64,000 bases of DNA from Batkoa obscura (Eukaryota), in contig JASVEC010000021.1 in NCBI GenBank assembly GCA_030770535.1, forward strand, positions 62,001 to 126,000, given 5' to 3'. Below, piece after piece: positions 1 to 64,000 of this stretch (positions within the stretch are counted from its first letter, which is position 1; each line of letters begins with the position of its first letter). A model generated the notes under the pieces. That model worked only from the letters and a program-made list of their open reading frames with translations. It was not told the origin of the DNA and searched no databases. The position numbers were made by a program, and so were the translations under genes.

Positions 1-860
1 TTGAAATTTTTATCTAACCCAACGTCATTTGTGGCAATCCCCTTAACAGATCCGTCTTCATTGTAAAGTACTTCACTTGCTGCAAACCCTGGAAATATTT
101 CAACTCCCAACTTTTCCGCTTCTTCAGCCAACCATTTTACAAACAAGTTTAATGAAATGATGTAATTTCCTTTGTTACTCATCTGAGGTGGATGTGGAAA
201 CGGAATTGCATAATTCTTAGTAAGAAATTTAAATTGATCTTTAACTGCAGGCTGGTTTAATGGAGCCTAATGAATTAATTTAACACAAAATAATGGAAAC
301 CTTTTTAATTATTACCCCTCTTTCCTTCCAGTCAGGGAAGAGCTCATTTAATGCTCTGGGTTCCAATACAGCTCCAGATAAAGTGTGTGCACCTTCATAA
401 ATACAAAATTAATATTTTATATTAAATAAATGAGGAATGAAAGACCAAATAAATGGCCAAACAGTACTAAAGAATATTTACCCATTTCTCCTGCCTTTTC
501 TACTATAATAACTCTTACTTCTCTACCATCTTTTTCCGCCAATTGTTTAATCTTGATAGCAGCTGCCAACCCTGCTGGGCCACCGCCAACTATAACAACA
601 TCGGCTTCATCGGCAAACCTTTCTTCCATTTCAACTTCTTTGACATTTTCTTGCTCTTGTTTTAATTTAATAGAGGTATGAAATTTGTTTGATAAATTTA
701 GAATAACAGCGCTTCTTTTTAAAGAATTGGAATGAGCTGAGTATAATTTATTGAAAGATAAAGCAGTTGAATATGTTTTATTCAAACTACTCAACACTCT
801 TGTACTACTCTTTGTAGTCTTAGTTAATTGTATCCCTTTATTCACCTGCCCCAATTTCAT
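1..860 (-). CDS. CIR2: Electron transfer flavoprotein-ubiquinone oxidoreductase, 5' part (runs off window start)
   Basis: Mitochondrial-type presequence, then [23 protein letters not shown] (FAD Rossmann motif), [45 protein letters not shown]. Exons 860-482, 392-316, 266-<1 with GT-AG introns. Confidence 0.93.
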
Positions 861-1814
861 TGAATTTATTATAAAAAACTTATCTTAGATCATCTCATCA
901 ATCAAATTTATACTATTTGACCAATCATTAACGGGTTTTATCACCAGCAACTTTCACATGATTATGTTTAAAACATTTCAGCTACTTTTACAATTTAAAT
1001 TTCCTAATCTAAATAAATGACAGTTTGATTGTTAATAAATCATTTGAAAATTAAAATAACTGTTATTTTAGTTAAACTAAATTCTAAATAAAAGTATAAT
1101 AATATATATTTATTATATACTATATATTGTACAATGATAAGTATGCTAAATTTTATAGTTAACTTTTATGACGTATTAGTTCTTAAATATAATAATGGTG
1201 ACTATGTTTAAAATAATCACTACTATAAACAATAAATAATGAATTATATTATTTTTTTGATAAATGTTTACTATTTTCCATTAATTTTAAATAACAAAAA
1301 CGGCTATAAATAATATAAAAAAAACATTAAAGAGGAGATTTATCTGGACTTATTTATCTGTAAGAGCGGGAAGTGCTATTTACGGTACAAAACTGTTTGC
1401 TGATTATATTTTGTTAACGATTACTACAAGGATAGTAAATATAAGAGCTCTAATTTAATAGTAAAACAAATAATTAGGCATAGTGTAGATTTCAAGACAT
1501 GAACTAGTAAAAAGGCACAAAACGCTTTCTAGATTACTAACAATTATGAAAAATGCTAACAATTGACAAATAGTTCTTGTTCTTCCACTAGTATATACTT
1601 TCAAATCTAATTTAAGATGTAGTTAAATATATAATAGTCTTTTTTATAATAAAAGGATAAAGAAAGTGAGTTTATATGGAAAAGTAAGGTTTTGTAATAA
1701 CTTCAAGCTATTTACAAGTATAAAAACTATCATAATTAAACATTTTATTATATTACTGAATGACGAATGCGTAAAAGAGCTATGTAAAAGAAAAAATCTT
1801 TACAAATCTCTTTT

Positions 1815-1920
1815 AAATGGGATATGTTTTTTTAATTCCATCACTTTCTCTATTTTTAAGCATTACTTGAGTGAAAAGGTTATTGCTAAAATTCTTAAAC
1901 AAAAAAATATACTCCCATAT
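1815..1920 (-). mobile_element. ~105 bp MITE copy
   Basis: Matches family consensus ATATGGGGATGTATTTTTGTGTTTAAGAATTTTACTAACAATTTTTCCACTCAAATAGCGCTTAAAAAATGGAAAAAGTAATGAAGTCAAAAAAAACATCCCCATAT (reverse orientation, degenerate). Confidence 0.8.
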
Positions 1921-2454
1921 ACTTAAGTTTTTTGAGCTTCTTAATCTTTTTTACTGAAAGGACACAGATGCTATTAGCTGCAATAGCAACTATCTTTTAT
2001 GCCTAAAGGGAAAGTCATTTTGTAGTAAAGTCCTTTCAGCTGCAATCTCATATCTTTATTGCTTTGGACTCAACCAAAAAAAGAATTAAAACCTAATGAC
2101 ATGCCTATTACATCTTTTCTTTACTGTTAAGTTAATATTTTTAAAAATCAATTATGTGATCATAGTATAATTTACTATATAAGATAGTATGAAACCACGG
2201 CTATCATATTTAGATATCAGACTGCCTTGGTTTTAAATAAAGCATTGTAGATAATTTCTATAAAAACTACTATCTAACTTTAACATTTATTTTTTATAAA
2301 GAAAATTTAAAACATTATAACTTATAAACTGTCTAAAGACGATTATACCACATACTATTATAAAAACTAAGTGTCATTGGATAAGTAAAAGTACAAGAAT
2401 AAACAACTACTTATATATCTACCTATTTAAATTTAAAGTTACATTCAGAATGCA

Positions 2455-2560
2455 ATATGGGGGTATTTTTTTTGGCTTCATTACTTTCCCATCTTTTAAG
2501 TGTTATTTGAGCGGAAAAATTATTAGTAAAATTCTTAAACACAGAAACGCATCCCCATAT
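2455..2560 (-). mobile_element. ~105 bp MITE copy
   Basis: ATATGGGGGT...GCATCCCCATAT, consensus internal sequence. Confidence 0.88.
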
Positions 2561-2605
2561 AGTATCCAATAATCCATTCTTTATTTGTTATTAGCTTTGA
2601 ATTTA

Positions 2606-2690
2606 ATATAGGCATTTTTTATTTAAGAATTTAATATTTTTAGAACTTTTATTAAAGTGGATAAAATTCTTAAATAAGACATCCCTACAT
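2606..2690. mobile_element. Related ~85 bp foldback element with two left-type MITE ends
   Basis: ATATAGGCATTTTTTATTTAAGAATTT ... AAAATTCTTAAATAAGACATCCCTACAT. Confidence 0.45.
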
Positions 2691-5485
2691 GCCCTTTACT
2701 GATACCGGAGTGTTTACTAGAATATCTTTTAAGTGATTGTTTGTAGCAATATAGTATTGAATATTTCGAATGAACCTTAATTCGTAATCAAGTGCATTAT
2801 GGTCACCTTTATCAACGATACTAGCTTCAGAATATGCCTTCAACTTGTTTTTCAACTTTATCTAGTGTTGCTAAAAATATAACTTCATTTCAATTTATCC
2901 ACTTTTTGAAGAGTTTAGAAAGTAAACTTTTAGCTTGAGTAATTTAAGTTCAATTTTATTATAGGATAGTCGTTTTTTTAAATGTCAATACTTTCATTGA
3001 CAAAATTGACTTAAGTTATGACATTTATAGTAGTGCTTTATTAAAGCAGTAGTATACTATCTCTCGATAGATTAGCTTTTAAATTATTATTTTTCTCAAA
3101 AGGTTGATAATTCGAGGTTGATAAAATCTCCAAACATTATTTCTATTATTTAAACGAGGATTTCAAAAAACTTTAAATTAAAATTGGTAAAGTAGGAAAA
3201 AGCAATTATCAAATTTATCTAGCTAATACCATTACTGTGTTTTTCGATTATTTTTAAAGAGAAAATATTTTGCTTTAGGTAATGATACGTTATTTTATAA
3301 AGTTACTAACAAAAATAATATAACTTAGAAAGTTTGATTTCTCATTTACTAGTGTTGATGCACCTTATTTTGAATAATTAATTGCAAAATTAGGTCCAAA
3401 TTGCTAATTAAGGTGTAGGTGGTAGCTTTTCTATTATGGTTTATAGTAACGCTATTGCCTCAAGTTCTAGATGACAGTTTTAAAGAATAAAACTCATAAG
3501 CCACCAAAATTATCAAATGAATCTATCTAAAATCTTGTTTATTACAAGTTACAAGTTTTTTATTAATTTCGAAAAAATAAAATAATGAAAAACAATGTAT
3601 TTTATTTTATTTTATTTTTTATTATTCAATGTAATTATGATAAAATTAAATTACAAATAATTTTAATCCAAAAATTTATTCTATCTTAGAGAGTACAGAT
3701 TTGTGGCTTAAACAATTAACTTCAATTAATTATACTCAATAAGGCTTCTTTATCTTAATTCCAACAATTGGAAACTATTAGCCAATAAAAGGTGGAATTA
3801 ATTAATAAGTTACTCCTACTGAATAGGTTGTCAAAATATCAAATCAAATGTAAATTCACCTTAGTGCACCTTCTTTTTATTAGATAAAACTTTATTCCCA
3901 ACTTATCTCAGTTAAAACTTGATCGGAATAAAACATCTGATTATACTTTTCGAAAATTGACAACAATTAAATACATTACGCATAAAATCTTAACAATATA
4001 TACGATAGTAACCCTTTTAAACATTATCCATGTCTTTACACTGTAGATTCACTCAAATTTATTAATTTTATTATAAATTATTGATTTGAAATATAAAGTT
4101 TTAGCATATTTAATAGGCAATTATTTTCTATTTATTTAATAAATTGGTAAGCTAGTTTCATTGGCTAATAGTTATTTGATTCTATTCTTAACCCTTGACT
4201 ATTTCTATTTTTAAATATCCTAATTTATACTTATTCTCTATTTAGCCAATCAAAGCACTGCCCTAAAGATAATATTAATTATTGCCCAAATTGATAATTT
4301 ATTAGTTAAAGTAACTTTTTAAATTTTTTTTATCCCATTTAGTAAGATCAGCCTATTTTTGTATTCCGACTAATAGATAAAATAAATAACCATTTTATGA
4401 ACCGAAATTAAAGTTTTATAAATTGAAGAGTGAAATAAACTCAGCCCAAAATTCGATGATGCTTCGTCTCACATAGTTTTACTTGTTATATAGTTATTAG
4501 TTTATATTATGATATGATTCAATGTCGTCGATATTTATTTTATAGGTAAGTCTAAAACTTAAATTAAAATCACAAGTTGCTTTAACTATTGGATATTCTC
4601 AATTAAGGAATAATCCTGTATGTAAAATTTAAGCCAATTAAAAGTTTTTTTATCAGCTTTAAATTTATTATGGCTAAGTAGTGATATTAGTTCATGTTTT
4701 AAAAAAAACTAATTAACCAATAATTTTGATAGAAATCATTACAATCTACCAATGATTTTTGGCTTTACTTTATGCTCACCTGAGTTATTAGACAACTAGC
4801 CAATCGATGTAGGCCATTACAAGCTTGACTTTCATGGTTTATGCAAAAAATGAAAGCTTTGCTTTGTGAAAATAAACCCAAAAAGGAAAAAGCTAGGCTA
4901 GAGCTCAAATTGAAATCTTTATTTTAACTGGGGTTAAAGCTAATTTCAGCAAATCCCCTCAATTTTCTCCAATTGTAAACCTTGTAAATTAATAAAAAAT
5001 AAGTACAGGCACCACTCTCTTTATCTTTTAAGCAATTTTACAATTTTATTAAACTTATTTAACATAAAACAAGTCAGCTTTGAACAAGATATTAACAAAA
5101 GACCTTTAATCAATACCCCTATTGTATCTCAGTTTATCTCAATTCAACACTTACTTTGTCCAATTAAACTATAAAGTTTTAAGTTTAGAGTAATTAACAT
5201 ACCTCAAAGACTTGGTCATTATTTTTCAAACGTACAGACGATCGATATTTAACTACTGTCACTTTAACAGTTTAATTTTATCACTATTTACATATTTGAT
5301 GAATCTTATCTAAGAGTTATAAAATCAGAGTATTATTTATTGAGCCCTTTCATTATCACAGCATAAAAACGCTATATTACTTATAGTTTATAAGTAATCG
5401 ATTTCTATAAGCACTACATTTATTTTATTTAAGGAATTTTCAGTTGTTGTTTCGATTTTAAACTATTTTGATATAAATTGTAAAT

Positions 5486-7340
5486 ATGGATCTTCCTCAC
5501 TGTTCACTTTTTATTGTTCAAGCAGGCCAATTACCTGCATATTTATCCTCATTAAATTCAAAGAATAAAATAAGCAAGCCCGACATCAAGCTCCCCACAC
5601 TATTACCCAAACCAACACAGCTAATCACCACAAATCCAAAAACCTTACCTCTAGAATCATTAGAAACTGCCCTTTTAACAATTCCAAATGTATATTTACT
5701 CCCTTGTGGCATTTCAACGATTTCCGATTTGAAAGAGAATTTAACTCAATCAAAGACATATATATTATTTCTTATCGATTTAGATGAGAATAACACACAT
5801 TGTAACTTTTGTTTAAACTCAACTCATAACAAAGAATGTTTAAGAGGATCTGCCCTTTTATCTCATCTTTATAACCATATAAAATCCACTGAATTACAAA
5901 ATGTTGTTCCTTTAGGTAAAGATAAAAATTTATAAGGATTAAAGCAAATGTTTAATTTATTTTTTAGTCATGTCAGCTGTTTGGTCGCCTCATAAAATTA
6001 AAGAGTCATTAGACCTTGGTGCCGTAGATTATTTTACAAAACCGATTTCTAAAAAAGCAGCACAATCTTTATGGATAAATGTTTTTCGATTCCATTCTCT
6101 CAAATATCCAACTTTAATAAAACGACTTCCCTCTTTTAACTTGGCTCCGGTAGGGCTATTTAAAAAGCCAGCATTATCCTTAGACAGTCATTTAGAGGGC
6201 GTGATAGTCGATTATTACACACCACAATCTTCTATTTTAAATAGAAATCCTCTTGATTATAGTAAATTTATAAGGTCATCTATTCGTTCCCAACAGTTGT
6301 TACGTCGTATAAAGAGAAAGAAGTTTAACCCATACCAACTTTCTGAGTCCGAATTGATAACCAGTTGTAAAATAATATTCGAAGACACTTTTCGTCAAAT
6401 AGGAGTTCCAATCATTCCTGGAAGGCTTGAAAAATTTATCCTTGTGACCAAGTCATCATACCTTGAAAATGATTATCACAATTTTTGTCATGCTGTAGAT
6501 GTACTTCAAGCCACCTACCTTTTCTTAACCTCTATGGGATTAAAGCACATATCTGACCCAAATGTTCCTTGCTCAATTCATTTACTTTCGACAAAGCACA
6601 TTACTGCTTTATTAGTAGCTGCCCTTGGACATGATGTTGGACATCCTGGGGTCAATAACTCCTTTTTAATTAAAACTGGAATCCCCTTAGCATCGATGTA
6701 TTCAAATGTAGCTGTATTAGAAAAGTTTCATGCTTTGGCTCTTGTAAATCTCATTCATTCACAAGATTGCCTCTTTTTCCCTGATCTTTTTTCTGATCTT
6801 TCTGAATTTTATTCATTGATATCAGATATTATTATAGCTACTGATATGGCTGCCCATTTTGATCATTTAAAAAGAATTCAAGACCTCGGAGAAAGGAGGA
6901 AATTTTCTGACTATAAAATCAATGAAAAGGATTCTTTGATTATTTTATCTGCGCTAATAAAATGTTCTGATCTCATTAATGTGACAAGGCCATTTGATAT
7001 TGCTAAAGACTGGACTCGATGCCTTACTGAAGAGCTCCATAAGCAATGTTGCATGGAGCTTGCACTTGGTATAGATCCACAACTCCCTTTAGATCAGCTA
7101 CGTGGACCACAAAATGCATCACAGGTGAGTTTTATACAGAATATGGCACTTCCTTTATTTGATTGTACTGCTGATTTATTATCCGAACTTTCTTTATTTC
7201 CCCAACAACTTCAATCTAATTTATCCCTTTGGAAGCACCTTGATTCCTCTGGATTAGAATCACCAAAATCTCTAGAAAATAGGCCTTCTTCCAGTTTGTC
7301 ACCTAGACAATCTCGAGTTACCTTGGTAGCCGGGATATAA
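5486..7340 (+). CDS. Class I cyclic nucleotide (cAMP) phosphodiesterase with N-terminal receiver-like domain
   Basis: PDEase_I motifs YHNFCHAVDV, HDVGHPGVNN, LEKFH, ATDMAAH, KCSDL, and the invariant Gln in SQVSF. Intron 5916-5967 joins ORFs 5486 and 5970 in frame (G|TC ATG). Confidence 0.9.
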
Positions 7341-7895
7341 AGTAAAGCGACCAAGCTATGCAATTGGCGAATAGTTGATTGTGTCTATATAGATTAAGTT
7401 ATAATTTAAAAATAGTATTAACCAAAAATTGGTTCCATCTGGAACCATTTATCTCATTTCTAGTGTATTCAAATATCTTCTCGATCCTTATGTAATATTT
7501 CCTTTCCATCCGCTTTAAACATTCTAACAAAAGAACTATTTCATGCTATTTTTATTCAAAAAAGATATTTCACAAACTCATTAAAAAAAATCTAATAAAA
7601 AAAGTATATTACATTTTTGAACCTTTTAACTTAAGAAAACATTTAGGTATTAACAAGCTCATTATGAAACAGTTTTAATATCCTTTTAACTATTTATTTT
7701 TAAGCTATCATATTTCTATAATTAGCGAAAAGGATATAATTATTATATTGAAAGAAAAGTTAAAAATTTATTTGATAGAATCACAACTCATAACAAAATT
7801 TAATAACTTGGAATTTTATAGTTATTAGATACAAAAGATCTTGCAATATTAAATTATGACTAAAATCCAAGTTTTATTTACAATGTATTAAACAA

Positions 7896-8195
7896 TTAAG
7901 AATTCATTTCCTTTTTAGCATCACCTTGTAATTTAGAAGCTTTACCTTCAGCTTGCATTTGCTCATTACCAATAGCTGATCCAACAGTATCTTTAACACT
8001 TCCTTTTACACTATCTTTAGAACCTTCAGCATAGCCTTTAGCTTGAGCAGCTTTATATTCAGCATCACCTTCAGCTCTTTGAGCAGCACCTTTAGATTCA
8101 AGAGAATGATTACCAAGAGCAGAACCTACATTTTCTTTAATGGATCCAATGGTAGAGTTATAGTTACCAGACATTTTTGATGGGCTTCCAGTCAT
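7896..8195 (-). CDS. CsbD-like / Hmp1-type small hydrophilic stress protein, copy 1
   Basis: 99 aa, two CsbD-like repeats (GSIKENVGSALGN...EG; GSVKDTVGSAIGNEQMQAEG). Upstream TATAAAA at 8287-8293. Confidence 0.85.
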   Translation of the reverse strand: MTGSPSKMSGNYNSTIGSIKENVGSALGNHSLESKGAAQRAEGDAEYKAAQAKGYAEGSKDSVKGSVKDTVGSAIGNEQMQAEGKASKLQGDAKKEMNS

Positions 8196-8827
8196 TTTGA
8201 TTATTTAATTTGATATTTAATAATTAATTTGTTAGTTAATTTGTTTTTGTTTTGTTTTATAATTTATTTAATTTATAACAACTGGCTTTTATACTATTTT
8301 TTCATTATTTTTAAATGAAAATGATCTCATTTTTACCATTTGATTTACAAGTACAAGGATGTTAGCAAATTTTATGTAATAATTTTTCGACTTTTAACTT
8401 TTATCATTATTTTGTCATTTTCATTATCTTTGTTTTGTATCAATGTATTATCTAAAAATGACTATGTAACTAAAAATAATTAAAAACTTTAATGTTATGC
8501 ATAATATTAGTTTTCCTTTATGTAATAAAAGGCTGAACTTACTTTTAGAGTTAATATTAGTGATTGTAGTACTTTTTAGCTTTAAATTAGCTTTGATATT
8601 CAAAAAAGTCAGCTTTTTATTTAAGTATTTTGGATAAGGCTTTTTAAGATAAAAATCATTAAAATATAATATATTAATAAAATAAGACTCTAATATGGTG
8701 TGTTTAATAAACTGGTTAAAAGGTAAAATTTTATAAGAAGTCAAAACAGGAGAAAAATTGAGCCTCAGGTTTAGATGTTCATTCATAACTAGATACTATT
8801 TTATTTTAATGAGAGTGTCCATACTAC

Positions 8828-8932
8828 ATATGAGGATGTATTTTTGTATTTAAGAATTTTACTGACAATTTTTCCACATAAATAGCGCTTAAAAAATAGA
8901 AAAATAATGAAACTAAAAAAAACAGCCCCATA
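8828..8932 (+). mobile_element. ~105 bp MITE copy
   Basis: ATATGAGGATGT...ACAGCCCCATA. Abuts an inverted copy. Confidence 0.88.
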
Positions 8933-9038
8933 TGTGGAAATGTTTTTTTTGGCTTCATCACCTTTTTATTTTTCAAGTGCTATTTGAGCGGAAAAACTGT
9001 TAGTAAAATCGTTAAGCAAAAAAATACATTCACACGTA
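8931..9038 (-). mobile_element. ~105 bp MITE copy
   Basis: TATGTGGAAATGTTTTTTTTGGCTTCATC...AATACATTCACACGTA. Confidence 0.82.
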
Positions 9039-9229
9039 AATAAAACTATGCAACTAACATTTTATTAATAAAATACAAAATCATATTACTTATTAGATAT
9101 GGCATTTTTTTACTTTAAAAGCCGTAAATTTTTTCTTATTGTCTTCCAGCTTTTAAAATTATTAGCTACTTTTTGGGAACTCCATTATATAAAACAAAAA
9201 GTCTATTAGGAATTTTTGGAAAATCTAGC

Positions 9230-9337
9230 AAATGGGAGTGTTTTTTTTGACTTCATTATTTTTTCCATTTTTTAAGCGCTATTTGAGTGGAAAATTTGTT
9301 GGTAAAATTCTTGAACATAAAAATACATCCCCAAATA
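9230..9337 (-). mobile_element. ~105 bp MITE copy
   Basis: ATGGGAGTG...TACATCCCCAAAT. Confidence 0.88.
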
Positions 9338-10202
9338 GTAGTAAAAAATTGGGAAACCTTAGGTTGAAAGTACAGTATAAGAATATGGGTAAGCTTAGAA
9401 GCCATTAAAATCAAGGAGAAAATTTTCCATTTTGCTCATTTTCTATCTAGTGTAAATTTTTGAAAAAGATTATAAATAAAAGGCTGGATAAAAAACATCT
9501 CAATATGAGTTATTTTAAAATTAAGCAAAAAAGCAAAAAAGCAAAAAAGAAATTATAATACTTAGCTTAGTACTTAATTTGCAATATTTGCTAAATATCT
9601 AAATTGGACAAAAATTGAACTAGATTTTTAAACCCATATATAATATTTAGATCTTAAAAGCATTAGGATTTCTTGATTATTATAATAAGTAGGCCTTTGT
9701 TAATCTTTTTGCTTATATGCCACTTTGAGTCTAAGAAGTTTATACTGAGTAAAATATGGAGCTAACTTACCTTTAATATTAATTTAGGAGCACTTTTAAT
9801 TCATTATTTTTGACCATTTCCTATAGCATAAATTAGTAAAAATTATAACTAAATGCCAAACCAAAGAAAACATTTTATATCAAGAATAAAAATATAGAAC
9901 ATAATATTTTAAAACTTAAATTTAATTAAATAAAATAGTTCAGTCTGGTTAAAAATAATTAATTTGAGATATAAATTATATAATTTTGTTTTTGTAATAG
10001 TAAGAGAGTGTAGTGTTTTAAAAAATAGAATCGAAATTAATCGGAAAAAAAATCAAAATCAGTTAATTTTTATTTGTTTACATAAGATATACAAAACAGA
10101 GATAAGCCATTTTAGAATTTAAATTAAGTTTCGAAATTAAATGAACAAATTTAACAATCAATATAAATAATTAAAATTATTCAGTATTTTTTTAATTTTA
10201 AA

Positions 10203-11667
10203 ATGTTCCGTTTATTTCAAAAGGTGGGTAATAGTCTATTCTTTTCCTCCAAACCTTCTGTCAAAACCTTCCCTTTTAATGACTTAATTTTACACACTGT
10301 CAAACTAAGTATAACCCTTTTATTAAACCTTTATGTGCCACTCTGTGTATTAAGCTTAATTTATATCTCATTAACCGGTGGTATAACGAATAACATGAAA
10401 TTAGTTATAAGTACCTACAATATAATAGAAATCTTATTTTACATTTACTGCACCATACTATACCATCAGTCAGACAATAACAAACACAGCTACAATATCA
10501 GTGAAGAGGATAGGAATAAATTAATAAGAGTATGGATTGAGGAAAAAAATTTAGATATAAATAACTTATTACGTTGGTTTAACCCAATAAATAAAGACTT
10601 GATCTCTGTTCAACAATGTCAAGAGTTCTTCGCTTGGTTATTTTATAACAATTATTTAGAAAAACTATCTGAAAAACAAAGTCAGAGTATTCAACAATTA
10701 ACAGAAAAAATTCAATTTTTATCTGGTATTTCTTTAAAGAAAGTGAATAGTGAGAAAGAGAAACGTCAAGCTATGAGACTAACTTTAGATAAATTAAATG
10801 TTTTATTTAAACCTTTATTAGTTTATTTGGTAATTTAATAATATAATATTTAATTCTATTGATGGTGTATTGATATTTATTTAGATTATATTCTTATTAC
10901 AATCAAGGATGAGCATCTTTCTATTATTAAATGGTTTTCAATACAATCACCACAACGAAAGCAAGTATTCTTATTATGTTTATGAGCCTATTAATCCAGA
11001 TAATACTAAAGACACTTTATTTTTTATCAATGGAATAGGACCAGGACTTTCTTATCTTAAGAAAATCTGTGAGTTAAAACAATCATATCCTAATCGAAAG
11101 ATTATAATGTTAGAATTGAAATATATAACAATTACACCAACAACTTATATTAACACAATTGAAGATACATTAAACTTTATGAATGTTATCTGTGAAAGAC
11201 ATAATATTCAAAAGATTTCATTAATAGGACATTCTTATGGTACTTTTATATGTTCTTGGTTAATGAAACATTGTAAAGAAAGAATAAGTAAATTAACATT
11301 AATTGATCCAGTATGTTTTTCTACTTGGGATTCTAATTTAACTCGAAATTTCATTTATAATAATCAGTTCAATTTAAAGTCCATTTTATGTGATTTAATT
11401 GTTTCTAAAGATTTATTCATCGCTAATACTATTGCTAGAAATTTTCTATGGGTAGAAAATTTATTGTTAATTGAGGACTTGGAAGATTTACAAGTCAATG
11501 TTTTTTTATCAGAGTTCGATTTTCTTATTGATAGTAGAAATGTGGAAAGCTATCTCAAGAAGAGTCCTCACTTTGGTAACAAATTAAAAGTTTCAATACT
11601 AAATGGGAATCATGGTATTTATCTTAGAAATCAAAAGTTTTTTAATACTGTTATGGCAGGCATTTAA
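10203..11667 (+). CDS. Membrane-anchored alpha/beta-hydrolase, copy 1 (469 aa)
   Basis: Exons 10203-10829 and 10885-11667 (phase-0 intron). N-terminal hydrophobic helices, oxyanion-loop motif FINGIG, nucleophile GHSYG, LIDPVCF, C-terminal D and HG. Confidence 0.88.
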
Positions 11668-12230
11668 ATAGTATATTGTTATACATTAATAATATGCTAA
11701 CGTATAAATAGTTGATGTCTTCGCTATGAAATTATGTATTAGAATATTGGCTAATAGGTTGATGGCTTATTTTTTAAATAATAATATATGACTAATAAAT
11801 TTAATATATATTAATATAATAGTTCATTTTTAAAAATTGTTTATTTTCACCATAAATAATCATATAAAAAATTGATTTATTTACTTTAGTCATCATCTTT
11901 AGGTTAATTATGAAGAATTTTGGTGGAAATGTCAAGGGAGAGTGGACAGATCCATATAGCAATCTAAACGCTATGGAAGAAAATGATTACATATAGACAT
12001 ATCTCAATTTATTAAGTAGACCATCTTGATTAAAATCATACTTTATCATTTTTGAAAGTGCAACTATAAAGGTTGATTTACTCATGTAAGTAAACTATAT
12101 CTTCAGAATACCGGTCAATTTAAACACTACAAAATCTAGGACATATTTTAGATAAAATAAATCAAGTAAATGTTTTTGAAACTAAAATTCGAGCTTGAAA
12201 TAATAACTAAACAGTTTATTTAATCTAATT

Positions 12231-12332
12231 ATAAGGGCATGTATTTTTTTTAAAGAATTTTGCTATAGCTTTTCCACTCAAATAGCGCTTAAAAATAGAA
12301 AAGTGATGAAACCAAGAAAAACATCCCCATAA
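12231..12332 (+). mobile_element. ~105 bp MITE copy
   Basis: ATAAGGGCATGT...ACATCCCCATA. Confidence 0.85.
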
Positions 12333-12737
12333 GTTATCTTTTATTTTTATAATTATAATATAGTACTGACACTTCATAAAAGCAGTACCAAAGACTATGT
12401 TATAAAGTTATTCATTTCGAATTTGAAACCTTTCAGCTGATTAGTTAAGTAAATTTTTATTTCGTTGGAAACACATTAAATCAAGTATTTAGTATTAATA
12501 TACATCTTTTGTAATGATCCGTAATAAATAGTTACAAAATAATAATTTATTGCATGATTGTTACTATTTAAAACTTAAGTACCTATTTTTTTTAAAGATT
12601 ATGTATAAATACTTTAAAAGCTCAACGATGAATGAATTTCAATAGCATAAAAACTTTTAATTTTTAAAAGATATAAGAAATAAAAGTATAATTATAATTA
12701 TAGCAATATTTTATTTACACCATGTTAAATTAGATAG

Positions 12738-13037
12738 TTAAGAATTCATTTCCTTTTTAGCATCACCTTGTAATTTAGAAGCTTTACCTTCAGCTTGCAT
12801 TTGCTCATTACCAATAGCTGATCCAACAGTATCTTTAACACTTCCTTTTACACTATCTTTAGAACCTTCAGCATAGCCTTTAGCTTGAGCAGCTTTATAT
12901 TCAGCATCACCTTCAGCTCTTTGAGCAGCACCTTTAGATTCAAGAGAATGATTACCAAGAGCAGAACCTACATTTTCTTTAATGGATCCAATGGTAGAGT
13001 TATAGTTACCAGACATTTTTGATGGGCTTCCAGTCAT
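12738..13037 (-). CDS. CsbD-like / Hmp1-type protein, copy 2
   Basis: Protein identical to copy 1. DNA identity extends ~165 bp upstream. TATAAAA at 13129-13135. Confidence 0.85.
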   Translation of the reverse strand: MTGSPSKMSGNYNSTIGSIKENVGSALGNHSLESKGAAQRAEGDAEYKAAQAKGYAEGSKDSVKGSVKDTVGSAIGNEQMQAEGKASKLQGDAKKEMNS

Positions 13038-13659
13038 TTTGATTATTTAATTTGATATTTAATAATTAATTTGTTAGTTAATTTGTTTTTGTTTTGTTTT
13101 ATAATTTATTTAATTTATAACAACTGGCTTTTATACTATTTTTTCATTATTTTTAAATGAAAATGATCTCATTTTTACCATTTGATTTACAAGTACAAGG
13201 ATGTTATGTTAGCAAATTTTACGTAATTGTTAAAAATTATTGAGATCGGATTTTTTATATTTATATCGTCACTTTATTCCTCACTATTTTATATTTATTA
13301 TATTATTTAATAATGATTCTATAGCTAAAAATAATTCCAAGTTCTTAATACTAATTTAATTTTATATGGTATATTAAGAGTGTAAGCTCAGTTTTATATA
13401 TTTATATTAACAGTAGGGGTAGTTTCTAATCTTAAGTTGGGTTTGAAATTTTGATCAAAATTAAATTTATTGGAAATATTTAAAAAAAACTTTATAATAA
13501 AAGGTAAATTGTAACCTGATTTATATCTTATATTCTCTTCTTTTCTATAATCAATATCTTTATGAATGAAAAACTTGATCAAATAAATTTCTTATACTAA
13601 CTTTAAACTTAACTGTCCTATATTAAGCAAATAATCTATACCAAGGGGTCTTTTGATAT

Positions 13660-13766
13660 ATATAGGGATGTATTTTTGTATTTAAAAGTTTTACTAACAA
13701 TCTTTCCACTTAAATAGTGCTTAAAAAATGGAAAAAATAATGAAGTCAAAAAAAACACTCCCATAT
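13660..13766 (+). mobile_element. ~105 bp MITE copy
   Basis: ATATAGGGATGT...ACACTCCCATAT. Confidence 0.88.
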
Positions 13767-14137
13767 GTTAATTACTGTTGGCAATCTATTCTTTAATTTC
13801 GTATTTTATATCTTTCATTAAATTAATTTTTTGTAGCTGTTGATATAATATAATAAATATTGCTATATAAATATTATACTAAAATATTTTAATTTCTTCA
13901 AAATAAAACAACTATTAACTTTATTTAAAATCAATAGATATACTGTTATTTATTATAATACCTATTAATTTTCATAATTAAATTCATAATTAAATTCATA
14001 ATGAATTTATTGACAAATATGATATTACATTTAGTTATACTGTTACCTATAGTACGCTTAATTTCTATTACTTTGTTTTAACATCTCTTCATACATTCAT
14101 TCAGTTATCATGTATAAAACCGATCATTACATTAAAG

Positions 14138-14242
14138 TATGGGGATGTTTTTTTGATTTCATTACTTTTTCCATTTTTTAAGCACTATTTAAGTGGAAAG
14201 ATTGTTAGTAAAATTGTTAAACAGAAAAATACATCTTCGTAT
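14138..14242 (-). mobile_element. ~105 bp MITE copy
   Basis: TATGGGGATGT...ACATCTTCGTAT. Confidence 0.88.
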
Positions 14243-15518
14243 ATTGAATCCAAATAAAAGTCAGCTTAAAATGGCATATTCATTTCAGTTATACTGTAAT
14301 TTACAATCAACTTAATTGATATCTACCTTCTTTTGATATCTCCTCTTACTTTTATTCGGTTACCATAAAGAGTAAATTTGATGTTCTATTAAAGCTCCAG
14401 TTGAATCAATATTAATTCAGTATTAAGTCAATGATAGATAACTTTGTAACTTATTTCAATATTACATTTGAAAATATTTGTGAGTTTTTTTGAAAACTTA
14501 TTTGATCAAGTCTTTACTAAATTATATAATATTAATAATAAGATGATTTGATATAAATTATTATATATTAAAATAATTTTTAAACTAAATATTAAATATT
14601 AAAATAATAATACAATATATAAAACAAAAAGAAGTTAAATTAAATTGCTAAAAATAGTAAGTTTAATTGAAAATTTCAAATTAGTAACCTTATTCATTGA
14701 TAATCAAAAGCTATTTAAATCTTTTAAGTCTGAGAAAGATAAGATTATTAAATTTATTTAAACGCATTTTTGACTATAAAAAAATGACATAAATATAACA
14801 TTAAATAGAGATTAAAATAATAGTTATAATAATAGTTATAATAATAGTTATAATAATAGTATAATATATAATTGAACTTCCAGTAATCTATTTCCAACTC
14901 ATTGAATTAAAATAAGAATTTAATTAATTTAAAAAATTTCATTTTTTTAAAATTAACGGATAAAATTTCAATAAAATATGAACATTTGATAATTAAAACT
15001 TATTTCTAGAACTTCAAGTTGATCTTTCAGTTTCCAACGAGTGAGAAATTTCAATTTTTAATTGAAATTGAAATTAAAAGGTTAAATGAAAAATTAGTTA
15101 ATAATACAGTTATAAATAATATTAACGGTATTATTATTATTATATTATAAATTAATTTTCAAACTCAGATTGATTATTAAGAGGAGTATTATTAGAAAAG
15201 ACTTCGGAAAAACTTGAAGTTTGAAATGTAAATATGAATTAAGAGGTAAAGTTTGAAGTTTATTTATTGCCGATGATTGGTCGGATAAAGTTAGAACCCA
15301 ATTTAATTTTAGTAATAAAAAAATTCAAAATTTAAAATGATCAACTTTGAAAAGTAAGAATAAATAAAATTCAACTTTAATTTATTATTATTATAAAATA
15401 TTCAATTTAATTTTCTTTATCTTTTAATCTTTTTTTATATATAATTTTCAATAATTTTTTCTCTATTATTTAGTATTATAGTTATTAATTAGAATATAAG
15501 TATTAAATTAAAATTAAT

Positions 15519-17008
15519 ATGTTATCATCTTATAAAATCAATTTAAAATCAATATTTGTAGATTTAACTGGAAAAAGAGAAATACAAACAAAATGGATGA
15601 ATGAACGAGTATTAAAATTAATAGTTATATTATCAACTCAATTTATTAAGTTAATAACGCCGGCTGCTTTTACTGTAGGTATTTATTTAATATTTAGTGG
15701 TGGCTTAAAAAATAATAGTACATTATTTATTGGCATTTGGTGTATATTAGAAATTTATTTTTATTTTTATTGTTGGATGTTATATAGTAAATTATCAAAT
15801 AATAATAATAATAATAATAATATAAATAATAATAAAAAGAAAGAAATAGAAATTCAAGAAAAGATAGAATTAGCAAATGAAATCATAGAACAAGGTCATT
15901 TTAATCCAGAAGTTATATCGAAGTGGTTTAACCCAATAACTGAAGATTTAGTAGGATACAAACAAGCTAAAGAATGGCTATCTTGGTTAATCTATGATAA
16001 GTTTATTAACAACTTAAAATCAAATGAAAACCAACAAATCAATAATTTAATTAAGAAGATTGAATTGCATTCTAATATTATATTTCCAAAATTCAACTAT
16101 AATAAATTAAGAAAGCCAATGTTGTTAACTTTAGATCCTGTTATTGTTCAACATAAACCCTTAATTTTTTATGCTGTAAGTTTTCATTTATTTCTATTAA
16201 TATATAACGATAATTTATTTTATATTAGGCAATTGCATTAATTCAGGCCATTGCAGCTAGTTTTCTAATGTTATTAGGATTCCAACCTAATCATTTACCT
16301 AATAGTAAATATACATATTGGATTTATGAGCCTGTAAATCAAGATATAAATTCAAGTCCAATATTTTTTGTTCATGGAATTGGAATCGGATTAGCTATGT
16401 ATATTAAAAAAATATACGATTTACAACAATGTTATCCTAATAGAAAAATTATATTACTAGAATTGTCTTATATTAGTATGACTCCAATAACACAAGTTAA
16501 TTCTATTGAAGATACAATTAGTGCTTTAGATGATATTATTAAGTTACATAATTTATCCCCTTGTTCTTTTATTGGACATTCTTATGGTACTATTGTATGT
16601 GGTTGGTTTTTAAAATATCGTAGTAAATATGTTAAGAAATTAACTTTAATTGATCCAGTATGTTTTGCTGTATGGAACTCTGATTTAACTCGTAATTTCA
16701 TGTATAGTACAAGTAATTCATTTATTCATCAAATGTGTCAATTTTTTGTATCAAGAGATTTATTTATTGGTAATACCATTGGTAGAAACTTCTTTTGGCA
16801 TAAAAACTTATTATTACCTAAGAATATTAATAAGCCAACTACTGTTTATTTATCAAAATATGATTTTATTATTCATGCTCCTGATATCTTTAGTTATCTC
16901 AAACTACATCAAAATCAAAATTTTAAAGTAGCTATGATTGATGAATTAACCCATGGTGCTTATCTTATGTCCCGTACTCATTCTGATGCCATATTAAAAG
17001 ATATTTAA
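15519..17008 (+). CDS. Membrane-anchored alpha/beta-hydrolase, copy 2
   Basis: Exons 15519-16175 and 16229-17008. Motifs FVHGIGIG, GHSYG, LIDPVCF, SKYDF, THG. Same intron position as the other copies. Confidence 0.88.
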
Positions 17009-17395
17009 TTATCTTAAAATTTTATTATTACTATCTTTAGTTCTATTTTTAGTTCTATTTTTAGTTCTATCTTTAGTTCTATCTTTAGTTTTATCTCTAT
17101 CTTCTCTAATATTATAATACAATGTTAATGTTTTTAAAAAAAAAAGATAAACCTTTATTTTTTGTTATATTAAATTAATAAATAAAATAGTTGATATATT
17201 AAATATTATTTTATTATTGTTTTATTATTGTTTTATTCTTTTATTATTTTTTTTAGCCACATTTTGTTCTTATTTAATTGGTTACTCTATTTTAAATGTT
17301 GATTTTAATTCGTTAAGTATTTAAAATATTTCATCATAACAATAAAACTTTTTAAGTCAATTTCTTTTTTATTATAGGTTCTAATAACTAATAAA

Positions 17396-19471
17396 ATGAG
17401 TAGTTTCAATAATTATAAAAAAAATAAAAAGGGTAAAAAAGATGATAAAGGAGTCTTAAGCAATTTAAAAGCACCTGTTAAGATCACTAAAAAGTTAATA
17501 AAAAAAGGGTATAACAAATTAGACCTCTCAAGTAGTAATGAGGTAGCTTCACCTGTTGGTGTTAGTAAATTAAGAGCTAATAACGCTGTTCGTGCCAGTT
17601 TGATTTCTTCTCCTAATTCTAATCCTTCACTATCAAGGATGTCAACATCTAATGCTAAAAGACCTTCGAATTTAAGATTTCAACAAGGAGCTGGTAGTCA
17701 AGTGATTCAAAGTAATAATATTCGTATTAATCAATTACAAATTGATACAGAACCATTTTTTGAAGAGGAATTTAATCCACAAGAATGTGAGTTTTATTTA
17801 TTTTATTTATTTATTTATTTATTATTTTCAATAGATTTAGAAACTTTATTAGAAGGAGAACAATGGAATAATTTAAAAAGTTTTTATACTTTATTACAAG
17901 AAACATCTGAAAAAAGTAGTTTAAATTTACAATCCCATGTTTATAGAAACTATAAAGAATTTGTTAATATTTCTAAAGAAATATCTCAATTAGAAACTGG
18001 TATGTTTGAATTAAGAGATTTAATTAATGAATTACAATCTATTGGTAATTCTTTATCTAACAATTCAATTGGTTTAACTTGTAATGATGGTAATGATATT
18101 TATTTATTAATAAACTTATGTAAAATTAACAATAAGTTAGGTCTAAAGAAAAACAATAATGGACAAGCAGAAGGAGATAATACTAATGGAGGGCAAGAAA
18201 GTCTAGATGAAACTAATCGTAAAGAACTAGCTAAATTATGGAAAGCAGTACAAGGAGCTCAAGATTATTTACCTTATATTGAAGATCGACGACCATTATT
18301 AGAAAGTCCAGGATGGAAAGAATTAGATCATTCCAATTTTCGATTTAAAAGAAATGCCCATTTTTTTTTATTGACAGATAGTTTATTAGTAGCCACAAGA
18401 GCCAAAAGACAAACAATTATTGATATTAAAGCAGGTAGTGGTACAAAAATGGGATTAATGGCACGATGTTGTGTTAAATTTTCGGATATGACTTTAGGGG
18501 ATATTAAAGATTCTAATGAGGTTAAAGATGCGTTTAAAATTATACAAAAAAATGAAATTTATGTATTTTGTGCGCGTAATAAAGAAGAAAAAAAGAAATT
18601 TTTAAGAGGGGTGGCTCGAGCTACAGCAGATTATTTTCGACAAATGCATCAAAAAGCATTATTAGAAACGAGTAAAAAAGTAGGTGAAAGTTTAGAATTG
18701 GCGGATACAAAAACAATCAATTCCTTAATTAAAACGGGTAATTCTAATAATAAATCTGTACTAACTTCCGATTTTTGGGATTCTTTAGATATTGCTATTG
18801 CTCAACATAGTTATAAAGAAGCAGTGGATTTAATCTTAGAAGCTAAACAAGCTTTAAAATCAGCTTCAAAAACAATTACTAAAAATTGTAATGATATTCA
18901 AGATTTGAAACAAAGGATACAATCTTTAACAATAATTTTAGAAAAAAGAGCAAGAGTAGCACAAGATAAATCAAGTTTAAAAAAAAGTATATCCCCTATG
19001 ATTGAATTAGGTTTAATAGCTGAAGCACAACAATCTTTCTTTGATGCCCGTCACAACCATATAAAATTAAGAACTCGACAATTACCTTTAGATGGTTCCA
19101 CATATCAATATATAGCTTCGTTATCTAAATTAACATTCTCAATGATATGTACTACATGTCGTTGGCATAGTGAATTATTTTTAGAAAGATCTGTCACATC
19201 TAGATTAATTTCATGGGTAAGAAAAGAAATCATTCATTTTGGTAAACTATTTAAAAGTCAAGTATTCTCAATACCACCACCATCAGAAAGTATAATTCAA
19301 ACTTGTAAACAAGTAACGGAAAGTAATGCTCAAATTTTACATACAGTGGGATTAGATTTAAACTTTCAATTAAATCAATTACTCGCCCCTGATCAATTTG
19401 GAGATAATGAAGATTACGGTAAGGAGAATACTTTGGACTATAACTTTGGAGCTGTCATGGATGTAGCTTAA
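17396..19471 (+). CDS. EXO84: Exocyst component Exo84
   Basis: Vps51/Exo84-type N-terminal motif LQSHVYRNYKEFVNISKEISQLE, central PH domain (HFFLLTDSLLVA), Exo84_C helical region (LDIAIAQHSYKEAV ... GLDLNF). Probable introns 17787-17834 and 18090-18140. Confidence 0.9.
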   Translation: MSSFNNYKKNKKGKKDDKGVLSNLKAPVKITKKLIKKGYNKLDLSSSNEVASPVGVSKLRANNAVRASLISSPNSNPSLSRMSTSNAKRPSNLRFQQGAGSQVIQSNNIRINQLQIDTEPFFEEEFNPQECEFYLFYLFIYLLFSIDLETLLEGEQWNNLKSFYTLLQETSEKSSLNLQSHVYRNYKEFVNISKEISQLETGMFELRDLINELQSIGNSLSNNSIGLTCNDGNDIYLLINLCKINNKLGLKKNNNGQAEGDNTNGGQESLDETNRKELAKLWKAVQGAQDYLPYIEDRRPLLESPGWKELDHSNFRFKRNAHFFLLTDSLLVATRAKRQTIIDIKAGSGTKMGLMARCCVKFSDMTLGDIKDSNEVKDAFKIIQKNEIYVFCARNKEEKKKFLRGVARATADYFRQMHQKALLETSKKVGESLELADTKTINSLIKTGNSNNKSVLTSDFWDSLDIAIAQHSYKEAVDLILEAKQALKSASKTITKNCNDIQDLKQRIQSLTIILEKRARVAQDKSSLKKSISPMIELGLIAEAQQSFFDARHNHIKLRTRQLPLDGSTYQYIASLSKLTFSMICTTCRWHSELFLERSVTSRLISWVRKEIIHFGKLFKSQVFSIPPPSESIIQTCKQVTESNAQILHTVGLDLNFQLNQLLAPDQFGDNEDYGKENTLDYNFGAVMDVA

Positions 19472-19732
19472 TAGTTGATGCAAAAGAGAGATTAGTTTAT
19501 TTTTTAAGCTTAATATTTTAAATAATTATAATTTTTAAAGTAATTATTATAATTTGGATTTAATAAAGTATTATTAATTTATTTTGGTATGTTTTTTTAA
19601 TTTTTTATAGACTTAAAGGTTTAATATAATATTAATTTAAAAACAGGATGTTCAATTTTAAATTTATTTTATGACAATTGATAAAGTTTTAATATTATAA
19701 AATAAGAGAAATTTTTAGTAATTTCAAATATA

Positions 19733-19831
19733 TATAAGAATGTATTTTTTATAATAATCTTACTAACTTTCACTTAAGTAGTGTTTAAAAAATAGAGAAA
19801 TTGATGAAACCAGAAAAAACACTTTCACCTA
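19733..19831 (+). mobile_element. Degenerate MITE copy
   Basis: ATGTATTTTT...TTACTAAC..TTTCACTTAAGTAGTGTTTAAAAAATAG...GATGAAACCAGAAAAAACAC. Confidence 0.65.
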
Positions 19832-19842
19832 GAATTTCAATA

Positions 19843-19947
19843 ATATGAGGATGTATTTTTGTGTTTAAGAATTTTACTAACAAATTTTCGACTTAAGTAG
19901 CGCTTAAAAAATGGAAAAAATAATCAAGTCAAAAAAACACTCCCATA
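19843..19947 (+). mobile_element. ~105 bp MITE copy
   Basis: ATATGAGGATGT...ACACTCCCATA. Confidence 0.88.
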
Positions 19948-20282
19948 CGATAGTTTCAATTTTAGGCTAAAAATAAAATTTCAGGACTATAATTTTTTAA
20001 ATTTGGGTTTTTTAATTATCAAAAAAGGAAAAGTTTTAAGCTTCGAATTTTTATTATCCCCCTTAAAAATAGCCACCAAGCATTAAAACTTTGCTTAAAG
20101 ATACCCTGAAATTTTAACTCAATTGTTTATAGTCAAAAACTTTGTGTATAAAGATCTAGATGGGTTAGATAAAAAAATGAATAGTATATAAAGGTAACTA
20201 TAATTGATCTTACTCTTTATAAAAAAATTAACATTTCTATTTATTTCATCTTTCATTTAATTAAATACGCTATATAAAGATA

Positions 20283-20417
20283 ATGAAATTCATTACTGTA
20301 ACATTAGCCATTGTTGCCACCGTTTTTGCAGCTATCGAAATGATCGATGATCCAGTTTATAATCCTCAACTTAATTATGAAGTATTACCTACACCTATTG
20401 CATTAAAGGATTGTTAA
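20283..20417 (+). CDS. Small secreted peptide (44 aa), not in ORF track
   Basis: MKFITVTLAIVATVFAAIEMIDDPVYNPQLNYEVLPTPIALKDC*. Classic signal peptide. TATATAAA elements upstream (~20186, ~20271). Less AT-rich than the flanks. Confidence 0.65.
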   Translation: MKFITVTLAIVATVFAAIEMIDDPVYNPQLNYEVLPTPIALKDC

Positions 20418-20744
20418 AGAAAGTAAGGATTTAGTACATGATGAGGTTTGGTTATTAAGTTAATAATAATAAAATTAATAATTTGTATAAATTTCTATAT
20501 CTATTCAAAGTAAATTATAGTTAGTATAAAATAACGTTTTTATAATTTAAAAAATAAAAAAAGTAATAAAAAAGGAAGTGTCCTGTTTCTAATGAACTTT
20601 ATATTTATTGTATTAGTATTTAATAAAAAAAACAATAACAATAGATCATTAATAATTATTCTAACATTTAATTTTAAGGAAACAACATACAATTATTATA
20701 AATACTTTGATCTATTTTTTCATTCAAATAACTCTTATTCACCT

Positions 20745-21541
20745 TTAAACTCCCTTTAAAACAATATCTGAAAAAGTTTGACTTAAAAGATAAGCTCCAT
20801 GATTGCCGTCTAACATCATTACTTTCAATTTATTGTCAAATTCTGGACTTTTTTTAAGATAAGTTAATACATTATTACTATTAATAATAAAATCTTCTTT
20901 TGCTAAAAATACATTCACTTTCAATCCCTTTATGTCTTGTAATAATAATAAATTTGGTAGCCATAAAAAATGTCTAGCAATTGTATTAGCAATAAATAAA
21001 TCTTTAGAGATAATTAAATCACAACATATTGAAATTAATGTAAATTGTTGATTATAAATAAAATTTCGAGTTAAATTAGAATCCCAAGTATTGAAACAAA
21101 CTGGATCAATTAATGTTAATTGCTGAATCTTTTGTTTACGATATTTAACTAGCCAAGAGCATATAAAAGTACCATAAGAATGTCCTATTAATGATATTTT
21201 TTGAATATTATGTAATTCACAAATATTATCTAAGAATTTCAATGTATCTTCAATTGTATTAATATGAATTGTTGGTGTCATTGTTATATAATTTAATTGT
21301 AATAATATAATCTTTCTATTAGGATAACATTGTTTTAATTCACTTATTTTTTTTAAATAAGTAGTTAATCCAATTCCAATTCCATGAATAAAAAATAATG
21401 TATCTTTTGTATTATCTAAATTATTAGGTTCATAAATATAATATGAATATTGAGTTTCACTATCATGATTATGTTGAAATCCATTAATAAGTAAATAAAT
21501 ACTACTAATTGTTTGAATAAGACAAATTATCTAATGTAAAA

Positions 21542-21580
<39 letters not shown>

Positions 21581-22246
21581 ACTTACAATATAAATTATTA
21601 AAGGTTTCAATAAAACATTCAATTTATCTAAAGTTAATCTCATAACTTTGCGACTCTCCTTTTGCTCATTTTGTTTATTTTGTTTATTTTGTTTATTTTG
21701 TTCATTTGATAATTTAATATTTGATAATAATTGAATCTTATCAGTTAATTGTTTAATATATTGATTTTCTTTATCAGATAAGTTTTGTATATAATTATCA
21801 TAAAACAACCAAGCTAAAAATTCATTACATTGTTCAATAGTAACTAATTCTTTAGTTATTGGATTAAACCAGCGTAATAAAGTATTAATATCTAAATTCT
21901 TATCTTCAATCCATATTTGAGCTAATTGACTTCGTTCTAATTCATTCATTCTATTATTATGTTTGTTGTTATCTATTTGATTATATAATATAGAGCAATA
22001 TATATAAAATAATATTTCTATTACATTATAAATGCTTAATATTAATTTAAAATTACTTGTTATACCACCAGTAAACATTATATAAATTAAACTCAATACA
22101 CATAATGGTACGTAAAGCTTTAAGAAAATAGTTATTGATAATTTAATAGTATATAATAGTAGAACATCAAAAGGGAAAGGTTTACTAATGGAAATGTTAT
22201 TAGGGAATAGAACATTGTTAATTCTCTTTGATAAAAATTGTGACAT
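20745..22246 (-). CDS. Membrane-anchored alpha/beta-hydrolase, copy 3
   Basis: Probable start MSQF at 22246. Exons 22246-21587 and 21530-20745. Motifs FIHGIGIG, GHSYG, LIDPVCF, NHG. Confidence 0.87.
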
Positions 22247-23356
22247 TATAATGATTATAGAAAAATTATAATTATTAAGCTTATTTATATTCAATTAGTT
22301 ATTTTATTTAATTTTTGAAACTTAATTTGTACTTTTTAGTTTTCTCTTTTGTTTATCTTTTTTACATATAAAAAATGACTTTCTTAAACCAATAGTTTTT
22401 TTCAACTATTTTTTTAAGGTCATATTTGATTCTTGTTTATGTAAATGATAAATTCATATCAAATTTAATTAAATTGAGTTTCATTTTGAATATTTAGAAT
22501 TTTATAGTATAAAATTCTAACAAAGGAGTGTATTGTATATTCATAAAATTTTAACATATAAGTTATTAAAATAATTCATTTTATTTAATTTTGAATTTTC
22601 CCAGCATATTTTAGAAATTCACTATGAAATTAAATTTATAAACTTCATAAGAAGTGCTAATATTAAAAAGTTTGAATATTACTTAATAACGTTAATATCA
22701 ACTTAATTTATACTACTTGAAAACTAATTAGTATAATGTATGCATTCGTTATAATGGAATTTAAACCTCTTTAGTAAATTAAATTTTTATATTATAAAGA
22801 AAAATCAAGATAATATTATAATAAAACTACTTAATAATATCACAAAAAAACACTAAACCAAACCAACTGGTAGGTAAGAAAGGTGAACTTTACATTCAAT
22901 TTTTTTATGTACATGTTTTGATAAAGAACAATCTTGCTTCTTAAAGTAGTTTCTCAATTTAAAAACTTTCTTTATCAAAAAAATTATGTTTTTTGCGTTA
23001 ATTTTTGCTTTCATAATATTAAAACATTCAACCTAGCTTTTATAAATTTCATACTAACATGAGCGGCCTTTTGGTAAGGGCAAACTTTAAGAGCTTAATA
23101 CTATTTTTAATAACATTTCCAAACAACATACTGAATATATAAAATACAAAGAATTAATGATACGATAATGATAATGATATTTCAATAGACATTTTCTATT
23201 ACGTAGAAATTTGCTAATAGTTTGTTTGGAAATGAATTGGTAAAAGTGATATCATTTTTAAAAATAAAAACAAACATAGTATAAAAGCCAGTAGTACTAT
23301 AACAAACAAATCATAAAACAAAAACAAATTATTAAATATCAAATTAAATATTAAAA

Positions 23357-23656
23357 ATGTCTGGAGGCCCATCAAAAATGTCTGGTAATGCTAACTCTAC
23401 CATTGGATCCATTAAAGAAAATGTAGGTTCTGCTCTTGGTAATCATTCTCTTGAATCTAAAGGTGCTGCTCAAAAAGCCGAAGGTAATGCTGAACATAAA
23501 GCTGCTCAAGCTAAAGGCTATGCTGAAGGTTCTAAAGACGGTGTAAAAGGAAGTGTTAAAGATACTGTTGGATCAGCTATTGGTAATGAGCAAATGCAAG
23601 CTGAAGGTAAAGCTTCTAAATTACAAGGTGATGCTAAAAAGGAAATGAACTCTTAA
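23357..23656 (+). CDS. CsbD-like / Hmp1-type protein, copy 3 (divergent N-terminal half)
   Basis: 99 aa with a few substitutions relative to copies 1/2/4 (MSGGPS..., QKAEGNAEH). TATAAAA at 23280-23286. Confidence 0.85.
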   Translation: MSGGPSKMSGNANSTIGSIKENVGSALGNHSLESKGAAQKAEGNAEHKAAQAKGYAEGSKDGVKGSVKDTVGSAIGNEQMQAEGKASKLQGDAKKEMNS

Positions 23657-23814
23657 TTATCTAATTTAATACGTTGTAAATAAAATTACGTTTTAATGTT
23701 AATTTAAGATCACAAGCTTTTAAAAATTTATATCTTTTATATTGTTTTGATAGTTATTTAATTGTCATATTAAAGTTATAATTTTTGATTTATGTTAGTG
23801 TTTAAAAATTAAAT

Positions 23815-23918
23815 ATACGTGGATGTATTCTTTCGTAAGAATTTTACTAATAATTTTTCTGCTCAAATAACAATTAAAAGATGGAAAAGTGATAAAACCA
23901 AAAAAAATGTACTCATGT
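23815..23918 (+). mobile_element. ~105 bp MITE copy
   Basis: ATACGTGGATGTATTC...AATGTACTCATGT. Same site as the copy at 29803. Confidence 0.8.
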
Positions 23919-24101
23919 TTTCGTGATCCACTGCAAATATTGAAATAAATTTTATAGTATGACAATATTAAAAATGGGTACTAATATCTAATTAATAGGA
24001 AAGTCTATTTTTTATACTAGAAAAATATTTATTTGAACAGCTAATTAATGGCCAAATACTAGGGAATTCGAAATAAATGCTTTTAGAACGTAAATTTTGG
24101 C

Positions 24102-24205
24102 ATATGGGGCTGTTTTTTTAGTTTCACTATTTTTCCATTTTTTAAGCGCTACTGAGCAGAAAGATTGTTAGTAAAATTCTTAAACAAAAAAATATATCCC
24201 CATAT
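24102..24205 (-). mobile_element. ~105 bp MITE copy
   Basis: ATATGGGGCTGT...ATATCCCCATAT. Confidence 0.9.
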
Positions 24206-24674
24206 ACTTCTGCCATATTCAAAATAACTGATACTCCTAAAATATAACTTACAAAAGTAAGAAATAAGGCAATCTTTAAATTGCTCTTCCAAAAACGTTA
24301 AAGTATGATTCCAATCGGATGGACTCTACTTCGAACGCTATTGAAAAAAATGGCTGTATTTGGTTAAACTGCTTATGAAGAAAAGAATATAATTGTATCT
24401 CTCCTAAAATTGGGCTTAAAAATTTCCTTAAATTATACTTCAAACGTTGAAAAAGTAAGCAAATGAAACTTTTATAAAGTTGTTTATAGTAAAAACAGAA
24501 ATATATTAAAAATCATTTAGTTTATTAACATTTATTAATTTCATTCATATTATATTAATACTCAACATTTAATAAACTAAAAAATCATTATCTATTATTT
24601 TAATACATACTTTTAAGAAGAAATCATTGATTATTATTATATTAAATAACTATTAATATACAATAATGCCTTAT

Positions 24675-26163
24675 TCAAATGCCTGCCATAACAGTATTAA
24701 AAAACTTTTGATTTCTAAGATAAATACCATGATTCCCATTTAGTATTGAAACTTTTAATTTGTTACCAAAGTGAGGACTCTTCTTGAGATAGCTTTCCAC
24801 ATTTCTACTATCAATAAGAAAATCGAACTCTGATAAAAAAACATTGACTTGTAAATCTTCCAAGTCCTCAATTAATAACATATTCTGTAACCATGAAAAA
24901 TTTCTAGCCATTGTATTAGCAATGAATAAATCTTTAGAGATAATTAAATCACATAAAATGGACTTTAAATTGAACTGATTATTATAAATGAAATTTCGAG
25001 TTACATTTGAGTCCCAAATAGAAAAACATACTGGATCAATTAATGTTAATTTACTTATTCTTTCTTTACAATGTTTCATTAACCAAGAACATATAAAAGT
25101 ACCATAAGAATGTCCTATTAATGAAATCTTTTGAATATTATGTCTTTCACAAATAACATTCATAAAGTTTAATGTATCTTCAATTGTATTGATATATACT
25201 GTTGGTCTTAATGTAATATATTTCAATTCTAACATTATAATTTTACGATTAGGATATGTTCTCTTTAATTCACATATTTTTTTGAGATAACCAAACCCTA
25301 TCCCTATTCCATTGATAAAAAATAATGTATCTTTTGTATTATCTAAGTTATTAGGCTCATAAATATAATAAGAGTATCTGCTTTTAGTATGGTGATTATA
25401 TTGGAAACCGTTGATAAACATGTACATCTTCATTATTGTTTGTAGTATGGAAACAAACTAAAATAAAGATTAGTTTATTATTAATAGAAAAATATTAAAT
25501 TACCAAATAAATTATTAAAGGTTTCAATAAAACATTCAATTTATCTAAAGTTAATCTCATAACTTTGCGACTCTCCTTTTGCTCATTTTGTTTATTTTGT
25601 TTATTTTGTTTATTTTGTTCATTTGATAATTTAATATTTGATAATAATTGAATCTTATCAGTTAATTGTTTAATATATTGATTTTCTTTATCAGATAAGT
25701 TTTGTATATAATTATCATAAAACAACCAAGCTAAAAATTCATTACATTGTTCAATAGTAACTAATTCTTTAGTTATTGGATTAAACCAGCGTAATAAAGT
25801 ATTAATATCTAAATTCTTATCTTCAATCCATATTTGAGCTAATTGACTTCGTTCTAATTCATTCATTCTATTATTATGTTTGTTGTTATCTATTTGATTA
25901 TATAATATAGAGCAATATATATAAAATAATATTTCTATAAAATAATAGAAACTTGTAAACAACCTTAAATTATTGCTTATACCACCAGTTAATAAGATAT
26001 AAAGTAAACTTATTGAGCAGAGTGGTACATAAAGTGTTAATAGGAAGGTTATGCATAGTTTGATTATATGTAAGGCCATAGGATACGAAGACAAAGATTT
26101 AGCAGTAGAAGGTTTACTAGAATATAACAAATTATTAACCACTTTTTGAAATAATTGAAACAT
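24675..26163 (-). CDS. Membrane-anchored alpha/beta-hydrolase, copy 4 (mosaic of copies 1 and 3)
   Basis: Exons 26163-25504 and 25457-24675. Motifs FINGIGIG, GHSYG, NHG. Confidence 0.88.
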
Positions 26164-27550
26164 TTTAAAATTACAAATTCTTTGTAATAATTGGAACTAT
26201 TTATATTATGGAAATTAAATTTTCATTCCTCTTGAAACTTAAATTAATTCTCTTATTAATTCATCTTTTTTGTTTACCTTTTTAAAAAAATACTCTCTTG
26301 ACACTATTTATTAAATAAAGTAAAATTTCAAAGCATAAATCTAATTGAAAAATAAAGATAAGAAAGGAATAGAATTATATAAAAGTCAACATCTTCTTAT
26401 TTATACAAATGAATGGCCTAAGACTTCCTTCCATTAGAAGTTTCTCTCCTGCTTTTTGATTTTTCCAATTTAAAAGTGGGATAAAAATTCTTCAATTAAA
26501 AAACTTTCCATTCTAAAAAATATTAGGTTTAGAACTAAAAACTTTGCAACATTAGGAATATAGAGCCTAAATGATAGAAATAATAATTATCGATAATAAA
26601 GTAAGAGAATATATAGTAAATATATCATTAGTAAAGGACAAATCTCTATCCTACAAGATATATAGTTCACTATAAAATTATCTATGGCCTATGTTGATTT
26701 TAATTAAATGTTTAATCATTTTCAATTGTTTTTTTAAACCGATTTTTCCAACCGCCTCTTTTACAATATATTTTAACTTCTATTATCTAATTTTGTATAC
26801 TCCGTTATTATTATGGTAGTAAAAGTAATCGTTGTTTTATAATTTGCTATTAAATTTTGAAAAGGGTATAAAGATCATTTTTTATATTTTAACATTTAAC
26901 TAGTAATTTTTACATTTTGCATTATGTAAAGAATGGCGAAAGTAGAAAAAAATATTTTAGGCATTGTTTAATCTTTTTATTACAAATCCAAAGACAGCCT
27001 ATTTGAGATATAAAAGTGTTTAAAAAAATAAATTAAGAATAACAGAGTGAGAATATTAATTAGTAGTAGAATAAAATGTTAATGCCCTGCTCAATAAGTG
27101 ACCAATTCACTTTAAAGAATCGTTTTATTGTTTTCGGTTGGGCTTTATCCTGTAATAGATATGATCATATTCTTTATCAAGAAGTTCATCGGACTCTTCT
27201 ACAAGGACTTCAAAAAGAGGTAAAGTGTTTTATTGACTCATATCGAAGAGAATCAATACTGCAATGTATAATTCAGATTATACAGGGAAACAAAAAAGCC
27301 CTCATGAGGGCATATTAGTTAAAAATAGAAATAAGTTTTAAAGTAATTTAATGAAAAGGCCATGTTTATAATAAGAAAGCAATCCCAATGCTTTTAAAAT
27401 TCAAATACTATTCATTGCTATATATTCTTTCCTATCTAATTGTGCCAATTTTTGTTATTATTTACTGGTTATTGCAAAAATATTAATTGGTTTTTCACGT
27501 AAGATTATTTATTACCCAAAAGTAACTAACAATTTTTGTAACAGTCAGGA

Positions 27551-27653
27551 AATGGGGATGTTTTTTTGGTTTCATTACTTTTTCTGTCTTAAGCGTTATT
27601 TGAGCAGAAAAATTATTGGTAAAATTCTTAAACATAAAAATACATCTCCATAT
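27551..27653 (-). mobile_element. ~105 bp MITE copy
   Basis: ATGGGGATGT...ACATCTCCATAT. Confidence 0.88.
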
Positions 27654-27926
27654 GGTCTGTAAAACTGGATTGAATATAAACATAGTATATAAGATAGTAT
27701 TTGTTTTCTAAACATGGTTTAATGAATTTATATAAATAGTCTGATTTGTACTATTTATTTCAAATCATTTTATTATTTTGATCAAATACACTATTTAGTA
27801 TTATTAATGTCATCAATAGTACTTAAAAATCTTGATACTAAAGGTATAGGCAAATGCTAACAACTGAATTAGTGCACTTACTGATAATATTATTGAACTT
27901 TTCTTTCAATAATTGGATAAGCTTAA

Positions 27927-28031
27927 ATATAGGGAGATGTATTTTTTTGTTTAAGAATTTATTGATAATCTTTTCGCTGAAATAGTGCTTAAAAATGAAA
28001 GAGTGACCAAGTCAAAAAAATACCACTATAT
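27927..28031 (+). mobile_element. ~105 bp MITE copy
   Basis: ATATAGGGAGATGT...ATACCACTATAT. Confidence 0.8.
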
Positions 28032-29339
28032 AAAACATTAGTTTTAGAGGTTCGTTATTGAGATTAGTCAGGGATTCTATTAATAGTTTAATTTAAGGTT
28101 TGCTGAAATTTTTAAGGGTTTGAAGTAAAAGCAACAAGAAACAGTTGATCGGGATCTATTCACTTAGAGATGAGTATAGAAATGAGACATGCGATGAAAC
28201 AACTAGTTTTAAGGATATGGAATTGATATAATGTATCAAATAATGGACCGCAAAGAAAGTTATCAATTAAAAATTATGAGGGACTCACAATAAAGCTTTG
28301 CGAATTTAAGATAATTTTCCAAAGGATAAATTTAATTGGTTTAATTATTGTATACTTATTTAATTTCCATCATTAAAATAATTATAAATTCGATCTCTAG
28401 AGCAATATTTGTAATATTATATGTAGTATAAATACTCTTATTGAAATAAAATAACATTTACTTATGAGTGGACTAGTTTAAATCCTAAGTTCACTTTTTC
28501 AGATTTTGATTTTTGCAAAATTTCAAATTAGTCAATAGATTTATAACTTTAAATCAAACTTGAATTGGAAAACTATATAATTTTAACTGGACTTTAACTC
28601 TGCGATATTATTATGCTTTTATTTAATCCTTTAAGCATTACTAGTTATTCAAAAAAACTCGGTCACAGTTCTTCTCTTGAAGGGAGTTTTCTAAAAAGCA
28701 ACATTTAGCCAATAAATTTTTAAAATTTTAGCCAAGCTAATTTAAACTAGATGAGATTTTTAGACATTATTGGCTAAATACTACCCTTTGATCAGAATAG
28801 ATATATCCACATTAATTACTTGAAGATTAATCTATAATTTAAAGATGTGAACTATTTATAAATACCTTCTTAAAATATCTTTTATCTTGTTTTTATTTTT
28901 TAATAAAATCCAAAGCCTTCTTCTAGGTACCAAAGGTGATTTGAAACTAAAGATACCACTATTATAAGTATTAATTTTATGAAATCGGGTTTAACTTTAA
29001 AGTACAATATAAAATAAGAAAACGTTTTAATTATGAGGGGTTAAAACTATTTTTAGTGATATTATCATTATTTGATAATATATTAAATATTAAATACAAA
29101 ATAAAGATTAAAATGACGAAATAAAGACAAAAAATCAAATGTCAATAGAATTTTTCTTATGTAAGATTTACTTTCACTTTGTGTTTGGAAATGAACTTGT
29201 AAAAATGAGATCATTTTCATTTAAAAATAATGAAAAAATAGTATAAAAGCCAGTTGTTATAAATTAAATAAATTATAAAACAAAACAAAAACAAATTAAC
29301 TAACAAATTAATTATTAAATATCAAATTAAATAATCAAA

Positions 29340-29639
29340 ATGACTGGAAGCCCATCAAAAATGTCTGGTAACTATAACTCTACCATTGGATCCATCAAAG
29401 AAAATGTAGGTTCTGCTCTTGGTAATCATTCTCTTGAATCTAAAGGTGCTGCTCAAAGAGCTGAAGGTGATGCTGAATATAAAGCTGCTCAAGCTAAAGG
29501 CTATGCTGAAGGTTCTAAAGATAGTGTAAAAGGAAGTGTTAAAGATACTGTTGGATCAGCTATTGGTAATGAGCAAATGCAAGCTGAAGGTAAAGCTTCT
29601 AAATTACAAGGTGATGCTAAAAAGGAAATGAACTCTTAA
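29340..29639 (+). CDS. CsbD-like / Hmp1-type protein, copy 4
   Basis: Protein identical to copies 1 and 2. TATAAAA at 29242-29248. Confidence 0.85.
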   Translation: MTGSPSKMSGNYNSTIGSIKENVGSALGNHSLESKGAAQRAEGDAEYKAAQAKGYAEGSKDSVKGSVKDTVGSAIGNEQMQAEGKASKLQGDAKKEMNS

Positions 29640-29802
29640 TTATCTAATTTAATACGTTGTAAATAAAATTACGTTTTAATCATAATTAAATATCATAGTT
29701 GTTTGAAATTAATTAAAGAACCTTTGTATTTATTTGATAATTAATAAACTTTCATGTTGGAGTTATCTTTTTTAGTTTTATGCTAGTGTTTAAAAATTAA
29801 AT

Positions 29803-29911
29803 ATATGTGGATGGATGTATTCTTTTGTTTAAGAATTTTATTAACAATCTTTCCACTCAAATAGCGCCTAAAAAATGGAAAAAGTAATGAAATAAAAAAA
29901 CATCCCCTTAT
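29803..29911 (+). mobile_element. ~105 bp MITE copy
   Basis: ATATGTGGATGGATGTATTC...ACATCCCCTTAT. Confidence 0.85.
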
Positions 29912-31297
29912 GATTCAATTAATATTATCATACGATAAGTTTTATTTCAATCTAAATATTTAAATGGACTATCATAAAAAATGGGCACTAATACTTAAGT
30001 AATGGGTAAATCTATTTTCAATAGTATGAGAATATTTATTTGGTCAACTAATTAGCAATAAAGTAGGAAGTCCAAGACAAGGGGTCTTTATAATATATTT
30101 TGGCGTTACTTCTATTAAAGAATTGATGTTATATTATAATTTTTAAGATAAAGTTAAGTATAACTAAGATATTATAATTGGACTATTGTATCAAACTTAA
30201 ATTTTGATTTCAAAGGGATTTGCATTATTTACTTAATTCAAACCTTGTAATATTCAAATTAATCAATACCCTTTAGCTATAAGTTATTCTATAACCAAAA
30301 AAAGCTCTTGAATTATAATTTCAAAAATGTTGAAGCATAATTTAAATTTAATAACTCTATGTCTATGAGTCAGACTTTTTCATATATAATTGTTTTCCTT
30401 TTTGATATTCGAAGAAATTCGATAAAGCACTCTCACTTCCATACTAGCATTTTGTCCAAAAAAAGGTCTTTATCTACAAGTAGTGAATAAGGTAAATAAA
30501 CCAAGTCTATACAATTAGGTAAAACTAAATTTTATAATTTTCAAAAAAATGTAAAATATTGAAGTAGAATACATATTTTTATGATATTATAATATTATGA
30601 AAAAGAAATGTATGGAATTCAAATGATCTTATTTTTGTATTTTTTTCATCATTGAGGTAATTGAAGACAGATTACAAAGTTTGATTTAATCACATTATTT
30701 AAAAAATTTAATTGTTAGCTTCTTTTATAAGTGATCTTTATTTGTAAGGGTTTCTATAGGAACAACATATATAAAATAAATATAGAGCTAATCAAATAAA
30801 GATAACAGGATGAATTGACTTTTTACATTTATGTCTGATTGATTATATAGTGATTTTACGTATGTTGTTTACACAGACAATGTTGATGAATTCTAATCCT
30901 TTTCATTATATAGCTGTTTACTCTTTATTAATTTAAAAGCGCATTTTAGGATAAACTAGAACTGAAGCTAAATTTAAAAGGTAAAAATATAAAAAGTTAT
31001 AATAATAATAAAGGATATTGTTTGAATCAATATTTTAAAATAAAATATTATGATGATGTAATTTTAATCGTTCAAAATGCTGCATTTAGATAATCATATA
31101 TAATACATTTATGTTCCAAAATCTTTAAAATCTATTTTATTACTATAAATTTCTTATCACGAACACAACCAAACAATAGCATAGTTCTAAACTTTAAAAA
31201 CACTACCTAACCCATATACTAACAAAAGACCTTCAATGTTATATCAAAATTATTTATTAAAATTAAAATATTAGTACATTAACAAGGTATCTTAAGT

Positions 31298-31537
31298 TTA
31301 AGGGATAATACTTTGAAGAAGGCCACCGACGGCTTTAACACCACCACCTATAAGGCCTTTATCTCCGACAATGGAAGTAGCTACATTGGTGAGAGTACCA
31401 AAGACATCTTTAACAGCACTACGTGCCATCAAGTTTTTAGCTTCCTGCTTAAAAGAACGCGTTACTTTGGTAGGTAGAGAAAATGCAGAAGTAGCAGTAA
31501 GTACAGTAAAAGTTAGTAGTAATGAAGAGAATTTCAT
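31298..31537 (-). CDS. Small secreted prepropeptide (79 aa) with Gly-rich amphipathic C-terminus
   Basis: Signal peptide MKFSSLLLTFTVLTATSA, basic pro-region ending ...NLMAR, 40-aa C-terminal segment. TATATAAAA ~50 bp upstream (31586-31596). Clearly less AT-rich than the flanks. Confidence 0.8.
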   Translation of the reverse strand: MKFSSLLLTFTVLTATSAFSLPTKVTRSFKQEAKNLMARSAVKDVFGTLTNVATSIVGDKGLIGGGVKAVGGLLQSIIP

Positions 31538-32220
31538 AGTTAATAGTTGAAGTTGATTAATGTTTAAAGGTTGAAGAACAATGACTTTTTATATATCTTT
31601 TTTATTAAGGATTGGGGAGTTATTCGTAGAGGGATATATGTGGAAAGCAACATATTTTAATCGATATTAAGTTATTGTATTCTTTATAATATTAATTAAC
31701 TGTTTCAAATTGTCTATTGCTTATTTTTGTCATTGCTTAAATAGTGATTAATATTTTTTCTATTTTTCATTGTAATTCCCAAATTTGGTAAAACTCATAT
31801 TGAATTTGAGACATTTTATATTATTAATCTTTATTAAGAGAACATTGATAGATTAAAACAATCAATTTACTATCAACTAAATTAAAATAACTATAAAAAT
31901 AGTATTACATAAAAAATAATGCTATATATTAATTGTATTATTAGTTTATAGTCGAAAATACTGTACATTTACTTTTAAGCTATTTCTATCTATTTTTAAA
32001 TAGCAAAGTTTTAATTTAGAACTTATCTGTTATAAATAGCTATAGTTTTTATGGTAATTTTTTAATAAAAAATAAAATTAATATTTTTAATGATTTTAAT
32101 AGCACCCTTCTTAATTATATATCTTTATAAATATCATGCTATCATTTTTGATTACATAATACTTTTGTCAATATTATATCAACTTTATTAGTTATTTTCT
32201 AATTACAAATAAAGATTTAA

Positions 32221-32327
32221 ACATGGGGATGTATTTTCATGTTTAAGAATTTTACTAACAAATTTTTTATTCAAATAGTGCTTAAAAGATAGAAAAAGTA
32301 ATGAAGCTGAAAAAAACAGCCCCATAT
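32221..32327 (+). mobile_element. ~105 bp MITE copy
   Basis: ACATGGGGATGT...ACAGCCCCATAT. Confidence 0.9.
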
Positions 32328-34370
32328 GTTGTATTATCAAATATTTATAAAACTTATAACCATTTTACAACAAATTAAAATAGTTTATATTAATATATAT
32401 ATATATATATAACTTTTCTAATGATTTTATGAGCCTTGGTTAGGTTAAAGAGGTTAAATTGCTTACCAAAATACCAAAAGTACATCTTATCCGCTAAAGA
32501 GCTTCCTTACCTTTTAAATCTTTCAATTATTTTTATATCAATATACTTTAAGATCTTAATCATCCTAAATAAAATAAGTCTTTTATATGAATGAATAGTT
32601 TAAAAAAGCAATAGCTCATAAAACCTAAATAAAAAAGTAACTATAAATTTAATATTATGGTATTAAAAGATAGACTTCATTAATTTGTTTATTTATCTCA
32701 TTCAATATTATTAAAATTTTGTCAAATATTCCTAATACTTTACTTTATATTCAAGTATCCCCTACAAATACAATTAAAAACCTTGAAGTATAACCTACTC
32801 ATCTAAAGTTAGGTTACTTGGAACATTTTATTCCTCATTAATATACTAAGTCTCCCTTTACAATCTTAATATATCTTATATCATATCCTCATAGTTTTAT
32901 GATTCAATTCATCATATTAAATTCGTTACTTCCAATAATAAAACACTTGTGAGTTTATTTCTTCTAGATTCTCTAAAAATAATATTCCAATTTTAAATTA
33001 ATTTAATAATTAAATATAATAATTAAATATAATAATTAAATATAACTAAATATAATAATTAAATATAGTTTTTTTAAATACAAATAAATTATTTTATTAA
33101 GCAGTTAAATAGATAATTGAAATGATATATAAATTACTCGAATTATAAAGCTAGTATTTCAAATAAATACACACATAGTTCAATACAATTATGGGTTTAT
33201 TATGATTAATAAATTTTAGTAAATATAATATCTAAAAATAATAAAGAAGTGGTTCAATAATTAACTTTTAATAAACTTTTTAAGCTTAAATATTACGAAT
33301 CTTAATAAGCTATTAATTAAAAAGAATATTCAATAAGATTTCAATAAGATTTCAATAAACTTTCAATAAAATTTCAATTTGAATTTTATAAAACTTATAG
33401 ATTAAATTCTAAATAATATTAAATTTATATAAAAATATTCAAAAAAAAATATTAAAGTTTAAATCTTAAATTTTAAAATTTTAACCGGAGTTTTAGTTAA
33501 TTGGAGGGCTTAAAATTAGTCAGTTACCTAAAATGGTATTCAAGTCTTTTGAAACTACTATAATTATGCTAGTGTAATAAATAATTATTCTTAAGTTTAA
33601 AAAAATGAAATTTTTGTTTTTTATTATTCTTATTTATAAACTTAATTTCATAATAAGCCTCAATAAATAAAAGGATATGATCTTATTTAATTACTTAGTT
33701 TGACATTTTAATATCTTATAATACAAGTTATTAATTAATCATATTAAAAATAAAATTGATTAATTAAATATTTATTATATAGTTCTATAAATTAATAATA
33801 ATAATATATAATAAACAATAACATCACTAAATAAATTAAGAATTATAACACCTATGATTAATTAATTTGAATGTACCAATGAAATTCATTCTTTCTTTTT
33901 ACTATCTTTTAAAGAAATGGAATGAATGAGAGGCGTTGGTGATATTGAATTTTCCAAAAGCGATTAAATCAAGTGTTAACTAATACCAAATTTGGATCAA
34001 GTTACCGTATAACGGATTATGAAAGAGGATTCTTTTTCTCAAAGTTCTATAAAATATAGAATAACAAAGGTTTATTAAAAAGAAATCGAAAAATAGAACA
34101 ATGAAATGAGCCAATTAAATCCATTTATTAGACAGATTTTCATCTTAAAACTGATTTATTAAAATAATTATTAAGTCAATATTTCAACAATTACCTTTTT
34201 TTTTAAATCTTTTTTAAAAAGTTGATAAAATTAAAAATAATAATAATTTTTTTATTATATATTTTTATCCTTTAATTTATTTTAATCGTAAAACTTGAAT
34301 TTATTAATTTTGAATTCCATTTTTTTAAAACCTTTTTCTATTTTTTTAGTTTATTTTTTTTAAATTTAAT

Positions 34371-35667
34371 ATGGGTTGCTCTCAAAGTACAGATAATCAA
34401 GGTTTTGAACAAAACGATACTATAGAAAATCAACTAAGGGCTGATCGTGCTTCTTTAAAAAATGAAGTTAAACTACTTTTATTAGGTACTATCTTATTTT
34501 CATTTTGTTTAACAACTAACTAACTTATTCTTCTTTTCTTATAGGTGCTGGAGAATCGGGTAAAAGTACAATAGTAAAACAGATGGAATTGATACATAAT
34601 GGAAGTTATCCTGATAATGTTAAAAATGAATTTAAAGAAGTGATCTTTTCAAATACTATTGTTTCTATGAGAGTTATATTAGAAGCTATGAGCGAACTTG
34701 GTATCTCTTTAGGTGATGATAATAATCAAACTTATGTTGAACTTATCTTTCAACTTCCTAATCCACTTAATTATTCTTATTTACCTCCAAATGTTTCAAT
34801 GGCTTTAATTGCACTTTGGAGTGATAATGGGGTTAAACTTTGTGTAGATAGATCAAGAGAATTTCAACTTAATGATTCTGCAGCTTAGTAAGTGATTTTG
34901 ACTTGAATTTTATAATAATAATAATAATACTGATAACTTATTTATAGTTATTTTGATTCTGTAGAACGATTTTCTCAGCCTAATTATTTACCAACAGATC
35001 AAGATGTACTTCGTTCAAGAGTTAAAACAAGTGGTATTATAGAAACTAATTTTCAAGTGGGTAAGTTAACTTATCGAATGGTGGATGTGGGAGGTCAACG
35101 TTCTGAACGTAAAAAATGGATTCATTGTTTTGAAGGAGTAACTTCTATTATTTTTATGGTAGCTATTAATGAATATGATCAAACTTTAATTGAAGATGAA
35201 AATATGGTAATAATTTTAATTGTTATTTTAATAATAATTTTTATTTTATTTTTTAGAATCGTATGCATGAATCTTTCACTTTATTTGATTCTGTTTGTAA
35301 TTCTAAATGGTTTCAAGATACTGCTATAATTTTATTTTTAAATAAAATTGATATCTTGAAAAATAAAGTATTAACTTCACCAGTTTCCAATTATTTTCCG
35401 GAATATCAAGGTAAGTGTTTATACTCACTTACACCTACCTCTATAAATCAGAGAACTAATTCATTTTATTTATTATTAGGTGGTACTGATTTCCAATCGG
35501 CATGTGAATTTTTTAAAGGCAAATTTTTAGCTTTAAATAAGAATGTAGAAAAACAAATTTACTGTCATTTTACTTGTGCTACTGATACAAAACAAATTAA
35601 ATTTGTGATGAGTGCTGTAAATGATATAGTAGTACAAATTAATTTAAGAGCGTGTGGTCTTTTATAA
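34371..35667 (+). CDS. Heterotrimeric G protein alpha subunit, fungal group I (Gi-like)
   Basis: MGCSQS myristoylation site, [41 protein letters not shown]-terminal CGLL. Exons 34371-34485, 34545-34887, 34948-35206, 35257-35410, 35480-35667. Confidence 0.96.
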
Positions 35668-36682
35668 ATAATAATAATAATAATAACTGTTTTTGTAAAG
35701 TTGAATTAAGATGATAATTTTAAATTTAAAAAACAACCTTTTTTTTAACTTTTTTTTTGCCGATTCAATCTACCACACATATCATTATCATTGACACATA
35801 CCAAGATTAAATCAAACTTCCTCATTTCCCCACCTCTCTTTAAACTCTTTATATTCTTCTTAGTTAATAATAACATTTTTTAAGTATTATCTAGTTCATT
35901 ATCTATTTTCTTATTTTTCTTTTCTTTTTTTTTTAAAGAGGTTGAAGGAGTTTATGAAAACTTTAAGTGTTTTATTATTTGAGATGAATTTTATCTTTGC
36001 TTTCTTTTAAACAATAACATATAGATATAGATATATAAACCCTTTTTTAACTAAATAATATATTATTATGGCATCAAGGTATATAAACTCGATTTGTCTT
36101 AAAGAATAAATATAGTTTATTATTTTATCCGCTGGTTTTAAACTATTATAATCTTTGATTTATTTTTCAAAAATATTGAATAAAATGGTTTTAAACAAGA
36201 TGGTGAACTGAAAATTAATTTCTTCTAAAACATTGAGTATTATTCTTAAACTAGAATTTGATAAATAAATAATAAAATAATATAAAATAATATAAAATAA
36301 TATAAAATAATAGAATATATTAAAGTTATATTTATGTAGTCAAGTATTGTTAATTTACTTATTATGTCATTGAAATTGAATTTAAATTTAGATTTCAGTT
36401 AAAAATAAGATTGAATATTTGTATCAATCAAAAAAGTTAGTATTGTTTTATTAAAAAAGATAGATTTGCCCAAAATTAATGATTTTTTGTAACCACTTAA
36501 GTTTCAACTAGAAATTAATAAAAAGGAAGGGGTAATTAAAACTAAAACTATAAATTCCAGCAATTTTGATAACAAAAAAATAGAAAATAGAAAATAGAAA
36601 ATAGAAAATATTATCAATAAATCAATAAGTTTAATATTTCTATTTTAAAAAAAAACTCATTTTTAGTTTTTTTTTTAAAAAG

Positions 36683-37364
36683 ATGGTAGTTTAAAATTTA
36701 AGATTTAAAATTCTAATAAATTAATAGTCTATTTTTCTTTAACTAAAGGGTCAAGAAAGCAGTAAATCAGAAAGTAAAAATCCCCATCGACGAACGGTGT
36801 CCACCTCAGTCGTAGCCCCAAGCAAACATCCCAATATGATATTAAAATTAAATGATTCAACTCACAATAACAATCTTACTACACCAAGTAGTTCCTGGTT
36901 AAAAAATAATGGTCATTTAATATCTCCTCGATTACCTCGATTAGAAGAAATATCTGGAGTTATTAGTTCATTTCCATTTAAAACAATTGATGAAGTAGAA
37001 GGTTTGAGTTTAAGTGATAAAGAAATGGATGTTAAAATAAGTCAATCTTATGGTAATGAATATCAGCAATTGTCAAGTTCAATGCCATTAGGAAACGCTA
37101 TTAAGGGCTTATGTAATGTTAAATCAATGGACAGAATAGGGAGACAGAATGATTACTATTCCAATAATAGTTCGCAAAGTTCATTTCAAGTAAATATTCT
37201 TAATTTTTAAACAATTGAAGGTTTTAATAGTGAAATTTTTTATATAATAGGATAGTCCAATTATTACTGTTAGTAAAGGAAAAGCACATAAAATAGATCC
37301 AATCTTATTAAAATTAAAAGGGTTACCGAAAGTAAGTTGAAAGAATAATAATAATAACAATATT

Positions 37365-37416
<52 letters not shown>

Positions 37417-38611
37417 TTTTATTTTATTTTATTTTATTTAGATACCATATAGTTTTCAAATGAATGTTACTAACATGGATACTAATTATTCAAATACTAA
37501 TTCATTTTCTTTAAATAATTTATGGCATCGTAATACTATTAGTTTACCTAAAGTTAAAGCACCATCTATTGGTAAGTATTATTTGTTTAATTGAATTTAT
37601 AATAATATATAATAGAATTTATTTATTTATTATTTTTTAGTTGAATTAGAATCAATTATTTACAATTTGATGTTGTATCATCAAAGAGAATACTTTATTG
37701 AAATGAATCAAATTTTAAAAGATCAAGTAAATTTATATTAATTTATATTAATTTATATTAATTTATATTAATTTTTATTTTAGGAAACAGTAGTTGAAAA
37801 AATTGAAAGTATAGAAGCTGCAGTTGAAGGTCATATAAAATATACAACACCACATCTACGATATATTCATGATAGTAATACTAATTTAAAATTAGCAAGT
37901 AATAATTTTCATTCGTATTTAAAATATTATATTAAACTAATAAAAATTGATAATTTAGTGAATGAAATTCAACAAGAATTAGAGCATAGTCGACAATTAA
38001 TTTACAATGTATTTAAACGAATTGAAAAAATTAATTCATATTTACCTCAAGAAGAACGATTAGGTTACTTAAAATATCAATCTCAAAAAACATATAGTAA
38101 TTTACATACAAGTTATCGTAAAGCCATGTTAAAAGGTAGTGCACCTAATTTTAATAAAAGTAATTATTCTTCGATGATGAGTCGACGACGACGAGAATCA
38201 GTAACTACACTTACACTCGATACTATTATGGCTGAAAAACATCGACCCTTTTCTCAATTAACAACGAGTCATTGGGAGCCTTCTCATTCACCATTTATTA
38301 ATCGACCAATATCGAATTTATCACGAAATTCCATAGATGATTATGGAAATGTTTATTCAGCACATTCTCTATTATCAGAAATGAATTCATTTATGAATTT
38401 TAATAGAGAAAATAATAATAATAGTCAACAACAATTTAATAATATGAGAACTAGATCCCCATCGATTAGGAATTTATCCTTTTTTGATAATGGTAATGCA
38501 AATAATGGTTTAAAATATTATTCATTGGAAAATGAAGAATTTATTAATGTAAATAATAATTTAATGTTATTGGCTAAAAATGAGGATGGGGTAATTAATA
38601 AGGAAACTTAA
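36683..38611 (+). CDS. BORCS5: BLOC-1-related complex subunit 5 (myrlysin) homologue
   Basis: Spliced N-terminus M|GQESSK (ATG 36683-36685, exon 2 from 36749). IITVSKG..DPILLKLKGLPK motif, coiled coil ending IEKINSYLPQEERL. Multi-exon. Confidence 0.72.
37368..37440. repeat. (ATTT)n/(ATTTT)n microsatellite in intron
   Basis: Tandem tetra- and pentanucleotide run inside a BORCS5 intron. Confidence 0.9.
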
Positions 38612-38749
38612 TAGGGAATAAGTTAAGTTTTTTCTTTTAAGATTTTTTAAATGAATTTTGTTAAGTGTAAATAATAATAATAATAATAATAATAATAAAG
38701 ATAATAATAATAATATAATAATATAATAATGATATATAATAATAATATT

Positions 38750-40701
38750 TTAATTAAATTTAAATGCATCAATATCATAACCATCTCCTAAATAAGGATG
38801 AATTAAATCTAAAATTTGTTTTTTCTTTTTAAGATGATGAATTGTAATTAATTCATAACTAGTAGATAAATTTTTTAATATAATAGCTGGTAATAATGGA
38901 CTATTTTCTTTTGTAAATTGTTCAATTGTTTGTTTTAAAATTGTAATCGACTAATAAAAAATAATGAAAGTTAATAGAATGAAAAATGAAAATAATAAAT
39001 ATAATATTTAACTTACTTTGTTTAAATTACCAATATATAAATAATTGATTGCTAATAGGTTATTTAACTAAAGTTATATAAATAAATTATTCTTATTGTT
39101 ATTACTTATAATAAGTTATTTTACTTTAAAGTTATTTTCATTTTTATCTAAATAAGTTTCAATTAATTGAATTGAATCATTCCATTGTGCTTTGGACATT
39201 AATAATAAAGTACTAAAATAAAAATAAAAATAAAAATAAAAATAAAATAAAGATTAGTTTGTAAGATATTAATTAGTATAATTAAAACTTACTTATTTAA
39301 TAATAAATTTAATTTATAATTATTATCAATTAATTCATATCGATTATATTGTTTTATTTTAATTTCAGCTTCTTTAATATTTCCTCCCTTTTAATATTTA
39401 ATTATTAATTAATATTGATTTATAAATTACTGTTAATAAAATAACTTACATACAAATATAAGCGAATACAACAATTCCAAATTATAAAATCACAATCAGA
39501 TTGTAATGTTAATTGTTCAATTATTGTTGTAGCTAATATTAATTCCTAATAGAAAAATTATTAATCATTTATAAACTTCTATTCTATATATTTTAATATA
39601 AAATTATTTACTTTCAATTTTAATAAATAATTTGTTAATATTAAACTTAATTGAATAATTCGATTTTTCCATAATTGAACTTAGTTAATAGTTTAATAAA
39701 TATTATTAAAAACTCAATTTTAAATTAATTTTAAATTATATTTACTTTGTTCTGGATTAAATTGAATTTCCTAAAGAATTTAAAAATAAATAATAATCAT
39801 TTAATATATTATCAATACTGTTAATAATAATATTAAATTTATTTACCTTTCTACAATAATTAATTAAATAATAAATACGATCAATAGAGATTAAATTATC
39901 TCCTAAATAACCTGGTAATTTAGCCCAAATTACTAATAATACAAATGGTATCATAGGTCCTTGTTTATATTATTATTTAATTTTTTATTTAATTTTAAAA
40001 ACTTGTTACCTTTTCTATTTGGAAATAATTCAGGTTGATTTTCAAATCGATATTTCTTATCAAATAAATTATCTAATTTATCTAATTCTGCTGAAGCTAA
40101 TTGACATAAATTAAGTTTTATTAAGGAGATGAGACGGTAACACCATAACTAATAACAAGAAAGAAAATATATATATATATCCATTATTAATAATTAATTA
40201 ATAAAACAATTGAATATTTACTTTTAATAATAATAAAATTTGACTATTATCTGTAGTTGCAATTTGTTGTTTCATAAAAGTAGCTAAACCTCGCCATAAA
40301 CCTTGTTTCTAAAAGAAAGAAAAGTTGATTGAATATCTTTTCCTTTAATTTTTATTTTATTTTATTTTATTTTATTTTATTTTATTTTATTTTATTTTAT
40401 TTTATTTTATTTATCTTATTTTTTATTTATTAAATTAATTTCACTTACCGCATATTCACCTACTTTTTGCTCCCAACTTTCTTGATTTAATTCAATATCT
40501 TCTAATTCTACTTTGGAACTTAAATGTAAAGAATTTGCTATAAATGTTTGTAATAAACTTAGTAATGGATCATTCTTAGAAAAATTGGTTTAATTGTATT
40601 GTCAACTAAATTCTATATTAAACTACCAAGGGTATATCAAATAAATTATTAAATTGCAATTGAAGTTCTTGAGGAATGGAAGATGGCTGTTTATCACTCA
40701 T
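38750..40701 (-). CDS. TRAPPC12: TRAPP complex subunit 12 homologue (multi-exon)
   Basis: Exonic motifs RLISLIKLNLCQLASAELDKL, YRFENQPELFPNRK, GPMIPFVLLVIWAKLPGYLG...IDRIY. C-terminal YLGDGYDIDAFKFN*. Start MSDKQPSS at 40701. Confidence 0.78.
40351..40412. repeat. (TTTTA)n microsatellite in intron
   Basis: About 12 tandem pentamers in a TRAPPC12 intron. Confidence 0.9.
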
Positions 40702-40856
40702 TTTATTTTTGAAGAAAAAAGAAAGAAAAAATCTTCAAAAGTAAGAAATAAACTGATATTTTTAAAAATTTGGAATTTCGTAGTCAAATTAAAAATTCAG
40801 TGTCATAAATTTCATTACTTCACTTTTATCCCTTTTAATTTGAAGTTAAAATCATC
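40702..40856. promoter_or_regulatory. Compact bidirectional promoter (TRAPPC12 / dymeclin)
   Basis: Only 155 bp separate the divergent ATGs at 40701 (-) and 40857 (+). Confidence 0.6.
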
Positions 40857-41353
40857 ATGTCTGATACTCACTCACTCAAATCCCCATCAAAAGAAAACGA
40901 TCAATATCCCATTACAATTTCAATAACTAATCCCAATTATAATAAGTATATTAAACGATTACAAACTAATAAAACAATCTTAATACCACATCATGAACAA
41001 TTAAAATTGGAACTTAAATCAATCATTAAAAGTATTTATCTTAAAGAATTTAAATTTCATAATGTTAATTTTAAAAATTTAATATTTAATGTATTTGGTA
41101 TTAATACTGAAAATGGATTAGAAAATAATAAAAAATATTATTATGCTAATTTATTTATTCAAGTTAAACAAATTATTAAAGAATTAGGTAAATATTCTAT
41201 TTAATTATTTTACATTACTAATTCATTTTGATATAATAGAAATGGAATTAAACATTCATTTACCATTAAATAAATTAGTTCAATATATTTTAGTGAAATT
41301 AAATAATATAACGGAAATTAATAAATCGAAGTAATTAGAATATAATTTCATTA

Positions 41354-41384
<31 letters not shown>

Positions 41385-41499
41385 TATTAGTGAATTAAAA
41401 TTAATTACATTTAATATTAGTTTTATATTAATATTAATATTAAACTATTATTTAATTAATGGTCATTTTATTGATTTTTTACTATTATTTTATGGTAAG

Positions 41500-41534
<35 letters not shown>

Positions 41535-42949
41535 TCTTTAATATCTATTTTTATTTTATTTTAGACGATAATGATCAACAAAGTAAAAGTTTACCATTGA
41601 ATTTAATGAATTGTATAAATCAATTGAGTATAAATGAAAATAACAAAGTGGAAAAAGAAGGTAAATTTAAATTTAATTAATATATAATATAATAATTAAT
41701 TAATAATATACATAAAAGAAAGTAATGAGTTTGAATTATTTTTTAAATGGTTGATTAAATTAATAATACAAATGGATTTAAGGTAAATAATAATATATTA
41801 CTATAGAATATATACATTAATTTTATTTAATTTTGATTTTTAGTTATCAATTAAATATTGAAATTTATCAAAATTGTTTACAATGTTTAATTTGTTTATT
41901 TGCATTTGAATGTAATTATTTATTAAATCAAAATAATAATTATCAAAGTAATAAGGAAGATAACAATGAGGATAATAATAGTAATAATCAAAATGATCAA
42001 ATTCAATTACCTACGAATATGTTATTTCAATTATTAATTAAAACGGATAAGTAAATTTATTTGATTATTCTATTATTCTATTTTATTAACATTTATTTAA
42101 TATTTAATATTATTAGAATTTGGTTAGAAAAATTATCAATTATATTAATACAGAATTATTTTTTTCCATTAATTGGAAAGGATAATCAAAGTAAGTTAAC
42201 TGTAATAATTCTCATAAATAATATCTTATAACTTATAACTCCTATTTTTTTTATTTCTATATTAATAATGTTATTTAGGTTTATTAAAATCAGCCTATTC
42301 CTATTTATTTTCTAATGAAAATTATAAACCAACAACACTATCAATTCAAAGTTTACAAATTTATTTATTTTTAATTACACATTATGAGAATATAGAAATT
42401 AATCCCTTTTTATTAGTAGTAGAAAATTATTTTGGTAATATTAATTATATTGAATTATTATTAATAATTTAAACTATCTATTAATTTATATAGAATTAAT
42501 TAAATTATTTCCCAATCCACCCTTTTTTCATTTAAATTGTATTAATTTATTTGATAAATTAATAAGGTAATATAAATTATATTATACAAATTAATTATTA
42601 TTAATAATAATCTTAACTATTGAATCTTATTCTAGTCAATTAGATGACTGCGAATCTTTGATTTTATTTTATTTATTTTTAAATTATAATAATGAATTTA
42701 AAAATTATTGTTTTTCATTAACAGATCCAAGTGAATTAGTAAGTTATTATATTAATTACAATCAAACATTAATTAATAATAATAATAATAATAATAATAA
42801 TCATTATTTTAGGTATTATCATGTTTAAAAGGAATGTATGAAAGTACAATAAAAAAAGAAAATAATTTAAAAGCCTATTTATATACTATTATATTATTAA
42901 AATGTACTCAATCCATTGGCTTTTTAAAGAATTGTTGTAATAAAGTAAG

Positions 42950-43014
<65 letters not shown>

Positions 43015-44027
43015 ATACAACTATTTAAATAAATAAATAGACAATACTATTCTAATATTACTAAAGTAGTAGTATTTCAATTTTTTATGGCTAATTAAAT
43101 ATATCAATATTTTTAATCGAATTTTTTAGTCTATTCTGCCCCCAATTTGGTTAACTTCACGATTGTTTATGGAATTACCATTATCTGATTTAACGATTCA
43201 TATCTTAATTAAATATAGTACTCATTATTTAAATGAACCAAGGGTAAGTATTTTAATAAGTTAGTAATATATAATATATAATATATAATATATAATATAT
43301 AATATATATAACATAATATACAGTATAGTTTTATAATTGAATCTATATTTACTAATTTTAATTAATATTAGGATCAATTTGCTTATTCTATAGGGATGGC
43401 TACCTTACTAAATATATTACCTTATTGTAATAATTTAACTTCCTTAGTAGTTCAAAAATTATTTAGGTAATAATGGAAGTTTTTATTTCTAATTTTATCT
43501 CATTTCAATAATTAAGTTCTAATTAATTCTTACAATTCTTATATTAATTTTTTATTAGATTTATTGAATTAATTAATAAGAAACGAATTAAATTGGGACA
43601 AAATATTGAAAAAAGAAGAGAAGATAAACTAATTGGTATTAATAATTATGAAGAATTAATTTGTTTATTATTTCATTCTATATTGTTAAATATTCAATTA
43701 CAAAAAATCCAAGCTACTAATTTAATTTACGGATTATTACAAAATTTAAATTTAATTGAATCTTTTGAAAAACACCCCTTCATAAAGCAAGTTACAATAA
43801 GATTGAAACAGGTAAATATAATATTAAGTTTTTTCTTTTTTGTTAAATATCAAATATTAAATTATTTCCTTTTTTTAGTTTTGTAAACCATTTCAATTGA
43901 TTTTGGATAATAATCAGGATAATAATAATTCTATTACTGTGGAAGAAGTTACCTTAAAAATTTCGAATTTATTAAGAACTATGATATTTGATAATGAATT
44001 GGTAAGTTATTAATTATTATACTCTTA

Positions 44028-44100
<73 letters not shown>

Positions 44101-44280
44101 TCATTATTTTTTATTTTTTATTTTTAGTCTAAAGAAATGAAATTATTACATTATGAACCATCAATAGAATCTCAATTTTATTTTAAATATTTATTATGGC
44201 CTGATATTTTATTATATTCACCAATTTATTTTAATGATTCAATTTATTTACAATTAATTGAAATTTTATGGGAAGATTAA
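40857..44280 (+). CDS. DYM: Dymeclin/HID1-family protein (many short exons)
   Basis: Motifs LYTIILLKCTQ..F, LSDLTIHILIK, DQFAYSIGMATLLNI...VVQKLF, NLIYGLLQ, C-terminal HYEPSIESQFYFKYLLW. Internal exon boundaries not all resolved. Confidence 0.7.
42951..43013. repeat. (TTA)n microsatellite in intron
   Basis: Follows the GTAAGT donor. Produces the false poly-Leu in ORF 42834. Confidence 0.92.
44029..44098. repeat. (ATT)n microsatellite in intron
   Basis: Long perfect trinucleotide run in the last dymeclin intron. Confidence 0.92.
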
Positions 44281-44376
44281 AGTTTAAATAAATAAAATTA
44301 ATAATTAATCAATGAATAATTAAAATCATATAAAGTTAATAATTAATTTTTATTATTATAATTTAGATAATAATAT

Positions 44377-46784
44377 TTATTCATCAATATCTTCTAAATT
44401 ATTATTATTATTATTATTATTATCATTAATTTCCTCTTCATTATTCTCTCTTTCTCTTCCATTTAAATGATTTATTTGTTTATTTAATGTTGTTTCATTT
44501 TCAATAAAGGATTTATTAAGTTGATAAGTTACTGGAATTAAATTTTCTTTTGTTTCCGGTTCAATTTCAATATTATCATTCATTTTTCCATTTTTATTAT
44601 TATTAAAAGGTGTAAAATAAGAAACAAAAGTTGATTTTAATGAATTAGAAACTCCATTCAAATTATTATTATCATTATTATTGAACATATTAGTAAATCC
44701 ATTAAATGTATTATTTTTATTATTTTTAGTAATATTATTTAATGAATTATTAATCAAATTTAATTGATTAATATATTTTTTAGATTCATTTTTTAATCTT
44801 ATTTCTTCTGTTTCTTGATTATTAAATGAATTAAATTTAATGTCTATTTCTGATGGAATTTCATAATCTCCATTAAAAGTTAATTCATTTTCTCTTTTTT
44901 TATCTGAAATAGAAGGTAATTGTAATGAATTAAAATTAAAGTTCAATTTCTTAATATCATGAATTGAATTTGTTGTTGTTGTATCTTTATTAATTGAAAT
45001 ATTACTAATATTATTATTTAATGTCGTTGTTGTTCTGTTTGATTCTTTATTTTCTAATAAATTTAAATTATTAAAGGAAACTGCCATTCGATCAATCGTT
45101 TGATCAATCTCTTCATTATTATTATTAATATCCTCTAATTTATTTATCTTTATATTATTATTATTATTAAATATTCCATTAAATTTTAATTTATCTTTAT
45201 TTATAATATTTGTATTATTATAATCCTTTGATTTTATATTATCTTCAAATATTTGATTAAAATTAGTATTATCTTTTGATTGTTTATTAAATATTGGATT
45301 AAGTCTAATTTGTTCTTTACTTTCATTGTTATTTTCTTTATTAATATCACTAAATATTGAATTAAAATTAGATTTGTCATTATACATCCTTTTATTACTT
45401 GAAAATGTTGAATTTAAATTTAAATTTAAATTTTCTTTAATATTTTCATGAATACTATTTTTATTATTATTATGAAATATGGATTTAAATTCCAATTTCT
45501 CTTTATTATCTTCTTTATTTTTTATATTCATTAATGTTTTAAAATCCATACCTTCTAATGGGTTGTTTTTATATTTACTATAAATGGATTGCACTCTTAT
45601 AAATTCTTCATATTTTTCTTCTTCTGTTTTATTTTCCCATTCATCTTTATTGTTTAATTTTATTTTTGTTTTATCATCATTAAATGTAGTATCAAATATT
45701 GATTTGAAATTGGAAGTTTCATTATTATTATTTTCCAGTGTAAAGTTATTAAATAAACCATTATACTTTAACTTTCCATTCTCCATTGAGAAATGGTTTG
45801 AATTATTATTACTTCCGAACATATTATTCTGATTCTCTTTATTCATCTTATTTGAATCAGTATTATTTTTTGTTTCAATAACTTGACTTTTAGTTATACC
45901 ATTCGGATATTTAATAACCTGGATTTTTGATCCACCAAATGTATATTCTTTACTTTCAATAGGTTCTGTTAAATCATCTATTTTATTTTTATTTAAATTT
46001 TCTTGAAATTTATTTTGTAATTTATCAATTGTAAATGTTTGTGGTCCAAATAATCCATTCTTCTTTATTACTTCATTACTATTTTTGATTTTATTTGGTA
46101 AAAAATTACTTAAAAACATACTTGATCTTTCCATTTGATTTGTTTTAATTAAATCTATTATAAAATATTATAAAATATTATACAAAATTATACAGTTGTA
46201 ATAACATAATTACCTGAATTTATAACTATTGGCTTTGGATGCTTTTTTGGATTAAACCTCTCTGGTAATTTACCTAATACATTTTTGTTTCTTTGAATAA
46301 AAGTTAATACTTCAATTGGTGGTAATAAATTTAAATCTTGATAAATTTTTTTCATAAAATATTGATACTTTTCAAACAAACTTCTTAAATCAGTAAATGG
46401 ATTCTTTATCATCTCCTTTCTAATATGTAATCTAAAACTTTCATTAAGTTTCTCCAACCTCTCTTCTGCTAGTTTTATTGCAGTACCTATTTGAATTTAA
46501 GCATTAGCCACATTCCTTAATTATAATATTAATATATTAGTAAAATTAAAACACGCATATATATATATATATATAATGAATTAAATAACAGTAATTATGT
46601 CAAAACTATTTTTTATTTCTATCATGACTTATATAGTAAGAATAGATTTATTACCTTCATCTAAATCCGGATTAAAAATAGCCTTAGCATATTTAAGTCT
46701 TCCATTAGCATTGGTTTCTTCACAATCATTTTTATGACTGTTACGATCATAATAATTAACAACATATACTCTTTTTTCTGCCAT
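44377..46784 (-). CDS. Nup50/Nup2-like low-complexity Asn-rich protein
   Basis: Start MAEKR at 46784, three exons (last 46154-44377). Exon 2 has LNESFRLHIRKEMIKNPFTDLRSLFEKY, matching the Nup50/Nup2 LNxxxxxxIxxxxxxNPxxDLxxxFxxY motif. Phe-repeat tail. Confidence 0.55.
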
Positions 46785-47431
46785 TATAAAATCAACCTCT
46801 CAAACTTTTTACAAAAAATTAAGGATAGAGATATCTTTAACTAAAATAATAGCTTACTTTGTCATATAGCTTTCCTGCATTTGATTGGCTTTTATTTTTT
46901 ACTCCATTTTGTTGTTTTCTTAGACACTAAAATTTATACAAACTAGAGCTAAATTTCGGATTCAAAATCAATATTGAATTATGATACTTAATGCCTATTT
47001 AATTATTGTAAATATACATTTAATTTCATTCTATAACTGCAAGAAATTAGGTAATAATCTATTAATGTAAATAAAAAATAATATGAGTATGATATTTGAG
47101 TTTTATGGATAAACCTTTATTCCGATGTACTTACTAATTTTACACTTTTGAATAGACTATAAACCATGAAGTATAATAACTAATGTGTACTATATTCCCA
47201 TTAATTTTTATTTTCAAAATTTATTTTTTGGTTAACATTCGAGATATTTATAGTTTTCAAGAGTGAATAATAATAGCGTAGTACTCTTATTATTTTATAA
47301 TGTATTTTATAACTCAGTTAATCCTTATTGTTTTTTTAAGAATTTTACTGGTACTCGTTTTAATTTTTATGCTTTTTAGAACATGAGCAAAATAACTAAA
47401 AATGCATTCAATAATGTTTTTCAGTCTTAAT

Positions 47432-47534
47432 ATTTGAGGACGTTTTTTTGTTTAAGGTTTTTACTAACAACCTTTCCACTCAAACAGCGCTTAAAAATGA
47501 AAAAGTGATGAAATCAAAAAAAGGATTACCATAT
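47432..47534 (+). mobile_element. ~105 bp MITE copy
   Basis: ATTTGAGGACGT...GGATTACCATAT. Confidence 0.83.
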
Positions 47535-47717
47535 GAAATATAATCATTATTGTTAGTTATTTTAATTAGTAAGGAGATTTTAGTTTACAAGTGTGCGTTA
47601 AGATATGAAAAAGTAGTAAAAAGTTATTTTCATCTAATTGACAAAACAATAATTGTTTTAGTTTATGACTGAACTCAATATATTTCATCATTTGTATATT
47701 AATTAAATTATATATAT

Positions 47718-47821
47718 ATATGGGGATGTTTTTTTTGATTTCATTACTTTTTCATTTTTAAGCGCTGTTTGAGTGGAAAGGTTGTTAGTAAAATTCTTAA
47801 ACAAAAAAAACATCCCGATAT
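47718..47821 (-). mobile_element. ~105 bp MITE copy
   Basis: ATATGGGGATGT...ACATCCCGATAT, inserted in a (TA)n run. Confidence 0.9.
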
Positions 47822-49932
47822 ATTAATATTATGTATAATATAAATTATCATTTGTTTTTAGTTAAATAGACTTAACATTATTTTTTCAATTTCAACAATA
47901 GATAACTATTCATTGTTGCCCATATTATTATTTTATTCCAATTTAAAATATTGCAAAATTCAAGATAAATCGTCAAAGTTCTCCATATAACTAACCTGTT
48001 TACCTTTAGTATTTCTCTTCACTGAAGACTTATTCCGTTTTGATTTCTCTCCGATTTCTCTTAACTTCATTTAATCTTCAATAAAGGTATAGTCTCTTAC
48101 ACATTGAGTTATTAAAAAAATCATTACAAAATAACTTCACGGCCTTTCTTATGACCATATCAATGATTTATAAGTGCAAATGTCAATTACTAAATATTTA
48201 ATGTTTCGATCTAAGAAACCTGGACTAAATATAATAAAAATTCACAAAATTTATACTTATTTTATTCTATCTTAAAAATAAATACTAAAAAGCTATATAA
48301 AATTTTGATGACTGTAACAATCAACCTCAACATTATAAATTTAGTAGTTGGTATTTGGACTTATAAATTAAAGGACTCTGGACTAGATGCAATAAAAATA
48401 AATAATTATTTATTTCCATTCAACTTTACTTTTTTGAAATCAACCAATAAAATCATAGCATAAAGTTGTAAAATTAAAGTTCCGTCTAGAATTTATAGCT
48501 CGGTAGAAATAATTTTAATTACTATTTGCATAATTATTTTTATATTCTTAAGATACAAGTAACTCAATAGTGGCTAATTTACATATTTAAATAAAATCGT
48601 GAGTGGAGAGATAGATACCAGACAGAAGGAAATTGGTTTTTCTTCCACTTTAATGTTTAGTTAGCTAAGCTTTTTAATAGCAGGAAACTGCTAATTAAGA
48701 TTCACAGTTATTTTGAATTTATTAATTGCATAAAAAATCTAGAAAAAAAAAGCAGCAAAAATAACAGCGAGAGTATTTTTTGATGGTGAATATTCTTTAA
48801 ATTTGAATAACATTATAGCGCGCTAACAACAGTCTTCTAATATTGTAAACTATATGTATAAGGTAACAAATTATAACTTGAATTCTAATGTTTAATTTAC
48901 AAAGTAAATTTTATATATTATTTAGTTGATTAAATGATTTGATGGTCTAATTTTATGGTTCTATTATAATTTATAGTTAAGGGATCTTATAATAATAAAA
49001 TATTAAGAAAGATATGTGATAAATAAAAGGATTATTAAAGTAAGTATAAGATTTAATAGTAAGCTATATTATTTTATAAAAAGTGGTTATTAAAATTGAA
49101 TAAAATAGACATTAAATACTAACTTTATAATAAAAAATTATTGAAAATAAGGTTTGTCTTCTGTGTAAAAAATAGAAATAAAATAAGAGAAATAAAAATG
49201 TCAAAATTTGAGTATAAGATTACTAATCTCTATATTGAATTTATTTTAATTAGATAATCTGTCAATTAAATTTACTAATCTCATATTCCGATTTTGACAT
49301 ATTATTATTAACAATGCAAACTCAAATTATTGTTATATTTAATCCATCTTTTTTATATAATTATTACAATAATGACTATATAATTTATATGATTTATATA
49401 TTGAATTTTTATTTATAGAATAACATTGATATAAGATGATGCAAAACTTAAATAAAATTTGATATGTTAATGTTGCAAAATGAACAAGTTATTATTTGAA
49501 ACTTCTTAAAAATTAGAAATTTGGTAAAATGATAAGGGATTTAAGGGTAAAAATACGTGATTTAGTAAGTGAAGTTATTTATTTATAATTTAATAATCTT
49601 TCTATTCCTTTAAAGAAGAAATATTAAAAATACAAGTTGAAAATGATGCCAATTCTATAAGCGATGGTGCAATTTCAATATTAAATTAACTAATCTTAAA
49701 AAAAACCACTAAAAAGTAAAATTACAATAAGAATTTAGCTAAAATTGAAGATAAAACAGTATAAATTAACTCACATGGTAACCAAAACATTAATTCAAAT
49801 ATTAAATTTTTAATTAAGTTCATCATCTGAATTTAATATATAAGCAGTTATAACGTAAGTATTTTATAAAAAATAATTTCACTTCTATTTTTCTTTGTTA
49901 TTTTTTTGTTTTTGTATATATTGTTTATAAGT

Positions 49933-51285
49933 ATGGTATCTAATTATTCGACTTTTAGTAGTGATCACGAATTTGAATTATCAATGTCTAAAAATTTAAA
50001 TAAAGAGTTTGATGTGGGTGTTGCTTATGACCCAAATAATGAAAAGGGTGAATACAATGGAGAGGAAGAAATAAAAAGAGGAAACGGATCTACTTTTGGT
50101 GCTTACTTCAATTTAATTAATGCTCTTGCCGGTTCAGGTACCTTAGGTTTACCAGCTGCATTAAAACAAGGTGGTTGGCTTGGAATGGGATTAATTATTA
50201 TCTCTGCTTTATTTTGTATTTATACTGGTAATTTACTAGTAAAATGTATGAATGTTAAAAATCCCAAACATAAAATGGAAACTTATCCTGATGTTGGTTA
50301 TGCTTCTTTTGGTATCCTTGGTCGTACTGTTGTTCAATTTTGTCAATATTCTATTATTTGTGGTGGTGTTACTCTTTATTTGGTATTAGCTGGTACCAAC
50401 TTTAAAAGTATTGCTGATGCCAATGGAAATGAAATTAGTCAAGTTTGGTGGATTATAATAGCGGGTCTTATTGTTTGGGTTCCATTCGTATTACTTAAAA
50501 CAATTCAAGAAGTTGCTTTAATTTCAGTGTTTGGTACATTATCAACCGTAGTTGTAGTTATTGTTTCAGTTACCTTAGGTATCATGGATCTCCCAAATAT
50601 CACCAAAGCTCCAGTTTATGAAGATGTAAATTGGACTGGTATCCCAATTGCTCTCTCAACTATTTGTTTCTCTTATGGTGGTACTGTTGTTTACCCACAT
50701 GTTTATCGTTCTATGAAAAAACCAGAACATTGGAACTATATTTTAGTTGCTGCCACTGCCACTGCCCTTGTTTTATACGCTCTTATTGCTGGTGTATGTT
50801 ATTATGTTTATGGAGATCAAACTTTATCTCCAATTTTCAAAAATCTCCCTGATGTCAATGCTAAAACTGCTGCTGTTATTTTGATTTCTTGCCACGTATT
50901 ATGTGCATCACCTGTGTTTTTATGCTCCTTTGCTTTAGAAATTGAGAGATGGTTAAACATTAATGTTGAAAAACTTGGAAAATTTAAAGAATTTATTTGC
51001 CGTTTAGTTTTACGTACTTTTATTGTTGTTGTATTAGTGGTTATTGGTAATGTTATTCCATACTTTGGAAATCTTATGTCTTTAGTTGGTGCTATCTCTG
51101 AATGTATGTTGATCTTTTTAGTGCCTACCCTTTGTCATCTTAAGCTTTTCGGTATCCGTGGACGTCCTTGGTATGAATACCTTTGGATTGCTCTCATTTT
51201 AGTTGTTGCCGTTGTTTGTGTTATCTTTGGGTCAATTGATGCTGTTATTGGATTAATAGCTGACTATAGAAAGGATCATCCTTAA
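49933..51285 (+). CDS. Amino acid transporter, AAAP/Aa_trans (AVT1-like)
   Basis: GSTFGAYFNLINALAGSGTLGLPAALKQGGW, TYPDVGYASFG, FSYGGTVVYP; about 11 hydrophobic helices. First ATG at 49933. Confidence 0.92.
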   Translation: MVSNYSTFSSDHEFELSMSKNLNKEFDVGVAYDPNNEKGEYNGEEEIKRGNGSTFGAYFNLINALAGSGTLGLPAALKQGGWLGMGLIIISALFCIYTGNLLVKCMNVKNPKHKMETYPDVGYASFGILGRTVVQFCQYSIICGGVTLYLVLAGTNFKSIADANGNEISQVWWIIIAGLIVWVPFVLLKTIQEVALISVFGTLSTVVVVIVSVTLGIMDLPNITKAPVYEDVNWTGIPIALSTICFSYGGTVVYPHVYRSMKKPEHWNYILVAATATALVLYALIAGVCYYVYGDQTLSPIFKNLPDVNAKTAAVILISCHVLCASPVFLCSFALEIERWLNINVEKLGKFKEFICRLVLRTFIVVVLVVIGNVIPYFGNLMSLVGAISECMLIFLVPTLCHLKLFGIRGRPWYEYLWIALILVVAVVCVIFGSIDAVIGLIADYRKDHP

Positions 51286-51763
51286 ATCATGAAATTTCAT
51301 TTATCTATACTACTAACTTATTATACTTGTAATCAAAAAATTAATATTTTAATTAATAAAAATTTGTTAATTTTTAATTTAAATTTTAATAAATATTTAA
51401 AGAATATTATCTTGAAATTTTCAGAGTATGTATTTATTATCTATAGTGATATATGCTAATAAATTTATGTTGTTAATAGATATGCTGTGCTGGCACTTGA
51501 ATACAATTTATAATTATGAATATTCAATTAGCATTCAAAAAGGTAGCAAGTTCAAAATTTATTTTAAGTTATTGCTATTTATAAAATTAAAGTTTAAGGA
51601 GTAATATTTAATTAGAATGAGTCAAGATAAAATTCACTAAAAATTTCGGATTAATTAACAAACAAATGTGCAAAAAACTTGCAAGTTTCTTGCAAAAAAG
51701 AGTGACTTAATCCAACGTCACATAAGATAGAAATAAAACTTTTATAACTTTTATCTTTTTAAT

Positions 51764-53128
51764 ATGAGATTGCGGGTAATACCAACTAAAGTTAATAAAA
51801 TAACAAAAGGATTATTAGCAACAAATATAATACAACAAACGAGAAGTTATAAATCACCTCAAAAAGTCGTCTCGTTTTATGATCAAGAAGTGCCAAAAGT
51901 AAATGCATTTAAAGATTTAAATTTTACTAATATTTATTCCTTTGCTAGTATGGAAGTAAAAATATAGGTACGGTAAGACTACAAGATTTATTGCAGTTTG
52001 GAAGGCCACCATTAGAACAAGAAAAATTGATCCAATCAGGACAATATACATTAAATGAGCTAACCCCAAGGTTAGCAAAACGAGTATTAGCATTTCAAAG
52101 TTTACCATATATAGTAGGATTGAATCCACATTTGTCTACAGTTTATAAGCTATATTATGATTCATTTGAAACTTTGAGAAGACAGCCCTCGATTTATTCT
52201 GCAGAACAAGATAAAAAATTTACAGAGCAGTTATTAAATTTAGTAGAAAGCCATGCGGATGTAATCCCAAAATTAGCACAAGGGTTTAGAGAGTGTCAAC
52301 CTTATTTAAAACAAGAAGAGATCGATAATTTTCTAAATGAAATGATAAGAGCACGTATCAGTATTCGTTTGATTGCTGAACAACATTTGGCTTTACATCA
52401 AGAATCTCATCCAGATTATGTTGGTATTATGAATACAAAATTGTCGCCATATCAGTTATTCAAGTCAGTGGTTAATCAGGTGTCACAAATATGCGAAGTA
52501 AATTATGGTGAATCACCTGAAGTAATATATGATGGACATACAGATGCTAAATTTAAATACGCACCTATTCATTTGGAATATATTGCTATTGAATTGTTAA
52601 AGAATGCTTTTAGGGCAACAGTAGAATGCTATCAAAAGAAGAAGAATGACGATAGGGAAATGCCGCCGGTAGCTATAACATTTTCACAAGAAAAATCACA
52701 TATCTGTATTAGAATTAGAGATCAGGGAGGTGGTATTCCATCATCAGATCTTAAGAATATATTTAAGTATTCATACACAACGGTACCTAGTCTAGATAAT
52801 GAAGATGACTCAATATTTAGTGTACAAAGTAAACTTTCAATGCAAGCGGGTATTGGTGGTCCAATGGGTAACTTTTATTTTATTTTATTTTGATTATTTT
52901 ATTTATTGTTATTTTTTAATATATATAGCTGGTTTAGGATATGGTGAGATTAATAAAATTATGATCCAAAATTCCTTTTAATATTATTTATTAGGATTAC
53001 CTATGACAAAAGTTTATGCTGAGTATTTTGGAGGAGGTTTAGAGCTGCAATCATTGGAAGGATATGGTACGGATGTGTTCTTAATTTTGCCTAATATTCA
53101 AGAAGAACATTATAATTTAGAAATTTAA
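51764..53128 (+). CDS. Mitochondrial pyruvate / branched-chain alpha-ketoacid dehydrogenase kinase
   Basis: [20 protein letters not shown] (N box), IRDQGGGI (G1), AGLGYGLP (G2), LEGYGTDVF. Exons 51764-51898, 51949-52867, 52929-52943, 52995-53128. Confidence 0.94.
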
Positions 53129-53469
53129 TGCAAGGGTACTAAATGGAAGCAGCACATGGTTAATAACTTGGTGTTATTTTTACTAACGTTTATAGTAATC
53201 TAAAGTAAAAGTAGAATAGGTTTGATGTAAAGTTAATAAATTGCTATTAAGATTAGTTATAATTATTTAACTTTTTCACTTTATTTTTTATATTCTTTGG
53301 ATTTACTTTTTATGAAATTGATGAATTAGGAAACATAATACTACTTTATTGTAATATAATCTAATAAATGATTTACATCTTGAGATTAAAGTTTATTACC
53401 AGAATATATAATTCATTTGATTTTGTCAATGCTTTTAAATTAAGTAAAAGGATAATTTATAGATTTACA

Positions 53470-53567
53470 ACATGGGGATGTTTTTTTTTGCCTCATTGCT
53501 TTTTCATCTTTTAAGCTCTATTTTACGTGGAAAAATTGTTAGTAAATTCTTGAATACATCCCCATAT
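53470..53567 (-). mobile_element. MITE copy (small internal deletion)
   Basis: ACATGGGGATGT...ACATCCCCATAT. Confidence 0.88.
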
Positions 53568-53593
53568 TGGAGGAAAAAGGGACTGGTATAAAA

Positions 53594-53675
53594 TGTCAAC
53601 TGTGGGGTTCGAACCCACGCCTCTCTCGAGATTGCATCTTAAGTGCAACGCCTTAGACCGCTCGGCCAAATTGAC
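53594..53675 (-). tRNA. tRNA-Leu(TAA)
   Basis: 82 nt. Acceptor stem GTCAATT/AGTTGAC, A box TGGCCGAGCGG, anticodon arm TTGCA-CTTAAGA-TGCAA, long variable arm, GGTTCGAACCC T loop, discriminator A, then a TTTT Pol III terminator. Confidence 0.97.
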
Positions 53676-53784
53676 TTGTTGGTTGTATGGAGCTATAAAA
53701 TATAAATTTTAAAAAAAAACTAATAAACATCAACTTAAAAAGTTTGCTTTTTAAAAAGATCATTTTTATAAAAATTAGCAACAA

Positions 53785-56040
53785 ATGAGTGATGAAGGTG
53801 GAAATCAGGAAATTAAAAATGGGAAAAAGTATTCTAAAGAAGATGTATTAAAATCGTATTTTGAATATAAAAACTTAAACGATTTTGATGAAAAAAGCTA
53901 TTTAGAATGTTTAGTTGATTATTCATATGAGGTAAATGGCTTAGTCTAAGAAGTAGTAATAAATTAACAAGGTTTAGATCATTACTAAGTATATCAATGA
54001 ATACATAGAAGAATCAAAAAGCTATTTCCAAGAAGTAGAAGGAAAGGAGTTAGCTGAAACTAAGTTGATAGTCTACTTGGGTAACATTGAGCTATTTTTG
54101 AAGCAAAAAAATAAAGGAAAAGAGTTTTGGGAGTTTTGTATTAAACAAAAAGAAAAGCAATTAAAGGAGTTAATGATGCGGCTAGTAATATAATTCTATT
54201 ATTATTTACTCATTGTTTATTTTCATATCAGCCTTATATTTGGTTATTAACTTCAGATAAGTTTTTGAATTATGCTTCAGTTCGGTTGATTTACCAATTT
54301 ATTGTGGTAAATGTTGGCTTGTCTGGAAATGAAGTAAAATTCAGTAGTATAAAGCAAGCAATAAATTCATACTAACAAAAATTTAAGTACCACTGTCAAC
54401 CAATATTGTATAATGTATTTTATGCTATGCGAGGTGAAATAAGGCCAGATGTTATTATAGATAAAGAAAGAGCCAAAATTGATGTTAATAAAACTAATAT
54501 TAATAGTACTATAAAAAACGGATTAAGCTTATATCATTTGATTCTAAAATATTTTCGTAAAAATCGACATCAACAATTAGTATATAGCGATCCCAAATAT
54601 GGATATGGGCAATTGTTGAGAAATTTACATTTAAAACTGAATTGCAATTCTTTAATACAAGTTTTTGAGGACCTATTGGTAAACTTGCATTTCTATTGAG
54701 TAACGTAATTTAATACTTTTTATTAGGTCAAATTCCCAGATTTAGAGTATTATTTTTTGATGTTTTCCATCGATTTAAACAAGAAAACACCTTTCCTTTC
54801 AGATGAAAGTGGGAGTCATATAAAGAATTTTTCAAAGAAGATGGTAATTTATCTTATATGAATAGTATTATTTATAATAAATATAAGGTTGATCGAGATG
54901 TATGGGATATTAGATATATCAACCGCAAAAGATTGGAATTATGTGATATACTAGTCCATAGTACCTTAGTAAAATTCTCGGTGGTAAGTACCTGCAAGAT
55001 AGTACTACAAATTTAGTTTAATCTATTTTTTAGTGGGAATTGGTCTTGACATGTTTAACTAGATATGTAAGTAGAGTGACAGAAGTGATGGATACTGAGA
55101 AATGGCTTAAATACAATGAAGAAGCAACATGTGGATTTATCACAATTAAAAGTCAGGAATTAGATAAAGATGAATTATTTGACTATGAAAATACAAGAAT
55201 GGCAATATTAACGGGAGCAACTGGAATACGAGTATATTTACATCATCAACTGGATGAACGAACTAAATCTTCACCAGAACTGAGAGATCAAATACATAAA
55301 TTAGGAGAATATATAACCAAAGTAATTAATATTAAAAATGATCCAACTGTATTTTCGATCGAAAAAGAATTCAATTCGTTATTCTTTTTATTTTTAGTAT
55401 CCGAACCTTCTTTGTATACGCTATTAGTTATTCTGATTCATATCGATGAAAATATCAAAAAGATATTCAATAGTCCCGAATACCAAATAGAAAATGAAAG
55501 GTAATTGGTAGCTGATATTCTCTATTTATGGTATTTAATATGTATTTTAGAGAATTGGTTACTAAATTAAATGAATTATGTAAACCAGACTATTTGATAT
55601 TAAGGTATTTCCAACATAATAAGTTTGACCATCAAACTTTAGTACAGCTATTTACTGAAAACAATAAAGAAGGGGTAGTATTCTTTAAACTATTAGTTAA
55701 AAGATTATCAGATGAAACCAATTGGAGTGATTTCATAAAATGCGTTAATGCTATTAATACAGAGTTATATTATGAGCTTGGGATATGCTTAATGGAAACA
55801 ACTTATGAATTAAAGAAATTAAAGTCCAAAAATTCCAATAAGGATGCCTATTCATCATGGGATGGACTTGATGAAACTATAAGATTGTTAGAGATACTTA
55901 ATTATAAATTTTTGGCTAATGAAGCTCTGTTCAATCCTAATAGACAGAATACCTCTTCGAACACCAACTTGTCTCAAATTAGGGGTCCAAATTCTCAGGT
56001 TAATGCAAATGGTAATCATAGAGGTTTAAGAAACTCGTGA
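53785..56040 (+). CDS. Probable divergent Lines (LINS1) homologue, multi-exon
   Basis: Start MSDEGG at 53785. ORF pieces 54406, 55040 and 55528 are linked by short GT-AG introns. C-terminal FDHQTLVQLF...FFKLLVKRL...NWSDFIKC...CLMETTYELKKL...TIRLLE resembles the Lines_C pattern. Confidence 0.5.
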
Positions 56041-56175
56041 ATTTGTAATAGACTTAGTATTAATTTTTCATAAATTAATTAAAGTAAAAGTTTAAGAACA
56101 ACTCATTTGTTACTTATTTAGTATTTATTATGTAGTCAGTACTTAATTTTAAATTTTATTCTGTATTAAGTTAGT

Positions 56176-56278
56176 ATATAGGGATATATTTTTGTGTTTA
56201 AGAATTACTAACAATTTTTATGCTCAAATAGTGTTTAAAAGATGTAAAAAGTAATAAAATAAAAAAACATCTCTATAT
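56176..56278 (+). mobile_element. ~105 bp MITE copy
   Basis: ATATAGGGATAT...ACATCTCTATAT. Confidence 0.85.
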
Positions 56279-56763
56279 AGCTTAAACAATCGTCTGAACT
56301 CTCATAGAATTTGAGTTATTTGTCAATTATGAGATAATAATTTTATTTTTTATAAAACTGATATTTAGTTAAAATTCATTCAATCGATAAAAATTATTGA
56401 TAGGGAATAAATCAATGGTTATTAATGATATTGTAATATCACATTGTTAAATCTAAAGATGAAATAAATTAAAATACTTTCACAAGTCTACTATTCTGTT
56501 CTTTTACCTGTATAAAAAATATCTTAAGGCTATTGTTACCATACCTTTTAGTTTCAGCTATTTATAAACAAGTTTAATTTCCTTGATATATTCTAGATTT
56601 TAAGGTTTAATGTTAAAAAAATAGAACTAATAGCTCTACTTCAGGTCCATCTCAATTTTATATTTATTCAAATAATATAGCCAGATGTCTATAGATACCA
56701 TATATCATGTTTTCAACTTAAAAGTCTAAAGTCGAGCAAATATTTTAAAGCTTTATTAGTAGC

Positions 56764-56871
56764 ACATAGGGATTTATTTTTTGTTTAAGGATTTTATTAA
56801 CAATCTTTCCGATCAATAACGCTTAAAAAATGAAAAAAGTGATGAAGCCAAAAAAAAACATCATCACATAT
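56764..56871 (+). mobile_element. ~105 bp MITE copy
   Basis: ACATAGGGATTT...ACATCATCACATAT, ~55 bp downstream of the eEF2-like stop codon. Confidence 0.83.
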
Positions 56872-56926
56872 TATAATTACTAGTTATTTATAATGCTATA
56901 ACTATTAATAAATTTTTGAAACTTGC

Positions 56927-59449
56927 TTATAGCTTATTCAAATAGTCATTAGGCGATGGAATCTCTGGTTTGAGCCCTTTGCGTTCACGTATCTTAAAGA
57001 TAATTGAGGATACTAATCCAGGTTCATAAATGGAACCAGGAACTATATTCCAATGACTAAAAGTAAGTTTTAGCAAAGCTCTACCACGGGTACTCGAAAT
57101 TAAGGCTTCATGGAAACCAAATGACTCACTGACAGGTAGGTAACCTTCAAGGATAGAGACAAGATTACCTGGGCCCTCAGCTATATTTTCTATGTACCCA
57201 CGACGTTTTGATATTAGTGACTGTGCACTACTTAAAACCTCGTTTGGAACTTCAATCTCAACCAAATAAACAGGCTCAAGTAACGTCGGCTCAGCTTTAA
57301 GCTGTGATCCATGGATAACACGGCGGCACATAGGGATAATTTGATCGTCACCACGATGAATAGCATTAGCATGTAGTACAGCGTCAGTGATATTAAAACA
57401 TGTGGCTCTCATCTTCTCCCCACATAAAGCACCTTCCTTGGTCGCCCATTGAAAAGCACTATTACATGAATTCTTAATTTCAGAAAGGTATGTTATGTCT
57501 TTAGTTTCATCAACTAAAAGGTTAGTTCCAGCATCTTCTGGACCAAAACACCATATACGACGACCAGCATTGATATCCCAACCATGGTTCTCAAAAAGGT
57601 AGCGAGAGATAGCTTCATCGTCGTCTTTTGAGCTAATTTTTCCTTTCTCAATCTCTGATACAATAGACACATCTAATGGCCCTACTTTCATATAAATTCG
57701 GTTATAATTGTTTGGGGATTCAGATGAATTTGATTTTAGAGATTCAGTTTGAACTGTTTCGCAATATTGTACAGATAAGTCACTAGCTTTAATAGGTACA
57801 CCAGTATATTCTTTCTGAAGGTTATCGATAGACATTTCAAGGTGTAACTCTCCGGTACCACTAATAATATGTTGACCAGATTCAGAAGTGAAGCATTGTA
57901 CAAGTGGGTCAGACTTGGATAAACGTTTAAGGCCTTCAATTAGCTTTGGCAAATCATCAGGATTCTTAACATCAACAGCAACTTGTACTACAGATGCAGT
58001 AGAAAATTTCATAGTTTTGATGTTAAAAGCTGTTTCTAAAGTAGTAATTGTACCAGATTTGAGAAGAAATTGATCAACACCAGTAAAACCAATAATGTTA
58101 CCAGCCGGACAATCCTCGATAGACTCAAAATAATGTCCTGTCACAAGGATAGTACTCTCAATAGGTTTAATAAAAAGGTCATCATCTTTACCTGGGATAT
58201 AGTTAGGGCCTTGAATACGCACTTTAAGACCTGAGCGAGCAGTACCTGAAAAAATACGACCAAAAGCATAGAAACGGCCGCTATCAGAAATCGGTACCAT
58301 TTTAGATATATAAGCCATGAAAGGGCCATTTGGATCACATTTTCTAATAGCAGTACAGGCTTCGTCATCAATTGGCCCTTCATAAAGGGTAGCAGCACGA
58401 TACTTTTGAGCAGTAACAGGTGATGGAAGATGAATGACAGCCATCTCAAGCAGCGCATCAGAAGCAGGTAGAAATTTACGCATAACTATATTAAGTAAAG
58501 GCTTTCCATTTAACTCTTTCTCTTCATTGTTGAGTTGTATATTTAATCTTTCTAGTAGATTTTCAAGCTCACCGCGTTTAGAATTCATTACTGTGTCAAA
58601 AATACGATAAATAGGATCCAAAATTAACATATTAAAACTACGCTCCAAGGAGTTATTATCAGAAGCATTAGCTTTGGTAATCCATCTTTTGGACTCTGGG
58701 ATATAATAATAGTCGCCCCAAAGGACTTTCATAAGTTTTTCTTTATCGACACCAAATTTCTTATAATAGATTTCAGCAAACTGACGAAGAGTAAAGGCCC
58801 ATCCACCAAGACCAGAACTAAAAGCAACTGTTCCATCTTTTGCATCAACTCGAGTAGCTCCTGATTCATTATCAGTATAGGTAGAGATAGTTATATTGAA
58901 ATTATCGATTCTACGGCGTAAAGATTGATAAAGTTCTTCTTTTTCAAGTTGAAGCTCAAATATAGCACGATCTAATTTGTTTAGGACCAATATAGGCTTG
59001 ATTGCTTCAGTAAGAGCTAGACGTAAAGTGCTTTCTGTTTGTACACATAAACCATCGATACAATCCAAAATAACCAAGGTGCCATCAGTAACTCGAAGTG
59101 CATTAGCTATTCCTGTTGAGAAGCTAGTATATCCTGGCAGTTCAATTAGATTGACCAAAAATTCACCACCATTTGTTTCTTGGTTAATAATTTTCGTACT
59201 CTCCTCTGGCAATCCAAAATATAAAGGGGTAGAAGTAGATTTAGTATTATACTGATCTTGCTTATCTTGACTGACGACAGTGCCACTGGTGTTTCTAGTA
59301 TTATTTGTTGGAACGATTCTAGCCTTTGATATTAAAGAATCAACCAATGTAGATTTTCCGTGGTCAACGTGCCCTATAACAGCCACATTACGGATATTAG
59401 ATGGCTTGCCCATCATAGCACGAATGTTGTCCATAGTTAAGTTCACCAT
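56927..59449 (-). CDS. EFT2-like: Divergent translation elongation factor 2 paralogue (predicted GTPase-dead)
   Basis: 840 aa, colinear with fungal eEF2 from MV..T to the C-terminal Y.nKL. G1 GHVDHGKS, G4 NKLD and domain III LPKLIEGLKRLSKSDP are retained. G3 is ELPGY and switch I is degenerate. No introns. Confidence 0.93.
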   Translation of the reverse strand: MVNLTMDNIRAMMGKPSNIRNVAVIGHVDHGKSTLVDSLISKARIVPTNNTRNTSGTVVSQDKQDQYNTKSTSTPLYFGLPEESTKIINQETNGGEFLVNLIELPGYTSFSTGIANALRVTDGTLVILDCIDGLCVQTESTLRLALTEAIKPILVLNKLDRAIFELQLEKEELYQSLRRRIDNFNITISTYTDNESGATRVDAKDGTVAFSSGLGGWAFTLRQFAEIYYKKFGVDKEKLMKVLWGDYYYIPESKRWITKANASDNNSLERSFNMLILDPIYRIFDTVMNSKRGELENLLERLNIQLNNEEKELNGKPLLNIVMRKFLPASDALLEMAVIHLPSPVTAQKYRAATLYEGPIDDEACTAIRKCDPNGPFMAYISKMVPISDSGRFYAFGRIFSGTARSGLKVRIQGPNYIPGKDDDLFIKPIESTILVTGHYFESIEDCPAGNIIGFTGVDQFLLKSGTITTLETAFNIKTMKFSTASVVQVAVDVKNPDDLPKLIEGLKRLSKSDPLVQCFTSESGQHIISGTGELHLEMSIDNLQKEYTGVPIKASDLSVQYCETVQTESLKSNSSESPNNYNRIYMKVGPLDVSIVSEIEKGKISSKDDDEAISRYLFENHGWDINAGRRIWCFGPEDAGTNLLVDETKDITYLSEIKNSCNSAFQWATKEGALCGEKMRATCFNITDAVLHANAIHRGDDQIIPMCRRVIHGSQLKAEPTLLEPVYLVEIEVPNEVLSSAQSLISKRRGYIENIAEGPGNLVSILEGYLPVSESFGFHEALISSTRGRALLKLTFSHWNIVPGSIYEPGLVSSIIFKIRERKGLKPEIPSPNDYLNKL

Positions 59450-61056
59450 AGTTTAATAAAGTTAAAAAGCCGTGGTAACGTTTGAATACCAACCTTTTAT
59501 ATTTTACGAAAAATTAGTGGTAACTTTTGCATCATCGACTTTGGTATTTCAGACGTGATATTAATTGGAATTCTCATGTAATCTATCCCTTATTTTTCCT
59601 TTTTTGTTTCCAAATCAACTATTATCAGATTTTGTATGCAAGTATGATTTAATCTATTTTTCATTGAAGCATTACTCAGTTGTAGTTTGGTTTTTTGGTA
59701 GCTTTTCTGGTGATATGATGCTTGACTGAGATAGAAAACAAAAAAGTTTTTAATATTATAAATTAACAACTAAAACACAATCTTATAAAAAATATATGGA
59801 GAAAAAAGATCTTCTGCTCTTTGTTTTAATACTCTATAGCTTTTTCTAAATAAAGTTATATTACTTCAAACAATGTAATTGTTGTTTATTGATCTATTTT
59901 AAGTAATTTTGAGTTATCCAGTTCTTTCATAGCTATAATACCTGTTCTTATTAATATGCTTTGTTTTTTAACAATTGATTAAATAAGCGATTTATATTTC
60001 TAATAGCCTTAAGTTATATCTTCAAGCTAACCTTTCCAACATCGAAATTTTATTTAGCTTTTATTCTTTTTAAAATTCAAGGCTACAAATTTTTTTATCA
60101 TGTTCAGTGGTTAAACCAACATTGCTGAATTCAAGGTGGAGATAAATCAGGGATTAAATGACCTTTAAAAGAGTGTAAAGTGGGATTCGCAGTAGAGGAT
60201 CTAAGACCATATCAAATTTTCTAGATTAACTCTTCGGAAAGTGTCCTACAGTATAAATAGTACTAATTTATGGCGAATTTTTGGTTTTAAATTCCTGAAA
60301 TCTTTGAAAAGTGGAGTTTGGTACAGTGAAATTTTTCTTTAATATAGTTCTAGCGTATTATAAAATAAAATTAATATACTTTTTAAGACGCACTTATTAA
60401 GACACACTTATTAAGTGAAAGCATGATCGATTAAGATCACAATAGTATATCAGCTACTATGATTTATGCTATTTATAATTGAAGCTCTTTTTATCAATTT
60501 TTAATAACGATTTATTCTTTAAAATTCTTGACCTTGTGTTCTTAAATAATTTATTAATACAATTAAAGAAAATTTGAAGAGAAAAGAGTGTCAAAAGCTA
60601 AAGCTTCTCGTTCGCTCCAGTTCTGCGATAAATTCACTTTGTTAATGAGGAAATCATTTTTCCACTTAATTATCTGGTACATATATGAAGAGGAGAATTG
60701 TGTAAGGCAGCTCCAAATGGAGGGGAATCAATATTGACTTTGTAGATGGTCTAGGATATTGGTAAATTAAAACTGAAAACAAACACGATATAAAACAAGT
60801 TGAGATAACAATCAAAGTAATTGATTTTATAGAAAAATTGAAGGAATCCTTTGAATATAGAGAAAGGATTTGACTGTCAGAGGTATTTAACCAGAAGACA
60901 AATAGAAAACCAACGATTTAAGCCAATTATAAATTTAGAAAACATATTTCTTAGTTTTACAAATTATTCCTTGAATACAAACGTTTTGAATAAGGAGAGT
61001 ATTGTATTAGTAATATCAGATACTTACTTTCAAGAAATATCAATATTTTTGGATTA

Positions 61057-61161
61057 ATATGGAGATGTATTTTTTGTTTAAGGATTTTGCTAACAATCTT
61101 TCTGCTCAAATAGTACTTAAAAATGAAAAAGATGATAAAACTAAAAAAGACATCCCCATAT
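61057..61161 (+). mobile_element. ~105 bp MITE copy
   Basis: ATATGGAGATGT...ACATCCCCATAT. Confidence 0.88.
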
Positions 61162-61210
61162 AAAATTATAGTTTCATAATTTAATAAAAATTTATGAAAA
61201 TATCTTGATG

Positions 61211-61315
61211 ATAAGGGGATGTATTTTTGTATTTAAGAATTTTACTAACAATTTTCCCACTGAAATAGTGCTTAAAAGATGGAAAAAGTGATGAAGCCAA
61301 AGAAACATCCCCATA
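61211..61315 (+). mobile_element. ~105 bp MITE copy
   Basis: ATAAGGGGATGT...ACATCCCCATA. Confidence 0.9.
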
Positions 61316-61825
61316 ACTTTAATATAGTAAATAGCTCTAATTATTAGACATAAAAAACCCATTAATGTATGACAATATATTAATTTATTGATAAAAGTAA
61401 GCTTTAACATAATATGAAGTAAATTTTTTAAATTGTATTTAAACTAATTGTAGAGTTATTAATGTTCTATTAACAAATTACTTAATTTTTATCTGTTGTA
61501 TATGTAGTGATTTTTTTATATAATAGCTATAATTTAAGCTTATTATTTTAAAAGTACTAAAAACATATCTAAAGTCTAGCTTTAAATAGCTTAAATATAA
61601 AAAAAATTAGCTGTAGATTTTAACAAAGTGATGAAAGTGACATTAATGTACATAGTAGTAATAAATAAGATGTAGTATAGCTAACTAGAGAAGTTTATGA
61701 ATATCATAAATAATCTATCAGAATAGCTAAATGTAGTTTTTTAGGTAAAATTGCACACTTTCTACTTTTAAGCTTTATAATTTTATTTCTTAAGCTAATT
61801 TCAGAAAGTTTAACACTTGGAAAAA

Positions 61826-61926
61826 ATATGAGGATATTTTTTGATTTCCTCCCTTTTTCCATTTTTCAAATATTATTTGAGTGGAAAGATCGTTGGTAAA
61901 ATTCTCAAACAAATACATACCCATGT
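61826..61926 (-). mobile_element. ~105 bp MITE copy
   Basis: ATATGAGGATAT...ACATACCCATGT. Confidence 0.8.
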
Positions 61927-62553
61927 GTTACAATCAAATATTTTATTTCATAAATAATTTTGCACAAAAATTTATGGTTTATATTAATACATCATAAAGC
62001 CGTATAACATTGAGATTAAAGTTTACTATTTAAAATATAATATTTCAGGATCAAGCTTAATAACAATTTTAATAAAAACAACTTAACATTAATAAGATGA
62101 ATTACTGATTTATTAATCAGTTTATATAAATCATCACTATGGGGGCGGAGATTGTTTGTTATTAACATTTGAATAATGAACCTGTAAAGTTTGATAAAAA
62201 GAATAAAGTTCAAATCATGATAGCGTAAGCAGAATTTTCTTAACCCTTAAACCCCCTTTCAATAAACAAAATATAATAGGTCTATTTGGTTATGAGATAC
62301 TAATACTAGTAACAGATGTATAATAATACTTTGCCTTTTATTAAAGAAGTATAATGCCTATTTTTAATTTATTTCCTTAAGCTTTTACGGGGTGTAATAT
62401 TAAAATAAAAATTCAAGTGTAAAGTAGCATGCTTTGTAACATTGATTAAAATTAAGGGATGAAAAGGAACCAAAATCAAGTCTAAAATAGAAATTGCAAT
62501 CAGAACAAAAAAGTATATAAAGAAAAAGAAAAAAGAGAAATTGAATTTAAAAA

Positions 62554-64000
62554 ATGTTTGAATCCAAACTGATTATTGAGTTGTTAAGCGAATTAAGTGG
62601 AGTGAGAGTAGATATTAAAAATCCCCATAATTTTCATTCACCATTAAATATCATATTATATGTAATAATAAGGTTTATAAAGTTGATAGTACCAATTTCA
62701 ATAATAACAATACTTTACAATATCTATTATGGAATCAACACTAACTTATCACTAATTCTACTCATTTTAAGTGTTAATGAAGTGGCTTTTTTTATTTACT
62801 TTAAATATTTAAATAAAAAAATGGTACTGAAAAGAAAAGAATTTAAGTTTGATCTAAACGAAACGGACAAACAGAAGATAGTTTCATTACTATTTGATGG
62901 AAATTATTTTGATTTAAGCTTGATAAATAAATATTTTTATCCATACTCAAATGAAGAACTTACGTTTAATCAGGTAAAGCAATGGCTAGCATGGTATTTA
63001 CATGTACGCGATTTGAATAGTTTATCAAATGAAATGGATATGGAATTGAACGAATATGTTGAGTTAATACAAACGAAACTTGATATAAAATTAAGTAAAG
63101 AGGAAGACAAATTACAGCGTGCTCCTGTGTTTCTGGCTTTGACTGAATTTAGCTCAAAGTATAAGCCCATTTTATTTTATTTGGTAAGTTACTTGTACAA
63201 AGTATTATCAACTATTTATTAATTTTTAACTTAGACAATTATGTTATTTCACACTTCAATGTGTATAATATTAATGCTCTCTGGTTTCCAAAGAAATTCA
63301 ATAAAAAATTCCCCGATAACTTATTGGATATATGAGCCACATGAAAATCTTTCTGATAATAACAGTAGTAATGACGAACCACCAATATTATTTATACATG
63401 GAGTAGGTACAGGTGTATCATTATACATGCGCCAAATTTTAAAATTAAGAACTGACTTTCATACTCGTAAAATTGTTTTATTAGAACTTCAAGCAGTGAC
63501 TTTAATCCCTACTTTACAAATACCAACTGTTGAAGATATAATGTATGCGCTAGATAGTGCATTTCAACTTCACGAAATTGAAAAATGCTCAATAATGGCT
63601 CATTCTTATGGTACAATTGCAACTAGTTTTATATTAAAACATCGTCCATACTATATTCAAAAAATGTGTCTAGTTGATCCAGCTTGCTTCACTAATTGGG
63701 AACCTACTTTTGCGGTCAATTTTATGTTTAATCAATTAGATTTTTTTATGAATAGGGTTACTCAACACTTGATGGCAGAGGATTTGTTTGTTGGTAACAC
63801 TATAGGCAGATATGCTATCTTAAATCAAGGAATTGCTTTTAACCAAGATTTAAATGTACCCACCTATGTTTATTTATCTAAATACGATTTTTTACTCAAC
63901 TCTAATTATATTATAAGTCATTTAACAGAATTGAGAGTAAAACTCAACAATTCGAATATCAATTATTATATGTTGGACTTAACTCATGGCGCTTATCTCT
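62554..64000 (+). CDS. Membrane-anchored alpha/beta-hydrolase, copy 5 (more distant; runs off window end)
   Basis: Exons 62554-63183 and 63235->64000. Motifs FIHGVGTG, AHSYG, LVDPACF, SKYDF, THG. Same phase-0 intron position as copies 1-4. Confidence 0.87.

What the first reader, a model, noticed from the sequence alone, without database searches (positions are those of the whole stretch)
59100..59330. Intact eEF2 paralogue with a disabled GTPase centre (pseudo-GTPase translation factor)
Seen: an uninterrupted 840-codon ORF colinear with eEF2. G1 (GHVDHGKS) and G4 (NKLD) are kept. G3/switch II reads IELPGYTSF (Glu103 at 59143-59141, Tyr107 at 59131-59129) and switch I reads NTSGTVVSQDKQDQYNTKST. 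Known: canonical eEF2 has IDSPGHVDF (Mg-linked Asp and the catalytic His, yeast H108) and RFTDTRKDEQERGITIKST, nearly invariant in translational GTPases and containing the Thr56 phosphosite motif. Inference: the protein may bind nucleotide but should not perform ribosome-stimulated GTP hydrolysis. The absence of stops or frameshifts despite heavy divergence argues for selection rather than decay. Possible roles are a hydrolysis-independent factor (conceptually like bacterial EF-G2), a dormancy/hibernation regulator, or a decoy.
Basis: partly seen in the sequence, partly recalled or inferred. Interest (0 to 1): 0.88.

Follow-up and report, generated by a model that had tools for sequence, protein, structure and literature searches.

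The report
Switch-dead eEF2 copy in a fungus
Besides its normal ribosome-moving factor eEF2, this fungus carries an intact, fast-evolving extra copy that has lost the residues needed to split GTP; it appears to be transcribed and still under selection, and it likely acts as a non-catalytic brake on protein synthesis, though a slowly decaying duplicate is not excluded.

Summary
Observation confirmed: an unbroken 840-codon eEF2 gene (56927-59449, minus strand) with D103E and H107Y in G3, plus R66Q, loss of Ile70 and A26G. Correction: the G2 threonine (Thr69) and the Thr56-site threonine are kept. The closest protein is Neoconidiobolus thromboides eEF2 (60%); pieces of a canonical-like eEF2 gene occur in the same sequencing runs. 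Damage is concentrated in the switches: 25 of 35 conserved sites changed, against 108 of 433 elsewhere. An open frame at this divergence is very unlikely without selection (P at most 1e-5), and 11 of 16 visible strain variants are silent. One RNA run and one probable RNA run hold it. H-to-Y and R-to-Q are the changes that cripple mycobacterial EF-G in a preprint. Against a settled function: no orthologue outside these runs, a sister copy is frameshifted, the switch region drifts near neutrally, and several basic, probably ribosome-facing residues are lost. His-less full-length eEF2-like proteins recur (25 of 97 divergent representatives; other fungi, Dictyostelium, Entamoeba), and this scan noted one before in Naegleria. 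Verdict: a probable pseudo-GTPase, a eukaryotic variant of the EF-G2 theme; role untested.

The parts
56927..59449 (-). Intronless 840-codon eEF2 paralogue (domains G, G', II, III, IV, V all present)
   Evidence: AlphaFold2 model mean pLDDT 85, best fold matches eEF2
59351..59374 (-). G1 / P-loop, residues 26-33; Asp29, Lys32, Ser33 kept; Ala26 to Gly
   Evidence: Gly here typifies bacterial EFG II
59234..59293 (-). Switch I / G2, residues 53-72: R55S, D58V, R60S, E63K, R66Q, I68N, Ile70 deleted; Thr57 and Thr69 kept; modelled with pLDDT under 50 (residues 49-69)
59120..59143 (-). G3 / switch II, residues 103-110: D103E, S104L, H107Y (catalytic His), V108T, D109S; Gly106 kept
   Evidence: 116 of 116 canonical hits have DSPGHVDF
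58970..58981 (-). G4 NKLD; Asn157, Lys158, Asp160 kept
58802..58819 (-). G5 region, partly changed (G212S, H215G)
57698..57718 (-). Domain IV second tip loop: K581N, H582Y (and K577E just before it)
57341..57373 (-). Diphthamide loop: His698 (57358-57356), Arg699, Gly700 kept; D695N, G701D, G702D
57053..57274 (-). Domain V (about residues 726-799), second most eroded part: 17 of 35 conserved sites changed
56744..59446 (-). Inferred extent of the single 2703-nt contig in probable RNA run X2 (ORF plus about 180 nt of 3' flank); only 231 nt of it were laid
   Evidence: predicted word share 0.944 against 0.94 reported
56766..56855 (.). Dispersed 90-nt repeat just 3' of the gene; absent from the flank of the sister copies; used as a DNA-contamination control

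Best explanation
The gene is an intact, lineage-specific duplicate of eEF2 whose two GTPase switches are destroyed while the fold and most nucleotide-binding residues are kept; it is probably transcribed and still under purifying selection, is predicted not to hydrolyse GTP on the ribosome, and most likely works as a weak, non-catalytic eEF2 mimic that occupies the factor site and damps translation, as proposed for Mycobacterium smegmatis EF-G2. Shown: sequence changes, open frame, targeted erosion of the switches, presence in several strains. Supported but indirect: selection and transcription. Inferred: nucleotide binding, loss of hydrolysis, ribosome binding, damping of translation.
For: Switch I+II: 25 of 35 conserved sites changed against 108 of 433 elsewhere, p 5e-8. 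H107Y and R66Q match H88Y (near-complete loss of ribosome-dependent GTPase) and R62Q (marked loss) in M. smegmatis EF-G1, and EF-G2 there has Tyr naturally and is reported to trap ribosomes under stress (passages of a preprint). Lys32, Ser33, Thr69, Asn157, Lys158, Asp160 kept. Selection: 77 of 299 invariant sites changed against 79 of 155 sites under 80% conserved, p 1.5e-7; a neutral codon model expects 11-19 stops at 28-37% divergence, P(none) 1e-5 to 2e-9; 11 of 16 visible strain variants silent against 34% expected, p 0.004. Transcription: RNA run X10 covers 57151-58048 and 58103-59429 with zero depth on the flanking repeat, which has depth 8,000-317,000 in three DNA runs; X2 holds one contig of transcript-like extent. 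52 of 72 conserved basic residues, His698, Arg699, Glu657 and the domain III helix are kept.
Against: No assay, no protein evidence. 20 of 72 conserved basic residues lost their charge, four of them in domain II (K390S, K422D, R432S, R439H), net charge -14 against -5 to -10; domain V is eroded (17 of 35); the switch I helix that contacts uL14 in hibernating ribosomes is scrambled: ribosome binding may be weak or gone. Against a sister copy the switch region shows 15 replacement to 10 silent differences (ratio about 0.87, p 0.43 against neutral). A copy in X6 is frameshifted. No orthologue outside these runs. Only 40 of 534 variant rows were shown; in the worst case for the X6 allele the silent excess vanishes (7 of 14, p 0.16). 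H-to-Y and R-to-Q can each arise by one transition, and 24 of the 25 listed differences to the X8 copy are transitions, so the match to EF-G2 may be mutational. X2 is only guessed to be RNA and may be the window's own strain.
Confidence: 0.35

Rival explanations
1. A transcribed duplicate in slow decay: it was constrained for part of its history, now has no function, and has not yet caught a stop.
For: Sister copy in X6 has frameshifts; near-neutral ratio in the switch region against the X8 copy, with six residues where the window left the canonical state after the split; window allele carries K612E at a 98% conserved site; very long branch (3.7 against 0.12); no orthologue found elsewhere.
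Against: No stop or frameshift seen in the window allele or in the near-identical pieces of X2, X6, X8, X10; silent excess among strain variants (11 of 16); erosion is targeted, not uniform; P(no stop) at most 1e-5.
Confidence: 0.25
2. An off-ribosome decoy or sponge: a folded eEF2 shell that binds eEF2-directed proteins or compounds (chaperones, modifying enzymes, diphthamide-directed toxins of competitors) without entering translation.
For: Fold residues are kept better than eEF2-specific ones (159 of 197 shared with Snu114 against 143 of 229); basic residues are lost; His698-Arg699-Gly700 kept; birth and death of copies and repeated appearance of such proteins in soil eukaryotes fit conflict-driven genes (inference); 15 of 25 His-less proteins keep the diphthamide His.
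Against: No attacker is known for this fungus; a decoy must rival a very abundant protein, and contig depth in X10 was no higher than for canonical-like pieces (4-7 against 11-38; a poor measure); D695N and two new Asp residues alter the diphthamide loop.
Confidence: 0.2
3. A slow translocase that works without GTP hydrolysis, like Bacteroides EF-G2.
For: All domains present, diphthamide His, Arg699 and Glu657 kept; EF-G H92A still translocates slowly and a hydrolysis-free paralogue is cited.
Against: K581N removes the lysine described as contacting tRNA (one canonical Smittium eEF2 also has Asn there); K577E, G701D, G702D add negative charge at the tip; domain II and V losses.
Confidence: 0.12
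4. A still-active GTPase with a remodelled centre.
For: Thr69, Gly106, Lys32 kept; Thermus EF-G-2 hydrolyses GTP and A-to-G in the P-loop raises intrinsic hydrolysis in archaeal EF-2.
Against: H88Y nearly abolishes ribosome-dependent hydrolysis in EF-G1; here D103E, R66Q, I68N and the Ile70 deletion come on top; the X8 copy even tolerates G106E.
Confidence: 0.08

Closest known systems
Canonical eEF2 (yeast Eft1/2, PDB 1N0U; N. thromboides KAI9293406.1)
   Same: Length, domain order, fold, P-loop Lys/Ser, NKxD, diphthamide His; 56-60% identity.
   Different: Catalytic His, G3 Asp, switch I Arg and Ile lost; domain IV tips, domain II basic residues and domain V altered; evolves far faster.
Mycobacterium smegmatis EF-G2 (EFG II subfamily)
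   Same: Second copy of the translocase with Tyr for the catalytic His, Gly at the first P-loop position and a relaxed G2 motif; reported to lack ribosome-dependent GTPase and to trap ribosomes under stress.
   Different: Bacterial, ancient and widespread subfamily; the fungal gene is an independent, apparently young duplicate of eEF2; EFG II keeps the G3 Asp, this protein has Glu; nothing assayed here.
Bacteroides thetaiotaomicron EF-G2 (Han et al. 2023; seen only as cited)
   Same: EF-G paralogue without GTPase activity beside a canonical copy.
   Different: It is reported to translocate; here the domain IV tips are altered and translocation is untested.
Archaeal aEF-2p (Narrowe et al. 2018, PMC6143161)
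   Same: Second EF-2 copy with altered domain IV loops.
   Different: aEF-2p keeps G1-G5 and loses the diphthamide His; this protein does the reverse.
Efl1/Ria1 and Snu114
   Same: eEF2-derived paralogues with new roles.
   Different: Ancient and pan-eukaryotic; Snu114 scores about half as high (533 against 1005 bits) and has an N-terminal extension; Pfam EFL1 is below cut-off.
Divergent eEF2 copies of Naegleria gruberi (Atkinson 2015, PMC4342817)
   Same: Species-specific, highly divergent eEF2 duplicates were noted; an earlier scan note describes a His-less one.
   Different: Other supergroup; that copy is said to lack the diphthamide His too; no function tested.

Membership tests
eEF2 family (by descent) | G, G', II, III, IV, V domains colinear with eEF2 | tested here: met
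   Pfam GTP_EFTU, EFG_III, EFG_IV, EFG_C above cut-off, domain II families below it; full-length alignment to yeast eEF2; fold search
eEF2 family (by descent) | Closer to eEF2 than to Efl1 or Snu114 | tested here: met
   Bit scores 940-1043 for eEF2 against at most 534 for Snu114 and 337 for Efl1; falls among fungal eEF2 in the FastTree
Canonical functional eEF2 | G3 DxPGH with catalytic His | tested here: not met
   ELPGY; 116 of 116 canonical hits have DSPGH
Canonical functional eEF2 | G2 RGITI/RCITI | tested here: not met
   QYNT plus one-residue deletion; only the Thr kept
Canonical functional eEF2 | G1 Lys-Ser and G4 NKxD | tested here: met
Canonical functional eEF2 | Domain IV loops HxDxxHRG and SPxKHN | tested here: not met
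   His698, Arg699, Gly700 kept; Asp695, Lys581, His582 changed
Canonical functional eEF2 | Ribosome-stimulated GTPase and translocation | not testable with these tools
   needs biochemistry
Pseudo-GTPase | GTPase fold with catalytic residues lost | tested here: met
Pseudo-GTPase | Expressed and maintained by selection | tested here: inconclusive
   For. Against: near-neutral switch region, broken sister copy, partial variant tables
Pseudo-GTPase | No measurable hydrolysis | not testable with these tools
   predicted from H88Y/R62Q data only
Bacterial EFG II / EF-G2 | Descent from the bacterial EFG II clade | tested here: not met
   EF-G chains score 120-128 bits against about 1000 for eEF2; the likeness is convergent
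Processed retrogene | Introns lost relative to parent, poly(A) tail, target-site repeats | tested here: inconclusive
   No poly(A) run seen after the stop; the canonical-like pieces align across the start codon and between 57866 and 58133 without an intron, so the parent may be intron-poor

The most novel reading that the evidence does not exclude
Eukaryotes repeatedly and independently turn spare eEF2 genes into switch-dead translation brakes: an unrecognised class of eEF2 pseudo-GTPases (this fungus, Dactylellina, Mycena, Dictyostelium discoideum, Entamoeba, Naegleria) that parallels bacterial EF-G2 and converges on the same His-to-Tyr/Arg-to-Gln disabling here; the Dictyostelium member makes it testable by genetics.
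Probability: 0.25. Interest if true: 0.8.

Novelty: new variant of a known kind. Interest (0 to 1): 0.5.

Why it matters
GTPase-dead translocase paralogues are an emerging regulatory theme in bacteria, and eEF2 itself is the main factor on hibernating eukaryotic ribosomes. A eukaryotic eEF2 copy kept without a working switch would be a new handle on whether and how eukaryotes brake elongation with a dedicated factor. The gene is not in the protein collections searched, and the survey shows that similar proteins are common but unannotated, one of them in Dictyostelium discoideum, where knockouts are routine. If it proves to be a decaying duplicate, it still documents how a core GTPase degenerates: switches first, fold last.

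Tried and rejected
No whole genome is held, so gene copy number and the canonical gene's own G3 were not read directly. Orthologue searches found nothing close: full-length search best 60%, residues 36-135 gave 138 candidates and no hit, shorter proteins best 63%, metagenome scan 350 pattern matches and 0 confirmed, runs X12 and X13 laid 0 contigs on 59090-59320, which is no proof of absence. 7 of 15 runs were laid; X1, X3, X4, X5, X9, X11, X14, X15 were not. X7 holds 0.75 of the words but no contig of the paralogue was laid. RIP-like hypermutation was considered and rejected: differences to the X8 copy go both ways (12 A>G/T>C, 12 C>T/G>A), no dinucleotide context stands out, and CpA/TpA ratios resemble neighbouring genes. 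Exact sister position to Neoconidiobolus copy A is not proven: 92/87 support, and the AU test does not reject a position outside the four Entomophthorales eEF2 (p 0.143). The FastTree of divergent eEF2-like proteins is long-branch dominated and was not used to claim kinship or independence. One substitution (P558L) lies at a site that I recall as a sordarin-resistance position in yeast; a search found no paper, so it was dropped. Dominant-negative yeast eEF2 G-domain mutants are recalled only (searches found no text). A Dictyostelium second EF-2 is recalled only (0 papers). The ESM Atlas gave no answer. No complex prediction was run: no partner sequence from this fungus was available. Contig depths were not used to rank expression.

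Full report
Observation. The minus strand holds one 840-codon frame at 56927-59449. It aligns end to end with yeast eEF2 (1005 bits) and far less well with Snu114 (at most 534), Efl1 (337) or EF-G (at most 128). All 116 canonical full-length hits used for comparison read DSPGHVDF and RGITI, RCITI or RGVTI (117 of 123 stored proteins were of 800-860 residues, the window's included). Runs X2 and X8 confirm Gln66, Glu103 and Tyr107. Two corrections: the G2 threonine (Thr69) and Thr57 are kept, with Ile70 deleted; and Ala26, G5, both domain IV tip loops and domain V have also changed. An AlphaFold2 model from 46 sequences has mean pLDDT 85, with switch I (49-69) under 50, and matches eEF2 structures first; this mostly reflects the alignment.

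Host and origin. The window is AT-rich eukaryotic DNA with exocyst Exo84, a phosphodiesterase, an amino-acid transporter and a G-alpha piece. The best full-length hit is Neoconidiobolus thromboides eEF2 KAI9293406.1 at 60%, followed by Massospora, Entomophthora and a second N. thromboides copy. In an IQ-TREE of 22 fungal proteins the window row and the four Entomophthorales eEF2 are split from the other 17 at 100/99; the window is sister to the first N. thromboides copy at 92/87 on a branch of 3.7 against 0.12. The AU test does not reject a position just outside those four (p 0.143). No genome is held. In DNA-type runs X6, X7 and X8, pieces 81-84% alike lie on conserved parts of the gene, and their differences give canonical residues such as Cys516, Val504 and Val456; two loose ends in X10, read by eye, match the first N. 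thromboides copy. So a canonical-like eEF2 gene very likely coexists, and the host is an entomophthoralean fungus near N. thromboides (inference). That gene's own G3 motif was not seen.

Where the damage falls. On the window's branch (733 of 840 sites with an inferable ancestral state), 15 of 21 conserved sites in switch I and 10 of 14 in switch II changed, against 26 of 102 in the rest of domain G, 23 of 138 in G'-II, 17 of 57 in III, 22 of 88 in IV, 17 of 35 in V and 3 of 13 at the C-terminus: switches 25 of 35 against 108 of 433, p 5e-8; domain V p 0.002. Lys32, Ser33, Thr69, Gly106, Asn157, Lys158 and Asp160 remain, so nucleotide binding is plausible (inference). In a preprint (10.64898/2026.05.25.727771, passages read) H88Y nearly abolished and R62Q reduced ribosome-dependent GTPase of M. 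smegmatis EF-G1, and EF-G2, which has Tyr there, is said to trap ribosomes under stress. The window has both equivalent changes. Gly at the first P-loop position typifies EFG II (PMC3150367, passages; PMC4342817, passages and section 12). Caveats: Thermus EF-G-2 does hydrolyse GTP, and both changes need only one transition.

Selection. For: 77 of 299 invariant sites changed against 79 of 155 sites under 80% conserved (p 1.5e-7). An analytic neutral codon model (three parameter sets) expects 11-19 stops at 28-37% protein divergence, P(none) 1e-5 to 2e-9. Strain variants: one search showed 40 of 534 rows; I set aside 18 as belonging to the canonical-like gene and 7 as non-coding; the other 15, plus one, are 11 silent and 5 replacement against 34% silent expected (p 0.004, pN/pS about 0.23). 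If all unseen variants of the X6 allele were replacements the excess would vanish (7 of 14, p 0.16). Against: X6 and X8 each hold a further copy about 87-90% alike. The X6 copy has frameshifts and deletions (67 gap letters); the four listed X8 pieces show only one compensated indel pair, which the X6 copy shares; stops in them were not checked. In 59120-59283 the X8 copy differs at 25 listed sites (of 36 in 224 nt): 15 replacement, 10 silent, ratio about 0.87. It shares Gln66, Glu103, Tyr107 and the deletion, so these predate the split; of 13 residue differences six show the window leaving the canonical state, three the copy (including G106E), four neither. The switch region thus drifts freely, which fits a dead switch but also decay. 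No orthologue was found elsewhere.

Transcription. RNA run X10 covers 57151-58048 and 58103-59429 with 10 and 12 differences, and has zero depth over the 3' repeat, where three DNA-type runs have 8,000-317,000; the repeat has 23 further matches in the window. This argues against DNA carry-over. X2 (guessed to be RNA; longest record 9080 nt) holds one 2703-nt contig, identical over the 231 nt laid, whose ends would be 59446 and 56744 if colinear; the predicted word share 0.944 matches the reported 0.94, and X3-X5 of the same study report 0.91-0.94. DNA contigs in X6 and X8 run on past 59700. X2 may be the window's own strain. These are contigs: they show presence, not level, strand or stage.

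Recurrence. Among the 150 best 50%-cluster representatives, 97 are 770-1000 residues long; 25 of them lack His at the G3 column (two alignments are ambiguous), 15 of the 25 keep the diphthamide His and 22 the G4 Asp. Twenty representatives were looked up: His-less ones with names are from Dactylellina haptotyla, Mycena rebaudengoi, Dictyostelium discoideum (two records) and Entamoeba marina. Sites kept by the window are also better kept in these proteins (0.59 against 0.35). None is close to the window (identity at most 0.43), and some may be pseudogenes or bad gene models. Ten paper searches returned no listing that describes a GTPase-dead eEF2 paralogue in fungi or a eukaryotic class of them; subscription papers are mostly not covered and no supplements were read, where Atkinson's tables may list some.

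How it most likely works. Shown: a folded eEF2 frame with dead-looking switches. Inferred: it binds GDP or GTP, cannot be triggered by the sarcin-ricin loop, and so cannot cycle. The simplest use is as a weak occupant of the factor site that slows elongation, as for M. smegmatis EF-G2; eEF2-GDP itself sits on most hibernating ribosomes (PMC13541302, abstract and section 7). I give this 0.35 only, because the switch I helix that contacts uL14 there is scrambled, 20 of 72 conserved basic residues lost their charge and domain V is eroded. Weakened binding could be what makes a dead copy tolerable, or could mean that it has left the ribosome. Rivals: decaying duplicate 0.25, off-ribosome decoy 0.2, hydrolysis-free translocase 0.12 (PMC12775393, passages; domain IV criteria from PMC6143161, passages and section 21), active GTPase 0.08. 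Together, 'a selected protein without hydrolysis' has about 0.67.

Verdict. Real and unannotated, a eukaryotic variant of a theme known from bacteria; apparently confined to a narrow lineage, with mixed evidence on current function. Interest 0.5; the wider class, if functional, would deserve 0.8.

Noticed in passing
window 56766-56855 and 23 further places (e.g. 29813-29904, 24113-24211, 61059-61304): A dispersed 90-110 nt AT-rich repeat, 75-86% alike, both orientations, with depth over a thousand times single-copy in DNA runs; probably a small non-autonomous element.
   Followed up: partly
window 10203-11667, 15519-17008, 20745-22246, 24675-26163, 62554-63999: Five similar-looking pairs of ORFs (about 220-240 aa followed by about 250 aa); four of the second ORFs hit Pfam Abhydrolase_1: a local expansion of an alpha/beta hydrolase gene, probably split by an intron.
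   Followed up: no
runs X6 and X8 laid on window 56700-59700: Extra copies of the paralogue; their short 3' flanks differ from each other at about 4 of 24 letters and lack the repeat, so they may be two different loci, one frameshifted and one possibly open.
   Followed up: partly
proteins P0004 and P0007: N. thromboides has two eEF2 genes only 81% identical, both with intact motifs; the second groups with Entomophthora eEF2 (97/93).
   Followed up: partly
run X6, window 58266-58466: Two canonical-like contigs differing by about one letter at equal depth: two near-identical canonical eEF2 copies or alleles.
   Followed up: no
proteins P0167 and P0282: Dictyostelium discoideum hypothetical proteins (KAM9958618.1, KAM9969539.1): full-length eEF2-like with G1, G2 and G3 all degenerate in P0167.
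   Followed up: partly
window 44377-46134 (-) and 55088-56040 (+): A 585-aa ORF with strong AT skew and a two-part ORF next to the gene, neither with a Pfam hit.
   Followed up: no
run X10: The fungus's transcripts occur in a run recorded as a fish gut metatranscriptome; one study only, habitat not established.
   Followed up: no

Follow-up and report, generated by a model that had tools for sequence, protein, structure and literature searches.

The window, the whole 64-kb stretch of DNA analysed, carries on its minus strand (56927..59449) a complete intronless open reading frame of 840 codons plus a stop, taken from the ORF list and its translation, which encodes a divergent eEF2-family paralogue and is referred to here as P0001. 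The protein is colinear with yeast eEF2 over its full length (residues 1-840 against 1-842 of 1n0u_A, E = 2.5e-301) and is 58-60% identical to canonical fungal eEF2. Pfam matches above cut-off were obtained for GTP_EFTU (5.4e-31), EFG_III (2.4e-13), EFG_IV (5.7e-25) and EFG_C (2e-20), with the domain 2 models scoring under their cut-offs. Matches to solved structures reached 1004-1043 bits for eEF2, at most 534 for Snu114 and 336 for EFL1; an identity as Snu114 or EFL1 was rejected because these scores lie far under those for eEF2 and the 840 residues are colinear with eEF2. An AlphaFold model built from a 116-sequence alignment (pLDDT 76.1, pTM 0.55) bears out the fold only and is of low confidence at residues 27-32, 45-71 (pLDDT <50) and 106-111, and a model from 11 sequences only (mean pLDDT 38.4) was too low for use. 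A fold search (Foldseek) with the P0001 model placed eEF2 structures at the top (E ~1e-102). Judged by descent, from the domain order G, II, III, IV, V and full-length similarity, P0001 belongs to the eEF2/EF-G family, and it is a member of the eEF2 family with an intact frame.

Upstream of the ORF on the minus strand, a TATA-like TATAAAAGG (59493..59501), identified from sequence only and with no evidence of transcription, ends 43 nt from the ATG. Two plus-strand copies of a 90-nt dispersed repeat bracket P0001 in direct orientation, one (56766..56855) 71 nt past the stop codon and the other (61059..61148), the closest match of the first at 79% identity, ~1.6 kb upstream of the ATG; the pair may be linked to the origin of the gene copy. 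When hallmarks of a retrogene were sought, no poly(A) tract was found after the stop codon, only the flanking repeat pair. The neighbouring genes in the window encode a phosphodiesterase, alpha/beta hydrolases, Exo84, an amino-acid transporter and a BCKDH kinase.

Exo84, encoded by one of these neighbours, is identical to a protein from Neoconidiobolus thromboides FSU 785 at 592 of 594 positions outside one 16-aa intron read-through, which puts P0001 in an N. thromboides-like genome. N. thromboides has two annotated eEF2 proteins (P0004 and P0007), both with canonical motifs in the alignment. P0001 is therefore a paralogue, as the original prediction had it, since the adjoining gene matches a species that already possesses two canonical eEF2 proteins. 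In a maximum-likelihood tree P0001 grouped inside fungal eEF2 beside P0004 (support 90/74), a placement that is uncertain because P0001 is a composition outlier on a very long branch (terminal branch 3.4 versus a median of 0.13, or ~26-fold). P0001 shares 10 of the 34 departures particular to P0004, versus 3 of the 29 particular to P0007. Its closest relative is one of the two annotated N. thromboides eEF2 proteins, and we infer that it arose by lineage-specific duplication; it is a very fast-evolving extra eEF2-family gene.

The exact protein was not found in a collection of 15 billion proteins, and none of 7994 scored candidates was a relative of more than 60% identity. A word-based search with the switch region (residues 36-125) yielded 134 candidates, none with E <= 0.001, which is a weak negative. 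A metagenome scan with six P0001-specific peptide patterns returned 59 pattern matches and one relative, but no orthologue. This relative, L001, is an 854-aa eEF2 of 39% identity to P0001; it was rejected as an orthologue because its AHVDHGKST, DSPGH and NKLD motifs are canonical, and it is an unrelated divergent eEF2.

Extent of divergence and retained constraint

P0001 was compared with 115 other eEF2 sequences, using as conserved columns the 479 with at least 95% conservation. It is an extreme outlier among eEF2 sequences: identity to the consensus was 58.5%, a difference at 41.5% of all positions, against a minimum of 79.4% among the others, and 140 of the 479 conserved columns were departed from, against a mean of 3.7 and a maximum of 21 in the others. 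Domain V was changed at 21 of its 39 conserved columns (Fisher p = 0.0008 versus the rest) and domain II at only 13 of 81 (p = 0.0046); the better-kept parts of the protein are domains II, G' and IV.

The substitutions that the original prediction had listed against yeast eEF2 could all be located in a residue-by-residue alignment to 1n0u_A: SDKGRF to SDSGRF, PGKKDD to PGKDDD, IQRVVLMMGRF to IESTILVTGHY, SKSPNKHNR to SESPNNYNR, DDFKARAR to DDDEAISR, EQRPGTP to AEGPGN and, in the diphthamide loop, LHADAIHRGGGQ to LHANAIHRGDDQ. The segments it had named as conserved were also seen in this alignment. These changes are not ordinary variation, because 113-115 of the 115 other sequences agree at the columns concerned. 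The interval from which they were drawn (57170..58300), whose coordinates leave out the G domain, contains 64 departures at 228 conserved columns, and the remaining protein 75 at 250. The segments named were picked out of a protein in which 41.5% of all positions differ from the consensus.

Further to these substitutions, it had been proposed that the ribosome-contact surface is systematically charge-neutralised through loss of basic RNA-facing residues. The net charge of P0001 is indeed lower, at -14 versus -6.3 ± 1.9 (range -11 to -2) in the 115 others, and the charge claim holds in this descriptive sense only. Basic conserved columns lost their class in 20 of 72 cases versus 12 of 55 for acidic ones (Fisher p = 0.54) and 101 of 352 changed for other residues (p = 1.0), and the net shift of -12 at conserved columns did not stand out from either of two random-column nulls (P = 0.22 and 0.24). 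In the G domain the charge of P0001 moves the opposite way (-6 versus -10.9 in the others). Selective removal of basic residues was thus rejected, and the charge shift at conserved columns fits random placement.

A protein as divergent as this might be a pseudogenising duplicate, functionless under relaxed constraint, with a frame still open through recent decay or luck. Its loss of catalytic residues, its long terminal branch, its absence from the annotated proteome in the protein collection and the failure of the candidate, switch-region and metagenome searches to recover an orthologue would all fit such a history. Retention in P0001, however, follows the conservation gradient across columns (74, 65, 55, 40 and 23% over five bins), conserved Gly/Pro columns are spared (12/75 changed), domain II is significantly better kept than the rest, and just one single-residue deletion relative to the consensus occurs at conserved columns. 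Moreover, in AT-biased neutral mutation simulations that started from the present sequence under a simple mutation model with indels left out, the 840 codons stayed open in none of 300 replicates, whether amino-acid divergence was 15, 25 or 33%, mean stop counts being 9.9, 16.4 and 21.7, respectively. The GC3 of 0.258 also lies at the upper end of the range for six neighbouring ORFs (0.104-0.258). Neutral decay cannot account for a frame that is still open, and these patterns imply that selection has maintained both the fold and the frame; we consider it unlikely that P0001 is a decaying copy.

GTPase centre and ribosome-contact sites

The strongest signal lies beyond the interval of the original prediction, in the catalytic and switch residues of the GTPase; these and domain V make up the main lesion. 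Within the G domain, the G1/P-loop (GHVDHGKST, residues 26-34; 59348..59374, minus strand) is kept except for A26G, with H27-T34 identical in 114-115 of the 115 others, and the G4 motif NKLD (residues 157-160; 58970..58981, minus strand) is kept, as are N158, K159, D161 and SGL. With P-loop, NKxD and SGL in place, P0001 is predicted still to bind guanine nucleotide, which we regard as likely. Switch I (residues 44-72; 59234..59320, minus strand) is rewritten by a one-residue deletion and by R55S, D58V, T59V, R60S, E63K, R66Q and I68N, the three arginines at 55, 60 and 66 being Arg in 115/115 other eEF2. In G3/switch II (residues 103-116; 59102..59143, minus strand), ELPGYTSFSTGIAN stands for the canonical DSPGHVDFSSEVTA; H108Y, S105L and a DxxG Asp-to-Glu change (D104E) leave ELPGY in place of DSPGH, of which D, S and H are each found in 115/115 others. 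The domain II hairpin IESTILVTGHY (residues 430-440; 58130..58162, minus strand) has His for yeast Arg440 and Ser for Arg433. Each of R55S, R60S, R66Q, D104E, S105L, H108Y and R440H departs from a residue shared by 113-115 of the 115 others.

In PMC4861600 and PMC8789840, His108 is named as catalytic, and the latter paper assigns functional roles to Arg55 and Arg60 and describes Arg440 as an intramolecular relay contact under switch I. The hairpin change noted by the original prediction stands, but on this description Arg440 is more than an RNA-facing residue. A translocase is expected to have His108 and the DxxG Asp of switch II, and both are replaced here; it is likewise expected to have an intact switch I with Arg55, the Arg60-Asp548 pair and the Arg440 relay, of which P0001 shows R55S, R60S, R440H and the one-residue deletion, and D548E as a conservative change. 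The combination of a kept fold (GTP_EFTU match) with lost catalytic residues (H108Y, D104E, R55S) is that of a pseudoGTPase. Tyr or another residue could conceivably take over from His in catalysis, as has been discussed for Ser360 of Ski7 (PMC4509514).

At the ribosome-facing end, the domain IV tip loop SESPNNYNR (residues 576-584; 57698..57724, minus strand) shows K578E, K582N and H583Y with Pro580 kept; roles of K582, H583 and P580 are described in PMC4861600 and PMC4896748. The SPxKHN motif described in PMC6143161 and PMC4861600 reads SPNNYN in P0001, with Lys in 114/115 and His in 115/115 of the others, in agreement with the earlier observation that the His of domain IV loop 1 is lost. 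Helix A of domain IV (DDDEAISR, residues 609-616; 57602..57625, minus strand) carries K613E and R615I and keeps R617, part of a K613/R617/R631 cluster over 18S h33/h34 (PMC4896748). In the diphthamide loop LHANAIHRGDDQ (residues 692-703; 57341..57376, minus strand), the retention of His698 (codon 57356-57358, read on the minus strand as 57358-57356) and the addition of two Asp at the domain IV tip (G702D, G703D) were both as originally described, and D696N occurs as well. The HxDxxHRG motif is HANAIHRG, so that in yeast numbering His694, His699, Arg700 and Gly701 are kept, with Asp replaced by Asn and the next two Gly by Asp; at the codon-anticodon duplex, diphthamide is helped by Asp696 and His583 (PMC8674143).

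The most rewritten part of the protein is domain V (residues 726-799; 57053..57274, minus strand), which includes Y744Q (codon 57221-57223) and EQRPGTP to AEGPGN. Its limits follow the yeast crystal-structure literature. Domain V is where eEF2 docks against the 60S subunit, and stacking of Y744 and V754 on 25S H44/H43 is described in PMC4896748. K582N, H583Y, K613E, D696N, G702D, G703D and Y744Q each depart from 113-115 of the 115 others. Residues named as functional in the papers were changed in 10 of 15 cases, where the background rate is 0.292 (binomial p = 0.003), RNA contacts such as K582N, H583Y, K613E and Y744Q among them, and the GTPase/relay subset was changed in 5 of 6 (p = 0.0097).

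These replacements weigh heavily against the idea that P0001 still works as a translocase, with an active site of an unusual kind, and might be a spare copy resistant to drugs. The ORF is full-length and colinear, the P-loop and NKxD are kept, and spare resistant copies of drug targets are a familiar theme in fungi. His108, Arg55, Arg60, the DxxG Asp, K582, H583 and Y744, however, are invariant or nearly so in the 115 others and all changed here, and no biosynthetic genes occur within the window. Judged from these motifs, a working translocase is very unlikely, with next to no chance that P0001 serves as a resistant spare.

The same contacts bear on a role as a ribosome-bound brake or hibernation factor, in which P0001, unable to hydrolyse GTP, would occupy idle or stalled ribosomes (e.g., in spores) and fail to cycle off. 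PMC13541302 reports that canonical eEF2 is itself the chief hibernation factor of 80S and 60S particles, a protein unable to hydrolyse GTP could stay bound for longer, and P0001 has changed less in domains II, G' and IV. According to the same paper, however, 60S contact, through the sarcin-ricin loop and through uL14 and the switch-I helix (residues 55-66), is possibly the predominant stabiliser, and those 60S-contacting parts are rewritten (both switches, Y744Q and 21/39 columns of domain V). The tip of domain IV, the part that goes into the A site, has also gained two Asp. We hold such a role to be unlikely.

The original prediction had instead proposed an off-ribosome decoy, an eEF2 mimic that keeps the diphthamide His and soaks up ADP-ribosylating toxins, sordarin-type antifungals or eEF2 modifiers and chaperones. 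His694, His699, Arg700, Gly701 and the fold are kept while translocase function is lost, and for a fungus associated with soil and insects, encounters with such agents are plausible. Retention of His698, however, is expected by chance and uninformative, because 71% of conserved columns are kept, and the surroundings that assist diphthamide are changed (H583Y, D696N, G702D, G703D). The solved exotoxin A-eEF2 complex was reportedly published under the title 'ADP ribosylation by ribosome mimicry'; if a toxin does use the ribosome-facing surface, removal of that surface would weaken toxin binding too. Furthermore, ADP-ribosylating toxins are enzymes with turnover, and a stoichiometric sponge would therefore be a weak defence against them. 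With nothing specific in its favour for toxins, sordarin or modifiers, we find the decoy quite improbable.

Interpretation and comparison with known systems

Taken as a whole, P0001 is probably a selected, GTPase-dead pseudo-translocase that has the shape of eEF2 and serves in binding, not catalysis, apart from the translocation cycle. The protein keeps the five-domain eEF2 layout and the nucleotide-binding motifs, having given up the catalytic His, the switch-I Arg and several residues that contact the A site and the 60S subunit. The motifs predict that the sarcin-ricin loop would fail to activate its GTPase, because His108 is replaced by Tyr, the DxxG Asp by Glu and Arg55 by Ser. Docking on the GTPase-associated centre would be poor because the switch-I helix is rewritten, Tyr744 is replaced by Gln and domain V is 54% changed, and docking in the decoding site would be similarly weak because of K582N, H583Y, D696N and GG to DD. 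The loss of GTP-hydrolysis residues together with several ribosome contacts means that P0001 likely no longer moves ribosomes, and selection on the fold and the open frame makes a non-catalytic binding protein the most likely outcome. More specifically, P0001 might be a stoichiometric trap for eEF2-directed toxins, sordarin-type compounds or the diphthamide/kinase machinery, or a ribosome brake in resting spores, which we consider improbable; if true, this would be the first case of a pseudo-translocase in eukaryotes that regulates or protects.

Few eukaryotic proteins are as constrained as eEF2, and in P0001 29% of the near-invariant sites have changed, the catalytic His among them. Open for 840 codons, the gene is a natural experiment on what portions of the eEF2 fold lend themselves to other uses after translocation has been abandoned. 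If not expressed, it would be simply a slowly dying duplicate. A literature search of titles and abstracts found, among the matches listed, no description of a non-catalytic fungal derivative of eEF2 itself; if expressed, P0001 would be the first found described for a fungus. A paper on Emw1/TTC27 was rejected as a precedent, the 'eEF2 paralogs' there being EFT1/EFT2.

Canonical fungal eEF2 (yeast EFT1/EFT2, PDB 1N0U; P0004 and P0007) resembles P0001 in its five domains, its length and its colinearity to the C-terminal KL, and the P-loop, NKxD and diphthamide His-Arg-Gly are common to both. P0001 differs from it at 140 of the 479 near-invariant columns, with His108, the DxxG Asp, Arg55, Arg60 and Arg440 replaced in the GTPase and relay, and K582, H583, D696, GG (to DD) and the GAC-stacking Tyr744 replaced at the tip and in domain V. 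Archaeal aEF-2p (Narrowe et al. 2018, PMC6143161) is likewise a second EF-2 gene that accompanies a bona fide EF-2 and was judged an unlikely translocase. G1-G5 are intact in aEF-2p, and it is the two domain IV loops, with the diphthamide His, that are lost, whereas P0001 has lost catalytic and switch residues and kept the diphthamide His; with this reverse pattern, membership of the archaeal-type class was rejected. P0001 also differs from aEF-2p in being eukaryotic and restricted to a single lineage.

Ski7, the Hbs1 paralogue of budding yeast, also has its catalytic His replaced (Ser360), binds GTP and acts as an adaptor (PMC4509514); it differs in being of the eEF1A/Hbs1-type subfamily and in an added N-terminal region with known partners, an extension that P0001 does not have. 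Snu114/EFTUD2 and EFL1/Ria1 are ancient eEF2 paralogues in which the eEF2 fold is re-used outside translocation, as proposed for P0001. Snu114 structures match the P0001 model well in overall shape (TM 0.74-0.76), and Snu114 is discussed as a GTP-bound non-cycling module in PMC7192624; unlike Snu114, P0001 has no N-terminal extension and groups inside fungal eEF2 next to P0004. If expressed, P0001 would be one more derivative of a translational GTPase in a non-catalytic role, alongside Ski7, Snu114 and archaeal aEF-2p.

Divergence, reading frame and fold

The divergent eEF2-family protein P0001 was encoded by one ORF running for 840 codons without interruption (56927-59449, minus strand), with a TATA-like box ending 43 nt upstream of the ATG and AATAAA motifs 128-258 nt downstream of the stop, both as sequence features only. 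The Pfam families GTP_EFTU, EFG_III, EFG_IV and EFG_C scored above cut-offs, and in a search of solved structures the top matches were eEF2 (Chaetomium 7old_C, 1043 bits). Yeast eEF2 (1n0u_A) aligned end to end at 1004.7 bits (E = 2.5e-301), whereas older eEF2 paralogues scored much less (Snu114, 534 bits at most; EFL1, 336 bits). An AlphaFold model built from 116 sequences (mean pLDDT 76.1, pTM 0.55) retrieved eEF2 chains first in a PDB fold search (E ~1e-102); a model from 11 sequences (pLDDT 38.4) was discarded.

P0001 was compared with 115 other eEF2 proteins, obtained by homology search and aligned with it. Identity to the column consensus was 58.5% for P0001 and averaged 86.4% for the others (minimum 79.4%), and at the 479 columns that were at least 95% conserved among the others P0001 departed at 140, compared with a mean of 3.7 and a maximum of 21. 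A maximum-likelihood tree of 21 sequences gave P0001 a terminal branch of 3.4 substitutions per site (median 0.13), and its composition failed the homogeneity test.

Retention followed conservation, declining from 74% at invariant columns through 65, 55 and 40% to 23%, and conserved Gly/Pro columns were largely spared (12 of 75 changed). When the coding sequence was mutated neutrally using the base composition of its flanks, none of 300 replicates was free of stops at 15, 25 or 33% amino-acid divergence (mean stops 9.9, 16.4 and 21.7, respectively). The GC3 of the ORF (0.258) equalled the highest value among six neighbouring ORFs (0.104-0.258). Guanine-nucleotide binding by P0001 is plausible, since the P-loop (H27-T34; named residues in yeast numbering), N158, K159 and D161 of NKxD, and SGL of G5 are intact. 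We conclude from the sequence that selection has apparently kept the frame and fold, the translocase-specific machinery having been given up.

Charge, domain and residue-level changes

The original prediction listed seven substitutions and four conserved segments relative to yeast eEF2 and placed the codon of a retained His698 at 57358-57356; residue-by-residue alignment with yeast eEF2 recovered every one of these. At the columns of the changed residues 113-115 of the 115 other proteins agreed, so the substitutions are real and beyond ordinary variation. It further held that the ribosome-contact surface was systematically charge-neutralised or reversed, of which only the general acidity stood: P0001 is more acidic than other eEF2, with a net charge of -14 versus -6.3 ± 1.9 (range -11 to -2). 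Basic residues were not lost selectively (class lost at 20 of 72 conserved basic columns versus 12 of 55 acidic, Fisher p = 0.54; versus change at 101 of 352 other conserved columns, p = 1.0), and the net shift of -12 at conserved columns fell inside two random-column nulls (mean -5.4, sd 7.9, P = 0.22; mean -7.9, sd 5.1, P = 0.24). By domain, the shift was negative in G' (3 vs 7.4 in the others), II (-1 vs 2.7) and IV (-5 vs -0.4) and positive in the G domain (-6 vs -10.9), and the interval singled out earlier, 57170-58300, was no more altered (64 departures at 228 columns) than the rest of the protein (75 at 250). For these reasons systematic neutralisation is not supported, and the charge pattern was over-read.

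With domain limits that we take to be those of the yeast crystal-structure literature, departures per conserved columns were 51/148 in G, 11/50 in G', 13/81 in II, 17/57 in III, 26/103 in IV and 21/39 in V, an enrichment in domain V (p = 0.0008) and a depletion in domain II (p = 0.0046).

The clearest lesions lay in the G domain, outside 57170-58300. The G3 motif reads ELPGY instead of DSPGH, which puts Tyr in place of the catalytic His108 and Glu in place of the DxxG Asp. Switch I was rewritten (R55S, D58V, T59V, R60S, E63K, R66Q, I68N and a one-residue deletion), and Arg440 of the domain II hairpin is His. His108 and Val28 are named as catalytic residues (PMC4861600); Arg55 is described as a built-in arginine finger, and Arg60-Asp548 together with Arg440 as the relay that connects switch I with domains III and II (PMC8789840). 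Among RNA contacts the changes were Lys582 to Asn, His583 to Tyr, Asp696 to Asn, Lys613 to Glu, Tyr744 to Gln and Val754 to Ile. According to the corresponding papers, Lys582 contacts a phosphate in the tRNA-like helix and His583 stacks against Pro580 and touches the anticodon strand (PMC4861600, PMC4896748), Asp696 assists diphthamide (PMC8674143), Lys613 belongs to a three-residue basic cluster over 18S h33/h34, and Tyr744 stacks on A1270 of 25S H44 (PMC4896748). Val28, Pro580, His694, His699, Arg617 and Arg631 were unchanged. Overall, 10 of the 15 residues named in the consulted passages of these papers at columns at least 95% conserved were changed (background 0.292, binomial p = 0.003), in a small set collected with the departure list already known; the GTPase/relay subset stood at 5 of 6 (p = 0.0097) and the RNA-contact subset at 6 of 10 (p = 0.042), and adding Asp696, identified later, would bring the total to 11 of 16.

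Paralogy and genomic setting

The Exo84 ORF of the window (17396-19471, plus strand) was identical at 592 of 594 residues to the annotated Neoconidiobolus thromboides FSU 785 protein, outside a 16-residue insertion produced by read-through of a 48-nt intron of that model, which illustrates the small size of introns in this DNA; the P0001 gene had no introns. N. thromboides has two annotated eEF2 proteins, P0004 (KAI9293406.1) and P0007 (KAI9296994.1), and because both keep the canonical motifs, the label of paralogue given to P0001 was correct. P0004 and P0007 share only 81% identity, and P0004 departs from consensus at 9 near-invariant columns (mean 3.7); the family had therefore already duplicated and was diverging in the N. 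thromboides lineage. P0001 was placed next to P0004 (support 90/74), which shared with it 10 of its 34 own departures, compared with 3 of 29 for P0007 and 3 of 21 and 2 of 22 for two further homologues, P0005 and P0006. Part of this sharing is homoplasy, since a divergent Rhizophagus sequence shared 11 of 51. We infer that the gene is a lineage-specific duplicate of a P0004-like gene.

The exact sequence was absent from a collection of 15 billion proteins, a homology search gave no match above 60% identity and no orthologue, and a search restricted to the rewritten switch region (residues 36-125) yielded 134 candidates, none of which passed. A metagenome scan for orthologues with P0001-specific peptide patterns returned solely L001, a 292-kb contig with a very divergent, intronless 854-aa eEF2 (1001-3565, plus strand; 39% identity to P0001) whose motifs, catalytic ones included, are canonical (AHVDHGKST, DSPGH, NKLD, HADSIHRG); some fast-evolving eukaryote probably uses it as its functional eEF2.

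AT-richness marks the whole window (GC 0.17-0.34 per 2 kb), and the neighbours of the P0001 gene are ordinary: a cyclic-nucleotide phosphodiesterase, several alpha/beta-hydrolase ORF pairs, Exo84, an amino-acid transporter and a BCKDH-kinase-like gene, with no biosynthetic cluster found within the 64 kb. An AT-rich dispersed repeat of ~90 nt occurred at 56178-56267, 56766-56855, 61059-61148 and 61215-61304, with further places at 24159-24193 and 47776-47810 (minus strand); its 35-nt core had four matches with at most 3 mismatches, where shuffled sequence predicted 0, and the two most similar copies (79%) bracket the P0001 gene in direct orientation. Repeated pairs of ORFs of ~210-250 aa combine one ORF without a Pfam match and one Abhydrolase_1 ORF (10203-11667, plus; 24675-26163, minus), include an Abhydrolase_1 ORF (15519-17008, plus; 20745-22294, minus) or have similar sizes and no Pfam match (62554-63999, plus), and together resemble a family of copies of a single two-exon gene, either dispersed or in tandem. 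A 585-aa ORF without a Pfam match (44377-46134, minus; GC 0.183, GC3 0.104) lies in the most AT-rich part (38-46 kb, GC 0.17-0.18), and the sole tRNA gene is a tRNA-Leu (anticodon TAA; 53594-53675, minus).

Interpretation and precedents

The best-supported reading is that P0001 would be a pseudo-translocase unable to hydrolyse GTP: eEF2-shaped and probably nucleotide-binding, it could not be activated by the sarcin-ricin loop, would have altered docking points for the 60S GTPase-associated centre as well as for the decoding site, and would act as a non-catalytic binder of some partner. The earlier interpretation as an off-ribosome eEF2 decoy is half right, in that the changed catalytic, switch and contact residues argue against a translocase; the decoy role itself is unsupported. 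Retention of His698, on which that role drew, is uninformative, given that P0001 retains 71% of all conserved columns, and residues aiding diphthamide function are changed. Should toxins bind through the face that meets the ribosome, as the title of a 2005 exotoxin A-eEF2 paper suggests, loss of that face would be expected to weaken their binding too.

Less likely is a part for P0001 in ribosome hibernation. Binding on the 60S subunit, through the sarcin-ricin loop and through uL14 with switch-I helix 55-66, has been proposed as possibly the predominant eEF2-stabilising interaction (PMC13541302), and the parts concerned are those rewritten in P0001. As a pseudo-translocase, P0001 is, judged by its residues, a predicted pseudoGTPase derived from a translational GTPase, a class with known precedents. 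Precedents for this reading of P0001 are Ski7, in which Ser replaces the catalytic His and GTP is still bound (PMC4509514), and archaeal aEF-2p (PMC6143161), whose pattern is the reverse: it keeps its G motifs and has lost the domain IV loops and His.
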